Notes under the pieces: model-generated
Told to the model about the DNA's origin: nothing
The model's database searches: none
Seen by the model: only the letters and a program-made list of their open reading frames with translations
Program-made: the position numbers and the translations under genes
Shown: in pieces, positions 1 to 64,000 of the stretch
Position numbering within the stretch: position 1 is the first letter of the stretch
Layout of the letters: the number at the start of each line of letters is the position of its first letter
Origin: a virus
IMG/VR virus record: IMGVR_UViG_3300035670_009931
Span: 1-64,000 of that record
Length of the DNA stretch: 64,000 nt
Reading direction: 5' to 3' (one strand)

Positions 1-83
1 CGCACCTGAATGTCCCCTTTCGACTGTTAATCACTGTCTACTCCAGGGTGCATAACCTATTTCTGCCAATACATCCAAATTGT

Positions 84-167
84 TGGTGGAGGCTGATGGA
101 TTCGAACCACCGTGCTGTTAAGACCTGGTTTACAATCAGGCGCAATCGACCACTCTGCCAAACCTCC
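84..167 (-). tRNA. tRNA-Tyr (anticodon GTA), class II with long variable arm, CCA encoded
   Basis: Manual cloverleaf on the minus strand. Acceptor GGAGGTT pairs with AGCCTCC. D-stem is 3 bp. Anticodon loop TTGTAAA gives U33-GUA-A37. T-arm is GGTGG-TTCGAAT-CCATC. Discriminator A is followed by an encoded CCA. Confidence 0.7.
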
Positions 168-454
168 ATGAACTTGTATGGTTCTCTCGGACCAAGAGTA
201 AACAATATCATTCACCGCACTAGGCTATCCAATGCCCGGACTCCTGATAATTGTTTTACCATATTTCAACACACTCAAGTCCGCGGCTCGGAAGGAACTA
301 TACCCGCAATGGGCTTACGCCCAGTCCCAATGCGTTGAAATATGGTATCACGTTACGTCAACGAACACTAGTAAAAACCCAGTGTCTCTGCAACGTAATA
401 CCTTGAAACCGTTAAATTGTTAAAGAACTAGTTGATCGCTCAACTCATGCATGT

Positions 455-483
455 ATTGTAGCACCTGCACGAATTATTGTCAA
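455..483 (-). promoter_or_regulatory. Near-consensus sigma70-type (T4 early-like) promoter TTGACA-N17-TACAAT, oriented toward tRNA-Tyr
   Basis: Minus strand reads TTGACAataattcgtgcaggtgcTACAAT. It sits about 280 nt upstream of the tRNA-Tyr 5' end. Confidence 0.5.
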
Positions 484-516
484 CTACTATTTGCTATGCT
501 CTGTAGGCTGATGCTT

Positions 517-600
517 CGTAAATCCAACTGGGATTCGAACCCAGGCCCCCAGCTGTCCAACAAGGTGTCCTATCCACTAGACGATTAGAACTCTCACGGT
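517..600 (-). ncRNA. Degenerate tRNA-like element: perfect T-arm but no acceptor pairing (pseudo-tRNA or structured RNA)
   Basis: Minus strand has CTGGG-TTCGAAT-CCCAG, a perfect T-arm. A D-arm-like GTC-TAGTGGATAG-GAC is also present. No 7-bp acceptor stem or clean anticodon stem could be built by hand. Confidence 0.25.
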
Positions 601-880
601 ATAACACGGCAATGCTAAACCCAGAGGCGAAGCAAACAAACCTTCTGAAGGTTGCCGCCTATCAGTCTACAGAACACAGCAAATTGTTAAAGATCGTTTC
701 GCTGATCTCTCAGCATGTTGACAGTATAACACTACTAGCATTTACTGTCAAACTGTAGTTGGCTTAATGTGTGATTTCCACCAACCTGGTACTCTGTATC
801 AGTCTAGGAATTTCCTAGCATCAACCTACGTCACACTGTGTTCTACAGTTTCATAACTATAACACTGTTCGCTTTTGATG

Positions 881-1099
881 TCAACGACCAAATTGCTTTT
901 TGTATTCGATTTCTGATTTTTTTTGTTCATAAACCACTTTACAGGCTAAACAAATTACAAAGGATAAACAACCGAATGCAAATCCAAACATTCCAAATTT
1001 TATAATAAGAAACCAGAAATACAGATTCAAAAAAAACACAATTCCAACTGCGGTTCCTACAACCTTGGCGGTATATTTGGCTGCTTCCAAATTGATCAT
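881..1099 (-). CDS. Small membrane protein (two predicted TM helices)
   Basis: 72-aa ORF with hydrophobic stretches (VVGTAVGIVFFLNLYFWFLII and FGFAFGCLSFVICLA). Confidence 0.4.
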   Translation of the reverse strand: MINLEAAKYTAKVVGTAVGIVFFLNLYFWFLIIKFGMFGFAFGCLSFVICLACKVVYEQKKSEIEYKKQFGR

Positions 1100-1114
1100 T
1101 TTTGATCCTTTATA

Positions 1115-1495
1115 TCAGAGGTTCAACAGTTGGCGCTCTTCGGCAGTCAGTTTTGCCAATGCCGAACGGCGAACTTCTTCTTTACGTTTGGTTTCTTCCA
1201 TCTCAAAAATTTTAGTGTTAACTTCATCAATGAGTACGTGAAGATCCTGCCAACTTCTCTCACTATATTCTGGTGAGAGATGATACGCATCTTTCCAGGA
1301 ATCCCAATCGTTAGTCCTCACCGCAAATTTACCTCCACGAACACTCATGCTGAAGTCAGCAGTAGTTGCATCTTCAAGAGTCTTCATCAAGAGTGGAAAG
1401 TATTCCGCACGTTCTTCTTCAATTCGTTCAAGACGGATCTGTTCATATTCGGCATTTAATTGAGCTTTAGTCTTACGAGGCATTTCGTACTCCAA
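1115..1495 (-). CDS. Hypothetical protein
   Basis: 126-aa ORF. GC content is slightly above the local background. Confidence 0.5.
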   Translation of the reverse strand: MEYEMPRKTKAQLNAEYEQIRLERIEEERAEYFPLLMKTLEDATTADFSMSVRGGKFAVRTNDWDSWKDAYHLSPEYSERSWQDLHVLIDEVNTKIFEMEETKRKEEVRRSALAKLTAEERQLLNL

Positions 1496-1767
1496 CGATT
1501 TTTTGATTTGTGAATTATGTCACATCTTGTGGTTGTTGTCAAGCTCAAGATGTGTATAGTAAAGCACACTAAATTAAATATAATGTGCTTTACTATATAC
1601 GGGTTTTACACATTTTGGTTATCGCCCAAAACTTATCATCACCGTACCCGCCCTCATTATTAGCCAGATGTTTTAAGTGCCCAGCAGGATCGCGTTTCCT
1701 TTCACACTTTGAGCAATTTATAGTGGCATTCCAAAATAAATTATACTCTAATTCTACCTCCAAAACA

Positions 1768-1800
1768 AAAAACCCCAGATCTTTCGATTCTGGGGTCCTT
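1768..1800 (-). terminator. Rho-independent terminator downstream of the 2002-2700 gene
   Basis: Minus strand reads CCCCAGAatcgaaagaTCTGGGG followed by a T-run. Confidence 0.5.
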
Positions 1801-2001
1801 AGAGTTAAGTTATGTTTTTGTTAAACTTTGTCCTCCTTGGACCCCTGTATCTCATATGTGCGATCATTTTTAATTGAGACACATATGGGTAAATTAAACC
1901 ATGCCTGGTAACTGGCTGATTTAAGTGTTGACATCATGATATGGGTGTTAGTTTTCATATACTTTATTTATAATTATTTATAATAAATGTTCATTTATTT
2001 A

Positions 2002-2700
2002 TCAATTATTAAGCCACCAAGCAAAAGTAGTTGGTCTAACTTGACAAGCATAATCTGCATCTAATGGTACATATGTTTTTAGTTCATTTTCTCCATACCG
2101 ATCACCAAGAAATGATTTATTAACGGTATATGGAAAATATGGATCTCCATGTTCCACCCCTGGATCAGGTGGTCTACCATCAAAAGTTGTATGAGACAAT
2201 TTACTAAATTCATATAATTTATCTATCCATTCCCGACCAGCAATTACTTGAATGGCGGTTTCTGGAATTTGATGCCTTCTGCACCAAAATGCTTCCCATC
2301 CATTAGCAAATTCATTTAGATAAGTTTGAAACTTTTTAGATATTAAAAAAGAATCTGCCTCTACATGAATTATTTTATCATAGTTGTATTTTTTAGCATA
2401 TACACTAGAAAATGTAAATGAACGATACCAACCATGATGATTATAGAAAGCAGGACGCCCTAAATTTTTCTGGAAATGGTATATAATACCACGGCTTTCT
2501 GGTTCATTATCTGGTAACTGACCTTCTTCTATAATTTCAATCCCGTCCCAATGTGGGAGTTCTGGACTCCCATCGTCAAACATTAGGACTTTATCTGCTT
2601 CTAAATATCCTGATTCGACGGCGTTAATCCATCTACCATGTAGGTCCTCCCACTGTGATAGATCTTTACCATATGTAGTACAAAATAATAATGTTTTCAT
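2002..2700 (-). CDS. Hypothetical protein, possible GT-A-like glycosyltransferase
   Basis: 232 aa. The LMFDDGSPE motif resembles the DDGS/DxD signature of GT2-type enzymes. The similarity is weak. Confidence 0.4.
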   Translation of the reverse strand: MKTLLFCTTYGKDLSQWEDLHGRWINAVESGYLEADKVLMFDDGSPELPHWDGIEIIEEGQLPDNEPESRGIIYHFQKNLGRPAFYNHHGWYRSFTFSSVYAKKYNYDKIIHVEADSFLISKKFQTYLNEFANGWEAFWCRRHQIPETAIQVIAGREWIDKLYEFSKLSHTTFDGRPPDPGVEHGDPYFPYTVNKSFLGDRYGENELKTYVPLDADYACQVRPTTFAWWLNN

Positions 2701-2704
2701 TTTT

Positions 2705-3373
2705 TTAAATTTCTGGAAATAATGTTTCTTCTATAAAATTTGTGATTTCTTTTTTATCTATGCCCATTGAAACCATACTATTTAGAACATGTGGATTTTG
2801 CTTTTGGAAAAAACAGTAACGATTTTGGTAGTCTGCATAGTTACTCTCAGTTGCCGATCCTATATTTTCTAGATAATATGTAAGACTTTCTAGAGCTATA
2901 TTTTTCAATTGATTTATTTCTTCAATATCTTGAAGATTTCCGGCTGCTATCATGGCTGGACTAAATATTTGTTTCGCCCATTCTGGTAGTTGCCTAGGTT
3001 TGTTCCAATTTAAATTTTTAGTTTTTTCTTCAAACCAGTTGAATATTGAATTATCATCTGTATTTGTTAAACTAAAGTCGTGGAATGCACCTGTAATTTT
3101 ATTTTGACCACATACAGCGTCAAATCCCCATATTGGACTAGGATCATTAATATGGGGAAATATTGTACAATGTAAAATATAGATCTTATGGGTTGATCTT
3201 TTATCAACTATTTCAATGTGTGCACGACGATAAAGTTTACTTGTATAAATGTTGTTATACCAACTATACTTTTCTTCTATGCCATTAATTTTAGATCCAG
3301 TTTCGTTAAATTTATTTTCTATTTTAACGGCTAGATCCGAAATTTCATTCCAAATCAATGACATTGTAGTCAT
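2705..3373 (-). CDS. pcyA: Phycocyanobilin:ferredoxin oxidoreductase (ferredoxin-dependent bilin reductase)
   Basis: ILHCTIFPHINDPSPIWGFDAVCGQNKITGAFHDFSLT aligns with the conserved PcyA core (ILHCVMFP...PLFGCDIVAG...ADLSPT). The gene is adjacent to ho1. Confidence 0.7.
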   Translation of the reverse strand: MTTMSLIWNEISDLAVKIENKFNETGSKINGIEEKYSWYNNIYTSKLYRRAHIEIVDKRSTHKIYILHCTIFPHINDPSPIWGFDAVCGQNKITGAFHDFSLTNTDDNSIFNWFEEKTKNLNWNKPRQLPEWAKQIFSPAMIAAGNLQDIEEINQLKNIALESLTYYLENIGSATESNYADYQNRYCFFQKQNPHVLNSMVSMGIDKKEITNFIEETLFPEI

Positions 3374-3884
3374 TCAATAATTTGATAGCCCAATCAAAAG
3401 CAATATTAGCTTCGTCAGCCATTGTATCTTTTAATTTAGCTCGTAAATTATTTTTCAATAATTCTGGATCTTTAAATGTTAAACTTAGATGTGATCCTGG
3501 AATTATTTTTTTGATCATTTGCCCACCATATAAATCACCCATATGCCATACATAGAGGTGAGCCATAATTCTATCTTTATCTGGGAATAGTTTTAAAATA
3601 TAATTATGGTAATCTATTGCTGGTTGTCTGAATTTATGAAATGTATCTTTATTAGTATTATTATTATAATCTCTATAAAGATAATGTGTTCTGCAAATAT
3701 CTGGAAGATCTGTCAAAAGACCACAAGCTCCAGCTACACCTTCAATCCCATTATAGATTAATTGTCGTTGATAGATATAATCACACCATATATTAAAAGG
3801 AAGTTTGTTTTTAAAGATGGCTTGCATGAAATTGGTTTTTTCTGCAATATCATGCTTTTCTTTTGTTAATTCTTTTAAACTCAT
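3345..3884 (-). CDS. ho1: Heme oxygenase
   Basis: HO-like N-terminus (LKELTKEKHDIAEKTNFMQAIF). The start is placed at the internal Met whose ATG overlaps the clpS stop (GCATGAGT). The upstream part of the track ORF would overlap clpS. Confidence 0.6.
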   Translation of the reverse strand: MSLKELTKEKHDIAEKTNFMQAIFKNKLPFNIWCDYIYQRQLIYNGIEGVAGACGLLTDLPDICRTHYLYRDYNNNTNKDTFHKFRQPAIDYHNYILKLFPDKDRIMAHLYVWHMGDLYGGQMIKKIIPGSHLSLTFKDPELLKNNLRAKLKDTMADEANIAFDWAIKLLNDYNVIDLE

Positions 3885-4186
3885 GCTTCCTCTACTCGTA
3901 CTTTTAATGGCCAACCATTTGCTCTTGCCAAATCAATAGTATCGATTGATTTTTGCTCGGCAATTTCATAACTATATATAGCTACAGTTGATTTACCTTC
4001 TGTATGAATTTGCATCATGAGTTCTTTTGATTTGGCTTCACTGTGTTTAAAAACTTTCATTAACACAGCAACCACAAATTCCATAGGTGTATGATTATCA
4101 TTTAGAAAAATCACGGCATATTTTTTTGGAGCTATAATTTTTTCAGAAGATAGTTTTTTCTTTTCAAGAATTATTTCTGTTGACAT
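3881..4186 (-). CDS. clpS: ATP-dependent Clp protease adaptor ClpS
   Basis: The core motif YAVIFLNDNHTPMEFVVAVLMKVF matches ClpS. The track start at 4216 is a TTG codon. An ATG at 4186 gives a 101-aa product close to ClpS size. Confidence 0.7.
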   Translation of the reverse strand: MSTEIILEKKKLSSEKIIAPKKYAVIFLNDNHTPMEFVVAVLMKVFKHSEAKSKELMMQIHTEGKSTVAIYSYEIAEQKSIDTIDLARANGWPLKVRVEEA

Positions 4187-4190
4187 AGTA

Positions 4191-4227
4191 TAAAAATTTA
4201 TTGAAAAATGGGGCAAGATGCCCCATT
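4191..4227 (-). terminator. Hairpin plus T-run after hsp20 (terminator or attenuator between hsp20 and clpS)
   Basis: Minus strand reads AATGGGGCAtctTGCCCCATT, then TTTTCAATAAATTTTT. Confidence 0.45.
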
Positions 4228-4230
4228 AGA

Positions 4231-4668
4231 TTACTCAGCCTTGATTTGTAATACTCTTGGCTTTAGTGCTTCGGGAATTACTCGATTAAGAGTAATTGAC
4301 AAAACTCCGTTTTTAATTTTACCTTCATTTACTTCCATATGTTCTGGAAGTAACCATGCACGTACAAACTTACGTGCTGCTAATCCACGATGAATGTAGT
4401 ATGATTCATCAATAGAATCATCCTTAACTTTTTCACCACGGATAATTAGTTGATTTTGATCAATTTCAACAGTAACCTCGTCAGGTGAAAATCCTGTAAC
4501 AGCAATTTCCAATTCATATTTATTTTCATCTTTTTTAATGAAATTAAATGGAGGATAAGAACTGCTAATTTGATTAGCGAACTTACGCTCAAAGTCGTTG
4601 AAAATAGAATCAAAACCTAGAAGTGCCTTTTGTAGGGCTGTAGTATCAAAACGTGTTAAACTATTCAT
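4231..4668 (-). CDS. hsp20: Small heat-shock protein (Hsp20 / alpha-crystallin family)
   Basis: 145 aa. The alpha-crystallin core (ELEIAVTGFSPDEVTVEIDQNQLIIRGEK...LPE...NGVLSITL) is present. Confidence 0.8.
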   Translation of the reverse strand: MNSLTRFDTTALQKALLGFDSIFNDFERKFANQISSSYPPFNFIKKDENKYELEIAVTGFSPDEVTVEIDQNQLIIRGEKVKDDSIDESYYIHRGLAARKFVRAWLLPEHMEVNEGKIKNGVLSITLNRVIPEALKPRVLQIKAE

Positions 4669-4727
4669 TTTTTTCTCCTTAATAAGTAAGTTATGTAGTA
4701 GACCTTAATAAGTATCCGCTACATATA

Positions 4728-4735
4728 TATTTATA
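4728..4735 (-). promoter_or_regulatory. T4-type late-promoter motif TATAAATA upstream of hsp20
   Basis: Minus strand has an exact TATAAATA about 60 nt upstream of the hsp20 ATG. Confidence 0.3.
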
Positions 4736-4741
4736 CAAGAT

Positions 4742-4957
4742 TTACAACTTTTTGTCAATATCTACGTATAAATTCGGTGATTTATTGATTTCTGAAAGTA
4801 ATGGATATAGAATTTTCTGTTGAATTCTATATGCCATTGTTTCCATAACAGTTTCTATGTTGTCACCTTTTTTAAGGCATTTAAGGGCCAAAGAAAGTTC
4901 ATATTCCATAACTTTTTCAGCCCACTGTTCCAATGAAACATTGTTATCAAATTTCAC
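4742..4957 (-). CDS. Hypothetical protein
   Basis: 71-aa ORF. Its stop overlaps the start region of the upstream gene. Confidence 0.4.
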   Translation of the reverse strand: MKFDNNVSLEQWAEKVMEYELSLALKCLKKGDNIETVMETMAYRIQQKILYPLLSEINKSPNLYVDIDKKL

Positions 4958-5796
4958 AAATCAATATATATATTTGGATTCCATCCTGAGTCTGGTTCAT
5001 AACCTTCATAACCACGTGGATTACATACCACTCTGGTATTTCCTATTGTGTAATCAAAAGGTGTGTGAACATGACCATGACACCAGAGAGCTATTTGAGG
5101 GCGATCCAGTATAAATTCTGATAAATCAGAATAATATGCTCCATTCATGTAACGGTCATTTTTATACTTTGGATTAATAGATAACTCACTTGGTGCCATA
5201 TGACTAACTACCACTATACGTTCAGCTGGATTATCTTTAATAGAATTACCGATAAATTCTAAACTACGACGATGCCTACTCAATGTATGTGCAGGACGTA
5301 ATTTAGTATATCCTAAACCATCATGTCGAATCACACGATAATCATTCATACCGTTAGCTACCGTATATAATGTTATTGGGTCACCTCGATTCATATCAGT
5401 CCATAGTGTAGACCCAATAAAAAGAATGTCATCAATCTTTTTACAATCGTCTTCCATGAAATAAATGTTAGGAAACTTAGCGCACTCATCACGCAATACA
5501 CGTATACTATCAATGAATTTTCCGTGATAAAATTCATGATTACCAGCAACATAAATTACGTGTGGAAATTGAAAACTAACACGTTTCAAAAAATCACGAA
5601 AACGTTGTGCCGATTCTTGAATCCGACCTAATTGAGCATATGGTGCATATGGACTAACGACTGGCTCTGGATGATCATGAAGATTTTGCGCGATCATAAT
5701 ATCACCAGATAAAATAAGAACATCACAATTTTCATCGTTCGTAATATTAATGTCACTAAATTCTAAATGTAAGTCACTAACTAGCTTAATACGCAT
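4954..5796 (-). CDS. Calcineurin-like metallophosphoesterase
   Basis: Metal-binding motifs DLHLE, GDI, GNHEF and GHVH are all present. Confidence 0.7.
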   Translation of the reverse strand: MRIKLVSDLHLEFSDINITNDENCDVLILSGDIMIAQNLHDHPEPVVSPYAPYAQLGRIQESAQRFRDFLKRVSFQFPHVIYVAGNHEFYHGKFIDSIRVLRDECAKFPNIYFMEDDCKKIDDILFIGSTLWTDMNRGDPITLYTVANGMNDYRVIRHDGLGYTKLRPAHTLSRHRRSLEFIGNSIKDNPAERIVVVSHMAPSELSINPKYKNDRYMNGAYYSDLSEFILDRPQIALWCHGHVHTPFDYTIGNTRVVCNPRGYEGYEPDSGWNPNIYIDL

Positions 5797-5861
5797 TCAT
5801 ATCTCCATAAAAAAGTCTAGGATCTTTTACAATCCTAGACTGTGCTACTAACTATTTCTAA

Positions 5862-7277
5862 TTAGCAATCGTAACGGCTATTACCGATGGTTTTCATCAT
5901 AATTCCAAAAGGAGTAAACTCCATAGGATCAGCCTTCAACAGGCTAGTCATGATACTTGGGCTGAACCCACTTACCAACGCTGCACCACTCTTGTCACTC
6001 TTAACAGGTACATTGTCTGAACTGTTAAGGTTCCAGAATACCACAGAAGGTAACTCATAACCAGCATCACGATACTTACGTTCAATCATCTCCATTGCAC
6101 TGTCATCATGACGAACACACTGATTGAACTGCATGTCCGAAAGAATCAACAACATCTTTGGCATATCGCCTTGAGGAACACGGTTCTTCACTGCGGTGCT
6201 TAGGATCTTGTCAAAAGCAGCATGTAGGTTAGTACTCATACCCCACGAACTCTTGATCATTTGGTGAGCCTTCTGAACAACATTTCCCTTGAGGGTCAAC
6301 AGTTCAGGACGATCACTAAATGTCAAGAATGTACCATTGAAGGCACCCTTGTTCTTATCAGCCAAGTACAGACCAAGCGAAACACTAACGTCCAAACAAG
6401 TTACACTAGTGTTCTTCCCTGCTGGACAAACCATAGACCCACTTACATCAACTAGAGGCATGATGTTAGCATCACCAACATAGTTAGGCAATGCATCCCA
6501 TTGTGCCACGATATGGTCCAACTCAGTCTTGTTGAGATTAGTTGTTCCATATGCTCCAATCACACCCTTAAGGACATCATGCGGGAAGATAGCTCCAGCA
6601 TTTACCTTAACGGTAGGATCACCCTTGACCAACTTAGCCACATACTCCGCAAACTTTGGAGTATGACGGTTGAACGCCTTCTTGTAAATACGAGAAGCCT
6701 GACTAGGTACATGACTAAAGTTGATGTTATCCCAATCGTTGGCACACATTTGTGATTCAACGACAGAGGTCAACCCAACAAGAGTCTTACGATACTGTTT
6801 AGGAGTCATCCCAAAGTAGTTACGGATTTCAGCCGCAACTGGTCCCTTGCGAGGAGTCCATTTTGCTGCCAGCCCGTTCTTTGCCCGGATATGTTCACCC
6901 AACAGAGTGAAGGCACGATCCTTCATATCCTTGGTCTTGAAGACGAACAAGTCATCAAAACGACCAAGTTCAGGAACACGATTCATCAGCCGTGCTGCGG
7001 CTGAAGGATCAGTGGACTCTAGATAAGTTAGGATATCACGGAAGATCTGACGTTCGCCAGCGCCTTCCCTTACATCACGTGCCCATAGTGCGATGCGCAA
7101 GGCAATCTCACGATCTTGTACATATGCTGCAACAAACTGTGGAATGATGTTTTTTCCACGGCTTGCCCCCACATTGTAGAATAGATCTACCAGAGCATTG
7201 TTAGTGGTCTTACGAGCCTTCATGCCGTTAGCGGTACGAGACTCTTGCTCTTGAATTGCGTTTACAAATGCGTTCAT
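5862..7277 (-). CDS. vWA-domain protein (DUF2828/TROVE-like architecture)
   Basis: 471 aa. A MIDAS-like motif (LVDVSGSM...T...D) is present. GC content is clearly higher than the surrounding DNA. Confidence 0.6.
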   Translation of the reverse strand: MNAFVNAIQEQESRTANGMKARKTTNNALVDLFYNVGASRGKNIIPQFVAAYVQDREIALRIALWARDVREGAGERQIFRDILTYLESTDPSAAARLMNRVPELGRFDDLFVFKTKDMKDRAFTLLGEHIRAKNGLAAKWTPRKGPVAAEIRNYFGMTPKQYRKTLVGLTSVVESQMCANDWDNINFSHVPSQASRIYKKAFNRHTPKFAEYVAKLVKGDPTVKVNAGAIFPHDVLKGVIGAYGTTNLNKTELDHIVAQWDALPNYVGDANIMPLVDVSGSMVCPAGKNTSVTCLDVSVSLGLYLADKNKGAFNGTFLTFSDRPELLTLKGNVVQKAHQMIKSSWGMSTNLHAAFDKILSTAVKNRVPQGDMPKMLLILSDMQFNQCVRHDDSAMEMIERKYRDAGYELPSVVFWNLNSSDNVPVKSDKSGAALVSGFSPSIMTSLLKADPMEFTPFGIMMKTIGNSRYDC

Positions 7278-7341
7278 TTTTTATTTCCTTTCAGTTTAGA
7301 TATAAAATATTAGTAATTGCTGTTACTAAACTTATGCGTAC

Positions 7342-7370
7342 ATTATAGACTAGATAGAGTTCTTTGTCAA
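7342..7370 (-). promoter_or_regulatory. Consensus sigma70-type (early) promoter TTGACA-N17-TATAAT driving the vWA gene
   Basis: Minus strand reads TTGACAaagaactctatctagtcTATAAT. Confidence 0.5.
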
Positions 7371-7627
7371 GATTCAATTCCGAAATGTTGTTTCACCATT
7401 CGTTCAAAGAGTTCGGTAGTAGAAAAAGGAATGTCATTAGATGACTTATATCCAACTTCATGGATTACTTTTAATACGTCCTGAGCAATCAACTCAGCGA
7501 ATTTTTCTTGATTAAGTTCCTTACTATATGTTTTTCCTAGAACTATTTCGTAGGTCGTGGGATCTATCACCATGTTTTGTTTTAGTTCGTATGCCTGTTC
7601 GGCAAGTTCTTTAATTCGCTTGTTCAT
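7367..7627 (-). CDS. Hypothetical protein
   Basis: 86-aa ORF. Confidence 0.45.
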   Translation of the reverse strand: MNKRIKELAEQAYELKQNMVIDPTTYEIVLGKTYSKELNQEKFAELIAQDVLKVIHEVGYKSSNDIPFSTTELFERMVKQHFGIES

Positions 7628-7885
7628 TTTTTATTTCCTTTCTGAATGCGTTTTTATGTCAAAGTTACGGTTTGATTTTCAAAGTTTGCTGTTAGCATTC
7701 TAATGTAAAACAGGTTAGTTGTCTACTTCTTTTTTTACAGTGAGAAATTAGAAACTCACCTTGTCTAAGAGTTGGGAGTTTGATGTCCCAACCTTCCCTA
7801 GACCATCTTAGTATTAAATGTGTTGCTGTGCCTAACCTTCAAGACTCTATTATAGAGTATCTACTTAAGCTTGTCAAGTAGTTTT

Positions 7886-8155
7886 TTAAAAACCCAATGG
7901 ACCTTTGGGTGGTTCAACTTCTATTTGTTTTGAACTTTGTTGTAATTGTTGTAGTAGCATAATAGCAGTATTTTTTACTGTGGGATCTGCACTCTTTGCT
8001 AATTCAACCAATGCCTGAACTTTAGCTGCTTCTGCGATAGTATTATCCCTAGATATTGATTTCTGTGCCTCTGCATATATAGAATAATTTGTTGCATCAG
8101 GAGATGCACATGCACTTAAAATTAATGCCAAAATTGTTAACATTGGTTTTTTCAC
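7886..8155 (-). CDS. Predicted lipoprotein
   Basis: Signal peptide with lipobox (LILSAC). Confidence 0.5.
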   Translation of the reverse strand: MKKPMLTILALILSACASPDATNYSIYAEAQKSISRDNTIAEAAKVQALVELAKSADPTVKNTAIMLLQQLQQSSKQIEVEPPKGPLGF

Positions 8156-8166
8156 TTTTTACCCTC

Positions 8167-8772
8167 TTATTTATTGCTTTGTAGTACTATCTTAGAAATG
8201 TGTTCAAGGCGTTCTATGTGTTCAAAAGCTCTCCATGGACTAGTATCTACCGCTACTACACCATGACGGTCCATACCAACAATATTATATTTTACTTTCC
8301 CTGTCACTGGATTGTAACCTAAATTTCTAATACACTCCGTGGCAAGTTCTTCAGTAATTGGCGGAATCAATGGAACATTTGGTGCTACACTAGTATACCT
8401 GCTTAACTCTGGAAATTCTTTAAGAAGATCCGGAAGTTGAATACCTGCATACATAGCAGCTACAGTATAAGTAGGATGTAGATGCAATACAACACGGACT
8501 TCTGTGTCGATGTTTTTTTGTAACCCATAATGCATTGGCAGTTCGCCACTTGGTTTTAATGCACTACTTATATCCGTATAAGGCAATTTTTTATTTTCTG
8601 CTAAATCCCATTTAACAAACATTTCAGGTTGCATTGTTTGTTTACGAATACCACTTGGAGTTACGTAAAAATGATTACGATCATGCCAACGGATACTAGC
8701 ATTACCATCTCTAGCTGTAATCCAATTACGTTTATATGCTTCTTGAAATAGTTCTGATATAGTCTCTAACAT
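8167..8772 (-). CDS. Class II aldolase/adducin-family protein (AraD/FucA-like)
   Basis: DGNASIRW...YVTPSG and LHLHPTY align with the conserved blocks of class II aldolase/epimerase. Confidence 0.55.
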   Translation of the reverse strand: MLETISELFQEAYKRNWITARDGNASIRWHDRNHFYVTPSGIRKQTMQPEMFVKWDLAENKKLPYTDISSALKPSGELPMHYGLQKNIDTEVRVVLHLHPTYTVAAMYAGIQLPDLLKEFPELSRYTSVAPNVPLIPPITEELATECIRNLGYNPVTGKVKYNIVGMDRHGVVAVDTSPWRAFEHIERLEHISKIVLQSNK

Positions 8773-8784
8773 TATTTTTACCTT

Positions 8785-9900
8785 TTATTTTACATATACA
8801 TCATTTATTTGTCTATTTACTCTTATAAATGTAGTGCATTTACTTAATTGCTTTAAGGATGCTGCACCAACATACGTGCAAGTACTACGCAGCCCACCCA
8901 ATAAATCTAATACAGTATCATTTACTTTTCCTCGATAAGGAATTTTTACAGTACGTCCTTCGCTACTACGATAACTTGCCACACCACCGTGATGTTTTTC
9001 CATAGCAGTGTCACTACTCATGCCATAAAATTCAACAAATTTTTTCCAGTCAACTTTATAGTTATGAATTTGTAAAACACCATTTTTATCAACTTCGCTA
9101 GTTAGGACTTCATTGGTTTTAAAATAATTTGTAATTACTTCCCCACCACCTTCATCATGACCAGCTAACATGCCTCCTAGCATTACAAAGTCAGCACCCG
9201 CACCAAAAGCTTTAGCAACATCACCAGGACAAGTACATCCACCGTCAGCCACAATATGACCACCAAGACCGTGAGCAGCATCGGCGCATTCAATAATAGC
9301 ACTAAGTTGTGGGTAACCTACGCCAGTGACGAGTCTCGTTGTGCATACCGATCCCGGCCCAACTCCGATTTTAACAATATCTGCGCCACGTAGTATTAAC
9401 TCCTGTGTCATATCTGCGGTAACAACATTACCGGCAATGATTGTATGTTTTGGGTATTGTTCTCGGACTTTAGCAACAAAATCTCCAAAATGTTCACTAT
9501 AACCGTTTGCTACATCGATACATATAAAATGTAATTCTGGATACGTATTTAGAATTTGCTGTAATCTAGACCAATCTTTATCACTAATTCCAGTACTAAC
9601 CGCACAGTAATCACCAAATTCAAAAATATTTTCAGTCGAGTGTTCAATGAACTTATCTAAGTCATAGCTTTTAACTAGGCAAGTAAATAGACGGTGTTGG
9701 TAAAGTTCTTTTGCCATATCAAAAGTACCAACACCGTCCATATTAGCTGCCATGATGGGAATGCCTGTCCATTCCCATTCACTATGTTTGAATTTATATG
9801 TCCTTGATAAATCTACTTCTTTACGACTAGATAATGTACTTCTTTTGGGACGTATTAAAACATCCTTGAAATCTAACTTAGTTTCGTCTTCGATTCTCAT
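8785..9900 (-). CDS. guaC: GMP reductase / IMP dehydrogenase-family enzyme (GuaC-like)
   Basis: The N-terminus [23 protein letters not shown] matches GuaC. The active-site loop [11 protein letters not shown] is present. There are no CBS domains, and the size (371 aa) fits GMP reductase. Confidence 0.7.
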
Positions 9901-9937
9901 GAATTTTATAAATTTTTAATTTTCAAACAAGTATTAA

Positions 9938-10072
9938 TTACTGGATTTCGTAATCTTCTTTACCGCAACCACATTCTGGACAAACAAAATCTTCGGGTAA
10001 TGTATTCCATGCACCTTCTAGATCGTCATCGTGGACATGGCCACATACTACACAAACATGTTGTTCACTCAT
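9938..10072 (-). CDS. Rubredoxin (44 aa; below the ORF-track size cutoff)
   Basis: Hand translation gives MSEQHVCVVCGHVHDD...FVCPECGCGKEDYEIQ with CxxC...CPxCG motifs. Its ATG overlaps the rubrerythrin stop (ATGA). Confidence 0.6.
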   Translation of the reverse strand: MSEQHVCVVCGHVHDDDLEGAWNTLPEDFVCPECGCGKEDYEIQ

Positions 10073-10521
10073 AGTTCAATCCCTTCTAGTTTACGCTTAT
10101 ATGCTTCTGCATGACGCTTTTCAACTTTTGCCAATGCGTCAAACCTCTTTTCTGCCTTCTTTAGAATTTCTAAAAATTCAGCAGCATGTGCTTGTGATTC
10201 ATTGATCTGCTCTGAAAATTCGCTTGCAGCACCATGCTTTTCGATGTTAGCTTGCTTTTCGAACTCAGGATACATTTCAGTGAATTCATAAGTCTCACCT
10301 TCAATTGCTTTTTCCAAGCATTCCTTTGTACTAGGCTTACCGATTAATAGTTCAAGATGACCCCAAGCATGAAGAATTTCTTGATCTGCGGTATGCTCAA
10401 AATGCTTTGCAATATCTTCAAATCCTTCTTCTCTTGCAATCCTTGCAAAATAACGGTATTTAATATGTGCCATGCTTTCTCCAGCAAGAGCACTTTCTAG
10501 ATTTTTTAATGTTACACTCAT
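10069..10521 (-). CDS. Rubrerythrin-like diiron (ferritin-like) protein
   Basis: ExxH diiron motifs (EGETYEF, EILHAWGHLE). The rubredoxin gene lies immediately downstream. Confidence 0.65.
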   Translation of the reverse strand: MSVTLKNLESALAGESMAHIKYRYFARIAREEGFEDIAKHFEHTADQEILHAWGHLELLIGKPSTKECLEKAIEGETYEFTEMYPEFEKQANIEKHGAASEFSEQINESQAHAAEFLEILKKAEKRFDALAKVEKRHAEAYKRKLEGIEL

Positions 10522-10688
10522 ATATTTCCTTTGTTAAGATTTTTTGCTTCTAATTCCCTAAGATCCATAGCCACATCGGCTACACCATGCCAATCTTGAA
10601 GTGCAACCATCACTTGAAGATATTCAAGTAAAATTTCTTTTTGCACATAAAAATCAGAATAGTCTTTATTTAAATATTCGTTATTCAT
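10518..10688 (-). CDS. Small hypothetical protein translationally coupled to rubrerythrin
   Basis: Hand-translated ORF of about 56 aa. Its TGA stop overlaps the rubrerythrin ATG. Confidence 0.35.
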   Translation of the reverse strand: MNNEYLNKDYSDFYVQKEILLEYLQVMVALQDWHGVADVAMDLRELEAKNLNKGNI

Positions 10689-10698
10689 AGTTTTTAAA

Positions 10699-11439
10699 TT
10701 AATAGTTTACTTTTTGCCATGTAGCACCATGAAACGGTGCTTTTTCATTTTCTGGTCTATCCGCTGTATAATAATACAATGCCAATGCAATCCTACTAAC
10801 ATTAGGAGGACAAACTAAAGGTATTGGATGACCATGATATGCATCATCTGTAATAGTAAAAATAACTGCTCTATTGAATATAGGTTTAACTTTTACTACA
10901 CAACGACTCAGATCCCTTTCCCATAATTCTAACTCACCGTTATATTCATCTTTCCAGTCTTCATTTAAATAAAGAAGCAGATTCAATCTTCTATGAAGAT
11001 TGTTTTTCCAATGAATATTGAAATCAGCATGTATATCTAATTTACCACCAGAATTTACTTTATGAATTCCACCACCCAACCAATCACTATCGGTTTGTAG
11101 GTTTTTAATGCCAGTTAAATTTTCTAGAAAATCTAACATTTCTCTAGAATGAAAATACTGTAATACGGTACTAGTAAATGGACAATTCTTTTCTAAAGAT
11201 TCCATCGACTGTTTGAATACATAATCATCTGGAGATGGAGTATAATATTTATTTACTTGTACTCCTGCTTCTTGTCCTTCAATATCGGTATACCAATCAG
11301 TATGATTTTTTATTTCTGACAAGACTAGCTTCATAATTTCTTCTGGAAAGAAATTATCAAGAACAATATGTGGAAATGGCTTTGCTTCCACATATTGTTT
11401 GTGTTTTAATTCAATATTATTTTTTGTATCTTTAAGCAT
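10699..11439 (-). CDS. 2OG-Fe(II) oxygenase-superfamily protein
   Basis: A HxD...H facial-triad-like pattern (LDIHADF ... YHGHPI) in a 246-aa ORF. Confidence 0.5.
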   Translation of the reverse strand: MLKDTKNNIELKHKQYVEAKPFPHIVLDNFFPEEIMKLVLSEIKNHTDWYTDIEGQEAGVQVNKYYTPSPDDYVFKQSMESLEKNCPFTSTVLQYFHSREMLDFLENLTGIKNLQTDSDWLGGGIHKVNSGGKLDIHADFNIHWKNNLHRRLNLLLYLNEDWKDEYNGELELWERDLSRCVVKVKPIFNRAVIFTITDDAYHGHPIPLVCPPNVSRIALALYYYTADRPENEKAPFHGATWQKVNY

Positions 11440-11513
11440 AAAATTAAAAAGTTAATGGGGATATTTATCTCTATCTTTTTTACAAAGAAAGAATTTTTTT
11501 TGTGAAAGTAAAA

Positions 11514-11548
11514 CCGTCTAGAATCATTTTTTTTATGATTCTAGACGA
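11514..11548 (-). terminator. Perfect 13-bp inverted repeat with a T8 loop (likely terminator downstream of the SPFH gene)
   Basis: CGTCTAGAATCAT-tttttttt-ATGATTCTAGACG. It lies inside the 61-aa track ORF 11480-11665, which is probably spurious. Confidence 0.4.
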
Positions 11549-11664
11549 AGACATATATTTTATGTCTTGAGAAGAGGAGAGTTTATTCGCTACTCTAGAC
11601 CCTATATATTGTTGACCTGTCTGGTCACAGATTAACATGTATGTATATGGTCTAGCTATGCACA

Positions 11665-12459
11665 TTATTTAATTGTTCCAAGAGCAGTTAGATTAGATGG
11701 AATAATCATAGTATTTACTTTTCCATCACGTACTGCCTCTGCTATAATCAGGGAGGCTTGAGCTTTCATGTATTCAATAGTTTGAGGACCATTGCTAGCT
11801 AGCATTTGCTGGCGCTTTGCTTCTAGCTCAGCAGTCTTTACTTGAATTTCACGTTGCTTAAGTTCGTTTTTAGCACGAACTAGTTCGTTTGCACTAGCAA
11901 CAACTGAGTCAGCAGGAACAACATTACGGATAAGAACCTGCGTAATATTTAGACTTCCGTCTAGCTTTTCTTCAGCAAGGTTACGAACAATTTCTTCCTT
12001 AATGAAAGTTTCCATGTCTGAGCGGTTATCAGCCATATCCAAAGCCTCGTACTTTCGTGCAGCCTTGTACGCAGCGTTACGAGCATTTTGCACAATATAA
12101 TTATACATTAGAAAAACGTCACCGTCTCCAACTGCGTGGAACGCCCTGTTCTTAGTAGCATATAGTTCACTAACCTGTCCAGGATTGATGTTATAAACAA
12201 CAACTAGATCAAAGTCCTTCATTGTTGAATTGTCCTTTGCAACAGGAGTCATATTCTCCATCACAACATTAACGTCCTTAACTGGAAACGTTAGAACATT
12301 TCCGACGATGGTTTGATTAAAACTTCCAGGAAGTAATTCACCTGGTTGAATCTGCTTAGTAAAGTCAATACGAACCCCTACCTCACCGGTTTCGATACGA
12401 GTACAACCCGCAGCAAGAACGGCAGCGGCAAGAACACCTAGAGTAAAAATACGCTTCAT
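11665..12459 (-). CDS. SPFH/band-7 (prohibitin/HflKC-like) lipoprotein
   Basis: Start placed at MKRIFTLGVLAAAVLAAGC (signal peptide plus lipobox) with an upstream AGGA. The band-7 core is followed by a coiled-coil. GC content is elevated. Confidence 0.65.
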   Translation of the reverse strand: MKRIFTLGVLAAAVLAAGCTRIETGEVGVRIDFTKQIQPGELLPGSFNQTIVGNVLTFPVKDVNVVMENMTPVAKDNSTMKDFDLVVVYNINPGQVSELYATKNRAFHAVGDGDVFLMYNYIVQNARNAAYKAARKYEALDMADNRSDMETFIKEEIVRNLAEEKLDGSLNITQVLIRNVVPADSVVASANELVRAKNELKQREIQVKTAELEAKRQQMLASNGPQTIEYMKAQASLIIAEAVRDGKVNTMIIPSNLTALGTIK

Positions 12460-12570
12460 TTTGAAATTTCCTTTAAATGACAAAATTAAAAATAACTGCC
12501 GCAGATACAACAGCACCTAGAACAAAATACATAACACGACCAACAATATTCATGATAACTTCCTTTTAAG

Positions 12571-12762
12571 TTAGAAAAAGATAACAATCAACGTTAACAC
12601 TGCTAACGTCAGACAAGCACATATTGTACTATATACGATCAACTTTGTCAACTGCCATTTTTCCTTTTGTGTAGTATTACGGACAGAATTAATACCAAAG
12701 TAAAACGCACCAAATAAAACTAGAAATGCAATAATAGCGTTAATCATTTTATACCTGCTCAC
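12571..12762 (-). CDS. Small membrane protein (2 TM)
   Basis: 63-aa ORF with two hydrophobic helices. Confidence 0.4.
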   Translation of the reverse strand: MSRYKMINAIIAFLVLFGAFYFGINSVRNTTQKEKWQLTKLIVYSTICACLTLAVLTLIVIFF

Positions 12763-13213
12763 TCATTTCAAGTTCTTTTTTCAACTTATTAAAAAGTTTA
12801 ATTTTATCTTTTAATTCTTTTTCCTTTTTTTCAGCTAATTTTTCAGCTAATTTTTTAGCTCTGTTGACAGCTAGAACTTCTGCTTTCTTCATACGAGTTT
12901 CATATTCTTTATCTGTTTCTAGACGTTCTACATGAACTACTACATAACTAGCGTTAATATCAATTCGTACTGATCTCTTATAAAGAAATTCCTGCTCAAG
13001 ATACTTTTGCTTGAGTTGTTTGATCTTTTCAATCATATGATCAAACGTTAACGGAGAGTTATCGGTTTCATAAAAAAGACCAAACACTGAATAATGATCA
13101 GTTGAGATTCTTATGGTTTTACGTTGTTTCGATGAGGTATTTGATGCCATGATAATCCCGGTTAGAAGTTGAAATTTTATATTTCTCTGACTAGAGAAAT
13201 TAAATTCTAACAC
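12749..13213 (-). CDS. Hypothetical protein (start uncertain: GTG at 13213 or ATG at 13150)
   Basis: 154-aa ORF with a lysine-rich, coiled-coil-like C-terminus. Confidence 0.4.
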   Translation of the reverse strand: MLEFNFSSQRNIKFQLLTGIIMASNTSSKQRKTIRISTDHYSVFGLFYETDNSPLTFDHMIEKIKQLKQKYLEQEFLYKRSVRIDINASYVVVHVERLETDKEYETRMKKAEVLAVNRAKKLAEKLAEKKEKELKDKIKLFNKLKKELEMSEQV

Positions 13214-13228
13214 AGGATTCAGGTACTG

Positions 13229-13465
13229 TCAATACATTTTTTTAGGTAGTTCTTGATCTTTGAGTTTCTTAATCCACCTAGCACGTGCTGCACTTTGCTT
13301 ACGCTTTTTTACAGTAGTAGGTTTTTCATAATGCATTTTTTTTCTTAAATCTTCAAGAATGCCAAGATCATCTACCCGTTGTTTAAATTTTCTTATGGCA
13401 ACTTCAATAGGTAAGTCACCAACAATAATTTTACTTCCTCTTAGATTATTTTTGTTTTTGTTCAT
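13229..13465 (-). CDS. rpsU: 30S ribosomal protein S21 (bS21)
   Basis: KIIVGDLPIEVAIRKFKQ...HYEKPTTVKKRKQSAARAR aligns with E. coli S21 (VALRRFKR...FYEKPTTERKR). Confidence 0.75.
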   Translation of the reverse strand: MNKNKNNLRGSKIIVGDLPIEVAIRKFKQRVDDLGILEDLRKKMHYEKPTTVKKRKQSAARARWIKKLKDQELPKKMY

Positions 13466-14684
13466 ATTTTTCTTTATTAAAAATTAATAATGGAGATTGT
13501 CCATTAACTACATCCTTATTTATAAGTATTGATTTTAAATTTTTCTCAGCTAAATTCATTGCATCATATTGATATGGTAATAGGATTTTTTCCATAATGT
13601 TTTTTAAACCACGTGCATTTGTTTTTAACTCTTTTGCTTTATTTGCTATTTCTATTAAAGCGTCGTTTTCAAATTTAATATCAATTCCGTCCAACTTAAA
13701 AATATATTCATATTGATTTATTAAACTATTCTTCGGATCTTTTAAAATCCTAACTAAATCTTCAGTAGTTAATTCATCGACACTGGTTATCAAACCAAAT
13801 CTACCAATAAATTCTGGTATAAATCCGTATTGTATTAAATCTTTTGGCGTTACTTCTGTAAACTCAACTAAAGACTTTTCAGTAACTGTTGAAACAGCTG
13901 TATTGAATCCTATAGTTTTTGGTTCTTTTCTACTTTGTATTATTTTTTCTAAACCAACAAATGCACCACCACAAATAAAAAGTATATCAGAAGTATCAAT
14001 TTCCATTATATCAGAATTGGGGTGTTTTCTTTTTCCAGAATTAGGCACTCGTACAATATTTCCCTCTATCATTTTTAGCAAGGCTTGTTGTACACCCTCA
14101 CCACTTACATCTCTTGTAATTGATACGTTTTCTCCTTTTCTAGCGATCTTATCTATTTCATCTATGTAAACAATCCCTCTACTTGCTTTAGATAGATCAC
14201 CATCTGATTCATTAATTAATCTTGAAAGAATACTTTCTACATCATCGCCTACATATCCTGCTTCAGTTAAACTAGTAGCATCACAAATTACAAATGGTAA
14301 ATCTAAATATTCTGCAATCTTTTTAGCCAGCATAGTTTTACCAGATCCAGTTGGTCCTAAGAGTAAAACATTTGTTTTTTCTAGTTTTATAGATTTAGAT
14401 GGATTATTAATTCTTTTAAAATGTTGGCTAACTGCCACTGATAGGGTCATCTTTGCATTTTCTTGACCAATGATATATTCATCAAGATATTCTTTTATTA
14501 AAGAAGGATTTAGTAACTTTTTTGTATTTGGTAAATTTTTTACTTTTTCATCATCTAAAATATCTATGCACAGATCTACACATGAATTACATATTGCAGC
14601 GTATTCACCGACAATTAATTTTTCTACTTCTTCCTTATTCTTTCCACAAAAGCTACATGAATGTTCACTGTTTTTGCTCATCAA
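13446..14684 (-). CDS. clpX: ATP-dependent Clp protease ATP-binding subunit ClpX
   Basis: N-terminal C4 zinc finger (CSFCGK...CNSC), Walker A LLLGPTGSGKT and a ClpX-like IGF-type loop GFIPEFIGR. Confidence 0.85.
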   Translation of the reverse strand: MMSKNSEHSCSFCGKNKEEVEKLIVGEYAAICNSCVDLCIDILDDEKVKNLPNTKKLLNPSLIKEYLDEYIIGQENAKMTLSVAVSQHFKRINNPSKSIKLEKTNVLLLGPTGSGKTMLAKKIAEYLDLPFVICDATSLTEAGYVGDDVESILSRLINESDGDLSKASRGIVYIDEIDKIARKGENVSITRDVSGEGVQQALLKMIEGNIVRVPNSGKRKHPNSDIMEIDTSDILFICGGAFVGLEKIIQSRKEPKTIGFNTAVSTVTEKSLVEFTEVTPKDLIQYGFIPEFIGRFGLITSVDELTTEDLVRILKDPKNSLINQYEYIFKLDGIDIKFENDALIEIANKAKELKTNARGLKNIMEKILLPYQYDAMNLAEKNLKSILINKDVVNGQSPLLIFNKEKYEQKQK

Positions 14685-15063
14685 ATACTCTTTCTAAAAA
14701 TTTATTAATATCTGTGATTCTGTTTTGATTTAAATGATTAATTATTGCTACAAAATTTTCATCTGATGATTGATAAAAAAAGTTATTATTTGCTAACATA
14801 TAACTGGCTAATACATTTACTAAATGGTTTTCCGTATCTAAATCTATGAATTTATAATCACTCCGACTTACTGCGTATAGTAACCAAGAGATATTAGTTT
14901 CATTTGTAAAAACATAAAAATTATAATTTTCTTTTAATTCTATTTCTGACAAGTATTTAGTTACTTTTTCTTGATCTGAATCAGAAATGTTTATAAACAA
15001 AACACTTTTATTATTATTTTCATAAAAGTCTGGTGGAGTTATTAATGTTATTTTACCGTCCAT
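14665..15063 (-). CDS. Hypothetical protein
   Basis: Track ORF trimmed to the internal Met (MDGKITLI...) to avoid an 83-nt overlap with the upstream gene. Confidence 0.4.
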   Translation of the reverse strand: MDGKITLITPPDFYENNNKSVLFINISDSDQEKVTKYLSEIELKENYNFYVFTNETNISWLLYAVSRSDYKFIDLDTENHLVNVLASYMLANNNFFYQSSDENFVAIINHLNQNRITDINKFLERVFDEQKQ

Positions 15064-15064
15064 A

Positions 15065-15424
15065 TTATCCTCTGCGCATCTTTGCGCTATCAATAGCTTC
15101 TTGTTGGTTGAATACTGGTTGTAAACAACTTTTATGTTGTACGACAATACCTTTTACCATATCACCTGTATATTTTTGATTTGGCTTAGAACTTACTGGA
15201 CCAGTAACCCAACTGTTTAAACTTTTTGGTCTAGTGTCAGTAATAATATTAGATTTAATCACCTTAGTCTCAACTGGTTTAGTAGTAACTGGTTTTGTTT
15301 TATATTTGTTTTTTAGTTCTTCCCAGCTTTTTTCAAGAGCCAATGCATTTCGTTTTTGTTCGGCACTTGCCCACTTTTTCTTTTTATTCTTTGAACTTGA
15401 TACAGGTGATGAAATAATACCCAC
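15065..15424 (-). CDS. Hypothetical lysine-rich protein
   Basis: 119-aa ORF. Confidence 0.4.
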   Translation of the reverse strand: MGIISSPVSSSKNKKKKWASAEQKRNALALEKSWEELKNKYKTKPVTTKPVETKVIKSNIITDTRPKSLNSWVTGPVSSKPNQKYTGDMVKGIVVQHKSCLQPVFNQQEAIDSAKMRRG

Positions 15425-15491
15425 AATTTTTCCTCTGAAAGTTAATCCAACTGTATTTTACTTTTTTGTATGAATTAAGTCAAGTACAATT

Positions 15492-16436
15492 TTACCATAC
15501 AAAATTTTCTGAATAATATTGAACTATCTTTTTTAACTCTTTATCAAAATCTGCTTTTGGTATCCAACCTAATTTTTTTATTTTTGAATCATCTAATGCG
15601 TATCTCACATCACCACCTGGACGAGTAAGGTGTTCTATATATGGCCATGGATCTTTTTTACCATTATACAATTTGATTATTTTACTGACAACTTCTATAT
15701 TTGGACATTCAAAGTTTCCATTTATATTGTATATCTCATTCTTGGAATTACTTTTGATTATTGTTATAACAGCATTTGCAGTATCCGAAACATGTAGCCA
15801 ATTTCTTTTTGGTTTACCCTCATCATGTAATTGAATTTTTTTGTCAAGCATTAAATGCTTACAGGTTTTTGGTATTAGTTTTTCAACGTACTGACCAATT
15901 CCATAATTATTTGTTGGTCTAACAATTACGTATGGTAAGTTGAAAGTTCTTGCCCATGCAAGAATTAACATATCTGCTGCTGCTTTAGATGCAGAATATG
16001 GGTTACTTGGTTTTAATAAATCTAGTTCACTATGCTGACCAACTTCAATATCACCATAAACTTCGTCCGTTGAAAAATGAAGTATAGTTGGCATTTTGTA
16101 TATACTTTTTTGTTTGATCAATTCTAGAAGTTTATGCACACCATTGATATTAGATTTTAAAAATACATCGGATGAAACTATGCTGTTATCTACATGAGTC
16201 TCAGCCGCAGTATTAATAACATAGTCACAATCATATAATCTATCTAAATCATTTATATCTGATTTAATAAATTTAAATTGATCTCCATATATTTCCAAAT
16301 CTTTTAATAAATCTATATTAGCGGCATATGTAATTTTATCAACACCAATTACATACCAACCTTGGTCCAAACATTTTTTAGCAATATTAAAACCAATAAA
16401 CCCTAAACATCCAGTAACATACACTACTTTTTTCAT
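15492..16436 (-). CDS. NDP-sugar 4,6-dehydratase / NAD-dependent epimerase (SDR family)
   Basis: N-terminal GxxGxxG (VTGCLGFIGFNI) and catalytic YxxxK (YSASKAAAD). Confidence 0.7.
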   Translation of the reverse strand: MKKVVYVTGCLGFIGFNIAKKCLDQGWYVIGVDKITYAANIDLLKDLEIYGDQFKFIKSDINDLDRLYDCDYVINTAAETHVDNSIVSSDVFLKSNINGVHKLLELIKQKSIYKMPTILHFSTDEVYGDIEVGQHSELDLLKPSNPYSASKAAADMLILAWARTFNLPYVIVRPTNNYGIGQYVEKLIPKTCKHLMLDKKIQLHDEGKPKRNWLHVSDTANAVITIIKSNSKNEIYNINGNFECPNIEVVSKIIKLYNGKKDPWPYIEHLTRPGGDVRYALDDSKIKKLGWIPKADFDKELKKIVQYYSENFVW

Positions 16437-16444
16437 TTTTATCC

Positions 16445-17239
16445 TTAATTAAAATAATTTTTAATTCCAAAATTTAAACCTAATAAATTTATGTTTAAAT
16501 TATCTATCCGAGAACTATTTCCAGTATAATTTAATTTACTATCAGAATCAATAATAATTTCATTTTTTATACCATGAGTATTAACGAATGTTTTTAAAAA
16601 ATCACTGAGTTTAATTTTTTGAGAATATACACAATTAATGTCTTTTATATCAACATCATTTTCTATCACAAATTCCGTTATTTTGCATAAATCTTGTATA
16701 CTTATATAATCAAAAAATCTATCATTAGATAATTTAAAGGTATCATTAGTTGATAGTAACTTTGGAATCAACCTAGTGTTTTTTTCATTAGATCCAAAAC
16801 AACCAAAAATTCTTAAGGTCATCAAGTTATCTTTCTCATAACATAATCTACTCATCATGTTATGACCATATCCATAACTATCTTCTGGCAGTTTTACAAA
16901 TATGTCTACTTCTCTTGCATTCTCTATATTGGTTGTTCTATCAAATTCTGCACCAGACCCATAATGAATAAACTTACCAAACTTAGATGAATTATTATAA
17001 AAATTCATAAAAATGCTAAGATTGTTTCTAGTATCCACTAGTAATGGGTCTGAACTATATGAAACTGCTGTATTTAAAATGCAGTCAAAATAATTACTAG
17101 AAAGAAAATGTTTAACATCAACGTAATTATATAAGTCTAATCTCTCTCTAGTTACAGGTATTACATCAAACTTTTTAGACAAAAATTTTACCAAATGGTT
17201 ACCAATAAAACCATTAGATCCTAAAACAGCTATTTTCAT
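16445..17239 (-). CDS. NAD(P)-dependent sugar epimerase/reductase (SDR fold)
   Basis: N-terminal Rossmann motif VLGSNGFIGNHL. Confidence 0.55.
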   Translation of the reverse strand: MKIAVLGSNGFIGNHLVKFLSKKFDVIPVTRERLDLYNYVDVKHFLSSNYFDCILNTAVSYSSDPLLVDTRNNLSIFMNFYNNSSKFGKFIHYGSGAEFDRTTNIENAREVDIFVKLPEDSYGYGHNMMSRLCYEKDNLMTLRIFGCFGSNEKNTRLIPKLLSTNDTFKLSNDRFFDYISIQDLCKITEFVIENDVDIKDINCVYSQKIKLSDFLKTFVNTHGIKNEIIIDSDSKLNYTGNSSRIDNLNINLLGLNFGIKNYFN

Positions 17240-17985
17240 ATTTTCAAAAGTTCTTTAACGACAAGCTCATTTTCTAATTCAGCTTCATCAAGAAATGGTG
17301 TCATGTCGTGTAAACCAGCTTGTTTACCATTTTTTAATGCTTGAGCAGGTAAAATTTCTTGATCTTTTTTGCAACGACAATCTATGATACATGGGCCGGG
17401 TTTTTCTAGTATAATTGAAAATTTATTTAGATCATTAGCCAATCGCATATCTACAAAATCTATACCAAATGCAGTGGCAACGTTTTTAAAGGAGGGAAAC
17501 CATAAACCAGTTTCATTACTAGTCCCATACACTCTACCTTCAAAATACTTAGTTTGTGTATTTTTAATACTTAAATATCCATCATTGTTCAATATAACAA
17601 ATTTAATATTCAAATCATGTTGTTTGACTGTAGCAAGTTCTTGAATATTACTCATAAAACTACCATCACCTATGATACTAATGACTTGTTGGTTACTTGC
17701 CATACTGACACCAATAGATGCTGGGAGTGCCCATCCCATATCAGCCTGTGCTGGACTAAAAATAAAACGTTGACCTGTCTTAGCATTTAACGCTACTGGC
17801 CCTGCATAACTAATACTACCAGCATCACCCATCAGAATATCTTCAACCCTACTATGTTTATTAATAGCATCTAATACAGCGTAGATATTCAAATCGTAAT
17901 CTCTATTGTTTGCTTCGTATTCTGGTTGCATTACTGGCCATATATTTTTCCAGTGATTGCATTTATCAATCCAATCTTGATTCAT
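17236..17985 (-). CDS. TPP-dependent enzyme, C-terminal TPP-binding (PP) domain (acetolactate-synthase-like)
   Basis: GDGSF...N TPP-binding motif (IIGDGSFMSNIQEL). The ORF overlaps the upstream N-terminal ORF by 4 nt. Confidence 0.65.
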   Translation of the reverse strand: MNQDWIDKCNHWKNIWPVMQPEYEANNRDYDLNIYAVLDAINKHSRVEDILMGDAGSISYAGPVALNAKTGQRFIFSPAQADMGWALPASIGVSMASNQQVISIIGDGSFMSNIQELATVKQHDLNIKFVILNNDGYLSIKNTQTKYFEGRVYGTSNETGLWFPSFKNVATAFGIDFVDMRLANDLNKFSIILEKPGPCIIDCRCKKDQEILPAQALKNGKQAGLHDMTPFLDEAELENELVVKELLKI

Positions 17986-18995
17986 ACTAGCATTTCCTTA
18001 AAAAAATCTTTTAAATTGATATTATATTTTTCATGTATTTCAATTATATCTTTATTCAATTCATTTTTGTCTATGTCAATCATAATTTTATAACTGTATG
18101 GACTAAACTGTTTTGGATCATATCCTATTACGCTAGCTCCTAAACTGCTACCAAGAACTATCATTAGATCAGCGTTTTGCATGGCAAAATTTCCAGCCCT
18201 GCTACCTTTTATTCCTATTGCACCTATACTTAGGTTATGTGAATTTGCAGTATAATCTCTTGCACCATAAGTGCTTACATATGGTATGTTATATTTTTCT
18301 ATAAATTGTACAAATTCTTCCACTGTATTACTTTGTCGTATACCATAGCCTGCAATAATAATAGGACGAGTAGACCTTTCTATTGTTTTTTTAATTTTTG
18401 AAACATCATTATTAAATTCGTTATTAAAGCTAGGATGATATGTTCTGTATTTTGATGGCATTTGAGCAGTTTGTATATCACCTGGGATATCTACCCATAC
18501 TGGTCCAGGTCTATCACTTTGTGCAATATGAACTGCATATTGTATTGCATATACAACATCTTCAATGTTGTCAACAAAGCAACTAAATTTAGTCATAGAT
18601 GAATAAGTTTCAACAATATTATGTTCCTGAATTCCATATTTTCTAATATTAACGTTTTTAGTTCTATTAATATAATTGCTACATGTAGATAATCTAACGT
18701 TACCAGATAAAAATAGAACAGGTACACTATCTTGCCATGCATTAAGAACACTGGTGGCACAATTTGTACCAGCGCATCCTGTGGTAGGATTAACAACGGA
18801 AAGTTTTCCAGTAAATTTACTTTCACCTATTGCAGCATGACCAGCACTTTGTTCGTGATGATAACAAATATAGTTTATTTTTCCATTTTTAATAAACCCG
18901 TCATTCAATCCACTTGCGCCACCACCCATTAAACCATGAACATTTCTAATTCCTATATTGTACAGGTAGTCGGCTATCCAATCACATACTCTCAT
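17982..18995 (-). CDS. TPP-dependent enzyme, N-terminal Pyr plus central domains (partner of 17236-17985)
   Basis: Pyr-domain-like N-terminus. The two ORFs together total about 586 aa, the size of an ALS/YerE-type enzyme. Confidence 0.6.
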   Translation of the reverse strand: MRVCDWIADYLYNIGIRNVHGLMGGGASGLNDGFIKNGKINYICYHHEQSAGHAAIGESKFTGKLSVVNPTTGCAGTNCATSVLNAWQDSVPVLFLSGNVRLSTCSNYINRTKNVNIRKYGIQEHNIVETYSSMTKFSCFVDNIEDVVYAIQYAVHIAQSDRPGPVWVDIPGDIQTAQMPSKYRTYHPSFNNEFNNDVSKIKKTIERSTRPIIIAGYGIRQSNTVEEFVQFIEKYNIPYVSTYGARDYTANSHNLSIGAIGIKGSRAGNFAMQNADLMIVLGSSLGASVIGYDPKQFSPYSYKIMIDIDKNELNKDIIEIHEKYNINLKDFFKEMLV

Positions 18996-19008
18996 ATTAT
19001 CTCCGGTT

Positions 19009-20334
19009 TTATAAAAATAAACTCATGAAGTTATCAACTTTTTCTCCTATATATGATATCTGTTCAGGTGTTATCACTGGACTAGTTCCATGGAAAAAAG
19101 TATTTTTCATAACAAAAGTTGCCACTGGAAAATTATTTTTTGCATCTTCTGGATTCATCAAATGACTATATGCTGGTTGTAACATAATATTTCCAGCAAA
19201 ATATGGCCTAGTTTGTATGAGATTTGTTTCAAGATAATCGACCAAATCAAATCTAGAGAATGGCGCATTCTCCCTTATTGTCAAGGGGAACGCAAACCAA
19301 CTAGGATCACTTTTATTTTGTGCTGTCGGTAAATGAAAGAACTCTTCATACTTTTTATAGATATCTAAAAGCAAACTATAATTTCTTCTTCTTAATTGAT
19401 GAATGGTTGGCAACTTATCTATTTGAACTAGACCCATAGCCCCCTGCAATTCTATCGGTTTCAAATTAAATCCAATTTCATCATATACATACTTGTGATC
19501 AAAAATTTCATTTTTCATACAAGGTATCCATTCTGAGAAACGTTTACCGCATGTACCACACTGCAATTTATTTGCTTCTGGTCCAACACAGTAGCAACCT
19601 CGTCCCCATTCTCTAAATGACCTAGCGATAACTTCTAAATCATAAGTTTTGCAAGCAACAAAACCCCCCTCACCCATTGTCATATGATGTGCTGGATAAA
19701 AGCTACAGCTAGCCATTTCACCAAAACTACCTAAAGGTTTGCCATCATATGTGCTACCTAACGCATCACAGCAATCCTCTAGTAAAATTAAATTATACTT
19801 TTTAACCAATTCCATTACTTGATCCATATTTGGTGGATTTCCCAGTACATGAGCAAAAGTTATTACACGTATATTATGTTCTTTAATTAAATCTTCAGCT
19901 TTGGATAAATCTAAATTTAATGTATCTATTTCAATGTCCAAAAATACTGGTTCAAATCCCATTTGTAAAGTTGGGTTCAATGTAGTTGGAAATCCAGCTA
20001 TAGGCATTAAAACTTTAGTTCCTTTTGGTAAGTTATATCCTCGCTTTGATGTCAGGGTTGCCATCATAAGTAGGTTTGAACTAGATCCACTATTAGTTAA
20101 AATACCATGTTCTTTACCAAATTGTTTTGGGAACTCTTTTTCAAATTTTAAACATTTATCTCCCATAACCAACCAACCATCTAACATGGAAGATATAGAA
20201 GATACAAATTCATTTTCATCAAAATATGGACCGGCATAATTTACAAAATCTTTACCTGCTATCCATTTTTTATTTTGATTTTTATTTTTTATATATTCAT
20301 TAATATTTTGTAAAATTTGTTCTTTAGTTATCAT
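19009..20334 (-). CDS. DegT/DnrJ/EryC1-family PMP-dependent sugar 3-dehydrase (DdhC/RfbH E1-like)
   Basis: Fold-type I sugar aminotransferase core. The usual SF(Y/H)PTK lysine is replaced by His (SFYPAHHMT), as in E1 dehydrases. A cysteine cluster (CYCVGPEANKLQCGTCGKRFSEWIPC) could bind Fe-S. Confidence 0.6.
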   Translation of the reverse strand: MITKEQILQNINEYIKNKNQNKKWIAGKDFVNYAGPYFDENEFVSSISSMLDGWLVMGDKCLKFEKEFPKQFGKEHGILTNSGSSSNLLMMATLTSKRGYNLPKGTKVLMPIAGFPTTLNPTLQMGFEPVFLDIEIDTLNLDLSKAEDLIKEHNIRVITFAHVLGNPPNMDQVMELVKKYNLILLEDCCDALGSTYDGKPLGSFGEMASCSFYPAHHMTMGEGGFVACKTYDLEVIARSFREWGRGCYCVGPEANKLQCGTCGKRFSEWIPCMKNEIFDHKYVYDEIGFNLKPIELQGAMGLVQIDKLPTIHQLRRRNYSLLLDIYKKYEEFFHLPTAQNKSDPSWFAFPLTIRENAPFSRFDLVDYLETNLIQTRPYFAGNIMLQPAYSHLMNPEDAKNNFPVATFVMKNTFFHGTSPVITPEQISYIGEKVDNFMSLFL

Positions 20335-21176
20335 TCTTGAATTTGTCCTTTCATAGTATTATACACTACTTTTAAACGATCTCCAAACCTGTCCCATGCA
20401 ACAGTATCTTCTTCATTATTAAGGTTTTGTTGATGCCAAAATTCATCAGTAATATATGCACCGGGATCTGTAGGTTTTCTATCTGCTTGTTGACCAACTA
20501 CTTGTTTAACTGTTTTAAAGAATTCCCAACTCTTAGAGTAATAATGATGTATTCGTAATTTATCATGACTTATTGCACTGCATGGATAATTTAATCCTTG
20601 GGTTATTAATCTACCTTCAACATCATATGTTCCATATTCAGTACCTAAACAATGACCATCTTTTCTTACCCAAATATTACCTGCATTTGGACCTCCCCGT
20701 AAAATTGATTTTATATGATGATTTAGTTTATGATTTAACGGTGCTCTTTTTGTAAAACATTCTGTAACTAAGCTAGGTTCCCAACTTATATGCCCATTAT
20801 TACCAAACATTGTCCAGTAAATACCCAGACAACTCAAACGTAAATTCATGTAATTTACTAAGAAATCTTTAATATTATGGTGTTGTATGGGTACATAGAA
20901 CTCATCTGCATCTGCACTGATTATCCAATCAAATTCTCCACTAGCACGATGCTGAAATACATACTCCCAATACCTATTACCAGCATCATTGCCTATAACT
21001 TGCATGGGTCTTATATCATAAAACTTTGATAATTTTTTTATAATATCAAAACTTGAATCAGTGCTCATATGATCATATACTAGAAATGTATCCACTCCTA
21101 ACATATGATACCATGCAAACCATTCTATTAAATGTCTTGAATTATTTCGTTGTATTAAACTTACTGCAATTTTCAT
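20331..21176 (-). CDS. Glycosyltransferase (GT92/DUF23-like)
   Basis: Pattern HLIEWFAWYHMLGVDTFLVYDHMSTD resembles the GT92 signature. Assignment by recall only. Confidence 0.45.
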   Translation of the reverse strand: MKIAVSLIQRNNSRHLIEWFAWYHMLGVDTFLVYDHMSTDSSFDIIKKLSKFYDIRPMQVIGNDAGNRYWEYVFQHRASGEFDWIISADADEFYVPIQHHNIKDFLVNYMNLRLSCLGIYWTMFGNNGHISWEPSLVTECFTKRAPLNHKLNHHIKSILRGGPNAGNIWVRKDGHCLGTEYGTYDVEGRLITQGLNYPCSAISHDKLRIHHYYSKSWEFFKTVKQVVGQQADRKPTDPGAYITDEFWHQQNLNNEEDTVAWDRFGDRLKVVYNTMKGQIQE

Positions 21177-21179
21177 ATA

Positions 21180-21833
21180 TTATCTTATAATAAATTGTGA
21201 ATAATAATCAAATGCTTTTAATCTAAAATTTAGATCAGTTGCTGGCCATTGTATTACAAAATCACCTAGTGACCAATCACCAACTGTTCCCAATTTATCA
21301 ATAAGTGGCTCCGGATAACGACCTCTATACAATGAATAATTGTATGAATTCATTACCTTTTGAGGAACTAATTTGACTAAATCATTTTTATATTTTTCAT
21401 ATGTATCTTTCATAATACCCTGTTCACCTTCCCAATTGGTATATGTCGGTAAAGTTTCAGCTATCATGTTTAGATAATCTCTACCTTCGGGCGAATTTCT
21501 AAGTAGAAAACTATCAGAGTTGATACCATTAAAATCTGATGCAATAATTAAATGATAATTTGTATCAGCTATATCTTCTAATTTTATTTTAAAATTGGTG
21601 ATCATTAAATCACCACCTGTCCACCATATCCAAGAATCATTTTCAATCTTACTAATAACATCTTGTAAAATTTGTATCTTAGCAATTTGGGCTGAACGCA
21701 TATCATTCCACGTAATCAATCTTAAATCATGATTGTATCCATGTAAATTACAATATGGAACTTTATTATTGTGCCAAGTTTTATCCATTAATGGCTGATA
21801 TGTACTATCATAATAACTAACTAATGTAAACAT
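21180..21833 (-). CDS. Hypothetical protein, possible glycosyltransferase
   Basis: 217-aa ORF located inside the glycan cluster. Confidence 0.35.
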   Translation of the reverse strand: MFTLVSYYDSTYQPLMDKTWHNNKVPYCNLHGYNHDLRLITWNDMRSAQIAKIQILQDVISKIENDSWIWWTGGDLMITNFKIKLEDIADTNYHLIIASDFNGINSDSFLLRNSPEGRDYLNMIAETLPTYTNWEGEQGIMKDTYEKYKNDLVKLVPQKVMNSYNYSLYRGRYPEPLIDKLGTVGDWSLGDFVIQWPATDLNFRLKAFDYYSQFIIR

Positions 21834-21836
21834 CTA

Positions 21837-22766
21837 TTAACCTATTGTTGTTATAGTTTTCTTCTCAGTGGAATGGTCTGTTTTCTTTATTAGATATTCA
21901 ACAATTTGAGAGGCTATATTTTCATTTACTGTATTACTAAAATATGTATTAGCGTTGTACTCACCTTTACCAGTTAAACAATCAGTTGCTCGAAAATTAA
22001 ATGAAAGAAATGTTTTACTTGAATCTAACAAATTTTCTTTAGTGTGACAGAAACTAAATGGTCCGCTATTTTTTCCAACAATTAGTTTTGCATATTTACT
22101 TAGAAAAGATATTTGATTTAGATTTCCTTCATTTGCAGAAAACAAATCATCAGTATATGTAATATTTGGTCTGTTAATGTTTAGTTTATGTGCAACTAAA
22201 AATTCATGATCTTTGAATTTATCTGCCATATCTTTAATGGTGTTTTCCATTATGCCCATTGCACTTTGACCACTTTGTTGAATACCATTACAAAATAAAA
22301 CAATTGGTTTCTGTGATTTTTCTTTCAAATACTTATGACAAGCATCCAAATCAAATTTAGAATAATCAGTTTCAGGTAAGTAATAACTAAAATCATTATC
22401 AAACTTTATATCAAGAATCTCAAAGTATTCTCGCCATGCTGAATGTAAAAGCGGATAATTAGCATGATGACCGGGAGCTAGATGCTTTCCGATCCATGAT
22501 CCTATCCATGTACTAATAAATAATGTGCCACTATCTTCATGAAAAATATATGGCAATTCTTTTTTTACATCTCTAAATGGTATTTGATATGTTCTAATAA
22601 ACCTACAATCAACATCTGCGATAATGCTTTCATGCTTATCGTGGGCATAAGAAAAACCAACGTCATCTAATTGACGTATGATATCTTTTACGAATCCTTT
22701 GGTGACAAAACAGTCACCATTTTTTTCGTAATTGTAAAATATAATATTGTTAAGAGTCGTATACAT
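21837..22766 (-). CDS. Hypothetical protein (glycan-cluster member)
   Basis: 309-aa ORF. Confidence 0.4.
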   Translation of the reverse strand: MYTTLNNIIFYNYEKNGDCFVTKGFVKDIIRQLDDVGFSYAHDKHESIIADVDCRFIRTYQIPFRDVKKELPYIFHEDSGTLFISTWIGSWIGKHLAPGHHANYPLLHSAWREYFEILDIKFDNDFSYYLPETDYSKFDLDACHKYLKEKSQKPIVLFCNGIQQSGQSAMGIMENTIKDMADKFKDHEFLVAHKLNINRPNITYTDDLFSANEGNLNQISFLSKYAKLIVGKNSGPFSFCHTKENLLDSSKTFLSFNFRATDCLTGKGEYNANTYFSNTVNENIASQIVEYLIKKTDHSTEKKTITTIG

Positions 22767-22768
22767 AA

Positions 22769-24067
22769 TTATTGTTTTGTTATTAATTTAATTAAATTAT
22801 TGGCAATTTCTTCAATCACGTTTACTGTTACTGAATTACCAAATAGATCAAAAATTTCTTCTGTTGTTAAGTGATTCGTTTTATATGTTAAAGGAAATCC
22901 AAATAATTTTTTAAGCTCGGAATGACTAAGTTTTCTTAGACCAGTATTTTCAATTACCCCCAAACGAGTTGAATCCGTAGCAACTACAGTTGGAATAATA
23001 TTATTATCATCAATTATTTTACTAAATTCAAAACTTAATTTACCAGTTGTTAATGTGTATCCCATTGGTAAATCAGTCCTTTTTATTTTTGTTTTAACAT
23101 TATTAATTATTTTATAGTCTTTTAAATATTCTTGTTTTAGATAACCTTTTTCAGTTAGTGCATTTAAATCATTTTCTAAATTTTCATAATCCATAAATGT
23201 TTTAATTTGATTTAAAGAAAGAGGAATCCCATCGAACCAAGATGTACCATTTTCTACGGACCATTTTTTATTTCTTCTTTTTACTATTAAAGAATTAATT
23301 AGTTCTTTTTGTTTTGGTGTGATTGATCCTTTTATACCCAAATCCCAACTATGAATATTATTATCTCCACCTCTTTTGTCATTAATTGATTTACCAGCTA
23401 ATAAATTTAGATTATTAAATGATGATTTTAAAAGAAAATTTAATTTACTATTTGGTGTTTCTAAGTTATAATCTCTAATATCTTTAAAAGTAACAGCTTT
23501 AAAATTTGTACTAAAATCAAATATATTTTGTAAATTTAGATTTAAATCTTTTCTAACTCCAGCAATATAAATTCTTTTTCTCCCTTGAGCTAGCCCAAAA
23601 TTTTTAGAATTTAATAATTTCCATGAAAAATCATATCCTATTTGATCAAGTATTGCCAATATCGTAGATAAAGTATTTCCTTTATTATGGTTTATTAAGC
23701 CTTCTACATTTTCCAAAATAAAACATTTTGGTTTTATATCATTGAGGATTCTTGCAACTTCAAAAAATAATGTACCCCTAGTGTCTTCAAACCCCAAACG
23801 TTTTCCAGCAGATGAAAACGCTTGGCAAGGGAATCCAGCCAATAAAAAATCAAATGAACCTAATTCAGATGTATTAATTTTTCTAACATCTTCAATATTT
23901 GATTTTTCAAAATTAAGTTGGTATGTTTCTATTGCTGATTTTTTTATATCAGATGATAGTATACATTCACCAATTAAATTATTTCTTGACAGTGCTTGTT
24001 GAAGTCCTAGTCTAAATCCACCTATTCCACAAAATAAATCTATAAATTTTATTTTTTCATTAATCAT
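22769..24067 (-). CDS. dcm: DNA (cytosine-5)-methyltransferase
   Basis: Motif I FCGIGG, motif IV GFPCQAFS, motif VI ENV and motif X GNSVTV are all present. Confidence 0.8.
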   Translation of the reverse strand: MINEKIKFIDLFCGIGGFRLGLQQALSRNNLIGECILSSDIKKSAIETYQLNFEKSNIEDVRKINTSELGSFDFLLAGFPCQAFSSAGKRLGFEDTRGTLFFEVARILNDIKPKCFILENVEGLINHNKGNTLSTILAILDQIGYDFSWKLLNSKNFGLAQGRKRIYIAGVRKDLNLNLQNIFDFSTNFKAVTFKDIRDYNLETPNSKLNFLLKSSFNNLNLLAGKSINDKRGGDNNIHSWDLGIKGSITPKQKELINSLIVKRRNKKWSVENGTSWFDGIPLSLNQIKTFMDYENLENDLNALTEKGYLKQEYLKDYKIINNVKTKIKRTDLPMGYTLTTGKLSFEFSKIIDDNNIIPTVVATDSTRLGVIENTGLRKLSHSELKKLFGFPLTYKTNHLTTEEIFDLFGNSVTVNVIEEIANNLIKLITKQ

Positions 24068-24095
24068 TATAATTTCCAGATTTATTTAATAAATT

Positions 24096-25319
24096 TTATT
24101 TTGAAATTAGCTTAAAATACGGACAAGGTAAAACCAAAGTACCACCACCATTTAGATATTCTTGTTCTCTCATTTCAAATTCGTTAATAAAATGCCAAGG
24201 CAGTACCAAAGCATATTCCGGTTTTGCTTTTCGCATTTCTTCCTCGCTAACTATTGGTATCATTGTTCCAACAGTTTTTAGTCCAAACTTATATGGACTT
24301 CTTTCAGCAATGGCATCTATACAAGTACTATCTAAACCAAAGTGTTGTAATAATGTATTACCTTTTGTACTTGCACCATATCCATAAATTTTCTTATTTT
24401 CTTTTTTGGCCTTATTAACAAAATCAACTACTTGAGTTTTTAATAGTTCTAATTTTTTACCAAAATCTTCCCATACCTCAACATCACGAATATTACATAC
24501 ATTCTTCTCATATGCTAAAATACTTTCGATTCTAACATTGCATACATCTCTTAGTGGTGCTGTTCCAAAACTATTAATATTGGCGTTTTTCTTTTGAATA
24601 TAAATTCTAAAGCTACCACCATTTGTATCATTTAAACTACAATCTACTATCTTGAATCCATGTGATTCAAATAAGTTTTTTATACTGGTTAAATCATAAT
24701 AATAAACATGTTCATGACATATATTATCGAATGCTAATTGTTTAACCATTAGTGGTGTATAGCTCATTTGTAAAACTAATAATCCATCATTATCCAATAC
24801 TTTATACAAATCTTTAATAAATGGATTAGGATCATCTAAATCATAGAACATCGCAATGCAGGTAATTACTTTTGCGGTGTCTGTTTTTGATGTTATTTTT
24901 TGCCAAGCTTTTAATGAAAAATAGTCTTGTGCAACCGTTGCTACTTTACTACTTTCAGCATAGTATGAATTATCACATGGATCTATACCATATTTTTTCA
25001 TAGTATCTGGTACAGATTTTAACAAAGTACCATCATTACAGGCTATATCTAGCCACTTATCACCTGGATTTAATTTTACTCTTGAACTTATTTCTGATAC
25101 TATACTTTGTAGTTCTTTAGTCATACTAGCGTTAATACCACTTCTGTACCAGTATTGCCCCCACATTGATTCAGCGGGAGCAACTTCTTTTAGTCTTACA
25201 GCCCCAATTTTTTTGTCTAGGTAAAGATCTAAACTATATTTTTTTCTTTTCTTCATGTCGTCTTTTGATTTAATAAAATCACTGACGTAATACTTCCCCA
25301 AAGCTAATACTTTTTTCAT
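24096..25319 (-). CDS. SAM-dependent methyltransferase (sugar C-methyltransferase-like architecture)
   Basis: Class I MTase motif (LDIACNDG) plus a C-terminal domain of the kind found in NDP-sugar C-methyltransferases. Confidence 0.5.
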   Translation of the reverse strand: MKKVLALGKYYVSDFIKSKDDMKKRKKYSLDLYLDKKIGAVRLKEVAPAESMWGQYWYRSGINASMTKELQSIVSEISSRVKLNPGDKWLDIACNDGTLLKSVPDTMKKYGIDPCDNSYYAESSKVATVAQDYFSLKAWQKITSKTDTAKVITCIAMFYDLDDPNPFIKDLYKVLDNDGLLVLQMSYTPLMVKQLAFDNICHEHVYYYDLTSIKNLFESHGFKIVDCSLNDTNGGSFRIYIQKKNANINSFGTAPLRDVCNVRIESILAYEKNVCNIRDVEVWEDFGKKLELLKTQVVDFVNKAKKENKKIYGYGASTKGNTLLQHFGLDSTCIDAIAERSPYKFGLKTVGTMIPIVSEEEMRKAKPEYALVLPWHFINEFEMREQEYLNGGGTLVLPCPYFKLISK

Positions 25320-25339
25320 TTTTTTCCTTGTTATTGGTT

Positions 25340-26008
25340 TTATGATATTTGAAATAAATCGTACACTAGAAAATATCTAGGGTCACTATTTTTTAAACTT
25401 TTTTCTTTGATAGTATTGATAATATTCCTATCAACTAAATCTGGATGAACCCACCAATCTTCGTATGGTGAAATTTGATTGGGTATATAACATGTTAGTA
25501 CATCCCCTGCAACTAGTTCATAACCTAAAGTAGATAAAATTTTTCTACTTTCATTTCTAGCATAATCACCTTCAGCATAAAAATCAGTTTCATATGTTAT
25601 AGTTCTAAATTTAAATTTATCAAATGGAATTCTTTTTAATGCTGATAATGTGTTAATACTTGGTTCAATATCTAATTGAAGATAATCAATTATATTTCTT
25701 GTAGGAAAATAATACGATAATAATTTTTCATAATCTGTATTTAATGCATCAGTAGCTAAAAAAGTTGTATTTGGTCTGTGAAATTTCCACTCATTTGCAT
25801 ATTCCTCAAATAAATCAATTGAAACACCTGACCAATTGAATACAGATTCTAAATTATAAGTATTATTATTATTGATTGGTAAGTGACATCCTATTTCCAA
25901 AAAAGTTCCATTTTTCATACCATTAGTTGCAGTCATTACAAATATATCCTGCATATCCAATGAATATGATTTTTTAACTAATTCACTGTTGTTAAAGTTA
26001 TATTTCAT
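25340..26008 (-). CDS. Hypothetical protein, possible FkbM-type methyltransferase
   Basis: 222 aa. Contains a G-x-G-like LEIGCH segment. Weak. Confidence 0.3.
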   Translation of the reverse strand: MKYNFNNSELVKKSYSLDMQDIFVMTATNGMKNGTFLEIGCHLPINNNNTYNLESVFNWSGVSIDLFEEYANEWKFHRPNTTFLATDALNTDYEKLLSYYFPTRNIIDYLQLDIEPSINTLSALKRIPFDKFKFRTITYETDFYAEGDYARNESRKILSTLGYELVAGDVLTCYIPNQISPYEDWWVHPDLVDRNIINTIKEKSLKNSDPRYFLVYDLFQIS

Positions 26009-26024
26009 ATATTAGTTGTTTAAT

Positions 26025-26414
26025 TTAATTAGTGTGTGACTTTTCTTCAACTATTTCAGAATTATATTTTAAATTGACATTTTTCTTTATAGTGCTACGT
26101 AAATCGTTTGAAATATATATTTGTTTTGCAATTTTTGCAACTTTAATATAATCAGTCGTATAGTATAGTTCTAGTCCTATTTTACGTATTTCATTTTCTA
26201 AATCCCAAATTTTTAAATTTACTTCATAAAGTTCATCATAAAAATCTACAATATCTGGATCTAAAGACAATGAATCATATGTATTTTTTAAACTCATATA
26301 TTCATATCTTACATTTTTTAATTTTTCATCATCAGTTATTTTACTAGATTTGATTTCAAGAATAGTAAGCTTATCTACTAATTCCCCTATGCTTACTGGT
26401 ATACTAATATTCAT
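26025..26414 (-). CDS. Hypothetical protein
   Basis: 129-aa ORF. Confidence 0.4.
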   Translation of the reverse strand: MNISIPVSIGELVDKLTILEIKSSKITDDEKLKNVRYEYMSLKNTYDSLSLDPDIVDFYDELYEVNLKIWDLENEIRKIGLELYYTTDYIKVAKIAKQIYISNDLRSTIKKNVNLKYNSEIVEEKSHTN

Positions 26415-26415
26415 A

Positions 26416-27423
26416 TTAAATACTCTTTTTCATCTCAGTAGAACACATATCATTTACAATATCATACAGATTCATTTTTGGTTCCCATCCTAAAACTTCT
26501 TTAGCTTTAGAATAATCTCCTAATAATGTATTGACATCGGCTGGTCTATAAAATTTCGGATCTATTTCTATTAAAGTTTTTCCAGAATTGCTATCTATAC
26601 CACGTTCATTTAAATCAGTACCAACCCACTCTAATTTTATGCCATGCCACTGTGCAGTAAGATCACAAAATTCTCTTACTGAATATTGTTTACCAGTGGC
26701 TAACACAAAGTCATCTGGACTATGATGTTGTAGTATCATCCATATACCTTCAACAAAATCCTTTGCATGACCCCAATCTCTTTTAGCGTCAATGTTACCA
26801 AGTTTAATGGAAGATTGTTTACCGGCTATGATATCATTAAATCCTTTTGTAATTTTTCTTGTTACAAAAGCTTCGCCACGTCTAGGACTTTCATGATTAT
26901 AAAGAATACCAGTACTTGCAAAAAGATTATAGCTTTCTCTGTAATTTACAGTAATCCAATGTCCAAATAATTTAGAAACACCGTATGGGCTTCTTGGATA
27001 AAATGGAGTGCTTTCATTTTGAGGAATAGTTTGAACTAATCCAAAGAGTTCACTGGTAGATGCTTGATAAAATTTTATAGTTTTATACTGTTTTATAGCT
27101 TCAAGTAATCTTAAAACACCTAAAGCATCAGTTTCAGCCGTATATTCAGGTACTTCGAAGCTTACATGAACATGGCTTTGTGCAGCCAAATTATAAACCT
27201 CATCGGGACAAACTTCTTCTATGATATTCCTGATGTTTAAATTATCAGTTAAATCACCATAATGAAGTTTTATCTGATCACGTATATGAGTGATATTTGG
27301 TATTACTTCATAACTAGAATTTCGTCTAATTAATCCGTGAACTTTATAGCCTTTTGATAGTAATAGTTCTGCTAGATAAGAACCATCTTGTCCGGATATA
27401 CCGGTAATTAATGCAGTTTTCAT
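26416..27423 (-). CDS. gmd: GDP-mannose 4,6-dehydratase
   Basis: N-terminus [34 protein letters not shown] and a catalytic YxxxK (YGVSK) match Gmd. Confidence 0.85.
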
Positions 27424-27546
27424 ACGTTATATTATACAACTTTTCGAAACGGGTTGCAATATTTAGTTTTCGATAAAGTGTATTATTTAAAATATGAAAT
27501 TTTTTCTGGTATTAATTTACTATATTCACCCTTGGAAAGATACAAT

Positions 27547-30063
27547 TTATTGTCCTTCTGATACATTCTGATTCATCTTGTGCAACTTATCAAGTTCATC
27601 AGTAAATGCTTTTCCTGCTAGTTTTATATTACCAGTATCTTTCATAACGTTATATGCAACATCAATTACATCTAACATTTGTTCATTTGATGGAGTCCAT
27701 CCACTAACAGCATTTTTCAAAAATCGCATGATTGATGGAAGCGTTGTTATAAGATATTGTTTATATGCTTCTGGATCTTTTTTTGGATCACCTGTATTTT
27801 CTGTAAAACTTTCACTTGTCTTTTTTTTACTGTTGTCGTCTATATCAGAATCTGGTACAATTTTTGCAGGTATAGATTTTATATCTGCTATTTTATGTGC
27901 CCAAAATCTGTGATGACCATCTAATACTTGATAACCTTTTCTATATTTGCGTACTAAAATAGCGGGGAGTTTATCCCCTTTCTTTAGTTTTGTTACCATT
28001 CTTTTAATCTTAGTTTTGCTTTCCGTTTGATGCATCTTTTTACTAGGTTCAAAAGTAGTAAGTTTATCAATCGGTATATTAATTGTTGGTAACTTATCAA
28101 ATCCGGTATCATCTACATCTGCACCATAATATTCAGGATCGGTGTATAGTTTTATTTTACCTTCCGCCACACCTTGCTTCAATCTTGCACTTTGTAATTC
28201 ACCACTAGTAATATACTTTACCGGTAATGATTTTATGTTTGAGTCAACCGCTTTAGCCAATCTATGAAGACCATCAATTACAGTCAATTTACCATTGTTG
28301 CTTTTTGTAATCACAACAGGAACTGATATATCGGCATTTTTTAATCTGGTTATATCCGGTTCATCATATGCTAATACCCATGCCAATTTACTTACTGAAC
28401 ATTGTTTAGTTGGCTTAGTTTCTGCCATAGCCAAAACTTTATCAAAATCATATTCTACTCCGTCATGGGTAATTGATCCGCCCTCTTTATATGAGCCTTC
28501 CGTCAAACCTTTTTGTTTTGATTTCTTTGCTTTATCTAAATAATATTTTCGTAGTTCTAAATCTTTTTTTGTTGGTGTGCGAACTAAATCAAGATGTCTA
28601 TCTACCGGTTCTTCTATTATATTTTCATCGGGAACATGAATTGATTTTATGTGAGGTAGACTTGAAAATTCGTTATTATTACCGCCCGGTTCCCACATAT
28701 CTTTACCATTCTTGTCATATCTAGGCAATTTATGTAAATAGACATTTTCACCGTGTCTTAGTTTACCATTAAATAAAATCAATTGATCTTTTTGGTCGAA
28801 CATACCGGTATCAGATCCATCGGTTGTCATTCCCATTTTTATTGCAGTATTCTTATCAGCAGTTGCATATATAGCAAATCTATTACTACCTTCTTCTCCA
28901 CCAGTATCATGTGCTTGTTTAGGAACTAATACGTTAATTCTATGTTTTGAACCATGCCACAAGTATTTTTGTTTATCAGCTTGTTCACTTACTTTTTTTT
29001 TACAACTACCAGGTTTTCCTGCTGGAACACCACGTACTCTGGTATAACCGGGCCAACATTTTAATTCGTCTAACTTATCAGATTCATTGTTAGCTATCAT
29101 TTTTTCCAGCATATTGGAAGGAGTATCTTCATCACCTGCAATATATTCTATAAAATTTTCATGACGATCTTCTAATCCTTTTAGACCAGAATTTATTGTT
29201 CTTGTAACTTCAGTAGTATTTTTAAAATCAGAAACTTTTGGTTTTACACGTGCTCCCCAGTACCACAAAGCAATTTGTGCTGCAATATCTGGATCTTCTG
29301 CTAATTGTGGATTGTTTATTAAATCTTTGCCAATAGCTTTACCTGCAATTCGATAATTATATCTACCTGTTAATTGTATAAATCCACGACCTTTAAATCG
29401 TATACCATCACCAATTTTTGTGTTACCCAATCTTTTTGCTCTGTCAGGTGAATATTTTGGGTCATATCTCTTGAAATAATTTTTACCACCCTGTTCTGCT
29501 AAACGTGAAAAATCTCTAGTTTCATGGGCACATTGTGCCATAAATTGTGCAAGTTCATATCCACTTAAACCTGCTTTTTTTGCATAATTCATCAAGAATT
29601 TTTCTCTTGGGCTACTAGTTATATAATTAACAGTTGGTTGTTTAGTAGCAACTGGTTTAGCTTGTTGAGTAGCTGGTGCAGTATTAGGTGCAGTAGCTGT
29701 TGCAACCGGTTGATTTTGTTTTGGACCTGTCAATGCTTGTTTGGCGGTCATCACACCAGTAGAACCAAGTGCCACTGCACCAGCTAATCCTAAACCAAAT
29801 AATTGGTCACGCCAACCTTCTTCTAAATCATCTGAATAAAATTCATTTAATTTATTCTGTGAAACAAGTTCATTATATTTTTTTCTTGATATATACCAAG
29901 TTCCAGTTGAGGATTTTTTAAATCCAAGATCAGTCAATTGACGATCACTATAACTGCCTTTTAGTTGGCCGGGTTTTAAAAATACAATATCTTTGTATTT
30001 GTTATCTTCTGTAATATTAAATTCTGAAAAACGCATCTTGTATTTATAATTTTTTAAATACAA
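27547..30063 (-). CDS. Multidomain protein: GH19 lysozyme/chitinase-like domain plus two ParB-like nuclease (ParBc) domains
   Basis: GH19 block FKGRGFIQLTGRYNY. Two ParBc-like motifs near the C-terminus (VIDGLHRLAKAV; VLDGHHRFWAHKI). 838 aa. Confidence 0.55.
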   Translation of the reverse strand: MYLKNYKYKMRFSEFNITEDNKYKDIVFLKPGQLKGSYSDRQLTDLGFKKSSTGTWYISRKKYNELVSQNKLNEFYSDDLEEGWRDQLFGLGLAGAVALGSTGVMTAKQALTGPKQNQPVATATAPNTAPATQQAKPVATKQPTVNYITSSPREKFLMNYAKKAGLSGYELAQFMAQCAHETRDFSRLAEQGGKNYFKRYDPKYSPDRAKRLGNTKIGDGIRFKGRGFIQLTGRYNYRIAGKAIGKDLINNPQLAEDPDIAAQIALWYWGARVKPKVSDFKNTTEVTRTINSGLKGLEDRHENFIEYIAGDEDTPSNMLEKMIANNESDKLDELKCWPGYTRVRGVPAGKPGSCKKKVSEQADKQKYLWHGSKHRINVLVPKQAHDTGGEEGSNRFAIYATADKNTAIKMGMTTDGSDTGMFDQKDQLILFNGKLRHGENVYLHKLPRYDKNGKDMWEPGGNNNEFSSLPHIKSIHVPDENIIEEPVDRHLDLVRTPTKKDLELRKYYLDKAKKSKQKGLTEGSYKEGGSITHDGVEYDFDKVLAMAETKPTKQCSVSKLAWVLAYDEPDITRLKNADISVPVVITKSNNGKLTVIDGLHRLAKAVDSNIKSLPVKYITSGELQSARLKQGVAEGKIKLYTDPEYYGADVDDTGFDKLPTINIPIDKLTTFEPSKKMHQTESKTKIKRMVTKLKKGDKLPAILVRKYRKGYQVLDGHHRFWAHKIADIKSIPAKIVPDSDIDDNSKKKTSESFTENTGDPKKDPEAYKQYLITTLPSIMRFLKNAVSGWTPSNEQMLDVIDVAYNVMKDTGNIKLAGKAFTDELDKLHKMNQNVSEGQ

Positions 30064-30107
30064 AATAAAAAAGGCTACCTAAGTAGCCTCTTTTAAGTTA
30101 CATAATT

Positions 30108-30557
30108 TTAGAACTTATAACGAACCCCAGTACTTAGATTAACACCATTAAAGGTATTAACTCTAGATTGGCCAAATTGGTAAGTCATACCAACTACTCC
30201 ATCTAGACGACCAACAAGAGGAGTTGATACTTCTAGTCCTACATTCATTGCATATCCATCTACGCTAGTCTTATTGTCAAGATAAGAAACCCCTACAGTT
30301 GGAGTAAATTGGACACTGCCAACTTTAGCAAGATCATATCCACCAGTGAGGGTAAAACGATTTTGATCATCAGCCCCTACTGAACTACGACGATACTCTA
30401 CACCAGCAGAAACGAGACCAACACTATGTGATAGTGTTACTTCACCGTAGTTGCGGTTTACGTCACTGAAATCACGACCGACGTTTACACCTAGTTCAAG
30501 GGCAGATGCAGTAATAGCAGTAACAGCTAGCATAGTTGCAATAAAAATTTTCTTCAT
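30108..30557 (-). CDS. Outer-membrane beta-barrel protein (OmpA-N/OmpW-like)
   Basis: Signal peptide, alternating amphipathic beta-strands, C-terminal aromatic (…VRYKF). GC content is elevated. Confidence 0.55.
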   Translation of the reverse strand: MKKIFIATMLAVTAITASALELGVNVGRDFSDVNRNYGEVTLSHSVGLVSAGVEYRRSSVGADDQNRFTLTGGYDLAKVGSVQFTPTVGVSYLDNKTSVDGYAMNVGLEVSTPLVGRLDGVVGMTYQFGQSRVNTFNGVNLSTGVRYKF

Positions 30558-30753
30558 ATGTTTTCCTTAGTTAAAACGTTATTGTACACGAGTTGAAGAA
30601 GCTTGTAAAGTCATTTTTTGTCACAGTTTTGTAATAACAAAAATATATAATATTTGTAAATATAAATTATATGAATATGATTTATCGTAACTTATATAAA
30701 AAATAAATCGACCGCAATGATTGAGTGGTGCTGGAATTCGTAACCAGCTTAAT

Positions 30754-30780
30754 AGATCCGAAAGGATCTATTTTTATTTA
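30754..30780 (+). terminator. Small hairpin (AGATCC-GAAA-GGATCT) plus T-run with no upstream plus-strand CDS; possible end of a short ncRNA
   Basis: GNRA-like loop with a 6-bp stem, followed by ATTTTTATTT. Confidence 0.25.
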
Positions 30781-30791
30781 AAGGATGATAT

Positions 30792-31571
30792 ATGTCTAAA
30801 AAAACTTATAGAACCATAGCAATTAGTGATGTTCATTTAGGAACTAAAGATTGCAAAGCAGAACAGTTAGTCAATTTTCTAAAGAATAACTCATGTGAAC
30901 ATCTGTATCTTGTTGGTGATATAATTGATGGCTGGAAAATTAAAAGAAATAAACTCAGATGGAAACAAAGCCATACAAATGTTATTCGTAGTATACTAGG
31001 TCACGCAAAACGTGGAACAAATATTGTATATATTGCAGGAAATCATGATGAATTTATAAGACCATTTTTAACATATAAATTTAGTTTTGGGATGATTGAG
31101 ATAAAAAACCAACATGAACATATTGGTCTTGATGGAAAACACTATTTAATTGTACATGGAGATCTATTCGATGGTATTACAAGAATAGCACCGTGGATTA
31201 GTTTTTTAGGAGACCATGCATATGACATAGTTCTCAGTATAAATTCTAAATTCAATTGGATCAGAAGAAAACTTGGATTTGGGTATTGGAGCTTAAGTAA
31301 ATTTTTAAAACACAAAGTAAAACGAGCAGTAGATTTTATATTTCAATTTGAACAAAACATTTCATTATATTGTAAAAAACGTGGGTATGATGGAATAATT
31401 TGTGGCCATATTCATAAAGCAGAAATAAAAATTATAGATAAAATAACTTATATGAATTCTGGTGATTGGGTAGAAAGCTGTACTGCTTTAGTAGAAGATT
31501 GGAATGGAAAATGGTTTATTATAACTTGGGTTAAGGAAGATCATGTGGATTCTAATACTTCTAGCAATTAA
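30792..31571 (+). CDS. LpxH-like metallophosphoesterase
   Basis: DVHLG, GDIIDGW, GNHDE, HGD and GHIH blocks occur in the order typical of LpxH/MPP enzymes. Confidence 0.6.
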   Translation: MSKKTYRTIAISDVHLGTKDCKAEQLVNFLKNNSCEHLYLVGDIIDGWKIKRNKLRWKQSHTNVIRSILGHAKRGTNIVYIAGNHDEFIRPFLTYKFSFGMIEIKNQHEHIGLDGKHYLIVHGDLFDGITRIAPWISFLGDHAYDIVLSINSKFNWIRRKLGFGYWSLSKFLKHKVKRAVDFIFQFEQNISLYCKKRGYDGIICGHIHKAEIKIIDKITYMNSGDWVESCTALVEDWNGKWFIITWVKEDHVDSNTSSN

Positions 31572-31636
31572 TATTAATAATCCAAGAGATATTCCTGGAA
31601 AAATAAGTTTAGAATTTAATTCTTTAGAAGCATGTA

Positions 31637-31665
31637 TTGAAAGTGTAAATAGCTTACAATATAAT
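31637..31665 (+). promoter_or_regulatory. Sigma70-type promoter TTGAAA-N17-TATAAT upstream of the GT1 gene
   Basis: TTGAAAgtgtaaatagcttacaaTATAAT, 33 nt upstream of the ATG at 31698. Confidence 0.45.
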
Positions 31666-31697
31666 CTCAAATTTAAGAACTATAGGATTGAAGCTCA

Positions 31698-32705
31698 ATG
31701 TATAAAAAAATATTAATAATCACCGATAATTTACAAAATCAAATAAATGGAGTAGTTACAACATATACTAATTTAGCGAAATTGGCAAAATCTAAAGGAT
31801 ATGAATTAAAATTTATAGACCCAAGCAATTTTAAACATTATTCTTTGCCTAGTTATCCTGAAATAAAATTAAGCCTACCATTTAATATAAAGAAAAAAAT
31901 TAAAGAAATTGATCCTGACTATATTCATATAGCAACGGAGGGACCATTGGGTTTTGCAGCTAGGTTATATCTAGATAAGCAAAATATACATTATAACACT
32001 AGTTATCATACTAAGTTACCTGAAGCATTAAAAAAACTTTTAGGTATACCAGAATTTTTAACATGGAAGTATATCAGATGGTTTCATAAACATAGTGGTA
32101 AAGTTTTAACTACTACATTATCTATGCGTGATGAACTATTGAATAATGGATTAAAAACGGAAATCATACCATGGACTAGAGGGGTAGATCGTGAAATATT
32201 TAAACCAATAAAAACAAATAGAGAAGAAAAAATTATATTATTATGTGTAAGTAGAATTAGTAAAGAAAAAAATTTGGATGCTTTTTGTAGTTTAGATTAT
32301 CCAAATTCCAGAAAAATAATTGTTGGTGATGGCCCATATAGAAAACATCTAGAAGAAAAGTATAAAGACGTTGAGTTTACGGGATTTAAAACTGGAAAAG
32401 AATTAGCAAAATATTATCAAATGGCCGATGTTTTTGTTTTTCCAAGTACTTGGGATACATTTGGTATAGTTATGATAGAGTCCTTAGCTTGTGGAACGCC
32501 AGTAGCAGCTTTTCCAGTTACTGGTCCACGTGATATCATCGTACAAAATGTAGATGGATACTTGTCTTACAATTTAGATTATGCAATTTCTTGTTGTTTG
32601 AAAATAGATAGAAATGTAGTTGCAAAAAGTAGCGAAAAATGGACATGGGAATCTGCTTGGGAAATATTTGAAAAAAATTTAATACAATTAAAATTTAATA
32701 ATTGA
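31698..32705 (+). CDS. Glycosyltransferase family 1 (GT4-like)
   Basis: GT-B C-terminal motif (FVFPSTWDTFGIVMIESLACGTPV). Confidence 0.7.
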   Translation: MYKKILIITDNLQNQINGVVTTYTNLAKLAKSKGYELKFIDPSNFKHYSLPSYPEIKLSLPFNIKKKIKEIDPDYIHIATEGPLGFAARLYLDKQNIHYNTSYHTKLPEALKKLLGIPEFLTWKYIRWFHKHSGKVLTTTLSMRDELLNNGLKTEIIPWTRGVDREIFKPIKTNREEKIILLCVSRISKEKNLDAFCSLDYPNSRKIIVGDGPYRKHLEEKYKDVEFTGFKTGKELAKYYQMADVFVFPSTWDTFGIVMIESLACGTPVAAFPVTGPRDIIVQNVDGYLSYNLDYAISCCLKIDRNVVAKSSEKWTWESAWEIFEKNLIQLKFNN

Positions 32706-32715
32706 CTATAAAAAA

Positions 32716-33114
32716 TTAATCTTCAAAAGTAACAGTAAATTGACGGCCTTTATAAATGAATGTAACAACTTCTCCACGCTTAATAGTTACAGGAACGTTG
32801 TTGCATTTTTGAGTCCATTCATATTTACGCTGATCTTCCCCGATCCTATTACCAACACCTGCACCTACAATAGCACCGATAACAGTTGCAGCATCACGAC
32901 CGGATCCATTACCAACCTGATTTCCAATAATACCACCAGCTACCCCACCAATAACTGTACCCAATGTACTATTATTTGATTCTACTCTTTCCTGATAGCA
33001 TTGTTGTTGATAAATTGTTTGATATCTGGGTTGCACAGAGATAACTCTAGCGATATCTTCATACCCATATGAAAATGTACTTACAAAAAGTAAAGCTAGT
33101 GGCAGTTTACGCAT
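32716..33114 (-). CDS. Glycine-zipper (SlyB/17 kDa-antigen-like) exported protein
   Basis: Signal peptide plus GxxxG repeats (GGVAGGIIGNQVGNGSG...GAIVGAGVG). Confidence 0.55.
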   Translation of the reverse strand: MRKLPLALLFVSTFSYGYEDIARVISVQPRYQTIYQQQCYQERVESNNSTLGTVIGGVAGGIIGNQVGNGSGRDAATVIGAIVGAGVGNRIGEDQRKYEWTQKCNNVPVTIKRGEVVTFIYKGRQFTVTFED

Positions 33115-33132
33115 AATTAGTTTCCTATAATT

Positions 33133-33240
33133 TTATCCATATTTTCTACGAACGACACGCTTAGCCATTTCTTTTAATGATCTAGGTTTTGGTGGTTTTT
33201 TGCCTTTTAAAATTTGGCTTACCCTGCGTGGACTTGGCAT
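33133..33240 (-). CDS. 35-aa highly basic peptide (not in the ORF track)
   Basis: Hand translation gives MPSPRRVSQILKGKKPPKPRSLKEMAKRVVRRKYG. Confidence 0.25.
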   Translation of the reverse strand: MPSPRRVSQILKGKKPPKPRSLKEMAKRVVRRKYG

Positions 33241-33389
33241 ATATATTCCTTAGAATGTTGAGATATGTGAATTGTATCGCCTTTAAATATTTATGTCAAG
33301 GTTGTTTTTTATCTGTATCATAAAAAATACAATACAATCCCCATAGATGTACTAACAATAATTTTACAATTAAAGACACTAAAAATATA

Positions 33390-33878
33390 TTAATCCACAG
33401 GTTTTCCATTTTCATCTACCTCAATCCAAGTATAATCTCCTAACCATTTTACTCTGCATATGTAATCATATTCAGATGGCTTTCCAGTAAACCATTCAGT
33501 CGGACCATGCTTAACCAATCTATTAAATTTTTTTAGATTATCATAACATAGCCAATATATGTTTCCATTATATAACTTAAATTGATATTCTGCTGAATGC
33601 ACAGCATCCGTAATTTCTAATCTACGTTTTATTTTAGCAGCCTGAGATTGAAGGACTTTTACTAAGTCCATAATTCTTTCATACTCTTGTTGCGCATGCA
33701 TTCTAGCAACATTTAACATGATGTCTTTTTGTTTTGTTACTGGAACAAGATCGAATTTTGGACCACCAACTTCAGTTGGATATGGAGTCACATTTCGATT
33801 CAAGAAACTAACTAATGTTCCATCAACTTCTGTATCAAAACTAGTTCTTCCGTCCGCTGAATTTTTAGTATCACTCAT
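33390..33878 (-). CDS. Hypothetical protein
   Basis: 162-aa ORF. Confidence 0.45.
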   Translation of the reverse strand: MSDTKNSADGRTSFDTEVDGTLVSFLNRNVTPYPTEVGGPKFDLVPVTKQKDIMLNVARMHAQQEYERIMDLVKVLQSQAAKIKRRLEITDAVHSAEYQFKLYNGNIYWLCYDNLKKFNRLVKHGPTEWFTGKPSEYDYICRVKWLGDYTWIEVDENGKPVD

Positions 33879-33879
33879 A

Positions 33880-34278
33880 TTAATGACATGCTTTATTTTT
33901 ATTGAATACAGTGTATAGTATTTTACTTGCTAAATTAAAATGTTTTTCCATTATATGATTAGCCAAGCCATAAGCAATTATTCCAATATCTTTATAATAA
34001 TCATTACTTGGCCATTTTGATTTTCTGAATGGATAACTATAGATCAATAAACATTCATCACCAATTGATAATAGTTCTGAATTATTTTTTTTATGCAGTG
34101 CTTCCATTATTTGCAATGCCATTATGTTATCGCCTATATCAGTTCTTTCAAAGTTTTTAGCTAGTAAATGAACTATATATGCTTCTACTTCATGATCAAG
34201 AATTATAGAAGTTGTTTTTTCAGATTCTAGAACTAGATCATAACAAGATTTAACATATTCAAACCAAAACTTATTCAT
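33880..34278 (-). CDS. Hypothetical protein
   Basis: 132-aa ORF. Confidence 0.45.
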   Translation of the reverse strand: MNKFWFEYVKSCYDLVLESEKTTSIILDHEVEAYIVHLLAKNFERTDIGDNIMALQIMEALHKKNNSELLSIGDECLLIYSYPFRKSKWPSNDYYKDIGIIAYGLANHIMEKHFNLASKILYTVFNKNKACH

Positions 34279-34399
34279 ACTATTATTTAGAAATAAGGGT
34301 GGGGATAACAGATTTCGTAGAACTGGTTATCGGCTCTGTTGTACCATAGTAGCCTCTCACTACTACAAATTGCTATGCATATTATACTTCTACAAAAGT

Positions 34400-34663
34400 T
34401 TAATCCCCGACGAAAACGTTAGAACTTCCAGTAGCAGGTTCTCCACAAACTGATGCAGGATCTCCTTCGTTTACAACTGCGATATTATTAATAAACACAT
34501 TATTAGATCCTGCAACTATAGTTTGAGGAGTATGAGGAAATAATCCATGGCCACTAACAGTATCCCCATCAACTATCACTTCTTCATCATTTGCATATAC
34601 CGAGCTTTGGCTGGGGACTAAATCACCTCCTGCACTATCATTATCTCTGGAAATTCCTGGCAT
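34400..34663 (-). CDS. PAAR-like (gp5.4-like) spike-tip protein
   Basis: 87 aa, Gly/Val-rich beta repeats. The pattern (SGHG...TIVAGSNNVFINN...GDPASVCGE...GSSNVFVGD) resembles PAAR. Confidence 0.4.
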   Translation of the reverse strand: MPGISRDNDSAGGDLVPSQSSVYANDEEVIVDGDTVSGHGLFPHTPQTIVAGSNNVFINNIAVVNEGDPASVCGEPATGSSNVFVGD

Positions 34664-34671
34664 ATTAATAT

Positions 34672-34959
34672 TTATCGTAATGCGATGCCTGTTGTACCTT
34701 GTAGATACTGATCGGCAGCATCTTTTTTGCTTGTAACAACGGTAAATACATGACTCTTTTTTAGAGTGATAGTATCTTTATCACCTAAAAAGATCCATGG
34801 CATCATACCCAAGCCCTGTGGACCAATTGTAATAGATAGTGGTTTTGATATTGTAATGTCATCACCTTCGCTAGTATCATACCTAGCAATAAGTTCATCA
34901 CCGTTTATAAGTTTTAAACTTACAATATCACCACTCGTAAAACCTTTATTAATTAACAT
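34672..34959 (-). CDS. Hypothetical protein
   Basis: 95-aa ORF. Confidence 0.4.
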   Translation of the reverse strand: MLINKGFTSGDIVSLKLINGDELIARYDTSEGDDITISKPLSITIGPQGLGMMPWIFLGDKDTITLKKSHVFTVVTSKKDAADQYLQGTTGIALR

Positions 34960-34960
34960 T

Positions 34961-35293
34961 TTATTTTTCTTTCGTATTATTTTGATATAAAGCCTCTAGC
35001 ATTTTGTATTGCTGGTATGCTTTTTGTAATGTTTGATGTTTTTCTAACTTTTCTATATCAGGAGATAGAATAGCCAATCTTTGTTCTATTTTTTCTAAAA
35101 GTGAAACTAAATTTGTGCCCTTAATCATTATGTCGCCATTAAGATTTATTTCATCATTTATAATAACTGGATTATCAAAAATAGTTTTGTAATTATAACT
35201 AGTATTATTTGCCAGTATAATATTTGATGAACTAGGTATAGTTGTATAAAATATAGTTCCACTATTACTATCAATAGTGTTATTGGTTGTCAT
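34961..35293 (-). CDS. Hypothetical protein
   Basis: 110-aa ORF. Confidence 0.4.
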   Translation of the reverse strand: MTTNNTIDSNSGTIFYTTIPSSSNIILANNTSYNYKTIFDNPVIINDEINLNGDIMIKGTNLVSLLEKIEQRLAILSPDIEKLEKHQTLQKAYQQYKMLEALYQNNTKEK

Positions 35294-35513
35294 TTATTAA
35301 ATATTCCTTTAGTTCTTTGAACCCTCCTAAAAGTTTACCATCTAAAATAATTTGTGGAACAGTTCTAGCTGTAGGTATTTCTTCAATAAGTTCTTCCTTA
35401 GTCCATCCATCTCCGATTTTTCGTTCTTCAAAAACAATTCCACGTTGTTTAAGTAGTGCCTTTGCTTGATCACAGTATGGACAATTGTACTTACTCCAAA
35501 TTATGTTATTCAT
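35280..35513 (-). CDS. nrdC: Glutaredoxin (NrdC-like)
   Basis: CPYC active site (YNCPYCDQAK) in a 77-aa product. Confidence 0.75.
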   Translation of the reverse strand: MNNIIWSKYNCPYCDQAKALLKQRGIVFEERKIGDGWTKEELIEEIPTARTVPQIILDGKLLGGFKELKEYLINDNQ

Positions 35514-35526
35514 ATTTTATTACCTT

Positions 35527-35757
35527 TTATTTTTTACGAGGTGCAACTTCAATTAAGCATGGACTTTCTATTCTAGCAGCCATCATATGTACGTGCTTAC
35601 TCCAATCTAATAATTTATTACTTAACCAATCTAAAAATTTAACCCGCAAACATTTTTCTTTTTTTTCAATTTTGTGTAATTTTTCTAAGAGTGGTAACAA
35701 TTCTTTCCCACCTTCAGAATGTTCAAAATTTTTAATATTTGTTATTTTTTCACTCAT
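35527..35757 (-). CDS. Hypothetical protein
   Basis: 76-aa ORF. Confidence 0.4.
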   Translation of the reverse strand: MSEKITNIKNFEHSEGGKELLPLLEKLHKIEKKEKCLRVKFLDWLSNKLLDWSKHVHMMAARIESPCLIEVAPRKK

Positions 35758-35923
35758 TTTCTAATACCTCTGCCTCTACAATAATACTTGAATCACACAT
35801 TTCCTGTGCAACTTCTTCTAATGTTTTTGCTAGTTCAGAATTTAAATCAAAATCTGAATTATCTTTATCTTTTATTAATTTACTGAATTTAACAGTTATA
35901 ATTTTTGTTTCAATCTTTGCCAT
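35750..35923 (-). CDS. Small acidic hypothetical protein (not in the ORF track)
   Basis: ORF of about 57 aa with a strong RBS (AAGGAG). It overlaps the next gene's start. Confidence 0.35.
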   Translation of the reverse strand: MAKIETKIITVKFSKLIKDKDNSDFDLNSELAKTLEEVAQEMCDSSIIVEAEVLENE

Positions 35924-35933
35924 TATTTACTCC

Positions 35934-37028
35934 TTATAGATCAGGCAACTCTTCGTAGTTTAATTGTTCGCTCATTACACCGATAACATAGTTGGTAGAT
36001 TCAGTTTCTTGTAATGCAACTTGTTTTTTAGAAATGTTTATATGTTTATTAAACCAGGGTATAGGACTATTTTTTGGATAGTCTTCATTATATTTCACAC
36101 CAATATCTTTTAATCTATTATAGGCAGTGTAATCAACAAAGTTCTTTAGAATTTCAGAATTTAATCCAATTACTACACCCTTTTTAAACAAATAATCAGC
36201 CCAAGATTTTTCTTCCTTAATCACTTCTAGATATAAGTTATATACTGCTTCTTCACATAAGATTTTTGCTTTAGCAAATCTTTCATCTTCTTTAACTACT
36301 GTATTAATAATCCAAGCAGTCCATTCAGCATGTAATAATTCATCCTGTAAAATTAAACTAATAATATTACCATTACCTATATAAATCTTATTTTCCACCA
36401 TAGCTAAGCTGGTAGCAAAACTAACCATAAACCTGAATGCTTCTAATGCATAACTTGCATTTAATGCCATCCATATTGCATTTATGTGTTCTTGCTCGTC
36501 TACCATTATACCTAATTCTTTGGAACAATTCAACTTGTGCAATCTATCATAATGATCACCAATATTAGATGCCATATTAATAATTTCGTCAGTTTCATGG
36601 ATCTTGTTGAATTCATCCTTTGGAACGCCATATACATTTCTTATAATGTGACTATAGCTTTTAGAGTGGATATTGGTTTCAAAAAAGCTCCAATTGTTAA
36701 CTAACGCTTCAAGTTCGGGAATTGAAATAACAGGTCCGAAAACTTGACTCGGGGCGCGACCCTGTATGCTGTCAAGAGCAGTTTGACGTAATAGATTACT
36801 TGTAAAAATATGTTTGACAGCATTGCTGGCTTCCTTATGATCCATTTTATCTTTGGTTAAACTAATTTCTTCAGGAACCCAAAAAAATCCACGTTGTAAT
36901 TCTTCAAATTTTGCTATTTTTGGTTGGCGATACTCTTCAAATCTTTGAACAGTAACTTCGCCATCCAAGAACATTTTTCTCTTTAAATAATTTGGTTTTG
37001 TTTTTAAATCGTATTGTGCTTTTGACAT
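35934..37028 (-). CDS. nrdB: Ribonucleoside-diphosphate reductase beta subunit
   Basis: Ferritin-like class Ia R2 with a diiron ExxH motif (ILQDELLHAEW). 364 aa. Confidence 0.8.
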   Translation of the reverse strand: MSKAQYDLKTKPNYLKRKMFLDGEVTVQRFEEYRQPKIAKFEELQRGFFWVPEEISLTKDKMDHKEASNAVKHIFTSNLLRQTALDSIQGRAPSQVFGPVISIPELEALVNNWSFFETNIHSKSYSHIIRNVYGVPKDEFNKIHETDEIINMASNIGDHYDRLHKLNCSKELGIMVDEQEHINAIWMALNASYALEAFRFMVSFATSLAMVENKIYIGNGNIISLILQDELLHAEWTAWIINTVVKEDERFAKAKILCEEAVYNLYLEVIKEEKSWADYLFKKGVVIGLNSEILKNFVDYTAYNRLKDIGVKYNEDYPKNSPIPWFNKHINISKKQVALQETESTNYVIGVMSEQLNYEELPDL

Positions 37029-37652
37029 TTATAGCATTCCTTTTATTTGTTCTCTAAAAAATCTAATATGAAAATAAGATCGTGTTTCAGCTAGCATGTT
37101 TCCAATTTCAGAAAGAACATATTGATACCTTTTGAAATCAGTATCATCATGTTGAAAATATCGATTCATTTCATCGCTGTTTTTAAATGTAGTGAATGTT
37201 TTGCCCGGTTTCTGTTTATCGTACACTGATACATTCAACCCTATATTGAACAGTCTGTCCCATATTGCTTTACCTTCATCACTTAAAGAATCATCACTCA
37301 TTAATCGTATACTTAAATTTTTGTTATCATCTAAAATAAATTTGTATAATTCACTAGCATATGGTTGTTTACCTCGATATTTAGGGTTTTTTCCAGTTAA
37401 CATAACTACCAATGCTTGAGGGCGTTTTTCAAGTTCAACCCCCAATATAATAGTGCTTTGCTTATCTTCTAACCAATAATAAATTGTCTGAGATAAGACA
37501 ATCTTTTTTATATTATTTCCTAAATCTACTGGGTTTACTCCATTATTCAATAGGTCATTTATATGATATACAAGTGCATCATATGTTTCAAAATTTCCAA
37601 GACCTGTTGGCATTTCAACCAACCAAGTCTTTTCAAAATTCTCTCTACTCAT
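37029..37652 (-). CDS. Hypothetical protein
   Basis: 207-aa ORF. Confidence 0.45.
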   Translation of the reverse strand: MSRENFEKTWLVEMPTGLGNFETYDALVYHINDLLNNGVNPVDLGNNIKKIVLSQTIYYWLEDKQSTIILGVELEKRPQALVVMLTGKNPKYRGKQPYASELYKFILDDNKNLSIRLMSDDSLSDEGKAIWDRLFNIGLNVSVYDKQKPGKTFTTFKNSDEMNRYFQHDDTDFKRYQYVLSEIGNMLAETRSYFHIRFFREQIKGML

Positions 37653-37668
37653 GAAATTTTTCCTTTAA

Positions 37669-38238
37669 TTATCTCCATTTTGGTCCTTCAAACCATGCAA
37701 CTAAACTGTGTCTTGTACCATATGTAACAGGGGTAACTTCATGTGGAATAAATGAAGGGAAAAATATAACAGAGCCCTGTTGTCTAATATCAGATGCCAA
37801 AGGTTCCTCAAACCCATCTAGATGGAATTTCATTTCACCACCTAGATAATCAGCAGGATTTGATAATTGAACTGAGCAACTTAATTTTCTATGATGATTT
37901 GGATCATTATTAATCCAAAATACATCATGGTGTTTCTTATATTCACCTCTTTCCGAGGCATCATATTCCCCTATTTGAATAAAATTTAACCTTGTTACAT
38001 GAATATTAAAAAAAGCTTGGTTTGCCTCTAATGCCATTAACCAAAGATCATTAAAAACATCTTTAAAATCAGGATTATCTTTTTGTATAAATTTTACTCG
38101 ACTTTTACGTATACTGACATCTACAACTGAATTACCAACTACAGCGGTTTCCCAATTATATTTTTCAGACTTTTTGATAATACTTTGACAGTACTCTGGA
38201 GTCCATTTACTTTTAAAGTAACACCATAGTCCATTCAT
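37669..38238 (-). CDS. 2OG-Fe(II) oxygenase (prolyl-4-hydroxylase-like)
   Basis: HxD...H...R pattern (KKHHDV ... PHEVTPVTYGTRHSLVAWF). Confidence 0.6.
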   Translation of the reverse strand: MNGLWCYFKSKWTPEYCQSIIKKSEKYNWETAVVGNSVVDVSIRKSRVKFIQKDNPDFKDVFNDLWLMALEANQAFFNIHVTRLNFIQIGEYDASERGEYKKHHDVFWINNDPNHHRKLSCSVQLSNPADYLGGEMKFHLDGFEEPLASDIRQQGSVIFFPSFIPHEVTPVTYGTRHSLVAWFEGPKWR

Positions 38239-38774
38239 AACTTACAACTCAAACAATCTTGCTCATCATCATCTGGAATGACTATTTCATTGACAACATT
38301 ACTAGATGATGTTAATGTTGTTTTAGAACCCAATTTGTTAATTAAACTATAGTAGAAAGTTTTTAATCCCCATTTATATCCTAACATTAGATTTTTTGCA
38401 ATTAATGTACTCGGAACTTTCCCGTCTTTAAAATGTGCAGGATTATAAAACGTATTTGTACTAATACTTTGATCTATATATGCAGCAAGTACCGCAGCAG
38501 TTTTTAGATATTCAACACAATCTTTTTGATCCCACATTAGTTGATACCTATTTTTTAATTTTTTATATTCGGGGACAACTTGAACAAAACTTCCAGCCTT
38601 TGATTCTTTAACTGAAATCAATTCCATAGGAATTTCAATTCCATTAGTTGAATTTAAAACTACAGATGAGTTGTGAGATACACAACCATTTGGTAACGCA
38701 TATGCACCACTTTTTGTAGTGATATCATATGTTGGAACTACTTCAGTATGCCTATTAATTTTTTTTATTTTCAT
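38235..38774 (-). CDS. nrdA: nrdA C-terminal fragment: split-intein C-half (35 aa) fused to the RNR alpha C-extein
   Basis: MKIKKINRHTEVVPTYDITTKSGAYALPNGCVSHN carries intein blocks F/G (YDITT...NGCVSHN). It is followed by SSVVLNSTNGIEIP...IDQSISTNTFYNP...GYKWGLKTFYY...CLSCKL, which aligns with the NrdA C-terminus including the CxxC tail. It has its own GGAG RBS and ATG. Confidence 0.75.
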   Translation of the reverse strand: MKIKKINRHTEVVPTYDITTKSGAYALPNGCVSHNSSVVLNSTNGIEIPMELISVKESKAGSFVQVVPEYKKLKNRYQLMWDQKDCVEYLKTAAVLAAYIDQSISTNTFYNPAHFKDGKVPSTLIAKNLMLGYKWGLKTFYYSLINKLGSKTTLTSSSNVVNEIVIPDDDEQDCLSCKL

Positions 38775-39954
38775 TTATTTTCTCCATCAATTCATCGAGT
38801 GTTAAGGAACATTTCATACGCTTACTACAATTTTCTTCAACTAAAATCCATTCTAAATTTAATGGATTTCCTATAATTTCTGGGTTTATCCCGTCTAGAT
38901 AACCCTGCATTTTTGAATACATGTGATCGAGATGATATTCCCCTTTATGACGTCCTCGTTTACCCGGACATTCTGGTATTTTAGATAACGACTGTCTAGT
39001 GAATCTATCAACAGAAGCTGAGTAACCTTTAAATCCTTGATGTAATTCTTCTGCTAATTTACCGTATTCACGAAAACATGATGATTTCACCAGTCTTCTC
39101 TCATTATAGATACTTTCACCATTTTTACCATACTTATCCATACAAAATTTTAAACTTGAACCATCTTTTCTAGTGTTTATATTTTCTAGAATATTTTTTA
39201 TTTCTTCTTTGGTAAGACCCCTAGATTCCCAATATTCTTTGTGTAGACCAGAATACAACTTTTGAGTATCAGATATCATTTTTCTAGACTCATCCAAAGA
39301 ATAACCTCTTTTAATCCAAAAATCTACTGTACAACGATTAGCCTCTCTTTTGTATTTTTGGAATCCATCGATGCTATCATCCCAATAGTCAATATAATTT
39401 TTATGAAATCTATGAATAAATTTATGCTTTTCTCTACCCACAGTGTCGCCATATATTTCTATACACCTACTCAATGACAAGGATGTTTCATATTTCAACT
39501 TCTTTATTTTTTCAATAACAGCATCATCCGAAAGTCCTTTAGATACCCAATAAGATGGATCATATATATTAGGTTTATTCGTCAAATATTCTTTTTTGTG
39601 GGACTCCCAATTATTACCGTATTTAACTTTAAAGTATTCATCGCTATTACTCACTGCTTTATGTTTTTTTCTATAATTTAACCACTCGGTGAATCTAGAT
39701 GGATCGTACTCATCATCACTCAACCCGCGAACATATAACAAGAAATTTTTATCATTGATGAATCTAAAAATAGCATCAATAATATTTTTTCTGTCGTTTA
39801 ATGACAATCCATAAAATTTAGATATATCTTCGTCTGATGCAGCAGAAAGAAGAATATCCAATTCTTCTTTCGTTTTTACTTTATTCAATATTTTTTTAGG
39901 TTGGGATCTCGGTTTCCCCAAAATCATTAACTTCAACGACATCATCTCCTTCAT
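38755..39954 (-). mobile_element. Free-standing homing-endonuclease-like ORF (HNH-like C-terminus) inserted between the two nrdA halves
   Basis: 399 aa, in a third reading frame. It overlaps both nrdA fragments. The C-terminus HLDHMYS...GNPLNLEW...ENCSKRMK is HNH-like. Confidence 0.55.
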
Positions 39955-42151
39955 TTAATTCCCGAACGTGTATCCATTTTTTCTCATTATTGCGATTAAC
40001 CAACAATCTATGATTATCGGTGAGTTTCACTATTGATCCATCTTCAAATATAATCTCATTAACTGAGGCCATGCCATTATAATATATACTTGTTATAGAA
40101 TCTGCATTTCCATTTGGCCCAACAACAGAAATTTCATCTATTTTGTGATGACCGATTAAATTGGTAGCCTCTATTAATTCCCAATTTAATCCAGCCTTTT
40201 CACATAATTCATGAAAATTGGGTAACGTTCCGTCCAAAGTATTTATCTTATCTTCCCAAGAATGACAACTTTCTACAGGTGCTACAGCCATTAGTGTTGC
40301 ATTACGTATACCATATTTTAACATTTTTTCACGTAGGGGTTCCCAGTTTAATGAGGGTGTGAAATCAGTTAGTTCATTTACTCCATTACTTCTACGTTCC
40401 CAAGGAAATACTCCTTTGCCGTACCAAGTATGTTGACTACGAGTGCAAGCCCCTTTTTCTTGAGCTAGTTCAACACTCACTTCAGTCAAGTAATATGATT
40501 GATGTTCGGCCCACCTTTTTACCTCAGCCAAGCTAGTTGAGTCACCGTATTTAAAATTCCGTTTGGCATGCCAGTAAGCTAGATTTGTTATACCAATACC
40601 AAGTGGTTCAAACTCATCATTCGATAACTTACTTTGAACACTTAGAAAATCTTGATATCCCAATAAGTTACTTAAACTTCTTACCAATACTCTACATGCT
40701 TTACGCATATCTTGCGGATTTTTAAATACACCCCAATTTATACTTCCAAGTGTACATAACGCTATACGACCTGATTCATCTTCAATACGCTCAAATGGAC
40801 GATTAGGTAACAAAATTTCTAAACATAAGTTTGATTGATAGATAGGGTCTAGTTTAGTATCGAACGAACCTTGATTAATAACATTATCAATATTAACGAT
40901 ATAAATTCTACCAGTATCGGTTCTTTCTTTTAATATACCATTCTTAAAAATTTCTTCAGCAGATATAACTTTTTTCTTTTTGGATGAATCTTGTTCATAT
41001 TTTACATATAAGCTTTCAAAAAGTTTGCTATCTCTATAGTATGCTTCGTATAAATCTTGAACTTCATGTGGATCAAATAAAGTTATATTCTTCCCTTGTT
41101 TAAATCGTTTCCAAAATAATCCACTAATAACAACGCCATAGTCCAACTGACGAACTCTTGTTTCTTCAGTGCCTTGATTATTTTTGAGAACAATCAAATC
41201 TTCAAATTGATAATGCCATATTGGGAAGAATACCGTGCAACTTGCATTTCTAATTCCACCTTGAGAACAAGAACGAAGATCTCCATACCACTTCTTTAAG
41301 AAAGGTACTAGTCCAGTATGTTTAATTTCTCCATTGCGAATTGGTGCTCCTAATGGCCTAATTCTACCTATTTCTAGGCCAATTCCTGCACGTTTTGATG
41401 CATATTTTGCCATCATTTCACCTGTGGCAAAAATTGAATCTAATGTATCATCACTAGAAATAAGAACACAGGAACTGAATTGTTTAGTGGTTGTCCCTAG
41501 ACCAGCAAGAACAGGAGTTGCTAAAGTGAAATGTCCATCTGATGCACATTCATAATACTCTTTTACAAACTTTAGTCTTTTATCCTTACTTTCAGCATGG
41601 AATGCGGTAGCAGCAGCTATTGCATACCTTACTTGTGGAGTTTCATAAATCTTGCCAGTTGCTCTATTTTGAACTAGATACTTTTCACACAATTGAGCAA
41701 TCGCTGCATATGTATAATTTTCATCCTTAGAATGATCTATAAAAAGATCAATAATATTCCATTCTTCTTCGGTATACCACTCCATAAGTTCAGGGGTATA
41801 CATACCTAATTCTACGTTTTTCTTTACTATATTGTATAAAGTATCAGGTTCATATTTTCCATATACTTCTTTTCTAAGCATACTTAAACGCTGTCTACCT
41901 GCGACATACTGATAATTTACATTATTAATGTCTTCGTTTTCGCTTTCATCAATCAAACTGACCATAGCCTGTAGTAACAACTTGTCAATTGTTTCAGTTG
42001 TCATTTTATCATGAAATTGAAGTTGTGCCCGTATTTGAATCATAGACGGACTAACAGAATCAATACCTTTACAACAATTATCAACCTGTCTTTGAATTTT
42101 ACTTATATCCAATGGGACGATTTCCCCATCACGTTTAACTACCGTAATCAT
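39896..42151 (-). CDS. nrdA: nrdA N-terminal fragment: RNR alpha N-extein (about 630 aa) fused to the split-intein N-half (about 121 aa)
   Basis: Class Ia catalytic residues are present (SNLCLEI, ALCTLGSIN). The extein ends ...LMAVAPVES. It is followed by CHSWEDKINTLDG (block A) ... SIVKLTDNHRLLV (block B, TxxH), then a stop. Confidence 0.8.
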   Translation of the reverse strand: MITVVKRDGEIVPLDISKIQRQVDNCCKGIDSVSPSMIQIRAQLQFHDKMTTETIDKLLLQAMVSLIDESENEDINNVNYQYVAGRQRLSMLRKEVYGKYEPDTLYNIVKKNVELGMYTPELMEWYTEEEWNIIDLFIDHSKDENYTYAAIAQLCEKYLVQNRATGKIYETPQVRYAIAAATAFHAESKDKRLKFVKEYYECASDGHFTLATPVLAGLGTTTKQFSSCVLISSDDTLDSIFATGEMMAKYASKRAGIGLEIGRIRPLGAPIRNGEIKHTGLVPFLKKWYGDLRSCSQGGIRNASCTVFFPIWHYQFEDLIVLKNNQGTEETRVRQLDYGVVISGLFWKRFKQGKNITLFDPHEVQDLYEAYYRDSKLFESLYVKYEQDSSKKKKVISAEEIFKNGILKERTDTGRIYIVNIDNVINQGSFDTKLDPIYQSNLCLEILLPNRPFERIEDESGRIALCTLGSINWGVFKNPQDMRKACRVLVRSLSNLLGYQDFLSVQSKLSNDEFEPLGIGITNLAYWHAKRNFKYGDSTSLAEVKRWAEHQSYYLTEVSVELAQEKGACTRSQHTWYGKGVFPWERRSNGVNELTDFTPSLNWEPLREKMLKYGIRNATLMAVAPVESCHSWEDKINTLDGTLPNFHELCEKAGLNWELIEATNLIGHHKIDEISVVGPNGNADSITSIYYNGMASVNEIIFEDGSIVKLTDNHRLLVNRNNEKKWIHVRELNEGDDVVEVNDFGETEIPT

Positions 42152-42202
42152 AAAAAATTATTCCTTTTACTTTTTCTTAGAAAGTATTATTTACTTGTAA
42201 AT

Positions 42203-42625
42203 TTATATTTGAATTAAATTTTCAACAAAATAGTTGCTTAATATTGAGTCTTTAAATACAGGCTCTTGATCTTTAAAATTAAGTACAAATTTATTATCTA
42301 CAACAACTACATTATACCTATTTTCATCGTTACTGTCTACTAGCATCTGAATCTCAATAGGAGTGTCTTTAAATTTATTTGTATATTTTAAAGTTAAAGC
42401 AATCATTAACGATTTTGTAAAATCATCATATTTATTTTCAATGATTATTTCCCATGGGGTTGGCCATGATTTTTTATTGTAAGGATCAACTTTACGATTG
42501 TAAGGAACAAAGGGTGCATTGTTCCAAAATTCACATACATCTTCAAATGGTGTATCTGAGCTATCGATTAATTTTCTATGTTGCACCCAATCAGATAATC
42601 TTTGTTCTATAGATTTTTTAAACAT
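42203..42625 (-). CDS. Hypothetical protein
   Basis: 140-aa ORF. Confidence 0.45.
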   Translation of the reverse strand: MFKKSIEQRLSDWVQHRKLIDSSDTPFEDVCEFWNNAPFVPYNRKVDPYNKKSWPTPWEIIIENKYDDFTKSLMIALTLKYTNKFKDTPIEIQMLVDSNDENRYNVVVVDNKFVLNFKDQEPVFKDSILSNYFVENLIQI

Positions 42626-44305
42626 TTACGTCATTATATTTAAGTTGTACTCTAATGATGATTCGATTGAATCATTAACGCATACTAAAGAAACATAATT
42701 CTTTGTACTGGCATATGTTGATGTGGTTGTAAAATATATAGATGGTGGACCAGTAAGTTCATCATATGTTTCTATATAATTAAAACTATCAGTTACAGCG
42801 CCAATATTATCTGGAGCTAAGTTAACGGTCAATTCACCTTTTCTTGATAATCTATCATTTGTTAATTGATAGTTTATTTTTATAAGTTGATCTTGACCAT
42901 TCAATGGTATTTTGGCAAATACGGTAGAACTAGATGCTACAATAGTTGCAGTGCTTACTTCGGTATTAAGTATATATGCTCTACCAGTAACCAAAGGGGC
43001 ATAGTAAAAATCAGTTGAAGTGGTAGCATCAGCTAAATTTTTTCTCTGGAAAAAATCATCAATACTTTTATTTCCAGTTGAATTAAAACTTATAACAGCA
43101 GTCGAAGCACCAGCAGCAGTTATATTATCAGTCAACCCAACTCCATTTCCTGTTTGTATAAAGAAATTATTTTCTGAAATAACATTACTTTTTAAGTTAT
43201 TAGGATTGGCACCAACATATATACCTTCTCTTACAATATTTTCAAATCTATTGTTTGAAATAATCCCATTTGTTGGTCCTGGTAAATTATTATCAATTGT
43301 ATAATATTCTATACCTCTGTTTAAATTACTAAAAATACTTTTATCTATTGTAGGTCTTACAACTGTACCTGTCCCACGAACTCCGATGTATAGTGAATCG
43401 AAAGCACAATCTATAATTTCTACATTTTCACATAGATTTGCATCCCCAGAACCTAATCCACCTCCAGTTCCACGTATTTCAACTCCGATACCATTTGACA
43501 CTAATCCATATGTAGTGGTAGAAGTTGAATCGAATGCTGTTCTTAGAATACAATTATCAAGTTTAGCATTTAAAACATTATCAAAGCTAACTAGTGCATT
43601 GTCTGATGCATATGCTGGATCATATTCTAATGTTAAATTTTTAATAACTACTTGTCTAGCTCGTTTAACTCCAGTTTCCATCAATCCAGACAAAAATAAG
43701 TTACCATCAGCGTCGGATGTTCTAAAAATATTAGTTGTTGATGAGGTAAGAGTAATTACTGTTAATTCTGGATGTTCTCCAACTAATGTAGTGTATGGTG
43801 GTAATTCGATTGCATTCGATATAAGATATTTTCCAGCTGGAATTTTTAGTTCTCTTCTAGAATCCATTCTTTCCAATGAATCCCATGTACTATTTTTAAA
43901 TATAGTATCTACAGCCACTTGGAACTCATTTGAAATGTCAGTTGCAGTAAAGCTTTGTATTACACCAAATTCACATATACTTACGCTTTCATCTAACTTT
44001 TCTTGTAAAAGTCTAGTAACTGAAGTGGCACTAATATGGGGAGTAAGTGCACGATATTTATATGGACTAGTTAAAGTTGCAGTTGATAAATTTAATAATT
44101 CAAATATATTATCTCTTTGAAAATCTTTTTCTGTTAAGATTCTAGTATTTTCATCATCTGCTGCACCCTCTGCAATTCTTTTACCTATGTAAAGATTTTC
44201 AGTGTCTTGTGCCCATGCAAATTCACCAGGTTCTAGTTTTGGAACCTTGTTTTGTATTTCTTGACCTCTACGGATCTGTATTCTAGCCACTTCTAAAATT
44301 GCCAT
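42626..44305 (-). CDS. Right-handed parallel beta-helix protein (pectate-lyase/tailspike-like), probable structural or glycan-binding protein
   Basis: 559 aa with repetitive N/G/T/V-rich beta-helix-like repeats. Confidence 0.45.
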   Translation of the reverse strand: MAILEVARIQIRRGQEIQNKVPKLEPGEFAWAQDTENLYIGKRIAEGAADDENTRILTEKDFQRDNIFELLNLSTATLTSPYKYRALTPHISATSVTRLLQEKLDESVSICEFGVIQSFTATDISNEFQVAVDTIFKNSTWDSLERMDSRRELKIPAGKYLISNAIELPPYTTLVGEHPELTVITLTSSTTNIFRTSDADGNLFLSGLMETGVKRARQVVIKNLTLEYDPAYASDNALVSFDNVLNAKLDNCILRTAFDSTSTTTYGLVSNGIGVEIRGTGGGLGSGDANLCENVEIIDCAFDSLYIGVRGTGTVVRPTIDKSIFSNLNRGIEYYTIDNNLPGPTNGIISNNRFENIVREGIYVGANPNNLKSNVISENNFFIQTGNGVGLTDNITAAGASTAVISFNSTGNKSIDDFFQRKNLADATTSTDFYYAPLVTGRAYILNTEVSTATIVASSSTVFAKIPLNGQDQLIKINYQLTNDRLSRKGELTVNLAPDNIGAVTDSFNYIETYDELTGPPSIYFTTTSTYASTKNYVSLVCVNDSIESSLEYNLNIMT

Positions 44306-44400
44306 ATCTATCTCCCAATATGTTATTTATCGTTCCAAACCCGCTTTCCATTTACAAGTTTCCATGTTCGACCTTTACATTTATTATCAATGTTTTTAGT

Positions 44401-45096
44401 TCAGGCGTGATACTTATAATAAGTTTCTACTTTTTCCAACCATCTATCTTGATACTTGTTAAAGTCTTTCGGCCATAAATCAAATTGTTGATATTGTAAA
44501 TCTCGGGTGCACATAAAAATATGACCTTCTCTAATATCAGTGCCATATGTATTATTATGGCACATAATATATGCCACTAGCTGAGTTTTATAGCCATCAA
44601 CCCATTCTTCTTTTTTTAGCTTATTAGACTGTTTATAGTCACAAATACTGGGTTTTCCTTGATAAACCGCAACTAAGTCTGTTGTTCCAGAGTATAAACC
44701 AGAATAATATAGACTTTGTTCATACGCCCAAATTTCATCTATTTTAGAGAATGCATTCTCGATGATGAGATCGGCCATTTTATTTGATTGGACATGAACC
44801 AAATTACCACCCGGTTGTCGTTGCACTCCGGTTATAAAGTTTTCTATGTTTTTATGCATAGATGTCCCCACACCGGATGCCTCTTTAACAATTTTGGCGG
44901 CTTTATCTTCACCTATTCGTTTTTTCCACTCTAAAATAGCACTTTTATCTTCCGTGGCGCTAAGAATCGTGGTAACACTTGGAAGTTTTTCTCCTTCCGG
45001 TGTCTGATATGATCTTTTATTAGTTACAGGATCATTTATTTGAACACAACCTTGGTAGTCAAATTTTTTTACGTATGGTGGAGGATTTATAGTCAT
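44401..45096 (-). CDS. PD-(D/E)xK nuclease (RecB/Cas4-family-like exonuclease)
   Basis: Motifs TTDLV (D), ICDYKQ (DxK) and QLVAY (QxxxY). Confidence 0.5.
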   Translation of the reverse strand: MTINPPPYVKKFDYQGCVQINDPVTNKRSYQTPEGEKLPSVTTILSATEDKSAILEWKKRIGEDKAAKIVKEASGVGTSMHKNIENFITGVQRQPGGNLVHVQSNKMADLIIENAFSKIDEIWAYEQSLYYSGLYSGTTDLVAVYQGKPSICDYKQSNKLKKEEWVDGYKTQLVAYIMCHNNTYGTDIREGHIFMCTRDLQYQQFDLWPKDFNKYQDRWLEKVETYYKYHA

Positions 45097-45127
45097 ACAC
45101 GGAGTATAACATAAATGTATACAACTG

Positions 45128-45502
45128 TCAAATTTTTGATGAAATAGCTTTTTTAGCGGCTCTAGACGCCATATTATCTACAGTGGTTGATCCACTTTGA
45201 TCTGTTGGCATCGCAGGTGAATTTGCTTGATTTTTTGTTTTGATGTATACTTTTTCATTTTCAACATCAATATCTTTAATTAAATTACCATTGGGGTCAA
45301 ATTCATTTTGCCATTGTATTAATGTGTCTATATTAGAAATACCATATTGATCACTACCTGCCATTCGCTTAATAGTGTCAAAGTCATAAACTAATGTATC
45401 GCCTTTTTTAGTGGCATTATTTGCCTGACCCTGTAGTACCTTAAGGATATTTCCTATAGGACCAGGATCAGGTTTTACATCAAGAATTTCAAATAGACGC
45501 AT
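45128..45502 (-). CDS. Hypothetical protein
   Basis: 124-aa ORF. Confidence 0.45.
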   Translation of the reverse strand: MRLFEILDVKPDPGPIGNILKVLQGQANNATKKGDTLVYDFDTIKRMAGSDQYGISNIDTLIQWQNEFDPNGNLIKDIDVENEKVYIKTKNQANSPAMPTDQSGSTTVDNMASRAAKKAISSKI

Positions 45503-46794
45503 TATTGTGATAGTTTAGCAAGTAATATATGAGATTCACGTAACTTTTTTCTATAATTACTTTCTCTTAATTCTCTACCTGTATCACCTTCACCAGCCGC
45601 AGCATCGCTTGCTGCAAATTCGTCTGGGCCAGCAGATGCTCCCGCTTCTGGATTCATCATATCTGGAGATGTTGGAGTTATTTCTTCTCCCGGCTCTCCA
45701 CCCATTGGAACTTCTGGTGTTTCTTCTCCTGCCAATTGAGCTATTGCTTTACTAATAACTTCCCGCTGAGCGTTTAAAGTTGCCAATGTTGTAGCTAATG
45801 CAGGTCCAACAGCCTGCTTAAATGCCATTGATTGTTGTGCTCCAAAGTTATGACGAATCTCATCAGATAATTCAATCATTACCTTAGTTTGATATTGACC
45901 AACTTTTTGCATCCAGCTAGTATAATCATTTGCCATATCACCGGCAGCAGTAATAGTGTTGGCTCTTTCTTCCTCGTCTTCATTCAATAAACGTTCTATA
46001 TTCTCGTTTACCATTCTTACATAGGTGCGATATAAAGATTCTTTTACTGGTTTCTTTTTTAATTTTGCCAATTCAACATTTTTTTCTTTACTATTAGGTG
46101 CTTTCTTTACAGCAGTTTTAGCTTTTACCGGTTCTTTAGTTTTCTTAGGTTTCTTTTCTGGTAAACCTTTGTGCTTAGTGCTTGCAAATTTCTCTGCTTC
46201 TTTTCCAGTCATGGATTTAGCAGCTTTTGCAACTTCAGGGCTTGCAGGTTCTTCACCCTTTTTCGCAGCATGAACCATTCCCATGAATTTTTGCTGTTTT
46301 TTGCTAACAGCTTTTTCTGCGACCATTTCATCGTCGGCATGTTGTTTGGTCTTTTTAACAGCTTCTTTGAATGGCTTTCCAGACTTAGCAGCAGCTTTTG
46401 CACGACTGCCCCATACTTCGTCTTTGTTGGTTTCTATTTTACCATCACCATCGTAATCTTTTTTTGCCATTGTTTTTTTTGATGCAGTTTTTTTACGTGC
46501 TTCAGAAATACTTGCTGCTGTTTTTTTATTTGAGTTTTCACCTAACATTTCTTTAATCCTTGTGTTTACAAGATCAAGCATAGCTTTATCTTTTTGGTAG
46601 CTTTCATTATTTAACAAATCGTTGAACTTAGAACCATTTTCATGATTAAAAATTTTTGTTCTAAGTTTATTTCTTATATCTTCCAGTTGTTCTCTGTTAT
46701 ATGGGGAAACATTTACTCTAACGCCGAAATGTTTATTAATGTTTTCCTCAATCATTTTACTATTTAATTTGGAATAAAAAATAGAAGTTTTCAT
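45502..46794 (-). CDS. Lysine-rich hypothetical protein with an EF-hand-like DYDGDGKIE loop
   Basis: 430 aa. Long basic K/A/E-rich centre and acidic C-terminus. Possibly a core or scaffold-type protein. Confidence 0.45.
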   Translation of the reverse strand: MKTSIFYSKLNSKMIEENINKHFGVRVNVSPYNREQLEDIRNKLRTKIFNHENGSKFNDLLNNESYQKDKAMLDLVNTRIKEMLGENSNKKTAASISEARKKTASKKTMAKKDYDGDGKIETNKDEVWGSRAKAAAKSGKPFKEAVKKTKQHADDEMVAEKAVSKKQQKFMGMVHAAKKGEEPASPEVAKAAKSMTGKEAEKFASTKHKGLPEKKPKKTKEPVKAKTAVKKAPNSKEKNVELAKLKKKPVKESLYRTYVRMVNENIERLLNEDEEERANTITAAGDMANDYTSWMQKVGQYQTKVMIELSDEIRHNFGAQQSMAFKQAVGPALATTLATLNAQREVISKAIAQLAGEETPEVPMGGEPGEEITPTSPDMMNPEAGASAGPDEFAASDAAAGEGDTGRELRESNYRKKLRESHILLAKLSQ

Positions 46795-46825
46795 TGGTGT
46801 TCTTTCTCAGTATTATTTTAATTAT

Positions 46826-47278
46826 TTATACGAAAGTGCTCAGTTTGTTAAACTGTTCGTTAATTTTACCTAGACATCTTTGTTTTTTGACAGTAGCAAT
46901 ATCAGACTTCATCTTTCTTATCTCCAAAGTTTCAATATTTTTTTTCTTTGATCTGTTTTTTAACTGTTCCTCAAATAAAGAATATCCATAGTTTCTGTCA
47001 AGCTCAAGAATATTTTTATCCATGAACTTACCCAATGCTAAACTATTTGCAATTAATATTGCCGACTGTGGTAAATTTATGTTGTCTACCACAATATTAT
47101 TAGAAGTATTGTATATTGAATAAAAATTGTTTTCTTTTTTTATGAAATAAAATCCAATTCTTATAGAACCATCATCTTCTTGTATAGGTATAACGAAACC
47201 TTTATTTTTTAAATTATTTTTTACTTTTACAGATATTGTAAAAATTTTATCCCAGATTTCTTTTGATATATCGTTCAT
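46826..47278 (-). CDS. Hypothetical protein
   Basis: 150-aa ORF. Confidence 0.45.
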   Translation of the reverse strand: MNDISKEIWDKIFTISVKVKNNLKNKGFVIPIQEDDGSIRIGFYFIKKENNFYSIYNTSNNIVVDNINLPQSAILIANSLALGKFMDKNILELDRNYGYSLFEEQLKNRSKKKNIETLEIRKMKSDIATVKKQRCLGKINEQFNKLSTFV

Positions 47279-47463
47279 AATCTTTTCAAAGTATTGTTAT
47301 CATTACTTATACTATACAAACCTTTTCTAACTAAATTTTGCGCTAGCCACAAATCATGATCATCCAATGAGGATAATCTAGCGGTTGGATATTTGTCTAC
47401 GAAAGACTTTTCTTCATTAGTTAATACAATCGGTATACCAGAAATTAATTCATATAATTTCAT
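47275..47463 (-). CDS. Hypothetical protein
   Basis: 62-aa ORF coupled to neighbours by 4-nt overlaps. Confidence 0.35.
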   Translation of the reverse strand: MKLYELISGIPIVLTNEEKSFVDKYPTARLSSLDDHDLWLAQNLVRKGLYSISNDNNTLKRL

Positions 47464-47891
47464 GATTGTTTTTTAATTCCCATAGATTGAAGCTGTTGTA
47501 GCATTTGGCTGTTCTGTGGATCTTTAGTATCTAATGAAAATACTGCATTATCCATCTTAAACTTTAATACATTTGGATCATTCGATATAACTGAATCTAT
47601 TCTTGTTCCAGCAGGTATGTTTACTGGTTTTTGAATATTCGTAGTATTTTGTTGGGGTTTACTTACTGTGCTTGTCCCTTGAGTACCAGATGTTCCCATT
47701 GGCTGCGGTGATGTACCCGCTTGGTTAGATTGTTGTGTTGCACCCGATTGATTAGCTTTCTGAGCTGTTTGTTGAGGTTTCTGTGTTGATTGAACAGTTT
47801 GTCCAGTCTCTTTTCCTTTTTGTAAAACATTTGCTATGGTAGTAACCATATTACTTTGTTCTCTAATATAAACTAGCTCTTTAATTTTCAT
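47460..47891 (-). CDS. Gln/Thr-rich hypothetical protein
   Basis: 143-aa ORF with a low-complexity Q/T-rich centre. Confidence 0.4.
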   Translation of the reverse strand: MKIKELVYIREQSNMVTTIANVLQKGKETGQTVQSTQKPQQTAQKANQSGATQQSNQAGTSPQPMGTSGTQGTSTVSKPQQNTTNIQKPVNIPAGTRIDSVISNDPNVLKFKMDNAVFSLDTKDPQNSQMLQQLQSMGIKKQS

Positions 47892-47892
47892 A

Positions 47893-48309
47893 TTAATATA
47901 TCTTAAAAATTATATTTTTCAATTTCGGATCATGACAATCAAAAATTGGTATATCAATATTTATTGTTTCTGTCAATTTTTTAATAATAGGAACTTGATG
48001 TATATCATTTGGTAATAATCCAATTTCATTATTATCAGAAGACTTATAGACACCTGCTCTATCTGGAGAAAATTTAAAAGTCCAGACGCTATTTTTACCT
48101 TTATATAAGGAGCCAAATCCTAAATCTTTTATATCTACTGTTTCTACTGTTGGTCCAAAATCATAATTAATAATAGATTTAATTTCTAGGCATTGAAGTA
48201 ATGTAATAAAGTTTTTATGCTGATTAAATGCTATATTTAATTCATCACTGTCTCTTCTTACGTTAGTCTGCGTAATATCAATAAGTGTTTTTATTTCTAT
48301 GTATTCCAT
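47893..48309 (-). CDS. Hypothetical protein
   Basis: 138-aa ORF. Confidence 0.45.
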   Translation of the reverse strand: MEYIEIKTLIDITQTNVRRDSDELNIAFNQHKNFITLLQCLEIKSIINYDFGPTVETVDIKDLGFGSLYKGKNSVWTFKFSPDRAGVYKSSDNNEIGLLPNDIHQVPIIKKLTETINIDIPIFDCHDPKLKNIIFKIY

Positions 48310-48399
48310 AATATACCTTGTTAATTTTTAGATATTTATGGAAAAAAGAAAAGGGGTATATAAAATACCCCTTTGATTAATTTAACTTAGTTAATTAAA

Positions 48400-48831
48400 T
48401 TAGGAAATTACGAATGCAGCACCGGCTGCAACTGTTGTTCCAGATACATCCATTGTGCTACCACCAGCAGTAGGAACTGCGGTGCCTAGAGCACGAATGA
48501 TCTCTTGTAAACCAGGCTGGGTTGCGCTACCAGTCGTAGCAGCAAATGTTGCGTGTCCATCTACAATTAGATGAATAACACCACCACTTGATGCTGGAAC
48601 ATAGTAAGCCAAAATACCACTTGGGCAAACTCTTAGGATGGTCTCAACAACTCCACCTAAACCACCATTTACACCAGCAGCCATTTCACCCTGTAGATCT
48701 TGGGCTGAAGCACTACCATTCTTTACTGTTACTAAGAAAAACTTTAAATTTCCACCAAGTTGGGCACCAGCAACGCCGTTGATAACGCCTTCTACACCAA
48801 CTCCACCGTGAACTCTATCTATTCCTGCCAT
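48400..48831 (-). CDS. Gly/Ala-rich hypothetical protein
   Basis: 143-aa ORF. GC content is visibly higher than the neighbouring DNA. Confidence 0.4.
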   Translation of the reverse strand: MAGIDRVHGGVGVEGVINGVAGAQLGGNLKFFLVTVKNGSASAQDLQGEMAAGVNGGLGGVVETILRVCPSGILAYYVPASSGGVIHLIVDGHATFAATTGSATQPGLQEIIRALGTAVPTAGGSTMDVSGTTVAAGAAFVIS

Positions 48832-48913
48832 TTTATTTCTCCTTAAATCTTTTTATCTGTTGGCTAACAGATTTTCATATGATTATTTAGTAAAAAATTT
48901 AAAAAATACGGTT

Positions 48914-49213
48914 TTAGGAATCATTTTTCAAATTACCATCTATAACTTTAAGACGTTTCTTAGTTTCTTTATCTTCTTTAATTCGTTTGATTCCTCTTAC
49001 GAATTTGGCAGAATTATAAGTTCGTATACTTCCTATTAATCTTTTCTCAAGTTCAAAAGATTCTTCTTCACTATAAGTTTCTTTTATTAATTTTAATAAA
49101 TTTATCGCACCATCAATAATATGTAAAGCTCTTGATTCTATTATATCTTCATTATTCTTTTTTATGTTAATAGAATTTAATTCTTCAAGTATACTACGAG
49201 TCGTTTTTTTCAA
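48914..49213 (-). CDS. Hypothetical protein
   Basis: 99-aa ORF. Confidence 0.4.
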   Translation of the reverse strand: MKKTTRSILEELNSINIKKNNEDIIESRALHIIDGAINLLKLIKETYSEEESFELEKRLIGSIRTYNSAKFVRGIKRIKEDKETKKRLKVIDGNLKNDS

Positions 49214-49302
49214 GATATAATCCTTTTCTAATATTTATTTTAATAGGTTAATATTATAATACATTTACAATAAAAATAAAATTGTTGCACTGCACAAAAT
49301 TT

Positions 49303-49319
49303 TATAAATATGATATAAT
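49303..49319 (+). promoter_or_regulatory. TATAAATA late-type motif overlapping a TATAAT -10 element, upstream of small plus-strand ORFs
   Basis: ttTATAAATAtgaTATAAT, about 35-45 nt upstream of an ATG at 49352 that has a GAGGA RBS. Confidence 0.3.
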
Positions 49320-49351
49320 CATCACAAGTGATTATATTAAGAGGAACACAC

Positions 49352-49525
49352 AATGTTTAAGACAATAACAGATAAGTTAAAAAATATTTTTAAAAGCACC
49401 TCACACGGTGATTCTCTAAAAGAATATATAATATACAACAATCCTAAATCTACAGCTGATATAGAATTACTAGAAAAACAGTGGGCATATAAAAGCTTTC
49501 AAAATAATAATAGGAGTTGGTTATG
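49352..49525 (+). CDS. Small hypothetical protein (about 57 aa; not in the ORF track)
   Basis: RBS AAGAGGAAC plus ATG, by hand translation. Confidence 0.3.
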
Positions 49526-49624
49526 ATTATATTTAAAAAAATAGGAGAATTCATAGTATGTTGGGGAGAAATGATATACGAGTATCGTAAATATCATAAA
49601 ATGCATGGTATGTATTAAATGCAG

Positions 49625-49653
49625 TTGACAAGGTAGTCAACCTGTATTATAAT
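49625..49653 (+). promoter_or_regulatory. Perfect consensus sigma70-type promoter TTGACA-N17-TATAAT
   Basis: TTGACAaggtagtcaacctgtatTATAAT. Confidence 0.55.
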
Positions 49654-49706
49654 AGTACCTGTTACACAACATGGTAACACAGACATTCACACAGAAGGAG
49701 AAAAAT

Positions 49707-49982
49707 ATGTCTAAAGATAGTTTTACTAATAACATGCCTCAGTTCAAGGTAAATCAATCACGTAACGGATATGAAATCCGTACTGATTTGTTACATATGG
49801 CTAAGGATCTTGTTACTGCTGAATACAGTATGAAGTTTAGTGGCTGGGAAATGACAGCAAAACGAGATGATAAAACCAATCAAATCGTTTCAACTGTTGA
49901 AATGCCAAAATTTCCTGGTATTGAACAAGTGCTCGAAACAGCCGAAAAGATGTATCAGTTCGTTTCCGCAAAATCAAAGTGA
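49707..49982 (+). CDS. Hypothetical protein (start moved to the Met with RBS AAGGAG)
   Basis: The track ORF starts at 49671 with no RBS. An internal ATG at 49707 is preceded by cagAAGGAGaaaaat. Confidence 0.5.
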   Translation: MSKDSFTNNMPQFKVNQSRNGYEIRTDLLHMAKDLVTAEYSMKFSGWEMTAKRDDKTNQIVSTVEMPKFPGIEQVLETAEKMYQFVSAKSK

Positions 49983-50022
49983 TTCATTAATCAAACGATT
50001 GTAATTTTATAAAACATTCCTT

Positions 50023-50051
50023 TTAAGGCTTAGCCTTTTTAAATCCCCGAA
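50023..50051 (+). terminator. Rho-independent terminator
   Basis: AATCCCCGAA-tt-TTCGGGGATT hairpin followed by T8. Confidence 0.6.
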
Positions 50052-50067
50052 TTTTCGGGGATTTTTT

Positions 50068-53064
50068 TTATATTTTTCTGATTAAACTTTTTAGTCTACT
50101 TAATTCTTCATTGGATTCATTCATTGGGAATCCTAATCTCTTTGCTAAAGCCTGATCTTCTGGATCTTTAAAGTATGATACTGGTGGTTTTGGTCCACCT
50201 ACTTTTCTCACCATATTGTTTAATATATATGGATCTTGTATATTGGGGTTTCCACCATCTTTTGTCAACCACTGTTTTTGTGGTTCAGTGAAATTAAAAC
50301 CTTGACCAGCAGTGTTTTGAGCGGGAGGGGTCTGTGGACTTTGCTGTTGCTGTTGTACTGGTTGAGATCTTGCCTGTTGTTGAGTAGCTAGTTGAGTAAT
50401 TTGTTGATTTACTTGATCGTTAGTTAAATTGGCAATACTAGCCCTTGGTTGACCTAAATCAACTGTGGGAAATCCTATTCTTTTAGCTATCGCTTGATCA
50501 TCAGGATCTTTAAAGTATGATACAGGAGGCATTGGACCACCTGCTCTCTTGACCATATTCCATATAATATATGGATCTTGTATATTGGGTTTCCCACCAC
50601 TTCTATACAACCATTCCTTTTGTGCATCAGTGAAATTAAAACCTTGTGGCGTAGTTCTTTGTACAAAATCTGGTGCTAATGCAGAACCTTGTTGCACAGA
50701 TGCCCCTAGGTTTCCTGTAGATAATTGTGATCCACCTGTTTTAAGACCAGTACCAGACGGAGGTGTAGAAACAGCTTGTCTTTCTGGTTGTGACGTTGTA
50801 TTAACAGTTGCTACATCACCCGGTCTTGAAGTTACCTGTGCTGGTGGTAAGTTTGTAGTTCTACTTATAATATCTCTCTCATACTGTTCATTATCATCGT
50901 ATGGTAAGTTCGTAGTTCTACTTATAATATCTCTCTCATACTGTTCCCCATCATCGGATACTGTAGCATTAGATGGAGTACCACCAGCAGCAGTAGTATC
51001 AGTCGGAGATCCATATCCATAAGTATACTGATCGATTGTATCACCACCACCAGTATCACCAGCAGCAGTAGTAGTACCACCAGCAGCAGTACTACCAGCA
51101 GTACCACCAGCAGTACCACCAGTATTTGAACCTTGAGCTTGATCAGAACCTCCACTAGTTAGTGCCGCAGCACCAACTGTTGCCGCCCCCGCTGCTAATG
51201 CACCGTTATCACTAATTCTTCCAACTTGAACAGGAGTAGGCGGTGCGCCAGTAGTAGTTTGCATAGGAGCAGTAGCAGTACCAGCGGCACGTCCACCACC
51301 AGTGCCAGCACCACCAGCAGCACCACCGGTAGCAGTACCACCGGCAGCACCACCGGTACGTCCACCGGCAGCAATAGTACCAGCAGCACCGCCAGCAACA
51401 GTACCAGCAGTACCAATAGCACCACCACCAGTACCACCAGCACCAGTACTACCACCAGCAGCGCCAACACGTCCAGCAGCACTAGTACCACCACCAGCAC
51501 CGGTACCACCAGCAGTACCACCACGTCCAGCAGCACCAGCAGCACCAGTACCACCACCAGTGCTCAGACTAAAAGGATTACTTGAGGCCCTTACAGCAGC
51601 GTTTGGATTATTAGCTTGGGCAATTACAGCAGCTTCCCCTGGAGTTCTTGCACCCTTTCCTGCATTTTGTTGTACGATTATACCACCAGGTGTGGTAGTG
51701 GTACCAACAGTACCACCAGCAGTAGGAGTAGTAGCAGCAGGAGTAGTAGCAGGAGTAACAGGCCTAGCAGGGGCAGGAACAGCAGAAGCATCTGCTGCTC
51801 TTGCAGCGGCTTGTTGCTTTCTTATTCTTTCTGCTTCTCTTTCAGCAGTCCCCCAGATAGCCGGAGGTGAACCTCCAGTTGCAGCACCTGCTGCTGGGGT
51901 TTTACCTGCGTTTTTGGCAGCATCTACTGCTGCATCTGCGGCTTTAGTTCCAGCTTTTACAGCATCTGTGGCTTTATCGCTATTTCTAACTATTTTAATA
52001 TCATTTAATAAATCATAAAGATCAACTATCGTGTTTAATTTTTTAGCACCTGGAAAACTTGGGGGAATACGTGGTAGTTGTACAGCCGCCTCATCAATAA
52101 ATTTTAATTCATTTCTTAAAAAATCTATTTGATCTGATTCTGAAATTGGTTTTAATTTTTTCAAATGCTGATCAGGTGTTTCATTTTTATATCTAGTTGA
52201 ATATTGATCAACTTTTCCTGTACGAGGATTTTTCCAAGTAAATGTTGGTTGACCAGCTTTTCTAGCATTAAAGAATGCTCTCTCAAAATCAGACATTTTC
52301 TTTGGAGTTTGTGCTGGTGTTGGAGTTGACGCAGAAGGTGTAGGTTGGCTGGTAGCAGCAGCGGATGTACTAGGTGTATTTGGCAATAATGCACTACCAC
52401 CTCCAGCTACAGTACCAGCAATTGCTCCAGTTCTAGCCCAATCTTTTGCACCTAATCCAGTTGATTGAGGAGGAGTAACAACTGATCTACCGACAGGAGC
52501 TTTTGCATTAGGATCTATTGGTGGTACATTATCTGCTCTAGTTTTAATGTCTTTTACATCGTCTGGTTTTACAGAAGATGGACTAAATTTACCAGTAGCT
52601 GGGTTTCTGCTGGTAGACATCATTGGGGCTATTTTTCTAGCTAATTTAAGAACTTCATTTACATCAATATCATCTTCTTCAGAAATAACTGGAGGGTTTT
52701 CTGGATCTTCTTGCTCTGGAGGCACATAATTTGGAGATCCAGGTCTATTATCATTGTAATAATCTAATGCCATACCAACAGGCATTGTTACCGGATTGGT
52801 ATACGCGGCACCAGATAAAACTGATATAACTGCACCACTTCTATCACCTGCTTGCCATCTATTCCATGCATCCATAAAACTAAGTGCTGTTCCCACTCCA
52901 CCTAAAAATTTAGCACCAAATTTGCCAGCGTTCTTGGCAATAGTTTTTCCTCTTGAAGCAGGAGGAGCAGTCGTAGCAGCAACACCACCATTTTCATTTA
53001 ATATTTTAGAATTATTTTTATCAATCTCTTTTATAGTGTCAACTAAACTGTTCCAATTATTCAT
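50068..53064 (-). CDS. Large (about 999 aa) low-complexity Gly/Ala/Thr-rich protein with C-terminal tandem repeat domains; probable virion or cell-surface-interacting protein
   Basis: Start placed at MNNWNS... (RBS AAGGA), clear of the upstream gene's stop. Two roughly 60-aa repeats (GFNFTxxQKxWL...NPNIQDPYI...PPVSYFKDPxDQAxAKRxGFP) and a 19-aa repeat (EQYERDIISRTTNLPYDDN) occurring twice. Confidence 0.6.
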   Translation of the reverse strand: MNNWNSLVDTIKEIDKNNSKILNENGGVAATTAPPASRGKTIAKNAGKFGAKFLGGVGTALSFMDAWNRWQAGDRSGAVISVLSGAAYTNPVTMPVGMALDYYNDNRPGSPNYVPPEQEDPENPPVISEEDDIDVNEVLKLARKIAPMMSTSRNPATGKFSPSSVKPDDVKDIKTRADNVPPIDPNAKAPVGRSVVTPPQSTGLGAKDWARTGAIAGTVAGGGSALLPNTPSTSAAATSQPTPSASTPTPAQTPKKMSDFERAFFNARKAGQPTFTWKNPRTGKVDQYSTRYKNETPDQHLKKLKPISESDQIDFLRNELKFIDEAAVQLPRIPPSFPGAKKLNTIVDLYDLLNDIKIVRNSDKATDAVKAGTKAADAAVDAAKNAGKTPAAGAATGGSPPAIWGTAEREAERIRKQQAAARAADASAVPAPARPVTPATTPAATTPTAGGTVGTTTTPGGIIVQQNAGKGARTPGEAAVIAQANNPNAAVRASSNPFSLSTGGGTGAAGAAGRGGTAGGTGAGGGTSAAGRVGAAGGSTGAGGTGGGAIGTAGTVAGGAAGTIAAGGRTGGAAGGTATGGAAGGAGTGGGRAAGTATAPMQTTTGAPPTPVQVGRISDNGALAAGAATVGAAALTSGGSDQAQGSNTGGTAGGTAGSTAAGGTTTAAGDTGGGDTIDQYTYGYGSPTDTTAAGGTPSNATVSDDGEQYERDIISRTTNLPYDDNEQYERDIISRTTNLPPAQVTSRPGDVATVNTTSQPERQAVSTPPSGTGLKTGGSQLSTGNLGASVQQGSALAPDFVQRTTPQGFNFTDAQKEWLYRSGGKPNIQDPYIIWNMVKRAGGPMPPVSYFKDPDDQAIAKRIGFPTVDLGQPRASIANLTNDQVNQQITQLATQQQARSQPVQQQQQSPQTPPAQNTAGQGFNFTEPQKQWLTKDGGNPNIQDPYILNNMVRKVGGPKPPVSYFKDPEDQALAKRLGFPMNESNEELSRLKSLIRKI

Positions 53065-53074
53065 GATGTAATCC

Positions 53075-53881
53075 TTAATAGTCAATATAATTCTTAAATT
53101 CATCTGGGTCAGATGATGCTTGATAAAATACAATATCCTGTGTATCGAATTGTATTCCATTTTTTTTCTGCCAACTATATCCACCACCAGTTTCATATAT
53201 ATGATATGGTATATCTATTGTGTAAACACCTTCAGAAAACTTGGCAGCAACGTATACATGTTGTTCATATGAGCAACTTACCGTTGTACATTCAATTCCT
53301 TTATTACTTAGTATTTCACATACATCATCTGCTATAAGATGACATATTCCACCACCAGCATAGGTATCAACGTCTTCTTCATCCCAATCATCATATGTTT
53401 TTTGAACTTTAATCAAAACACTTGGCATCAATGATTTTGCCAATTGTACAGATGGTAAATTCTCATTTTCATCGTCTTCTAAACTTTCAACCAATGGTTT
53501 GCTTTTTATATATTCTGGATACTTTTTATTGAATATTCTCATTACTACACCAGCAATTTCATTGGCTTGATTTTCTTGAGGGCTACCTGTTCTACCACTA
53601 TCATTATCTAATTCATCATTAATGTCTTGTTTATAATGAACTAGTTCATGTGCTATAGTTCGTAAAATGTCAACAGGATGTCTATTAGCTAAACCAACAT
53701 GCAATGTTTTTGCATTGATATCATATTTTCCAAAAGTTGGTTGATCCGGACTATCAATTTCTTTTGAAATTTTTATTTTAGGTAAAGAATCTATACCTAT
53801 AACTTTTTTTGCAATAGGCTTAAATTTGTTGAAAATATCAACGAAATCATTTTTGTTTTCAACAAGTTCTCTATATCTCAT
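53075..53881 (-). CDS. HExxH-motif protein (putative zinc metallopeptidase-like)
   Basis: IAHELVHYKQ motif in a 268-aa ORF. Confidence 0.4.
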   Translation of the reverse strand: MRYRELVENKNDFVDIFNKFKPIAKKVIGIDSLPKIKISKEIDSPDQPTFGKYDINAKTLHVGLANRHPVDILRTIAHELVHYKQDINDELDNDSGRTGSPQENQANEIAGVVMRIFNKKYPEYIKSKPLVESLEDDENENLPSVQLAKSLMPSVLIKVQKTYDDWDEEDVDTYAGGGICHLIADDVCEILSNKGIECTTVSCSYEQHVYVAAKFSEGVYTIDIPYHIYETGGGYSWQKKNGIQFDTQDIVFYQASSDPDEFKNYIDY

Positions 53882-53886
53882 GAATT

Positions 53887-53894
53887 TATTTATA
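53887..53894 (-). promoter_or_regulatory. T4-type late-promoter motif TATAAATA immediately upstream of the 53881 start
   Basis: Minus strand reads cTATAAATAaattcATG. Confidence 0.3.
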
Positions 53895-54131
53895 GTTTTA
53901 GAAGTAAATGCTCACTTTGTAGACAGAATGGCGTTAATGTCTAACTAGCAGCAGCCGCCTCGATACTATCGTAAGTATAACGGTCCTAGATAGTATTAAT
54001 ATTTCCACACAAAATAAACTGATATCATGCCTATAATTAAAAAAGCAATCCACCAGTTAAAAATAAAAAATAATGAAGTTAAACCAATAACCCAAGTTAA
54101 ATGATAGAGATGGAATTTCCATCCTAAATCA

Positions 54132-54563
54132 TCAACACCAAGTTTGTTTTGCTTCTCCATAATATTCTCTAGCTAAACCATTAGCAATTAAACCCTGACG
54201 AACACTTTGTCCATTTACTAATATATCACCCAACACGCGACCTCCAAACTTATCCCATCCATAAAGAACTACTTGGAATTGTCTTCCCTGTGCCACAAGT
54301 TGTTTGGTATATTGACTAGCCATTTCTCCACGTTGTGCTTCTTGCGCACATTGTGCTCTATGACCTTTTTCTGGAGTATCAACTCCAAATATTCTGACGG
54401 CCAATTCTGGTTTTAATGGTGCAGGTAAAAATGGAGCAGAAATAACTATAGTATCCCCGTCACTTACTCTTATAATCTGTGTATCATAAACCACACCTTT
54501 GGGTTGTTTTTGTGCAAATACCAAAAATGGTACGATTAATAATAATGCTAATAGTTTTTTCAT
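54132..54563 (-). CDS. Secreted thermonuclease (staphylococcal-nuclease/SNase family)
   Basis: Signal peptide. SNase motifs RVSDGDTIVI and FGVDTPEK. Confidence 0.7.
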   Translation of the reverse strand: MKKLLALLLIVPFLVFAQKQPKGVVYDTQIIRVSDGDTIVISAPFLPAPLKPELAVRIFGVDTPEKGHRAQCAQEAQRGEMASQYTKQLVAQGRQFQVVLYGWDKFGGRVLGDILVNGQSVRQGLIANGLAREYYGEAKQTWC

Positions 54564-54574
54564 GTCAATCCTCT

Positions 54575-55894
54575 TTAAGTTGTTTCTTCAAAATTAATGC
54601 TGGCCCAGCCTTTTAAATTATTACCACTGTGTTTCATGGCAATAACAAATTCATATCTAGTTCCATCAAATGTGTTTCTTGTAAGTTGGCGTTGGAATGG
54701 AAATTCTGCCAATGAAGGAGAAGAACTAGACTGATTTGAACTTGCAATATAACCAACCTCAACTGTAGTACCAGTGTTTACAAAACCGGTTGCTGATAAA
54801 TTATATTCTACACTGCTATCGTCACCTATACTGATCCATGTTCCCCCAGTGGTAATTGATTTAATTAATACTTCCCAACGAAACATTGCTGACTCAGCAA
54901 CTGTTACACTAAAATTTTGTGGGAATACAATAGCACCTAGTCTATCTGCTTTTAATCTAATACTAACCAATGGGTATAAAATTTGAGTTCCATTACCACT
55001 CATCACATATCCATCTAATCCTGTTCCTATACTCCGTGGACGACCTCTAAGTTCATAACCACCTTCTGAAATAACTGTAGCACATATGTCTTTTAAAACA
55101 CTAGTTGAAGTAGTTGCAGTAGTATTTTCTATTTCTGTTCTTATTGGTAAACATGCTGTGGTCATATAGGTAGAAGTAGTTCCTGTTTCATTTGCATGAT
55201 GAAATATATGACAGGGAATAAATTGACCTTTTATAACAAATCCACACTCTACACTACCTACACCCAACCATTCAATATTAATATAAAGTATTTGTGATAA
55301 ACTACTATCCAAAACGATTTTATCTGCTCCTGTTCCGTCTAAGGTAGTTATATTCCAGTTGTCTTTCGCAACTCTTGTTTCTACAACAGATCCTGAAATT
55401 TTACTTTTTTTAACAAAGTAAACTGTGCTGCCATCTCGTTCTAAATAAATCCCATTATCACTATCAAAATAACCTACACGTTGTCGTAAGCCAGTTTTAG
55501 CAGGACCTAGACAAAATGTTCTCAATATTAATAGACTTTTACCAGGTTGATAAGCAAATACACGATCACTTTCTCTATAGACTGCTGCATTTGTTTGAGT
55601 TCCGATAGATAATGCTACCAAACCTTCATTATTTAAAAATGTGGCGGTACTTAAAGTTCCTGTCGTATAAGTATTAACACGTTCTTGATCGCTATATCTA
55701 TAAAAATTATCAAATAAGGTAAATGGTTGACTAACTCTAAATCTACCAAATGCATCACTGGCAGTTGGACCTAATGTTGTTCTTATTATAGGTTCGCCAA
55801 GAACATTATATTCCATTGCTTTATGAAGATCCAACAAGTTACTTTCTTGCGGATGAGCATAATTGGTAGAATTTAAATAACGATCAACTGGCAT
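54575..55894 (-). CDS. Probable virion structural protein
   Basis: 439 aa, beta-rich, located in the structural gene block. Confidence 0.4.
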   Translation of the reverse strand: MPVDRYLNSTNYAHPQESNLLDLHKAMEYNVLGEPIIRTTLGPTASDAFGRFRVSQPFTLFDNFYRYSDQERVNTYTTGTLSTATFLNNEGLVALSIGTQTNAAVYRESDRVFAYQPGKSLLILRTFCLGPAKTGLRQRVGYFDSDNGIYLERDGSTVYFVKKSKISGSVVETRVAKDNWNITTLDGTGADKIVLDSSLSQILYINIEWLGVGSVECGFVIKGQFIPCHIFHHANETGTTSTYMTTACLPIRTEIENTTATTSTSVLKDICATVISEGGYELRGRPRSIGTGLDGYVMSGNGTQILYPLVSIRLKADRLGAIVFPQNFSVTVAESAMFRWEVLIKSITTGGTWISIGDDSSVEYNLSATGFVNTGTTVEVGYIASSNQSSSSPSLAEFPFQRQLTRNTFDGTRYEFVIAMKHSGNNLKGWASINFEETT

Positions 55895-57000
55895 TATGGC
55901 ACCAACAATAGTTTAGTTGCACCAGCAGGTATAGCTTGTGTATTTGAACCACCATATGGATTGGCGGTTGCAGTAGCAGTTAATGCAGATGTTGGAACAG
56001 TAAAGTCGCCAGTATATACTGCCAGACCTTTTACTAATCTAAAATTAGTAATAAATCCCACAAATGCTGCATTAGTAGCATATAAATTAGTATTACCAAC
56101 TACAAATGGTGTAACTGTATCATTAATATTATCAGTATTGCTCACCGATGATCCACGTAAAGTACCATTTCGATATACGCTTAATGTTGTCCCTGATCTA
56201 ACAACTGCCCAATGATACCATGTATTAATTGTGGTGGCACTTGCAGAATTATAATCGGTATCAGCATCTCCCCCGCTCCAAAAATAGAACGTACCCGATT
56301 CTATACTAACACCAAAATCTATAGCAGGATAATCTCCTACGGTAAATACACGTTGAAACTGTGATAATGTAGTTTGATAACTAAACCATTCTACTGTAAA
56401 GTCACCTGTTCCCATAGCCCAATCTGAACTAGCCGGGGTTTCTATATAACTATCAGTACTGCTAATAAATGAATAGCTATTACCTCCCCCAACAAATGGG
56501 CTTTGTGTTGATGTTGTAACAGCCGATCCTATTGTAAGAGTAGGATTAGAAAAAGCGGGGACTGGTGCTTCAGCTAACCATGGTCTATGAATAACCAGTG
56601 TACTAGTTGTTCCTACTGTAGCAGTATTAGAAATATATTTGTCTGCTAACAAATCAACATCAAATATATTATAAACTCTATAATAGTTTGTAGTAGTATT
56701 TCCAGCTGATTGTCTACGTAGCTGTGCTAAATTTAATTTAGCAACTTGTCTATCTACTTTAGAAGCTAATTCAGAAATTGTATTACTACTTCCAATATAC
56801 GTACCCGAGGTTACTGCATATACCGACATGGTAGCACTCGTATCCACTTCAGTATTATTAATATAAAATTGCTGTATAGTACTAGTTGTACCTTCAGCAG
56901 CCCAAACAAGATCTGCTAATTCGGCAAATGTTGTGGTAGTATTAACACTGATAGTTAATTTTGTTGCACTATTAAGAAAACTTTGAACATAGATATCCAT
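55894..57000 (-). CDS. Structural protein with a ConA/LamG-like lectin domain
   Basis: LamG-like block NTWYHWAVVRSGTTLSVYRNG. Confidence 0.45.
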   Translation of the reverse strand: MDIYVQSFLNSATKLTISVNTTTTFAELADLVWAAEGTTSTIQQFYINNTEVDTSATMSVYAVTSGTYIGSSNTISELASKVDRQVAKLNLAQLRRQSAGNTTTNYYRVYNIFDVDLLADKYISNTATVGTTSTLVIHRPWLAEAPVPAFSNPTLTIGSAVTTSTQSPFVGGGNSYSFISSTDSYIETPASSDWAMGTGDFTVEWFSYQTTLSQFQRVFTVGDYPAIDFGVSIESGTFYFWSGGDADTDYNSASATTINTWYHWAVVRSGTTLSVYRNGTLRGSSVSNTDNINDTVTPFVVGNTNLYATNAAFVGFITNFRLVKGLAVYTGDFTVPTSALTATATANPYGGSNTQAIPAGATKLLLVP

Positions 57001-57003
57001 TAA

Positions 57004-57324
57004 TTACTCCGGTCTATGTTGATAATTTGGATATAACGAAATAGAATTTCCCTTTAAATCACTGGGGTTTTTTGGACCATTCCATCCACCACCTGCATCA
57101 TTTGTTACTGCACTTATATCTGCTATTACTACGGATGGACTATTATCATATATTCCGGAGTTACTTCTTTCAGCATCAAGCATTGCAAAAATATGCTTAA
57201 ATCTATTTGTATCTACACCTGTTTGGATAGTATCAACTCTTTCTGCTTGATCAGTATCATCTGATTCAACATCAATATCATCAATAAGATCCAAAATGTT
57301 TCTAATTATTTCTGTTGCTTTCAT
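57004..57324 (-). CDS. Hypothetical protein
   Basis: 106-aa ORF. Confidence 0.4.
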   Translation of the reverse strand: MKATEIIRNILDLIDDIDVESDDTDQAERVDTIQTGVDTNRFKHIFAMLDAERSNSGIYDNSPSVVIADISAVTNDAGGGWNGPKNPSDLKGNSISLYPNYQHRPE

Positions 57325-57339
57325 ATTATGTTATATTTA

Positions 57340-58083
57340 TCAACTATCATTGTCCGGAAACTGTTTGGTAGGTATTTCAAATGTAGTCCCATCCGGATAG
57401 CGACAAATTCCTTTTGTTATTCTTACTTCATCAATGTAACCAGATGTTAATGCAAGTCCGTTGTCTGTTCCACCTATTGATACAGATGTATCAGCATCGT
57501 ATAGTATTCCACTATAAGATTGACTATCTACTGCAACTCCATCTACATAAAAATAAAATGTATTTGATTGTCTAACTAAAGCAAGGTGATACCATCGACT
57601 AGCTTCAACTGTTGGCCCAGAATCTTCACCTAAGTTATAGGCTAATCCCAATACTGGATTTGGTACAAATCCTCTAGCATTAAATTTATCATTTACTACT
57701 CTAATTTGAAATGGGAAAAATCCAACGCCTGCTGCTTTATTAATTATAATATCAGACTCTACTGGATCTATATTACAAAATAATTCAATCGTCCAGTCTC
57801 CTGTAGTTAAGTCAAAATCAGAGTCATTCGGAGTTGTTATATATGAATCTACGTTATTAAAAAATCCACTGGCTCCACCAAATTTACTAATAGAAGTTGA
57901 TATTACTGCACCACCGAATGCACTAACTATTTTAGTCCTAGTACTGCTATCAATAAAATCAGTTGAACCATCAGTTCCATTCATGTGAAGTAACAGTGAT
58001 ACATTATCAAATAATGCATCCTGATTAAAAACTGCACTTCTTCCAAAACCATATAGTCCAGTAATTGATGATATAAATGGCAT
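57340..58083 (-). CDS. Structural protein with a ConA/LamG-like lectin domain
   Basis: SRWYHLALVRQSNTFYFYVDGVAV. Confidence 0.45.
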   Translation of the reverse strand: MPFISSITGLYGFGRSAVFNQDALFDNVSLLLHMNGTDGSTDFIDSSTRTKIVSAFGGAVISTSISKFGGASGFFNNVDSYITTPNDSDFDLTTGDWTIELFCNIDPVESDIIINKAAGVGFFPFQIRVVNDKFNARGFVPNPVLGLAYNLGEDSGPTVEASRWYHLALVRQSNTFYFYVDGVAVDSQSYSGILYDADTSVSIGGTDNGLALTSGYIDEVRITKGICRYPDGTTFEIPTKQFPDNDS

Positions 58084-58086
58084 GTT

Positions 58087-59025
58087 TTATCCGAAAGATA
58101 CTAATTGTCCAAGCACAGTACAGGAATTTATATTACCTGTATTAAGTAATGTAAATGACATTACATCAACACTATTTGAAACACCGGAAGGTATTATTCC
58201 ACCCTGCCAATTAATATTTTGATAATTACTATCGATGCTTAATTGAGTAGGGATATAAGCAGTAGCCCCTTGATTTAATAATAAAATTATAATTGTGGAA
58301 TATCCAGAATCTAATGTTAAATTAGTTAAATTAACTGTAAAAGTATTTGATATATCTGTATGATTGAATACTTTTGATATACTTGCATCATGATCTACTA
58401 TCCCAGATGCATTTGTTATACTTGCAAAAGATTCTTGTACTTGATTAATAACTAAAGAATTACCAACATATAATTTTCCGCCTATTCCAACTCCACCAAC
58501 CACAGACAATGCGCCGGAATCAGTAGATGAAGACTGTGTATCATTGGTTATTGTTATAGAATTATCTGTAGTATTTCCATATCCAACCACGGTATCTAGA
58601 TCAGCAACAGACCATATAGTCCAGGTATTCCCTTCTTGTACAACTTGTGTACCTGTTCCATTTTGTATTACTATACTAAGACCAGAAACACCTTGACTTC
58701 CTTGAATACCCTGACTTCCTTGAACACCTTCTAATCCTTGGAAACCCTGTGCACCCTGTACACCTTGACTTCCTTGAAACCCCTGAAAACCTTGATACCC
58801 TTGATTTCCTTGGAAACCTTGATATCCTTGCGAACCTTGTATTCCTTGGTGACCTTGTATACCTTGAACACCTTGATGTCCTTGTGATCCCTGTACTCCT
58901 TGAAACCCTTGGCTACCCAATTGTGCTTGACCTAACCATTTAGCACCATCAAATGTATATGTTACATTGTTAGTACCGAGATATACGGTACCGGTACTAG
59001 GGTTTGATGGAAAATCTAAAACCAT
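58087..59025 (-). CDS. Collagen-like-repeat tail-fibre protein
   Basis: About 30 consecutive G-X-Y triplets (GSQGFQGVQGSQGHQG...). Confidence 0.6.
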   Translation of the reverse strand: MVLDFPSNPSTGTVYLGTNNVTYTFDGAKWLGQAQLGSQGFQGVQGSQGHQGVQGIQGHQGIQGSQGYQGFQGNQGYQGFQGFQGSQGVQGAQGFQGLEGVQGSQGIQGSQGVSGLSIVIQNGTGTQVVQEGNTWTIWSVADLDTVVGYGNTTDNSITITNDTQSSSTDSGALSVVGGVGIGGKLYVGNSLVINQVQESFASITNASGIVDHDASISKVFNHTDISNTFTVNLTNLTLDSGYSTIIILLLNQGATAYIPTQLSIDSNYQNINWQGGIIPSGVSNSVDVMSFTLLNTGNINSCTVLGQLVSFG

Positions 59026-59045
59026 TTTGAAATCCTTTTATTATA

Positions 59046-59053
59046 TATTTATG
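59046..59053 (-). promoter_or_regulatory. Late-promoter-like motif cATAAATA upstream of the collagen-like fibre gene
   Basis: Minus strand has CATAAATA about 25 nt upstream of the ATG at 59025. Confidence 0.25.
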
Positions 59054-59065
59054 GTATTAAAAATA

Positions 59066-60787
59066 TTAAATTCTAACATATCCCCAATTTACTACTTGAG
59101 TAGATGAACTATTATTTGTAATTCCAAATGAGAAAACATTAGAATTTGTAGTAACTACAGTGGCAGAACTAATTGTTCCTACAGTGCCGATTATTTGATT
59201 TGGGATAGAATCAAGAACCAAATTATTCCCTTCAGCATAATACCACCCATATTGATTACCAATTGCTGGAACATTACTATTTGATAATGATACAGTTGCA
59301 TTCCATACTACAATACCATTAGGAATATTTCCTCTGACCCACATTGTATATGATGTATTTTGACTAACAGTAAAACTTACGGTATTAGCACCAGGTTCTA
59401 ATGACCAAGAACCTGCACCAGTTTTATAAGCAGTAGTTTGAACGGTGCTATCTGGGAAAGTTATGCCCCCATCAATACCAAATGTCCAGGATTTGCTTGT
59501 ATAATTAGTTTTTATTACAAGTGTTCCATCAGAACTAATAGATAGTTCAGTAGCAGTAGAATTTAAAATGGCCAACCCATTTGATCCTGTTAGATCTATG
59601 TTATTGAAAGTAGGAGAATCCGTAGTATTAAGATTTTGATCAAAATTAGTAGATGTATATGCGGTATTTTGAATAGACCCATCTGGGAATACTAATTCAC
59701 CATCTACATTCATTGTCCATGTATTAACATTTATTTCGTCACTAGCTATAAAATCTATACTACTACTATCACCATTAATTAAAATTTTTGTACTTTGACC
59801 TGCACCTAATTCTAGTTTTCCATCATTTGATCTAGTTGCGCCAGCTTTAATTATTAATTTCCAATCTTCTGCATTTTCGATAATATGATCACCTGGACTA
59901 TCTGCTAATATATCTATAGCAATACCTGGAATTAATGACTGCCTAGGTAGTACAAATTTTCTATCATATGTAAATTTCCATTCACCAATTATTTCATTAC
60001 CATCGTTACTTCCAATAGTAACTCCATTTTCTATATCAGAAATTTTAACATGATTATATTTGCCACCTAGCCATAATGCGGCATTTGATCTATCTCTTTC
60101 CCCCCCAGTTCTTATATGAACATGATTTTCAGCACTATTTGGATCTATGACGATGTATTGATGATAATCACTAGCAGTTGTTGCATATATTAGTTGAAAA
60201 TCTGGGATTAATTCAATAATAGAATTATTATATCCTTCTTGAGATATATTATTAAAACTACGTATTACTGAATTTCCTGAAGGCAAAAATAAGGTAGTTC
60301 CAGTGGAATCTATAGATAAACTTGATCCATTATTTCTTAAAGATGATGTAGTTGCAGAATCTATACCATTAACTGTTAATCTACCATCTACAATTGATAA
60401 AGGTGTGCCACCAAGATATATTGTACTAGAACCAACATATAGACTTCTCCATTGACTACTAGTGCTACCCAAATCATATGTTAAATCTGCACCCGGTAAT
60501 ATATGTGAAGTCACAGTAGTTAAATCAACCGGATCCGCTACAGGCGGCGCAGCATCTACCCAAAACCCGTCATAATAAATGAAATTCCTACCGCTTACAG
60601 TATCATACCAAATTGTTCCTTCAGTTGAAGTTGTAGGTGGAAATGCATTTACTATAATTACACTACTATCTGTGCTACTTGCAGATAATTCAGCAAAATT
60701 ATTATTAATTTTATAGAATGCAGTTCGTAAACTGTCACCATCCCCCGCATTTGCACCACTGCCAGTATTAACATATTGAATAGTCAT
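59066..60787 (-). CDS. Tail-fibre/structural protein
   Basis: 573 aa. The N-terminus GDGDSLRTAFYKINNNFAEL is typical of phage fibre proteins. The rest is S/T/N-rich and beta-rich. Confidence 0.5.
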   Translation of the reverse strand: MTIQYVNTGSGANAGDGDSLRTAFYKINNNFAELSASSTDSSVIIVNAFPPTTSTEGTIWYDTVSGRNFIYYDGFWVDAAPPVADPVDLTTVTSHILPGADLTYDLGSTSSQWRSLYVGSSTIYLGGTPLSIVDGRLTVNGIDSATTSSLRNNGSSLSIDSTGTTLFLPSGNSVIRSFNNISQEGYNNSIIELIPDFQLIYATTASDYHQYIVIDPNSAENHVHIRTGGERDRSNAALWLGGKYNHVKISDIENGVTIGSNDGNEIIGEWKFTYDRKFVLPRQSLIPGIAIDILADSPGDHIIENAEDWKLIIKAGATRSNDGKLELGAGQSTKILINGDSSSIDFIASDEINVNTWTMNVDGELVFPDGSIQNTAYTSTNFDQNLNTTDSPTFNNIDLTGSNGLAILNSTATELSISSDGTLVIKTNYTSKSWTFGIDGGITFPDSTVQTTAYKTGAGSWSLEPGANTVSFTVSQNTSYTMWVRGNIPNGIVVWNATVSLSNSNVPAIGNQYGWYYAEGNNLVLDSIPNQIIGTVGTISSATVVTTNSNVFSFGITNNSSSTQVVNWGYVRI

Positions 60788-60893
60788 TTTTTTTCCTGAG
60801 TATAACGAAATATAATATATTTAGTTGCTTTTCGCCTAAAAACATGATACACTGTCACTACGAGCAAGCATAAATAACTATGTATAAAATAAA

Positions 60894-61400
60894 ATGGCAA
60901 CACTAATTCTTAATGCAGATGCATCACCTATATCATTGCTGCCACTAAGTGTAATTTCTTGGGAAGAAGCAATCAGATATTTAGTAAGTGAAAAAGCAAC
61001 ACCGATTGAATGGTACGAAGATTGGATCGTGCGATCAGCACGATGGGACACTCGCGTCCCAGCAGTTATGATGTTGAATGAATTTCAAAAAACTAAGAAA
61101 ACAATTAGGTTCAGTAAGCAAAATGTATTTCTTCGGGATGAATACATATGTCAATATTGTGGAACTGAAGTTACCAGTAAAACTGCAACATTAGATCATG
61201 TATTACCGCAAAGTTATGGTGGTACTAGTACTTGGTTAAATTGCACCACTGCTTGTGGAATATGTAACTCTAAAAAAGGAAATAATAAAAGTATTATTCC
61301 AAATTCAAAACCATGGAAACCTGATTTTTGGTCTCTAGTAAATAAGAGAAAGAAATTGGGGTGGCAAGTTGCACACGAATCATGGAATAATTATATATAA
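60894..61400 (+). CDS. HNH endonuclease (free-standing)
   Basis: CQYCG...LDHVLPQSYGG...N...CGICNSKK gives a Cys4 HNH motif. Confidence 0.65.
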   Translation: MATLILNADASPISLLPLSVISWEEAIRYLVSEKATPIEWYEDWIVRSARWDTRVPAVMMLNEFQKTKKTIRFSKQNVFLRDEYICQYCGTEVTSKTATLDHVLPQSYGGTSTWLNCTTACGICNSKKGNNKSIIPNSKPWKPDFWSLVNKRKKLGWQVAHESWNNYI

Positions 61401-61426
61401 AAAAACGCCCCACTGGGGCGTTTTTC
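61401..61426. terminator. Bidirectional rho-independent terminator between the HNH and infA genes
   Basis: AAAAACGCCCCActgGGGGCGTTTTT, flanked by A/T runs on both strands. Confidence 0.6.
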
Positions 61427-61643
61427 ATTTGTCTCTGTAAACTATTCGTCCTTTAGATGTATCATATGGACTCAGTTCCATGACAACACGATCACCTTCT
61501 AAAATTTGAATTTTATTTTGTCGTATTTTTCCACTTATGTGTCCCAGAATAGTAGAACCAGTTTCCAACTTTACTCTAAACATTGCATTAGGTAAAATCT
61601 GTTCAACTACACCATCTAAAGTTATAAAATCACTTTTTGCCAT
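61425..61643 (-). CDS. infA: Translation initiation factor IF-1
   Basis: The whole 72-aa product aligns with E. coli IF1 ([13 protein letters not shown]...[36 protein letters not shown]). Confidence 0.8.
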
Positions 61644-61662
61644 TTATTAATATTTTCCTTTG

Positions 61663-62985
61663 TTAAATTTTTTCCCCAGTTTCAAATCCCCTAAATCTAA
61701 TAAATCTGGGAAAACGTAAACTATAAGTACCATCTTGATTTAAAGTAATACCATCAGCCCTGATTTCAACAATTTGACCAATGATATTACTACGATTATT
61801 CCAAAAATTATCTCTATCAATATCAGTAAACCCACTGCCAACATTGACGGAAATATTTTTCCCGTCGTCATGTCCCTCGCAAACCAATGCCCCCAAGCGT
61901 CCAACATTTCTTCCTGTACCCTCTTCAACATTGATTACCTCCAAAGAAACATCAATAAATGGTTTAAGTTTTAGCCAAGCATGTGAACGTTTGCATTCAT
62001 ATGGCGCGAGAGGATCTTTAATCATGATCCCTTCATATCCACCATTAATTGCTGTTTGATTGATTTTCTTGAAAATCTGCTGACCTTCTTTGGTGTTAAG
62101 ATTAATGGTTTCATGTGCAAGAATTTTAATGTTACCAAGATCAAAAGATGATTCATTATCCTCATACCATTTACGAAGCATCATACTACGAATCTTTTGA
62201 TTTGTTTCCCAAAATCCCAGTTGAAAATTTTCTAGCGGAATCAGATCAAATAGATATAGAGTTGCGTCGTCTGCATTGACATTACTTTTTCTATACACCT
62301 GCTTCATTAGGTCTTGAAAACTACTACTCATTACTTCCCCATCAAATACATATGGCTTTGTAATAGAGGAAGCAACTTTGGCAAATTGCTTTTTGATATT
62401 TTCAAAATTTAGAAGTTCTTTGCCGTTACGACTGTATTGAACAACATTACCATCAGGATATACAATAGTAAGTACTCTAACACCATCTAGTTTTACTTCA
62501 ATAAGCTTTTCACCAGAAACTTTAGATTGATGATTTAAACTGTCATGCGCAAGTTGACAGCCAAATACAGGAATGGAATATAGTGGCCACTTTTTTTCAA
62601 CTACTTTATTAATAGTTTTTTCGCTAACACCACAACGAAGATCCTTAATTAGAATACGTCTGTACCAGCGATTCCATTCCTCGTTAGTGGCACTGTTCAT
62701 AAGATTTTCAATTAAATCACGGGCAGCATTACCAGTAATCTTACGGGACATCAGTTGGTAAACATTACCCTTGAATGAATCCCAACTGAGTCCAGTACCA
62801 TCTACACCAGATCTTTCAGGAACTTGTTTAATTCCAAATGTAATCAATGGATCAATAGCAAGACGACAACCTTCAAAAAAGATATCGTTTGATTCAACGG
62901 CCAAAGCTTCAATGATTTGTTCTTTGTTGATACGACTTGGATGATTCTCCAAGTTCGCAATAGCGAACGTGCAGCTAGAAATCAT
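61663..62985 (-). CDS. ATP-dependent DNA ligase
   Basis: Adenylation motif I KLDGVR (IEVKLDGVRVLT). 440 aa. Confidence 0.7.
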   Translation of the reverse strand: MISSCTFAIANLENHPSRINKEQIIEALAVESNDIFFEGCRLAIDPLITFGIKQVPERSGVDGTGLSWDSFKGNVYQLMSRKITGNAARDLIENLMNSATNEEWNRWYRRILIKDLRCGVSEKTINKVVEKKWPLYSIPVFGCQLAHDSLNHQSKVSGEKLIEVKLDGVRVLTIVYPDGNVVQYSRNGKELLNFENIKKQFAKVASSITKPYVFDGEVMSSSFQDLMKQVYRKSNVNADDATLYLFDLIPLENFQLGFWETNQKIRSMMLRKWYEDNESSFDLGNIKILAHETINLNTKEGQQIFKKINQTAINGGYEGIMIKDPLAPYECKRSHAWLKLKPFIDVSLEVINVEEGTGRNVGRLGALVCEGHDDGKNISVNVGSGFTDIDRDNFWNNRSNIIGQIVEIRADGITLNQDGTYSLRFPRFIRFRGFETGEKI

Positions 62986-63049
62986 AATTAAAATAAGAAA
63001 GAGTTGAGATGGCTCATTCTAACATGGATACAATGATCTGTCAACTCTA

Positions 63050-63319
63050 TTATTTGCGTCTTTTTTTGCCACCACGGGTTGGACCGGAATAATCTTTTAC
63101 TGGACCACCATGACGCTCACTGCGCATTTTCTTGCCCATTAATTTTACTCCAGTACCTTTTTTACCTTGTGTACCAGTTCCAGCAGTGTGCTTTGAATCA
63201 TGAGCTTTATAACCCAAACTTACACATTGGCTATATCTGACATTGCTAAGACCGGGTTTAGAACACTGACTCTTAGAAGGCTTTGGTATTTTCTTTTCAA
63301 TGATATCACGTAGACGCAT
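63050..63319 (-). CDS. Basic hypothetical protein
   Basis: 89 aa, K/R/G-rich (…GGKKRRK). Confidence 0.4.
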   Translation of the reverse strand: MRLRDIIEKKIPKPSKSQCSKPGLSNVRYSQCVSLGYKAHDSKHTAGTGTQGKKGTGVKLMGKKMRSERHGGPVKDYSGPTRGGKKRRK

Positions 63320-63330
63320 AACTTTATTTA

Positions 63331-63642
63331 TTATTTAAATAAAATTAAGCTCATTATGATAGTCTGTGCCACAAATCCAATAGCGATCACTGTTACATAT
63401 AGATTATTTTTTTCAATAAGACTCTTAAAAAACAGAGCTAACAAACTAGCCCATATAAAAAGAACACTGTCCACTGGAGGCAATTGATCACTCTTACCTA
63501 ACAAAACGGTAATCAGTGTTGGTGTAAAAGCAACATGTGCTAAAATAATTGCCAATAAACCAAAAGTCTTTGCACTTATTTTACCAAAATGGTCTTTGAA
63601 AAAATTTACAATATATTCGCTAACTGAGGTTACTTTATCCAT
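63331..63642 (-). CDS. Small membrane protein (about 3 TM)
   Basis: 103 aa, hydrophobic. Confidence 0.45.
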   Translation of the reverse strand: MDKVTSVSEYIVNFFKDHFGKISAKTFGLLAIILAHVAFTPTLITVLLGKSDQLPPVDSVLFIWASLLALFFKSLIEKNNLYVTVIAIGFVAQTIIMSLILFK

Positions 63643-63652
63643 GATTTATCCT

Positions 63653-64000
63653 TTACTTATAAAAAATATGCCGACCAATTTTTGCTACACGTTGTTTGCG
63701 CCATTTTGGATTAACATAATCCGCATGATAGAATAATGATTCTGTAATGCTAGGCAACCTAAAACCTTCAAGCAATACTTTTTTTGCTACTTCCATACTT
63801 TGTTCATATGCTTCTTTATGAATAGGTTTAATAATAGCTGCTCTGTCACAATACCAACTAAATTGGCATACAGTTCTTTCATAGATAACATTTTTTTGAT
63901 AAACCACTTTGCATATATCATTTGGAAATAATCCTGATTTTACACGATTGATAGTAACTTGTGCAACCGCTACCTGACCTTCGAATGGTTCATTTGCTGC
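63653..64000 (-). CDS. SleB-like cell-wall hydrolase (Hydrolase_2 family), 5'-partial at the window edge
   Basis: The frame stays open past 63907 to the window end. AANEPFEGQVAVAQVTINRVKSGLFPNDICKVVYQ...QFSWYCD matches the SleB core. Confidence 0.55.
   Translation of the reverse strand, partial: AANEPFEGQVAVAQVTINRVKSGLFPNDICKVVYQKNVIYERTVCQFSWYCDRAAIIKPIHKEAYEQSMEVAKKVLLEGFRLPSITESLFYHADYVNPKWRKQRVAKIGRHIFYK

Follow-up and report, generated by a model that had tools for sequence, protein, structure and literature searches.

The 64-kb window analysed here, positions 1 to 64,000 of IMG/VR record IMGVR_UViG_3300035670_009931, carries a 78-aa ORF that profile and alignment data identify as a genuine phage-borne homologue of the ribosomal protein bS21. 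We favour the reading, with a probability of roughly 0.6, that this ORF encodes a working phage bS21 which is translationally coupled to clpX, occupies the bS21 site of the host 30S subunit and retunes initiation for the phage. Of all ribosomal protein genes in viruses, phage-encoded bS21 is the commonest. It is already known from earlier work (Mizuno 2019, Al-Shayeb 2020, Chen 2022), and the locus is no new kind of element. It defines a large, well-conserved freshwater/aquatic clade of proteobacterial-type phage bS21. Three marks set this clade apart: a cell-like anchor half, a remodelled N-terminal half with a basic extension, and what appears to be a translational coupling to clpX without a Shine-Dalgarno (SD) motif.

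A preliminary description had assigned the ORF to ribosomal protein S21, and this assignment was borne out by three profile libraries and by the sequences in the PDB, all of which agree. The ORF matched Pfam PF01165 (Ribosomal_S21) with E=7.6e-14 and 51.6 bits (gathering score 27) over residues 13-63. The NCBIfam equivalog model TIGR00030 (S21p) gave 49.6 bits at a cut-off of 28.95, and PHROG 21469 ('ribosomal protein S21') was matched with E=1.8e-13. A phmmer search against all PDB chains returned 24 distinct bS21 sequences and no other families (best E=1e-12), and residues 17-73 could be aligned with the 71-aa bS21 chains of solved ribosomes. The best matches were 71-aa chains including 6v39 and 10fz, which we take to belong to the Acinetobacter baumannii and the E. 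coli entry sets, respectively. The weakest match (E=0.0017) was chain 7jil, the bS21 of F. johnsoniae (Chen et al., PMC9723584). The phage protein of 78 aa has a pI of ~10.4 and contains 23 Lys and Arg residues. When phage, E. coli and HTVC008M bS21 were aligned, A23, K28, K48, P49 and R63 were invariant. The alignment with bacterial bS21 had been described as full-length. It holds for residues 9-78, which follow the 70-71-aa proteobacterial proteins through the C-terminal ...MY/...LY, and fails for residues 1-8.

These first eight residues (MNKNKNNL) form an N-terminal extension that has no cellular counterpart. The extension is Asn/Lys-rich and clade-wide in the phages (M1 and G10 are conserved), and it is missing in 79 cellular copies. 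It corresponds to the N-terminal extensions of phage bS21 noted by Al-Shayeb et al. 2020 (PMC7162821). The remaining protein falls into two halves of different conservation, as seen when the consensus of 121 phage sequences was compared with that of 42 distinct betaproteobacterial S21 sequences. Residues 46-78 (YEKPTT.RKRK..AA..R..K.L..Q.LPKKMY) are identical at 23 of 33 positions, residues 9-45 at 10 of 37 (27%). Across the phages the N-terminal half is well conserved, with G16, P19, K28, Q29 and E38 invariant and V15 and D17 almost so. The C-terminal helix of bS21 anchors it between the body of the 16S rRNA and the anti-SD region, and the N-terminal helix lies over the anti-SD, the site of mRNA binding (Chen et al. 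2022, PMC9723584). A conserved anchor and a divergent N-terminal helix were also reported for the bS21 of Bacteroidetes phages (Chen et al. 2022, PMC9723584). An AF2 model of the window protein, with a moderate mean pLDDT of 69.6, predicts helices at residues 20-34, 36-44 and 51-71 and disorder for residues 1-8. This predicted layout fits the bS21 architecture of N-terminal helices followed by a long C-terminal helix. A Foldseek search of the model against the PDB gave no match, a result we consider uninformative for a protein of a family that folds on rRNA.

The S21 gene is the last of a string of cistrons in the order 119-aa ORF, up132, clpX and rpsU (Table 1). Its reported position directly downstream of clpX, with an overlap of 20 nt, was found to be exact, and we regard this overlap as what most distinguishes the locus. 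On the minus strand the junction reads ...TTT AAT AAA GAA AAA TAT GAA CAA AAA CAA AAA TAA, with the S21 start as AAA T/ATG AAC AAA AAC.... No SD core was found upstream of the S21 start (TTTAATAAAGAAAAAT directly before the ATG). The clpX start overlaps up132 by 17 nt and also has no SD core; a clear SD motif is present in the string only at up132. Homologues of the 119-aa ORF are also located upstream in the related loci L001, L002 and L008-L010. A candidate promoter for the operon lies in the gap upstream of this ORF, and a second promoter-like match (TTGACA-17-TAGAAT) straddles the S21 stop. In the promoter and terminator scan of the region, promoter-like matches were no commoner than in shuffled sequence.

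Table 1. Features of the window, and the S21 homologue of Salicola phage SCTP-2 (window coordinates unless an accession is given).
Feature	Coordinates	Strand	Remarks
tRNA with four-base anticodon (ggac) beside normal tRNA-Tyr	518-592 and 84-167	minus	ARAGORN
Host-like auxiliary run	2705-4668	minus	the next four rows
Ferredoxin-dependent bilin reductase	2705-3373	minus	PF05996
Heme oxygenase	3345-3884	minus	PF01126
clpS homologue	3881-4186	minus	PF02617, 95 bits; 9 kb from clpX
Hsp20	4231-4668	minus	same run as clpS
Run just downstream of the S21 string	9938-12516	minus	2OG-Fe(II) oxygenase (PF13640), SPFH/Band 7 protein (PF01145), putative rubredoxin, rubrerythrin/ferritin-like protein
rpsU-like gene, 78-aa phage bS21	13229-13465	minus	ATG start at 13465-13463; Pfam, NCBIfam, PHROG and PDB matches
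clpX/S21 overlap	13446-13465	minus	20 nt, out of frame; clpX 3' end and S21 start
clpX, complete	13446-14684	minus	411/412-aa ORF; probable start ATG at 14681; stop TAA at 13446-13448; homologues 410 aa
up132, conserved 132-aa protein	14665-15063	minus	flavodoxin-like alpha/beta fold; SD motif AGAGGA
119-aa ORF	15065-15424	minus	phrog_27048; stop one base before up132 ATG; probable first cistron of the string
Candidate operon promoter TTGACT-17-TAAAAT	15455-15483	minus	gap upstream of 119-aa ORF; consensus match only
Deoxysugar cluster	15492-27423	minus	~12 kb; synthesis and transfer of modified deoxysugar
TPP-dependent enzyme	17236-18995		split into two ORFs, in deoxysugar cluster
C5 cytosine DNA methylase	22769-24067		inside deoxysugar cluster
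838-aa ORF	27547-30063	minus	lysozyme/chitinase-like and ParB-like parts
Ribonucleotide reductase large subunit	38235-42151	minus	apparently interrupted
Ribonucleotide reductase, C-terminal barrel end	38235-38774		PF02867 positions 393-522
399-aa ORF	38755-39954		between the reductase parts, other frame; no family match
Ribonucleotide reductase, N-terminal part	39896-42151		~630 residues
1042-aa ORF	50068-53196	minus	no PHROG match
SCTP-2 gp193 (locus L013, ASV44208.1)	MF360958 192454-192714		annotated 'hypothetical protein'; 86-aa bS21 homologue, 42% identity to window protein

To place these starts in context, SD cores (GGAG, GAGG or AGGA at -20 to -4) were counted throughout the window. They precede 27 of 60 genes (~45%) and 7% of random positions; the leaders that lack one are A/T-rich. 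This enrichment indicates that the phage and its host employ SD initiation and argues against a Bacteroidetes host. Terminating ribosomes can reportedly reinitiate at starts tens of nucleotides away in either direction, a finding ascribed to Adhin and van Duin in 1990. With an SD-less start lying 20 nt inside clpX, the synthesis of S21 is therefore probably slaved to the translation of clpX.

According to the favoured reading, S21 would be made through this coupling as the last cistron of the four-gene string. The protein would then take the bS21 site on the platform of the host 30S subunit, beside the anti-SD tail. Based on homology and on the HTVC008M precedent, a protein that retains the rRNA-anchoring C-terminal half should be able to occupy this site. 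The N-terminal half would face the mRNA and the anti-SD region and alter initiation to the advantage of the phage. Since this half is remodelled, conserved among the phages and preceded by a basic extension, we take it to suggest a change in initiation and not a replenishment of bS21 alone. When the bS21 of HTVC008M is incorporated into E. coli 70S ribosomes, the activity of these ribosomes changes (Mizuno et al. 2019, PMC6375957). In vitro translation by these ribosomes goes down to ~5% (PMC6375957), so that incorporation could be inhibitory or host-specific and not selective. The idea that a phage copy biases the host ribosome toward phage mRNAs, also raised in the preliminary description, is a hypothesis of the literature (PMC6375957, PMC7162821, PMC9723584), with which the pattern of an anchor half and a remodelled half would be compatible. 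Among the phage leaders of the window, no single distinctive feature was obvious that a specialised bS21 might read. For cells, two reports describe Francisella bS21 paralogues that specialise ribosomes (PMC9578407) and Flavobacterium ribosomes that lack bS21 (PMC9976891). According to these reports, a swap or omission of bS21 changes the mRNAs that are translated, as proposed here for the phage S21.

We consider it possible, if rather unlikely, that the phage makes an ordinary bS21 that keeps the host 30S pool loaded after host shut-off. This would provide more initiation-competent ribosomes with no preference for phage mRNA. bS21 is a loosely bound, late-assembling ribosomal protein. Viruses tend to carry exchangeable ribosomal proteins, of which bS21 is one (PMC6375957). 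The full membership in the bS21 family and the conserved rRNA-anchor half are in line with such a supply function, and the roughly half of the phage genes with ordinary SD motifs could be served by a standard bS21. However, a replacement would be expected to be host-like throughout. In the N-terminal half, identity to the nearest cellular consensus is only 27%, yet this half is strongly conserved among the phages, and the extension is found clade-wide.

The history of the gene was followed through its relatives. In the protein database we found 164 S21 homologues of 76-80 aa with 64-87% identity, every one of which has PF01165. Substitution rates were determined on a 66-codon ungapped core of 22 distinct sequences. 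The median dN/dS was 0.14 and the maximum 0.29 (60 pairs with usable dS), with synonymous sites saturated (median pS 0.77 vs pN 0.18). These values indicate that purifying selection maintains the gene in the viral lineage. The GC content of the gene (0.31) matches that of the window (0.33), as expected for a fully ameliorated, long resident gene and not for a recent capture.

To find cellular relatives, 185,579 species genomes were scanned, with the ranking made from a partial sample of the matches. Among the matches listed, the closest cellular proteins were 70-aa bS21 of Burkholderiales and Neisseriales, with 47-55% identity over residues 19-78; they include proteins of Limnohabitans, Polaromonas, Hydromonas and Neisseria. 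The C-terminal residues are QLPKKMY in these cellular proteins, ELPKKMY in the phage protein of the window and RRTRLY in the E. coli protein. The shared LPKKMY end lies outside the search pattern and thus agrees independently with the ranking. The Burkholderiales/Neisseriales proteins share with the window protein also the YEKPTTxRKRK motif and a comparable size and charge. They differ from it in their length of 70 aa, the lack of the N-terminal extension, the low consensus identity of the N-terminal half (27%) and the absence of a clpX neighbour of rpsU. We infer that the gene came from a proteobacterial source, most like the Burkholderiales type among the matches listed, and that it has long been resident in the phage lineage. 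Judged by these comparisons, the phage S21 is of proteobacterial type and stands apart from the SAR11-phage and Bacteroidetes-phage types.

Two identities for the phage were tried and ruled out: a Bacteroidetes phage, because the S21 is of proteobacterial type, and a pelagimyophage, because the S21 of HTVC008M is 31% identical and has another gene context.

Viral bS21 was described from 1310 viral genomes and contigs, 90% of them aquatic, with purifying selection (pN/pS ~0.10) and incorporation into 70S ribosomes (Mizuno et al. 2019, PMC6375957). The bS21 of Pelagibacter phage HTVC008M (AGE60443; PMC6375957) resembles the window protein in coming from an aquatic myovirus related to T4. For no other phage bS21 has entry into 70S ribosomes been shown experimentally. 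The similarity between the two proteins is low (tblastn E=0.2), and the HTVC008M protein stems from the Alphaproteobacteria (SAR11) and lacks an N-terminal extension. Its gene follows a CobS-like gene, in contrast to clpX in the window, and in pelagimyophages S21 is stated to belong to no gene cluster (Zaragoza-Solas et al. 2020). The large freshwater phages of Bacteroidetes (PMC9723584), with genomes of up to 331 kb, share with the window phage the large size, the aquatic habitat, the conserved anchor and the divergent N-terminal helix. Their bS21 has a clade-conserved C-terminus, and the functional hypothesis is the same as for the window S21 (PMC9723584). In contrast to the proteobacterial-type S21 of the window, the Bacteroidetes-phage genes are of Flavobacteriia type, with the anti-SD-blocking residue Tyr54. 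They are located on the reverse strand within the structural module (TerL, MCP, protease), whereas the window S21 is co-oriented with clpX and overlaps it.

We then asked how widespread the clpX-S21 arrangement is in the 80 IMG/VR loci with the closest S21, out of more than 554 loci related to the phage S21. In 43 of the 80 loci clpX is directly upstream of S21. Among the 31 loci with an S21 identity of at least 59% this applies to all but L030, the one locus in which clpX is found ~0.7 kb upstream. The adjacency persists in many loci in which the identity of both S21 and ClpX falls to ~45-55%. An up132 homologue takes the place directly upstream of S21 in 12 loci that lack clpX, neither gene is upstream in 20, and in four the flank was too short to judge. 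Thus S21 does not need a neighbouring clpX. Where clpX and S21 are adjacent, up132 precedes clpX in 31 of the 43 loci. The S21 start overlaps the upstream gene in nearly all related loci, by 4-38 nt for clpX and by 17-20 nt for up132, and no SD core was found before S21 in the close clade. Around cellular rpsU, a ClpX match within 3 kb was detected in only 1 of 80 loci, at a distance of ~1.8 kb. A described link between clpX and bS21 in phages was not found in the searchable literature. We could not find a published description of the tight SD-less up132-clpX-rpsU string or of its extent across the proteobacterial-type clade, which we regard as the new part of these results.

The closest comparison from a cultured phage is Salicola phage SCTP-2 (MF360958), a T4-related jumbo phage of 440 kb with a halophilic gammaproteobacterium as host. 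As in the window, a ClpX gene (gp194) is followed by an S21 homologue (gp193), which also has an N-terminal extension. A ClpS-like gene (gp192) comes directly after gp193, whereas clpS and clpX of the window are 9 kb apart. In contrast to the window S21 with its overlap and no SD core, gp193 has its own GGAGG with a 16-nt spacer. No published description of gp193 as an S21 between clpX and clpS was found in the searchable literature. SCTP-2 would be a tractable system for studying the putative ribosome entry of a phage bS21, its possible effect on initiation and any involvement of ClpX.

The ClpX of the window exceeded the cut-offs of two profiles, NF003745 (540 bits, cut-off 359) and TIGR00382 (509 bits, cut-off 371). 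Alignment with E. coli ClpX revealed the C4 zinc finger, Walker A and B motifs, the GYVG pore loop, the RKH loop and the IGF loop. A complete ClpX with the ClpP-docking IGF loop could work with host ClpP. Its nearest bona fide phage relatives (~50%) are those of the jumbo phages Atu_ph07, Phosso and G. ClpP was not found in the 64-kb window by tblastn with an E. coli query; its gene could be located in another part of the phage genome, or the host could provide the protein.

A functional connection of the two genes beyond coupled translation seems improbable to us. Here, the phage ClpX together with host ClpP would remove or degrade host bS21 or remodel the 30S subunit, or S21 would be a partner or substrate of ClpX. 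The adjacency in more than half of the surveyed loci, its persistence at low identity, its rarity around cellular rpsU and its recurrence in SCTP-2 with clpS next in line argue for such a connection, the linkage being old and phage-specific. So do the IGF loop retained by the phage ClpX and the presence of ClpS in the window. By a consensus reportedly given by Flynn et al. in 2003, the host-type bS21 N-terminus (M)TTIRVK resembles the ClpX N-motif-1 degron. The phage extension would bury a (M)TTIRVK-like N-terminus and thereby this putative degron. In the jumbo phage AP-J-162, clpX adjoins the gene for IF-3 and thus another initiation gene (PMC11242549). Against this stand the 12 sister loci in which S21 follows up132 without clpX and the 20 with neither gene. 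Furthermore, bS21 exchanges on ribosomes unaided (PMC6375957), and the ClpXP/ClpP-RpsU connection in the searchable literature is indirect. The adjacency may merely mark a common expression class of host-takeover genes. A more elaborate version, in which up132-clpX-rpsU would form a ribosome-takeover module, is likewise doubtful. In this case ClpX with host ClpP, and perhaps the phage ClpS, would strip or degrade host bS21 or remodel the 30S subunit; the phage bS21, masked by its extension, would be spared and fill the vacant site, resulting in phage-specialised ribosomes.

That the S21 gene belongs to a phage, as initially proposed, is supported by the virion and baseplate genes of the window and by the S21 relatives on IMG/VR viral contigs. 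Of the 64 ORFs of at least 120 aa, 58 are on the minus strand, and the GC skew is negative nearly throughout. A virion structural protein matched phrog_1645 (E=3e-108), with cyanomyophages and Puniceispirillum phage HMO-2011 as nearest relatives (43-49% identity). The window also encodes baseplate-wedge-like and tail-fibre-connector-like proteins, a class I ribonucleotide reductase and an ATP-dependent DNA ligase. A megablast search of positions 12000-16000 against 50,697 deposited phage records gave no match, and with no near-identical DNA among these records the phage is an uncultured one and no sequenced isolate. A tblastn search with S21 against the same 50,697 records yielded weak matches only, several of them evidently bacterial contigs filed as phage. 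Metagenomic contigs of 208 kb and 374 kb contain the S21-clpX module, as do IMG/VR contigs of up to 246 kb. Genes for a RuBisCO-like protein, PstS-like proteins and TerC, which are typical auxiliary genes of aquatic phages, are found on these contigs too. The most probable placement of the window phage is in a lineage of large aquatic phages related to T4. The IMG sample numbers of several related loci, as identifiers only, fall in the number series of Lake Mendota MAGs and suggest a freshwater origin.

The notion that S21 is no working phage gene, and instead a decaying recent host fragment or part of cellular DNA in the window, gains something from the 'phage' rpsU records that are evidently bacterial contigs (Acinetobacter phage MD-2021a, a Salmonella record), but is effectively refuted by sequence evidence, namely the virion and baseplate genes and single-strand gene layout, the window-like GC, a dN/dS of ~0.14, hundreds of full-length relatives on viral contigs, and closest listed cellular copies that are only ~50-55% identical and lack the extension.

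Several other features of the window were recorded. The clpS homologue is part of a host-like auxiliary run with Hsp20, heme oxygenase and bilin reductase. The latter two are best known from cyanophages, yet both the SD usage and the type of S21 suggest a proteobacterium as host. The run just downstream of the S21 string includes an SPFH protein with 72% identity to a protein encoded near the clpX-S21 pair of L006/L007. The putative rubredoxin (44 aa, two CxxC motifs) and the rubrerythrin/ferritin-like protein (150 aa) of this run were both recognised by eye from the translation. The deoxysugar cluster encodes two 4,6-dehydratases, an epimerase/reductase, a DegT-type aminotransferase, GT2-like and GT34-like glycosyltransferases and a sugar C-methyltransferase, in addition to the split TPP-dependent enzyme and the DNA methylase. 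For the apparent interruption of the large subunit of ribonucleotide reductase, a mobile insertion (intein or homing endonuclease) would be one explanation and a split gene another. The 838-aa ORF is an unusual fusion of an N-terminal lysozyme/chitinase-like part (endolysin PHROGs, residues ~87-313) with a C-terminal ParB-like part (residues ~662-748). The 1042-aa ORF is located at a local GC peak of 0.455, compared with ~0.33 for the window.

Follow-up and report, generated by a model that had tools for sequence, protein, structure and literature searches.

Known routes to branched 3,6-dideoxy sugars

The biosynthesis of yersiniose A in Yersinia pseudotuberculosis O:VI, which involves DdhA/B/C/D (AscA-D), YerE, and YerF, combines a CDP-glucose-type 4,6-dehydratase, a PMP- and [2Fe-2S]-dependent 3-dehydrase (E1) in which His takes the place of Lys, ThDP-dependent acyl branching at C4 and, lastly, a reductase. 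According to reviews, YerE-like enzymes are the only subclass of the decarboxylase family of ThDP enzymes to use isolated ketones, and they are described as acting on CDP-4-keto-3,6-dideoxyglucose (PMC12247030, PMC9306805). Two of these ketone-accepting lyases, JanthE (PDB 8rph) and PpYerE (PDB 5ahk), are single chains of 588-619 aa; the physiological substrate of JanthE has not been established in the literature (PMC12188165). The other known enzymes that attach an acetyl branch to keto-sugars are PDH-E1 alpha/beta homologues such as AviB1/AviB2 and Pau11/Pau12 (PMC4753412, PMC12247030). Together with KbDH-alpha/beta, these form a group of two-subunit ThDP enzymes of the alpha-keto acid dehydrogenase-2 type that operate in antibiotic pathways.

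Nucleotide-sugar ('LPS') islands are a feature of T4-like cyanophages, for example Synechococcus phage S-H68, where they encode 4,6-dehydratases, epimerases, and glycosyltransferases.

A phage-borne cassette of five genes

The window, by which we mean the whole 64,000-nt stretch of viral DNA that was analyzed, belongs to a T4-like phage. Its ORF list includes five minus-strand ORFs (20334..15492) that form a phage-borne and apparently translationally coupled cassette, preceded by two glycosyltransferase genes.

21833..21180, minus strand: GT34-like glycosyltransferase, directly upstream of the cassette (217 aa; Pfam match)
21176..20331, minus strand: GT2_4/GT92-like glycosyltransferase (281 aa; Pfam match)
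19009..20334, minus strand: E1/DdhC/RfbH-type PMP-/[2Fe-2S]-dependent NDP-4-keto-6-deoxyhexose 3-dehydrase, predicted (441 aa)
17982..18995, minus strand: YerE-like ThDP enzyme subunit 1, PYR and middle (TH3) domains, predicted (337 aa)
17236..17985, minus strand: YerE-like ThDP enzyme subunit 2, PP (diphosphate-binding) domain, predicted (249 aa)
16445..17239, minus strand: divergent extended-SDR protein with NDP-sugar reductase fold, putative side-chain (YerF-like) ketoreductase (264 aa)
15492..16436, minus strand: RmlB-type NDP-glucose 4,6-dehydratase, predicted (314 aa)

There is a 4-nt overlap between the stop of the 281-aa glycosyltransferase gene and the start of E1, and another between the end of the gene for ThDP subunit 2 and the start of the SDR gene; the tightly packed five-gene set is common to about a hundred uncultured aquatic phages. 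In our preferred reading, to which we give a probability of roughly 0.6, the product of the cassette is a yersiniose-type hexose, 3,6-dideoxy and branched at C4, in nucleotide-activated form. The logic would be that of the yersiniose A pathway, and the chemistry is therefore already known; what is new is the phage setting, a ThDP enzyme split into two polypeptides, and the missing E3. Enzymes of the AviB1/AviB2 type, which are not homologous to the ThDP enzyme of the cassette, are absent from the window.

The 3-dehydrase

The DegT-family ORF had been taken in the earlier note for an E1/DdhC-type dehydrase, with His for the catalytic Lys and a cysteine cluster, rather than an aminotransferase, and comparison with both sets of models bears this out. 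It scores 451.5 bits against the NCBIfam RfbH equivalog (cutoff 423), whereas aminotransferase models reach 143 bits at most, and its best PDB match is Yersinia E1 (3bcx, 336 bits), compared with 190 bits for ColD and no more than 118 for aminotransferases. The first His (H216) of its SFYPAHH motif aligns with His220 of Yersinia E1, the residue altered in the H220K mutant (PDB 3bb8), where the same site reads 'sfypakh'. These sequence comparisons support an E1/DdhC/RfbH-type PMP dehydrase, and the replacement of Lys by His, together with the low scores, led us to reject an aminotransferase identity.

The cysteines of the phage protein are arranged as C189-x57-C247-x1-C249-x12-C262, plus an extra C259, compared with C-x57-C-x1-C-x7-C in Yersinia E1, the last cysteine of which aligns with that of the phage enzyme. 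The His and the four iron-sulfur ligands (C189, C247, C249, and C262) are kept in every full-length viral E1 adjoining ThDP genes. C259 is variable, being absent in a second subclade and replaced in locus L082.

A ThDP enzyme in two parts

What had been described as a single ALS-like TPP protein is encoded by two overlapping ORFs. Subunit 1 consists of the Pfam domains TPP_enzyme_N and TPP_enzyme_M, with an invariant catalytic Glu in HHEQ (E48), and its best 120 database homologues, all of 314-342 aa, contain these domains only. Subunit 2 corresponds to TPP_enzyme_C and carries the ThDP motif GDG-x24-NN (G106..N134), the GDG being canonical where JanthE has CDG. The ATG of subunit 2 overlaps the stop of subunit 1 as ATGA, with a Shine-Dalgarno-like AAGGAA 8 nt before it, and this overlap recurs in 39 of 40 distinct subunit junctions. 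The same break, with the same frame offset, is found in 78 of the 80 related viral loci, namely those IMG/VR loci that contain the ThDP genes. The fused relatives L080 and L081 show that the break point is a linker and that the split proteins lack no segment. The split is real and constitutes a conserved two-subunit form, an unusual arrangement for such an enzyme.

A gene in two frames might also be a frameshifted, decaying copy, but wherever the break is conserved the motifs are intact and subunit 2 has its own start codon and Shine-Dalgarno-like site, and in three other samples contigs that were assembled separately give the same two gene calls, alongside an identical E1 protein. Frameshifted read-through is neither needed nor possible because the -1 frame meets a stop immediately. 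Decay is one form of an explanation that we consider very improbable; the other holds that the genes encode an acetolactate synthase, an auxiliary function in branched-chain amino acid synthesis. Automatic annotations do name homologues 'acetolactate synthase large subunit', and the best tblastn matches among cultured organisms are IlvB proteins, at ~31% identity. Against this, none of the AHAS equivalog models comes near its cutoff (one gives 188 bits where 970 are required), no AHAS small subunit or other ilv genes were seen nearby, and a scan of 185,579 species genomes, limited to the two signature motifs of the clade, returned only two relatives.

The YerE-like nature of the enzyme proposed in the earlier note is supported by profile searches of the PDB, in which JanthE and PpYerE are the best structural relatives of the phage halves. 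Subunit 1 scores 214 bits with JanthE, 208.7 with PpYerE, and 188 with IlvB, and subunit 2 scores 188.9 with JanthE, the match running through the C-terminal tail, and 107.5 with the next match, IlvB. The solved enzymes and the phage pair have the PYR-TH3-PP order, the catalytic Glu, and the C-terminal tail in common, as well as an NNDGYL(S/M)IK(N/H)TQ stretch, seen in subunit 2 and JanthE, at which AHAS differs. The N half is no more similar to JanthE (29% identity) than to IlvB (~31%, tblastn), and the assignment therefore relies on gene context, the C half, and the scores of the profile searches. Matches to this N half in phage records are IlvB-like, at ~31% identity or less.

Linkage and exchange of the ThDP enzyme

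In all 80 related loci, an E1 gene lies beside the ThDP genes on the same strand, mostly adjacent or one gene apart. An RmlB-like orthologue (at least 55% identity) is found in 64 of them, and the SDR gene in 43. In the syntenic locus L088, the genes flanking this position are 41-85% identical to those of the window and both glycosyltransferase genes again precede E1 (66 and 78% identity), whereas E1 and the SDR enclose a 206-aa E1_dh protein and a 178-aa Transket_pyr/E1-beta-like protein. Such a PDH-E1 alpha/beta-like pair, much smaller than AviB1/AviB2, Pau11/Pau12, or KbDH-alpha/beta, occupies the ThDP slot in 20 further viral loci. Because the pair takes the same slot in close relatives, the ThDP branching step gains independent support. 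The SDR of L088 is only 41% identical to that of the window, compared with ~80% for its neighbors, as though the SDR and the ThDP enzyme had changed in concert.

This exchange bears on whether the product is branched at all. An ordinary 3,6-dideoxyhexose of the abequose or paratose type, with the SDR as C4-ketoreductase and a ThDP enzyme unrelated to the sugar, would fit locus L109 of another virus, which has E1 and an RmlB-like gene but lacks a ThDP enzyme. It would also fit cyanophages such as S-H68, whose annotated CDP-4-dehydro-6-deoxyglucose 3-dehydratase is 42% identical to the phage E1 and has no ThDP enzyme within ~8 kb on either side. In the window, however, E1 and the SDR flank the ThDP genes, whose association with E1 is invariant, relatives fill the same slot with the other class of sugar-branching enzyme, and C4 reduction and C4 acyl addition would compete for one carbonyl. 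We therefore regard an unbranched product as improbable.

Reductase, dehydratase, and the choice of nucleotide

Both of the SDR enzymes of the earlier note are real, and one is a 4,6-dehydratase as it had proposed; the smaller, however, lacks the canonical YxxxK lysine, having Y-x3-H instead of Y-x3-K, with Met at +7. Its Pfam matches (Epimerase and RmlD_sub_bind) are both weak. The AlphaFold model (pLDDT 95.9) is closest to NDP-sugar C4-reductases, as an unbranched product would lead one to expect, and to GDP-fucose synthase (TM 0.8-0.85). An NDP-sugar reductase fold can be predicted with confidence from this model; a role as side-chain, YerF-like ketoreductase is putative. The motif sets it apart from the reductase of the yersiniose pathway.

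The 314-aa dehydratase, which has STDEVYG and YSASK catalytic motifs, scores 304 bits with TIGR01181, below the cutoff of 365, and 67 bits with the CDP-type model TIGR02622; its best PDB match is a dTDP-glucose 4,6-dehydratase (2hun, 242 bits). By these scores it is RmlB-like, of the dTDP-glucose and not the CDP type found in the yersiniose pathway. The CDP-sugar envisaged in the earlier note is without support, and the nucleotide is most likely dTDP.

A proposed pathway

In the first step, the RmlB-like dehydratase would convert a host-supplied NDP-glucose to NDP-4-keto-6-deoxyglucose, from which the E1-type enzyme, using PMP and [2Fe-2S], would remove the 3-hydroxyl to give NDP-4-keto-3,6-dideoxyglucose. 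Neither an E3 (AscD-like) reductase, a ferredoxin, nor a nucleotidyltransferase was found in the 64-kb window; a check of the genome for an E3 and a cytidylyltransferase had been suggested in the earlier note. The yersiniose pathway differs in having both DdhD/AscD and a cytidylyltransferase. The plant-type ferredoxin motif typical of E3 was not found within 10 kb of the 80 related loci either; nucleotidyltransferase-like genes occur at only eight of these loci, and not one belongs to the glucose-1-phosphate type. Since E3 is lacking nearby, we propose a ferredoxin/flavodoxin reductase system of the host, or one encoded farther away, as the source of electrons. SpnQ, the TDP-4-keto-2,6-dideoxyglucose 3-dehydrase of spinosyn biosynthesis, is homologous to E1, has the iron-sulfur motif, and works on a TDP-sugar without a dedicated E3, relying on general cellular ferredoxin/flavodoxin reductases. 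The phage E1 may be in a similar situation, a likeness of description between it and an enzyme from a Gram-positive antibiotic pathway with a different substrate.

The two-subunit ThDP enzyme would then decarboxylate a 2-oxo acid and add the acyl group at C4, generating a tertiary alcohol. Pyruvate, our default guess as donor, would yield an acetyl branch. A less likely variant, though the most credible of the alternatives, has the same cassette add a longer or functionalized acyl group from another 2-oxo acid, leading to a sugar like erwiniose or caryophyllose or to an unknown one. The donor range of JanthE, the solved enzyme nearest to that of the phage, spans 2-oxo acids from C3 to C6, and pyruvate is not accepted by ErwE (PMC12247030, PMC9306805); furthermore, 36 related loci have a class I/II aminotransferase, a possible source of 2-oxo acid, between the E1 and ThDP genes. 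The cassette of the window, by contrast, includes no aldolase or aminotransferase, the class II aldolase at 8167-8772, ~6.7 kb past its end, is of another type than the ErwI pyruvate aldolase, and the PDH-E1-like replacements are of a class for which a preference for pyruvate has been reported (PMC12247030).

With the acyl branch in place, the divergent SDR would probably reduce the side-chain carbonyl, as YerF does, and the adjacent glycosyltransferases, candidates for the transfer of the cassette product, would pass the sugar to an acceptor. No flippase, polymerase, or lipid-carrier priming genes were seen next to the cassette, and addition to virion proteins is as possible as the remodeling of the host surface envisaged in the earlier note. 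Some relatives have a class I aminotransferase gene in addition, or one for an FkbM methyltransferase, and the products therefore probably differ among these phages.

Organization of the cassette and its phage setting

The gene block that the earlier note placed at 15492-20334 was borne out as five minus-strand ORFs that run from 20334 down to 15492. They encode a DegT-family protein, a thiamine diphosphate (ThDP) enzyme divided between two ORFs, a short-chain dehydrogenase/reductase (SDR), and a sugar-nucleotide 4,6-dehydratase.

Genes of the cassette in reading order, with the basis of each assignment
First in reading order, minus strand: DegT-family protein, 441 aa (ORF calls and family models)
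Minus strand: ThDP enzyme, N-terminal (PYR) and middle domains, 337 aa (Pfam)
Minus strand: ThDP enzyme, C-terminal (PP) domain, 249 aa (Pfam)
16445-17239, minus strand: SDR, 264 aa (Pfam)
Last in reading order, minus strand: 4,6-dehydratase, 314 aa (Pfam and family models)

A 4-nt overlap joins an upstream glycosyltransferase gene to the start of the DegT-family gene, the first ThDP ORF to the second (as ATGA), and the PP-domain ORF to the start of the SDR gene; the other intergenic gaps are 13 and 8 nt. The window belongs to a T4-like phage with a G+C content of about 32% and encodes a virion protein family of cyanomyoviruses, a baseplate-type protein, ribonucleotide reductase, DNA ligase, heme oxygenase, and bilin reductase; a T4-type clamp loader, sliding clamp, and helicase are present on related contigs. 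A DNA-level search of phage records returned only short RmlB matches, and the phage thus has no close cultured relative among them.

Scanning IMG/VR with the N-terminal half of the ThDP enzyme gave 99 viral contigs, of which 80 loci (50-77% identity) were kept for comparison. The DegT-family gene lies on the same strand as the ThDP genes in all 80, usually directly upstream or one gene away, and is accompanied by an RmlB-like dehydratase (at least 55% identity) in 64 and by the small SDR in 43. Other genes come and go: a class I/II aminotransferase gene is found between the DegT-family and ThDP genes in 36 loci (e.g. L032, 8835-10004), and one for an FkbM-type methyltransferase follows the ThDP genes in 32 (e.g. 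L005, 11755-12438). Because their presence varies by locus, the tailoring steps would appear to vary around a constant core. These genes point to amino- or methyl-modified forms of the branched sugar, or to the provision of another 2-oxo acid as donor.

An E1-type 3-dehydrase

The earlier note assigned the DegT-family protein to the E1 (DdhC/RfbH) type of 3-dehydrase rather than to the aminotransferases, and family models agree. The protein scores 451.5 bits against the RfbH equivalog NF011936, above the cutoff of 423, whereas the next-best model, PseC, gives 143 bits against a cutoff of 423.5, and no sugar aminotransferase model exceeds 143 bits, far under their cutoffs. The same ranking is seen against the PDB, where Yersinia E1 (3bcx) scores 336 bits, ColD 190, and the aminotransferases at most 118.

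The active-site residues fit this assignment. His216, in the motif SFYPAHH, aligns with His220 of Yersinia E1, the histidine that stands in place of the Schiff-base lysine, and the structure of the H220K mutant (3bb8) differs at precisely this column. The predicted ligands of the [2Fe-2S] cluster are C189-x57-C247-x1-C249-x12-C262, compared with C-x57-C-x1-C-x7-C in the Yersinia enzyme; the longer last spacing is due to an insertion of 5 residues, among them an extra cysteine, Cys259. The histidine and the four ligand cysteines are kept in every full-length viral E1 that adjoins ThDP genes, and the x7 spacing of Yersinia is matched exactly in a second viral E1 subclade (35-38% identical). The protein therefore does not group with lysine-containing aminotransferases, and its cysteine cluster is conserved.

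In five related loci there is a further DegT paralogue, about 390 aa long, with a His-His motif (SFYFGHHM) but no cysteine cluster and hence of ColD-like type. These loci also encode a GDP-mannose dehydratase, and because the two occur together, some of these phages may make a colitose-type sugar too.

ColD-like DegT paralogues in related loci
L052, 646-1842
L060, 3754-4923
L063, 2602-3762
L064, 2889-4088
L078, 3794-4975

L109 (8982-11323) comes from a contig of 55 kb that lacks a ThDP enzyme. There, an E1 sharing 81% identity with that of the window directly follows an RmlB-like dehydratase, which implies that the dehydratase-E1 pair moves independently of the branching step. Also encoded on this contig are a superoxide dismutase, UvdE, a Bax-inhibitor protein, and a protein of very large size that includes a ubiquitin-E1 domain.

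A YerE-like enzyme in two subunits

Between them, the two ThDP ORFs contain the Pfam domains TPP_enzyme_N, TPP_enzyme_M, and TPP_enzyme_C, corresponding to the PYR, TH3, and PP domains. The catalytic glutamate, E48, is invariant, and the GDG...NN motif for ThDP binding is conserved (G106-D-G...N133-N134). The earlier note considered the enzyme to be YerE-like. YerE-like enzymes are described as the only subclass of the decarboxylase family of ThDP enzymes that uses isolated ketones, with YerE itself adding activated acetaldehyde to CDP-3,6-dideoxy-4-keto-glucose (PMC12247030, PMC9306805).

A profile of the N-terminal half, built from 13 viral sequences, scored 214 bits against JanthE (8rph), 208.7 against PpYerE (5ahk), and 188 against IlvB, the acetohydroxyacid synthase (AHAS) I of Escherichia coli. 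For the C-terminal half, the scores were 188.9 for JanthE, 107.5 for IlvB, and 97.9 for PpYerE, and the alignment with JanthE extends through the C-terminal tail, with NNDGYL.IK.TQ as a common stretch. The margin of the YerE-like enzymes over IlvB in these profile scores is modest for the N-terminal half and large for the C-terminal half; raw identity of the N-terminal half is no higher for JanthE (29%) than for IlvB (about 31%). To our knowledge, JanthE and PpYerE are the sole two YerE-like enzymes of solved structure. Profile scores thus place the phage enzyme nearer to the characterized YerE-like enzymes than to AHAS and the remaining subclasses.

AHAS is a competing identity, and a tblastn search of phage and plasmid records with the N-terminal half gave only IlvB-type matches, at about 30% identity, with no YerE or YerF context. 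Yet the best AHAS equivalog reaches just 188 bits against a cutoff of 970, and neither an AHAS small subunit nor ilv genes were found among the ORFs and Pfam matches of the gene block, so that this assignment is very unlikely.

What the earlier note did not anticipate is the two-subunit form. YerE-like lyases are single polypeptides of ~560-620 aa, whereas here the enzyme is made up of ORFs of 337 and 249 aa. The break falls at the same place, with the same frame offset, in 78 of the 80 loci, and the only fused forms are those of the two most distant, L080 and L081, which show that it lies in a short linker and that nothing is missing. An origin in sequencing or assembly error is ruled out by this recurrence and by contigs assembled separately from three other samples; these encode an identical E1 protein, and on them the enzyme is likewise called as two genes. 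A T-run just before the stop of subunit 1 raised the possibility of programmed -1 frameshifting, but a stop (TAA or TAG) follows immediately in the -1 frame, and the gene for subunit 2 comes with its own ATG and Shine-Dalgarno-like site (AAGGAA in the window); frameshifting does not, therefore, explain the split. Among 40 distinct junctions, the ATG of subunit 2 overlaps the TGA of subunit 1 in 39 and is preceded at 8-12 nt by a GGAG/AGGA-type site in 34. The best 120 database homologues of the N-terminal half are all 314-342 aa long and contain the two N-terminal domains only, and the best 150 representatives (at 50% identity) of the C-terminal half include 28 proteins of standalone size and 73 fused ones. 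As judged from these comparisons, the split is genuine.

Natural replacement of the proposed branching enzyme

The clearest indication of what the ThDP enzyme does comes from loci in which a different enzyme occupies its position. L088 has an E1 85% identical to that of the window and is syntenic with it from the GDP-mannose dehydratase gene to the RmlB-like gene, the flanking proteins being 49-85% identical. In L088, the slot between E1 and the SDR holds a 206-aa protein of the pyruvate dehydrogenase (PDH) E1 alpha family and a 178-aa protein of the transketolase-pyrimidine/E1 beta family. The set of E1, such a pair, an SDR, and the RmlB-like gene recurs, for the most part in this sequence, in a further 20 viral loci.

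Replacement of the split YerE-like enzyme
L088, 7721-8884; also L089-L108 (21 viral loci in all): PDH-E1 alpha-like and beta-like pair in place of the split YerE-like enzyme

Homologues of PDH-E1 alpha and beta (AviB1/AviB2, Pau11/Pau12, and KbDH) are the other known enzymes that attach acetyl branches to keto-sugars (PMC4753412, PMC12247030). The occurrence of two unrelated ThDP branching enzymes in one slot is strong evidence that the job of the slot would be acyl branching of the E1 product. The swap also provides a ready pair for enzymology. At 206 and 178 aa, the phage subunits are far smaller than the usual E1 alpha and beta.

The SDR is only 41% identical between L088 and the window, compared with about 80% for its neighbors, which suggests that it is matched to whichever branching enzyme is present. 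It is a candidate for a YerF-like side-chain ketoreductase. It has a Rossmann motif (GSNGFIG, of the form GxxGxxG), and its predicted model (pLDDT 95.9) resembles NDP-sugar C4-reductases and GDP-fucose synthase, with TM values of ~0.8-0.85. Tyr122 is invariant, but the lysine of YxxxK is a histidine in the window protein (Y-G-Y-G-H), with methionine at +7. Across the subfamily of 120 members, glutamine is found at +4 in 98, and those have lysine or arginine at +7; members that lack the basic residue at +7 have histidine at +4 (16445-17239 in the window; homologues P0121-P0240). Given this covariation within the catalytic helix, the replacement looks like relocation of the catalytic base rather than decay.

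The 4,6-dehydratase, the nucleotide, and the source of substrates

The 314-aa dehydratase scores 304 bits against the dTDP-type model TIGR01181, under the equivalog cutoff of 365, and 67 bits against the CDP-glucose-type model TIGR02622 (cutoff 278). Its best PDB matches are dTDP-glucose 4,6-dehydratases throughout (2hun, 242 bits), and the catalytic motifs STDEVYG (T-D-E) and YSASK (Y-x3-K) are present. By its motifs and matches the protein is a clear RmlB relative, and these together with the low CDP-type score make dTDP more likely than CDP as the nucleotide of the pathway, with UDP as another candidate. The CDP-sugar proposed in the earlier note thus loses its support, and no nucleotidyltransferase in the window speaks for it. 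GDP-mannose, supplied through an upstream GDP-mannose dehydratase, is an unlikely substrate of the cassette, since that gene occurs in just 15 of the 80 loci and the adjacent RmlB-like gene in 64.

The earlier note also raised the question of an E3 reductase (DdhD/AscD) and a cytidylyltransferase elsewhere in the genome. Neither was found in the 64-kb window. Pfam scans for its larger ORFs and a motif search covering those of at least 50 aa gave no nucleotidyltransferase, ferredoxin, flavodoxin, or FNR-type reductase. Apart from two small ORFs judged spurious, the plant-type ferredoxin motif typical of E3 is likewise absent within 10 kb of the 80 loci. Nucleotidyltransferase-like genes occur in eight of these loci; six carry a fused HAD-type phosphatase domain, and none is of the glucose-1-phosphate type. 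NDP-glucose and reducing power must therefore be supplied by the host or by phage genes farther away. There is a parallel for an E1 that works with general reductases, as proposed here, in SpnQ of the spinosyn pathway, which runs on them without a dedicated partner. Flippase, polymerase, and lipid-carrier priming genes were not found near the cassette; the sugar may be destined for the host envelope, for a virion protein, or for some other acceptor.

A proposed phage pathway for a branched sugar

The chemistry of yersiniose and its relatives matches the pathway proposed for the cassette, and the interpretation in the earlier note is largely right once CDP is set aside, the ThDP enzyme is taken as two subunits, the lack of E3 and nucleotidyltransferase genes is allowed for, and remodelling of the host surface is treated as one possible role among others. 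What is new relative to the known pathway is the phage setting, the split enzyme, the E1 without E3, and the swap between classes of branching enzyme. A more specific reading, to which we would give odds of about one in four, is that aquatic T4-like phages have a pathway of their own for an undescribed branched sugar. It would combine a YerE-like carboligase of heteromeric (PYR+TH3 / PP) build, which can trade places with a miniature PDH-E1-like enzyme, with an E1 that works without its dedicated E3 and an SDR with a relocated base, and its product would glycosylate the virion or some other target made by the phage, not host LPS.

ThDP-dependent carbon branching of sugars is rare, being known from a few bacterial O-antigens and antibiotics. 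The literature searched yielded no report of it in a virus, and nothing relevant on phage-encoded yersiniose, 3-dehydrase, or acetolactate synthase. At least 100 viral contigs carry the cassette, the YerE-like form accounting for 99 matches and the PDH-E1-like form for 20. A scan of 185,579 bacterial and archaeal species, one genome each, with two signature peptide patterns of the ThDP clade detected just one 2.3-kb MAG contig (58%) and a weak 32% match, a sign that, within the reach of such patterns, the clade is almost absent from cell genomes. Taken together, these distributions mean that phages may be a main reservoir of this enzyme type. For biocatalysis, the split YerE-like enzyme offers a new scaffold to make chiral tertiary alcohols. 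A branched dideoxy sugar would, in addition, serve as a distinctive marker in asking what the common "LPS-like" gene islands of phages glycosylate.

Other genes in the window

Upstream of the cassette, the gene block includes a second sugar pathway, whose genes together suggest a GDP-linked C-methyl deoxysugar.

Other genes of the window, all on the minus strand
24096-27423, second sugar pathway: GDP-mannose 4,6-dehydratase (TIGR01472, 490 bits, above cutoff)
24096-27423, second sugar pathway: DUF6165 protein, 222-aa protein of unknown function, and 407-aa NDP-hexose C-methyltransferase-like protein (Methyltransf_14)
22769-24067: C5-cytosine DNA methyltransferase, midway through the glycosylation gene block (Pfam DNA_methylase, 291 bits)
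27547-30063: 838-aa protein with a GH19 chitinase/endolysin-type domain and a ParB N-terminal domain
2705-3914: heme oxygenase beside a ferredoxin-dependent bilin reductase
38235-42151: ribonucleotide reductase large subunit, apparently interrupted

As auxiliary genes, those for heme oxygenase and bilin reductase are typical of cyanophage-like aquatic myoviruses. The large subunit of ribonucleotide reductase is apparently interrupted: a 751-aa ORF with an intein-splicing match at its end is followed by a 399-aa ORF with no family match and a 179-aa ORF that matches only the last part of the reductase barrel, an arrangement that may reflect insertion of an intein or homing element, or a split gene.

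Follow-up and report, generated by a model that had tools for sequence, protein, structure and literature searches.

Iyer, Burroughs, Anand, de Souza and Aravind (2017, PMC5512222) have described polyvalent proteins in phages and in conjugative elements and predicted that they are delivered with the invading DNA. The same work explicitly describes fusions of lysozyme and ParB domains in phage polyvalent proteins, as well as DdrB-like ParB domains, in which strand 2 closes with an Asp/Asn and an additional helix carries a conserved Tyr (PMC5512222). No mention of a capsid-targeting leader was found in its text. In phage T4, the capsid-targeting sequence (CTS) is MKTYQEFIAE (PMC8442874) and its residues 8 and 10 control processing (PMC9026906). 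The T4 prohead protease gp21 cuts after L/I-X-E. Alt, an ADP-ribosyltransferase (ART), is packaged into the T4 head and cut at both ends, and the CTS has been described as the route by which T4-like phages load diverse cargo.

Here we analysed a gene carried by 64,000 nucleotides ('the window': IMG/VR record IMGVR_UViG_3300035670_009931, positions 1 to 64,000) of an uncultured large marine myovirus-like phage. Its product is one of several hundred related 'polyvalent' proteins with shuffled modules, which recur in any order. Because its N-terminus and module junctions resemble the head-targeting and head-protease signals of T4, the protein is probably cut in the capsid and injected.

The gene and its surroundings

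The existence of the 838-aa open reading frame delineated mechanically at 27547..30063 (minus strand) was confirmed. Its true start is probably the ATG at 30036 and not the TTG at 30063, since the TTG lies within the T-tract of a terminator hairpin, with the ATG 27 nt downstream, and since the cluster member P0358 is 829 aa long with the N-terminus MRFSEF. The corrected gene runs from ATG 30036 to the stop codon at 27547-27549 (minus strand) and encodes a polyvalent protein of 829 aa. Residue numbers given below follow the 838-aa frame from TTG 30063, the leader being residues 10-19. The intrinsic-terminator-like hairpin and T-run (30066..30095, minus strand; 13 pairs and a T-tail in the scan) stand between the upstream OMP-like gene and the polyprotein gene.

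A TATAAATA box, the T4 late-promoter consensus, is located at 30041..30048 (minus strand), 4 nt upstream of ATG 30036. Another copy is found 5 nt ahead of the ATG of an HExxH gene (53075-53881). The window carries 9 copies, of which 8 are on the coding strand; chance alone would give 16. A late-promoter role was thus rejected as lacking statistical support, and the position of the box is suggestive only.

The gene is flanked by nucleotide-metabolism genes, including RNR, and by glycan-synthesis/sugar-nucleotide genes, and not by a head module. The window also encodes tail fibres and a Kyanoviridae-type virion protein; comparison of about 25 other window proteins with PHROG and Pfam revealed no gene for a prohead protease, a capsid or a scaffold in these 64 kb. 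From the RNR, the Kyanoviridae-type virion protein and the loci of relatives, we infer a T4-like affiliation of the source phage. The relatives' loci include clamp loader, PhoH, polB and T4 DsbA genes, and leaders of a similar kind occur on adjacent genes of these loci. When 24 kb of the window was compared with INPHARED by Megablast, no match was obtained, and tblastn with ligase and ClpX made the taxonomy no sharper.

Modules of the polypeptide

Module boundaries were set from the HSP end-points of 238 matches. The order along the chain is leader, A1, hydrophobic segment and GH19, Cys mini-module, ART-fold domain, ParB/Srx-1, ParB/Srx-2 and G. The presence of three enzyme classes in one polypeptide, together with domain-network links, places the protein among the polyvalent proteins. 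Hundreds of marine-phage proteins contain these modules in different orders and combinations. All pairwise module combinations were found again in relatives, and modules also stand alone as small proteins of 150-190 aa. Alternative cargo in relatives comprises GNAT, SET, ART-PolyVal, ADPrib_exo_Tox, dCMP deaminase, Pol-beta NTase and M48 peptidase domains; in P0005, Pfam ART-PolyVal ('ART in polyvalent proteins') is located behind the same GH19. The exact architecture, confined to one 90%-identity cluster, is rare, whereas the theme of shuffled polyvalent modules is not. The combination of GH19 and ParB-like domains, which the original prediction called unusual, is therefore unusual in its exact form only, lysozyme-ParB fusions being already on record (PMC5512222). 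The long N-terminal region of that prediction is present; both it and the stretch between GH19 and the ParB domains consist of further modules and not of filler. The start at ATG 30036, the leader, the hydrophobic segment, the Cys mini-module, the ART-fold domain and the linkers are additions to it.

Module A1, a small domain (29818..30006, minus strand; residues 20-82) ending in LEE|G, was found again in P0224, P0192 and P0158, where it precedes different modules. It is followed by module A2 (29734..29817, minus strand; residues 83-110), composed of GW and a Gly/Ala-rich hydrophobic segment (LFGLGLAGAVALGSTGVMTA) that is SAR/TM-like. The hydrophobic segment covers residues 86-108, with a peak Kyte-Doolittle hydropathy of 1.55 at residue 88. 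A2 is kept in P0002, P0004, P0068 and P0226; L-x-E-G-W always precedes it in relatives, and 'xLxEGW' occurs 37 times across the family.

Module B is a GH19 muramidase/chitinase-type catalytic domain (29140..29613, minus strand; residues ~151-308). Pfam Glyco_hydro_19 (PF00182) matched residues 169-278 with E=2.5e-17 (63.9 bits, cutoff 25.5), and the PHROG match of the GH19 region was endolysin phrog_181 (8.8e-39). The domain is 38-46% identical to phage GH19 domains. In alignment with the solved GH19 endolysins 7r6s, 9ms7, 4ok7 and 9eoi, the catalytic pair E181 (AHET)/E190 (LAEQ) is conserved and the signature 'AHE(T/S)...LxE' is matched. A profile score above the curated threshold and the catalytic Glu pair confirm the GH19 assignment, as had been predicted. 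At E<=1, Pfam gave no match in residues 1-168, 279-669 and 738-838.

Behind GH19 comes module C, an ultra-conserved mini-module with two Cys (LDELKCWPGYTRVRGVPAGKPGSCKKKVSE|Q; 28984..29091, minus strand; residues 325-360). It is recognised as CWPGY..GSC in 47 of 360 family proteins, at 60-90% identity and in two spacing variants. Module D (28498..28983, minus strand; residues 361-522), ending in LTE|G, has the split beta-sheet of the ART fold over about residues 362-520. Its invariant residues H370 (LWHGS), Y399 (AIYAT) and E465 (NEFSS) are placed on strand 1, strand 2 and a later strand, respectively, and are candidate NAD+-site residues. Sequence profiles did not connect module D to known ART families: Pfam gave no match at E<=1, hhalign against the ART-PolyVal domain of P0005 returned a probability of 0.3%, and comparison of its profile with PDB sequences gave chance ribosomal matches only. 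Foldseek against BFVD gave one significant match, to an unnamed entry, while 'polyvalent' and PARP matches were weak.

Modules E and F are ParB/Srx-fold domains in tandem. Module E (28162..28497, minus strand; residues 523-634) carries DGLHR at 597-601 (nt 28261-28275) and ends in VAE|G; module F (27793..28161, minus strand; residues 635-757) carries DGHHR at 715-719 (nt 27907-27921). For module F, the evidence comes from Pfam ParB_N (E=8e-6; 26.3 bits, which equals the gathering score), the ParB-like phrog_1033 (1e-12) and PDB ParB 7bnk (8e-4), and 102 homologous segments were found in relatives. Single-sequence support is weaker for module E (SbnI N-domain, 6e-7). Its profile matched SbnI in PDB (7e-6), and hhalign of module E against module F gave a probability of 95.2% (E 2.6e-8; ~28% identical). 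The tandem alignment (residues 525-838) was built from contiguous two-domain relatives. Both domains show the fold and the conserved Arg of the phosphate-binding pocket, so that the profile searches bore out the two predicted ParBc-type motif domains as well as GH19. The chain is closed by module G (27550..27792, minus strand; residues 758-838), with the end ...NVSE|GQ, which is N-terminal in P0121 (74% identity), P0076 and P0138.

The 'nuclease' of the original prediction is not supported for these two domains, the term being a historical Pfam label. Among solved structures, the DGxHR domains are closest to sulfiredoxin, to the serine kinases SbnI and SerK, and to CTP-binding KorB/ParB. In place of the ParB CTP motif GERRxRA, module F reads DGHHRFWA; GERRWRA of 7bnk aligns with GHHRFWA, in which G, one R and A are retained. 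The TIGR00180 score (25.8) is far under the cutoff of 58.45, and neither the protein nor its neighbouring genes showed a match to an HTH or ParA family. A canonical ParB partition function was rejected because GERRxRA, an HTH and a ParA partner are all lacking. PADLOC gave no defence-family match.

Leader, junction sites and the readings of the protein

The leader MRFSEFNITE (30007..30036, minus strand; residues 10-19) is a candidate capsid-targeting sequence with an I-x-E cleavage-type end. In the family, 96 of 329 proteins start with M[RK]xxE[FL]..[LIV]xE irrespective of the next module (consensus MRAxEFIxE), and MRFSEFNITE differs from this consensus by a one-residue insertion. A hydrophobic I8 and E10 are present, matching the processing determinants of the T4 CTS; the likeness to the T4 CTS spans only about 5 residues.

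Similar sites are found along the chain: ITE|D, LEE|G, VSE|Q, LTE|G, VAE|G and VSE|GQ stand at junctions or termini, and 6 of the 8 [LIVM]xE[GASQND] sites of the protein coincide with module boundaries or termini. The [LIVM]xEG motif occurs 4 times where 0.68 are expected (p about 0.0025) and, family-wide, 683 times against 209 expected, mostly as GVAEG, family junctions being mostly QGVAE|G. In relatives, a site lies within 35 aa of 82-94% of ART-like/ParB module ends and of 96-100% of module starts, compared to 30-36% for random windows. Enrichment is weak at GH19 module ends (9/18 and 27/66, against 21% for random windows), and the F/G boundary is without a clean [LIV]-x-E site. The P3 residue of most linkers is Val, whereas T4 gp21 prefers Leu or Ile, and the motif copies LAEQ and LAED fall inside GH19, so that processing would require folding to shield them. 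The conserved linkers could also be recombination joints instead of protease sites.

Overall, we think it somewhat better than even that the protein is a head-packaged, protease-processed and injected effector polyprotein. The leader would act like the CTS of T4 internal proteins and direct the precursor to the core of the prohead. A prohead protease of the T4 type, cutting after L/I-x-E, would then remove the leader and cut the module junctions, giving basic fragments of 7-31 kDa (all predicted fragments have a pI of 8.0-9.6) that would be kept in the head and ejected with the DNA. The hydrophobic segment of A2 would become N-terminal only after the predicted LEE|G cut, and the GH19 fragment bearing this Gly/Ala-rich membrane segment may attack peptidoglycan locally during entry. 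Like T4 Alt, the ART-fold fragment may consume NAD+ in modifying a protein or nucleic acid of the host. For the DGxHR ParB/Srx fragments we predict NTP-binding enzymes (NTPase, kinase or nickase) whose targets would be host DNA, competing DNA or defence factors. A wider proposal, to which we give rather less than even credence, is that marine T4-like myoviruses have a hitherto unrecognised means of delivery, effector polyproteins with a T4-type leader and interchangeable cassettes split by QGVAE|G prohead-protease sites; those delivered here would be a membrane-anchoring GH19 lysin, an ART-fold NAD+-using enzyme of a new family and two DGxHR enzymes serving as NTP-dependent modifiers and not as nucleases.

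Delivery of the protein with the virion was one of two options raised originally, and the leader, the junctions, the polyvalent family, PA5oct gp140 and the Kyanoviridae GH19 proteins indirectly favour an injected virion protein, its nuclease part apart. For PA5oct gp140, which is homologous to module E, detection by ESI-MS/MS is annotated. Since a recombination nuclease is on the same PA5oct mass-spectrometry list, this list may not be strictly structural. In the two Kyanoviridae phages examined, GH19 is found inside proteins of 839 and 1565 aa, the latter annotated as a virion protein. Such large GH19 proteins, which adjoin baseplate genes in S-B68, also fit a peptidoglycan hydrolase that stays unprocessed and belongs to the virion as a structural protein of tail, baseplate or ejectosome, in which GH19 works and the other domains are accessory passengers; so do the Acinetobacter relatives P0083-86, where GH19 is fused to a tape-measure domain. 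This reading is unlikely, though it keeps some weight: Pfam and PHROG detected no tail, baseplate or tape-measure domain in our protein, the same modules exist as the stand-alone proteins mentioned above, and the N-terminal leader and junction motifs would go unexplained. The leader and linker pattern is likewise left aside if the protein is a non-packaged cytoplasmic multi-enzyme working on phage/host DNA and nucleotides, with the ParB/Srx domains as nickase, partition-like binder or small-molecule kinase. The adjoining RNR, nucleotide-metabolism and sugar-nucleotide genes would suit such an enzyme, as would the metabolite kinases SbnI and SerK among the nearest solved relatives. We nonetheless regard it as improbable, a peptidoglycan hydrolase with intact catalytic residues having no cytoplasmic substrate, and HTH and ParA partner being absent.

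A role at the other end of the infection cycle, as a signal-anchor-release or membrane-tethered lysis endolysin whose Gly/Ala-rich segment exports GH19 to the periplasm late, appears very improbable. The SAR-like composition of residues 86-108, the name 'endolysin' of the best PHROG match and the fact that no second lysin was noticed within the window are consistent with it. SAR endolysins, however, have their TM segment at the extreme N-terminus; here it occupies residues 86-108 of the precursor and is not N-terminal, because it begins 77 residues past the ATG. Moreover, the ART-fold and ParB/Srx domains, ~530 residues of cytoplasmic-type enzymes, would have to enter the periplasm as well, relatives replace the ART/ParB domains by GNAT, SET or deaminase, and no holin or spanin is found among the neighbours. 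The second original option, a nuclease with a catalytically dead GH19 as cell-wall-binding module, can be given hardly any credence. Its support is the historical 'ParB-like nuclease' label only, some ParB/Srx proteins being able to nick DNA (reviewed in PMC5512222). It is made unlikely by the intact catalytic glutamates of GH19, which, with the signature, align to active endolysins.

If the injected-polyprotein reading is true, it would join Aravind-type polyvalent proteins to the T4 capsid-targeting/prohead-protease system, so far separate ideas. It would explain how large multi-enzyme proteins that lack their own peptidase domain are dismantled into working units, and how one gene loads the capsid with several separate injected enzymes. 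Abundant marine myoviruses would then inject, as infection begins, varied and fast-shuffled enzymes (ART-like, ParB/Srx, GNAT, SET, deaminase, lysin). Three conserved modules would be targets for biochemistry, namely the new ART-fold family, the CWPGY..GSC mini-module and the DGxHR ParB/Srx cassettes, and the modular leader/linker grammar could serve to package foreign proteins in phage heads.

Comparison with known systems

The comparison suggests a new variant that joins known polyvalent proteins and T4 internal proteins. As in polyvalent proteins, a peptidoglycan hydrolase, an ART fold and ParB/Srx domains are present in one polypeptide and shuffling is extensive. In contrast to them, the lysozyme is of the GH19 type, the ParB domains carry DGxHR and the ART fold is missed by the ART-PolyVal model. 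Polyvalent proteins are proposed to be processed by a zincin metallopeptidase (PMC5512222), which is absent here, where [LIV]-x-E junctions are found instead.

With IPI, IPII, IPIII and Alt of T4, the protein shares a leader of ~10 aa ending in I-x-E (MRFSEFNITE compared to MKTYQEFIAE) and a basic cargo that includes an ART-fold enzyme, as in Alt; the cutting of Alt at both ends has its counterpart in the predicted C-terminal trim at VSE|GQ. T4 cargo, however, consists of single-domain products of separate genes, whereas here 6-7 modules with internal sites are concatenated in a polyprotein, and Alt belongs to the R-S-E clade while module D has candidate H/Y/E residues.

The DGxHR domains share with SbnI/SerK, sulfiredoxin and KorB/ParB the Gly-x-x-Arg phosphate-binding element at a strand/helix junction, and 'IDGVHR' of SbnI matches the DGxHR motif. 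Unlike ParB, SbnI and SerK, they are arranged in tandem and are without HTH, dimerisation domain, ParA partner or C-terminal kinase lobes. Finally, the catalytic core and the Glu pair of module B are those of the GH19 endolysins (SPN1S 4ok7, 7r6s, PWe2 9ms7) and of the Kyanoviridae GH19 proteins; in contrast to the endolysins, module B forms part of a 93-kDa multi-enzyme chain, in which a leader, a small domain and a SAR-like hydrophobic segment precede it.

Gene limits and domains

The 838-codon ORF of the original prediction, 27547..30063 (-), is real in the ORF listing of the window, with a TTG start. This TTG lies inside the T-run of a strong intrinsic-terminator-like hairpin (30066-30095 (-), 13 pairs) located 3′ of the upstream gene, the studied gene having its own terminator upstream. 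Since the first ATG is at 30036, and since the cluster member P0358 is 829 aa long and starts, like other cluster members, with MRFSEF, we take the gene as 27547..30036 (829 aa), although residues are numbered here from the TTG (838 aa). A TATAAATA box (T4 late-promoter consensus) found 4 nt 5′ of this ATG is not statistically meaningful. Over the window, TATAAATA is under-represented (9 copies vs 16 expected), with 8/9 copies on the coding strand and copies directly upstream of several ORF starts (4728, 30041, 46823, 53887). This pattern fits T4-type late promoter use with counter-selection elsewhere.

Module boundaries were set from where BLAST alignments to 238 database relatives begin and end. 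A leader (residues 10-19) is followed by module A1 (20-82), a Gly/Ala-rich hydrophobic segment (86-108, peak hydropathy 1.55), a low-complexity linker, GH19 (151-308), the ultra-conserved mini-module LDELKCWPGYTRVRGVPAGKPGSCKKK (325-360), module D (361-522), ParB/Srx-1 (module E, 523-634), ParB/Srx-2 (module F, 635-757) and module G (758-838).

The predicted GH19 domain was borne out (PF00182, E 2.5e-17; PHROG endolysin family, 8.8e-39): it aligns with solved GH19 endolysins and keeps both catalytic glutamates, E181 (AHET) and E190 (LAEQ). Profile methods (Pfam/PHROG; hhalign and PDB profile) also supported the two ParBc-type domains proposed from DGLHR and DGHHR, so that the observation as a whole is confirmed. 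ParB/Srx-2 (DGHHR, 715-719) matches Pfam ParB_N exactly at threshold and a PHROG ParB family at 1e-12, and aligns to ParB 7bnk. ParB/Srx-1 (DGLHR, 597-601) gave a weak match in single-sequence search and was confirmed by its hhalign match to ParB/Srx-2 (95.2% probability, E 2.6e-8) and its PDB profile match to the SbnI ParB/Srx domain (7e-6). ‘Nuclease’, in contrast, is a historical label only for these domains: the ParB CTP motif GERRxRA is replaced by GHHRFWA in ParB/Srx-2, and the nearest solved relatives of these DGxHR domains are enzymes and switches that use ATP or CTP. Neither an HTH domain, in profile searches of the protein, nor a ParA partner, among neighbouring genes, was found.

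Module D has no match in Pfam, NCBIfam or PDB sequences, and among 1.84 billion representatives, searched exhaustively, it has only 121 relatives, from stand-alone proteins of ~150 aa to 1622-aa chains. Three invariant residues, H370 (LWHGS, strand 1), Y399 (AIYAT, strand 2) and E465 (on a later strand), could make up an H-Y-E triad, and we assign the module with moderate confidence to the ART fold. Membership of the Pfam ART-PolyVal family was rejected, profile comparison with an ART-PolyVal-bearing relative being negative. The mini-module (28984-29091 (-)), (Q)LDELKCWPGYTRVxGVPAGxPGSCKKKTNE, is present in 47/360 related proteins at 60-90% identity, these multi-domain proteins being otherwise unrelated. 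It also occurs in a second form, CWKGYHKEGNKKMFGKTYPNC; each form carries two Cys, and x-x-E sites flank both.

Shuffled modules, a common leader and junction sites

The whole architecture is confined to one 90%-identity cluster (P0001 and P0353; nine members from several metagenomes) and is in this respect unusual, as originally proposed, whereas lysozyme+ParB fusions, with predicted co-injection with DNA, were already described (Iyer et al. 2017, PMC5512222). Single modules turn up across hundreds of proteins and in all orders (F-D, D-E, G-E-GNAT, GH19 at either end), beside other cargo: GNAT, SET, ART-PolyVal, ADPrib_exo_Tox, dCMP deaminase, Pol-beta NTase, NUDIX and M48 peptidase. Such recurrence and variety is the signature of ‘polyvalent proteins’ (Iyer et al. 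2017). Module E of one relative, P0133, is 99% identical to that studied here although the two proteins differ elsewhere, a sign of probably recent cassette exchange. In marine T4-like contigs, three relatives (P0027, P0133, P0184) share one variable locus 3′ of DnaJ-ClpB, and for two of the three PhoH likewise lies upstream. At the P0184 locus, neighbouring genes encode a ParB-type protein and, separately, a GH19 protein of 210 aa; the same cargo thus exists fused and unfused.

Regardless of the next module, 96/329 Met-starting family proteins begin with M[RK]AxEF[IL]xE; the studied protein begins with MRFSEFNITE. The capsid-targeting sequence (CTS) of T4 internal proteins is MKTYQEFIAE (PMC8442874); head targeting needs only the first 10 residues, and residues 8 and 10 control processing (PMC9026906). 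The T4 prohead protease gp21 cleaves after L/I-X-E. Eight [LIVM]-x-E-[GASQND] sites occur in the studied protein, two inside the GH19 fold and six where modules meet or at the ends of the chain: ITE|D (17-19), LEE|G (80-82), VSE|Q (358-360), LTE|G (520-522), VAE|G (632-634) and VSE|GQ (834-836). [LIVM]xEG is found 4 times vs 0.68 expected (p about 0.0025), and family-wide 683 times vs 209, mostly as GVAEG. Among relatives, 73/89 D, 6/8 E and 92/98 F modules have a site no more than 35 residues from their end, and 86/90, 7/7 and 94/97 respectively have one equally near their start, against a random-window baseline of 30-36%; enrichment around GH19 modules is weaker.

Neighbouring genes of relatives encode similar leaders, e.g. 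MILRELFE and MFLRELIVE. In the window, CTS-like starts were seen in an HExxH zincin-like protein (53075-53881 (-), MRYRELVE|N; phrog_87 metallo-protease match, 2e-5), whose ATG has a TATAAATA box 5 nt upstream, and in a Q/T-rich 143-aa protein (47460-47891 (-), MKIKELVYIRE). Both may be additional cargo for the head, and the former could be a processing peptidase.

Genomic setting

The window (~31% GC, nearly all genes on one strand) encodes a fractured class I RNR, an RNR beta subunit, DNA ligase, exonuclease, collagen-repeat tail fibres, baseplate-wedge-type domains, cyanophage-style auxiliary genes and a virion protein common to Kyanoviridae and phage HMO-2011. This content points to a large marine phage; no close cultured phage was found at the DNA level by megablast of 24 kb of the window against INPHARED. 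Relatives’ loci are T4-like (clamp loader, PhoH, polB, T4 DsbA), three lying downstream of DnaJ-ClpB. The studied gene is outside any head module, with genes for small envelope proteins on one side and a sugar-nucleotide cluster on the other.

The latter (12 kb, 15492-27423 (-)) carries GDP-mannose 4,6-dehydratase, epimerases, a DegT-type aminotransferase, a TPP enzyme as two ORFs, GT34 and GT92 glycosyltransferases, methyltransferases and a C5 DNA methylase (22769-24067). On the other side, a small island of envelope-related genes (30108-33114), reversed in strand and GC skew, contains an LpxH-like metallophosphatase (30792-31571 (+)) and a GT4 glycosyltransferase (31698-32705 (+)) between small signal-peptide proteins, putatively beta-barrel/OMP-like (30108-30557) and Gly-zipper/17-kDa-antigen-like (32716-33114).

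The three ORFs of the RNR alpha region (38235-42151 (-)) suggest a split intein whose halves are separated by a homing endonuclease gene: ORF 39896-42151 has an intein N-part at its end, after ...APVESC, an HNH-like endonuclease is encoded on its own next (38755-39954), and ORF 38235-38774 opens with an intein C-part (...VSHN|S) before the RNR C-terminus. A 1042-aa low-complexity Ala/Gly/Thr/Pro-rich protein (50068-53196 (-); local GC peak 45% vs ~31%), with no Pfam or PHROG match, ends in two copies of a ~70-aa repeat (GFNFT.xQKxWL...PNIQDPYI...PPVSYFKDPxDQAxAKRxGFP). Besides a normal tRNA-Tyr (84-167), an ARAGORN tRNA with a four-base anticodon (ggac; 518-592 (-)), weakly supported by Rfam (31.6 bits vs threshold 29), could be frameshift-suppressor-like or an artefact. 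Translations of 2000-14700 (-), read by eye, include heme oxygenase-like, PebS/PcyA-like bilin reductase, small heat-shock, TROVE/Ro-like, GMP reductase, rubrerythrin, 2OG-Fe(II) oxygenase, SPFH/band-7 and ClpX proteins.

A proposed capsid-targeted polyprotein and its alternatives

The best-supported reading, to which we give somewhat better than even chances, is a capsid-targeted effector polyprotein: the leader would carry it into the capsid, the prohead protease would cut it into separate enzymes, and these would be injected together with DNA. Module structure, shuffling, leader and site pattern are observed, while targeting, cleavage, injection and every enzymatic activity are predicted. 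Cuts at the six sites are computed to give basic fragments of 7-31 kDa and would leave the GH19 fragment with the SAR-like (signal-anchor-release) hydrophobic segment at its new N-terminus. Virion association is independently hinted at by PA5oct gp140, annotated ‘structural protein, ESI-MS/MS’, whose C-terminus is 38.6% identical to module E, and by Kyanoviridae, where GH19 sits in 839- and 1565-aa proteins, the larger being an annotated virion protein. Against this reading, the likeness to the T4 CTS is short and P3 is Val in most linkers, not Leu/Ile; the conserved linkers might be recombination joints instead of cleavage sites, or both. No head or protease genes were found in the window by PHROG and Pfam scans of about 25 of its other proteins.

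An unprocessed structural lysin is an unlikely alternative, a multi-enzyme acting in the cytoplasm rather more so, and a SAR-type lysis endolysin improbable; a nuclease with a dead GH19 is very improbable. Each leaves the leader/junction pattern unexplained, or clashes with the intact GH19 site or with the cytoplasmic-type cargo.

Polyvalent proteins, lysozyme+ParB fusions and the T4 CTS/gp21 system were known. In term searches of Iyer et al. 2017 (PMC5512222), a capsid-targeting leader did not come up and ‘prohead’ did so only once; a full-text literature search for CTS in cyanophages returned a T4 review only. What appears new, as read from sequence, is their putative combination in one protein, a design of leader-tagged polyproteins delimited by predicted protease sites, without their own peptidase domain, and the large marine family apparently built on it; the candidate ART-fold family of module D and the CWPGY..GSC mini-module are also new. 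Like the polyvalent proteins that Iyer et al. described, the studied protein joins lysozyme and ParB in one shuffled chain, and its predicted fragments resemble T4 internal proteins in being small and basic. In T4, the packaged proteins include Alt, itself an ART, which is trimmed at its two termini, and the CTS has been proposed as the route by which T4-like phages load diverse cargo.
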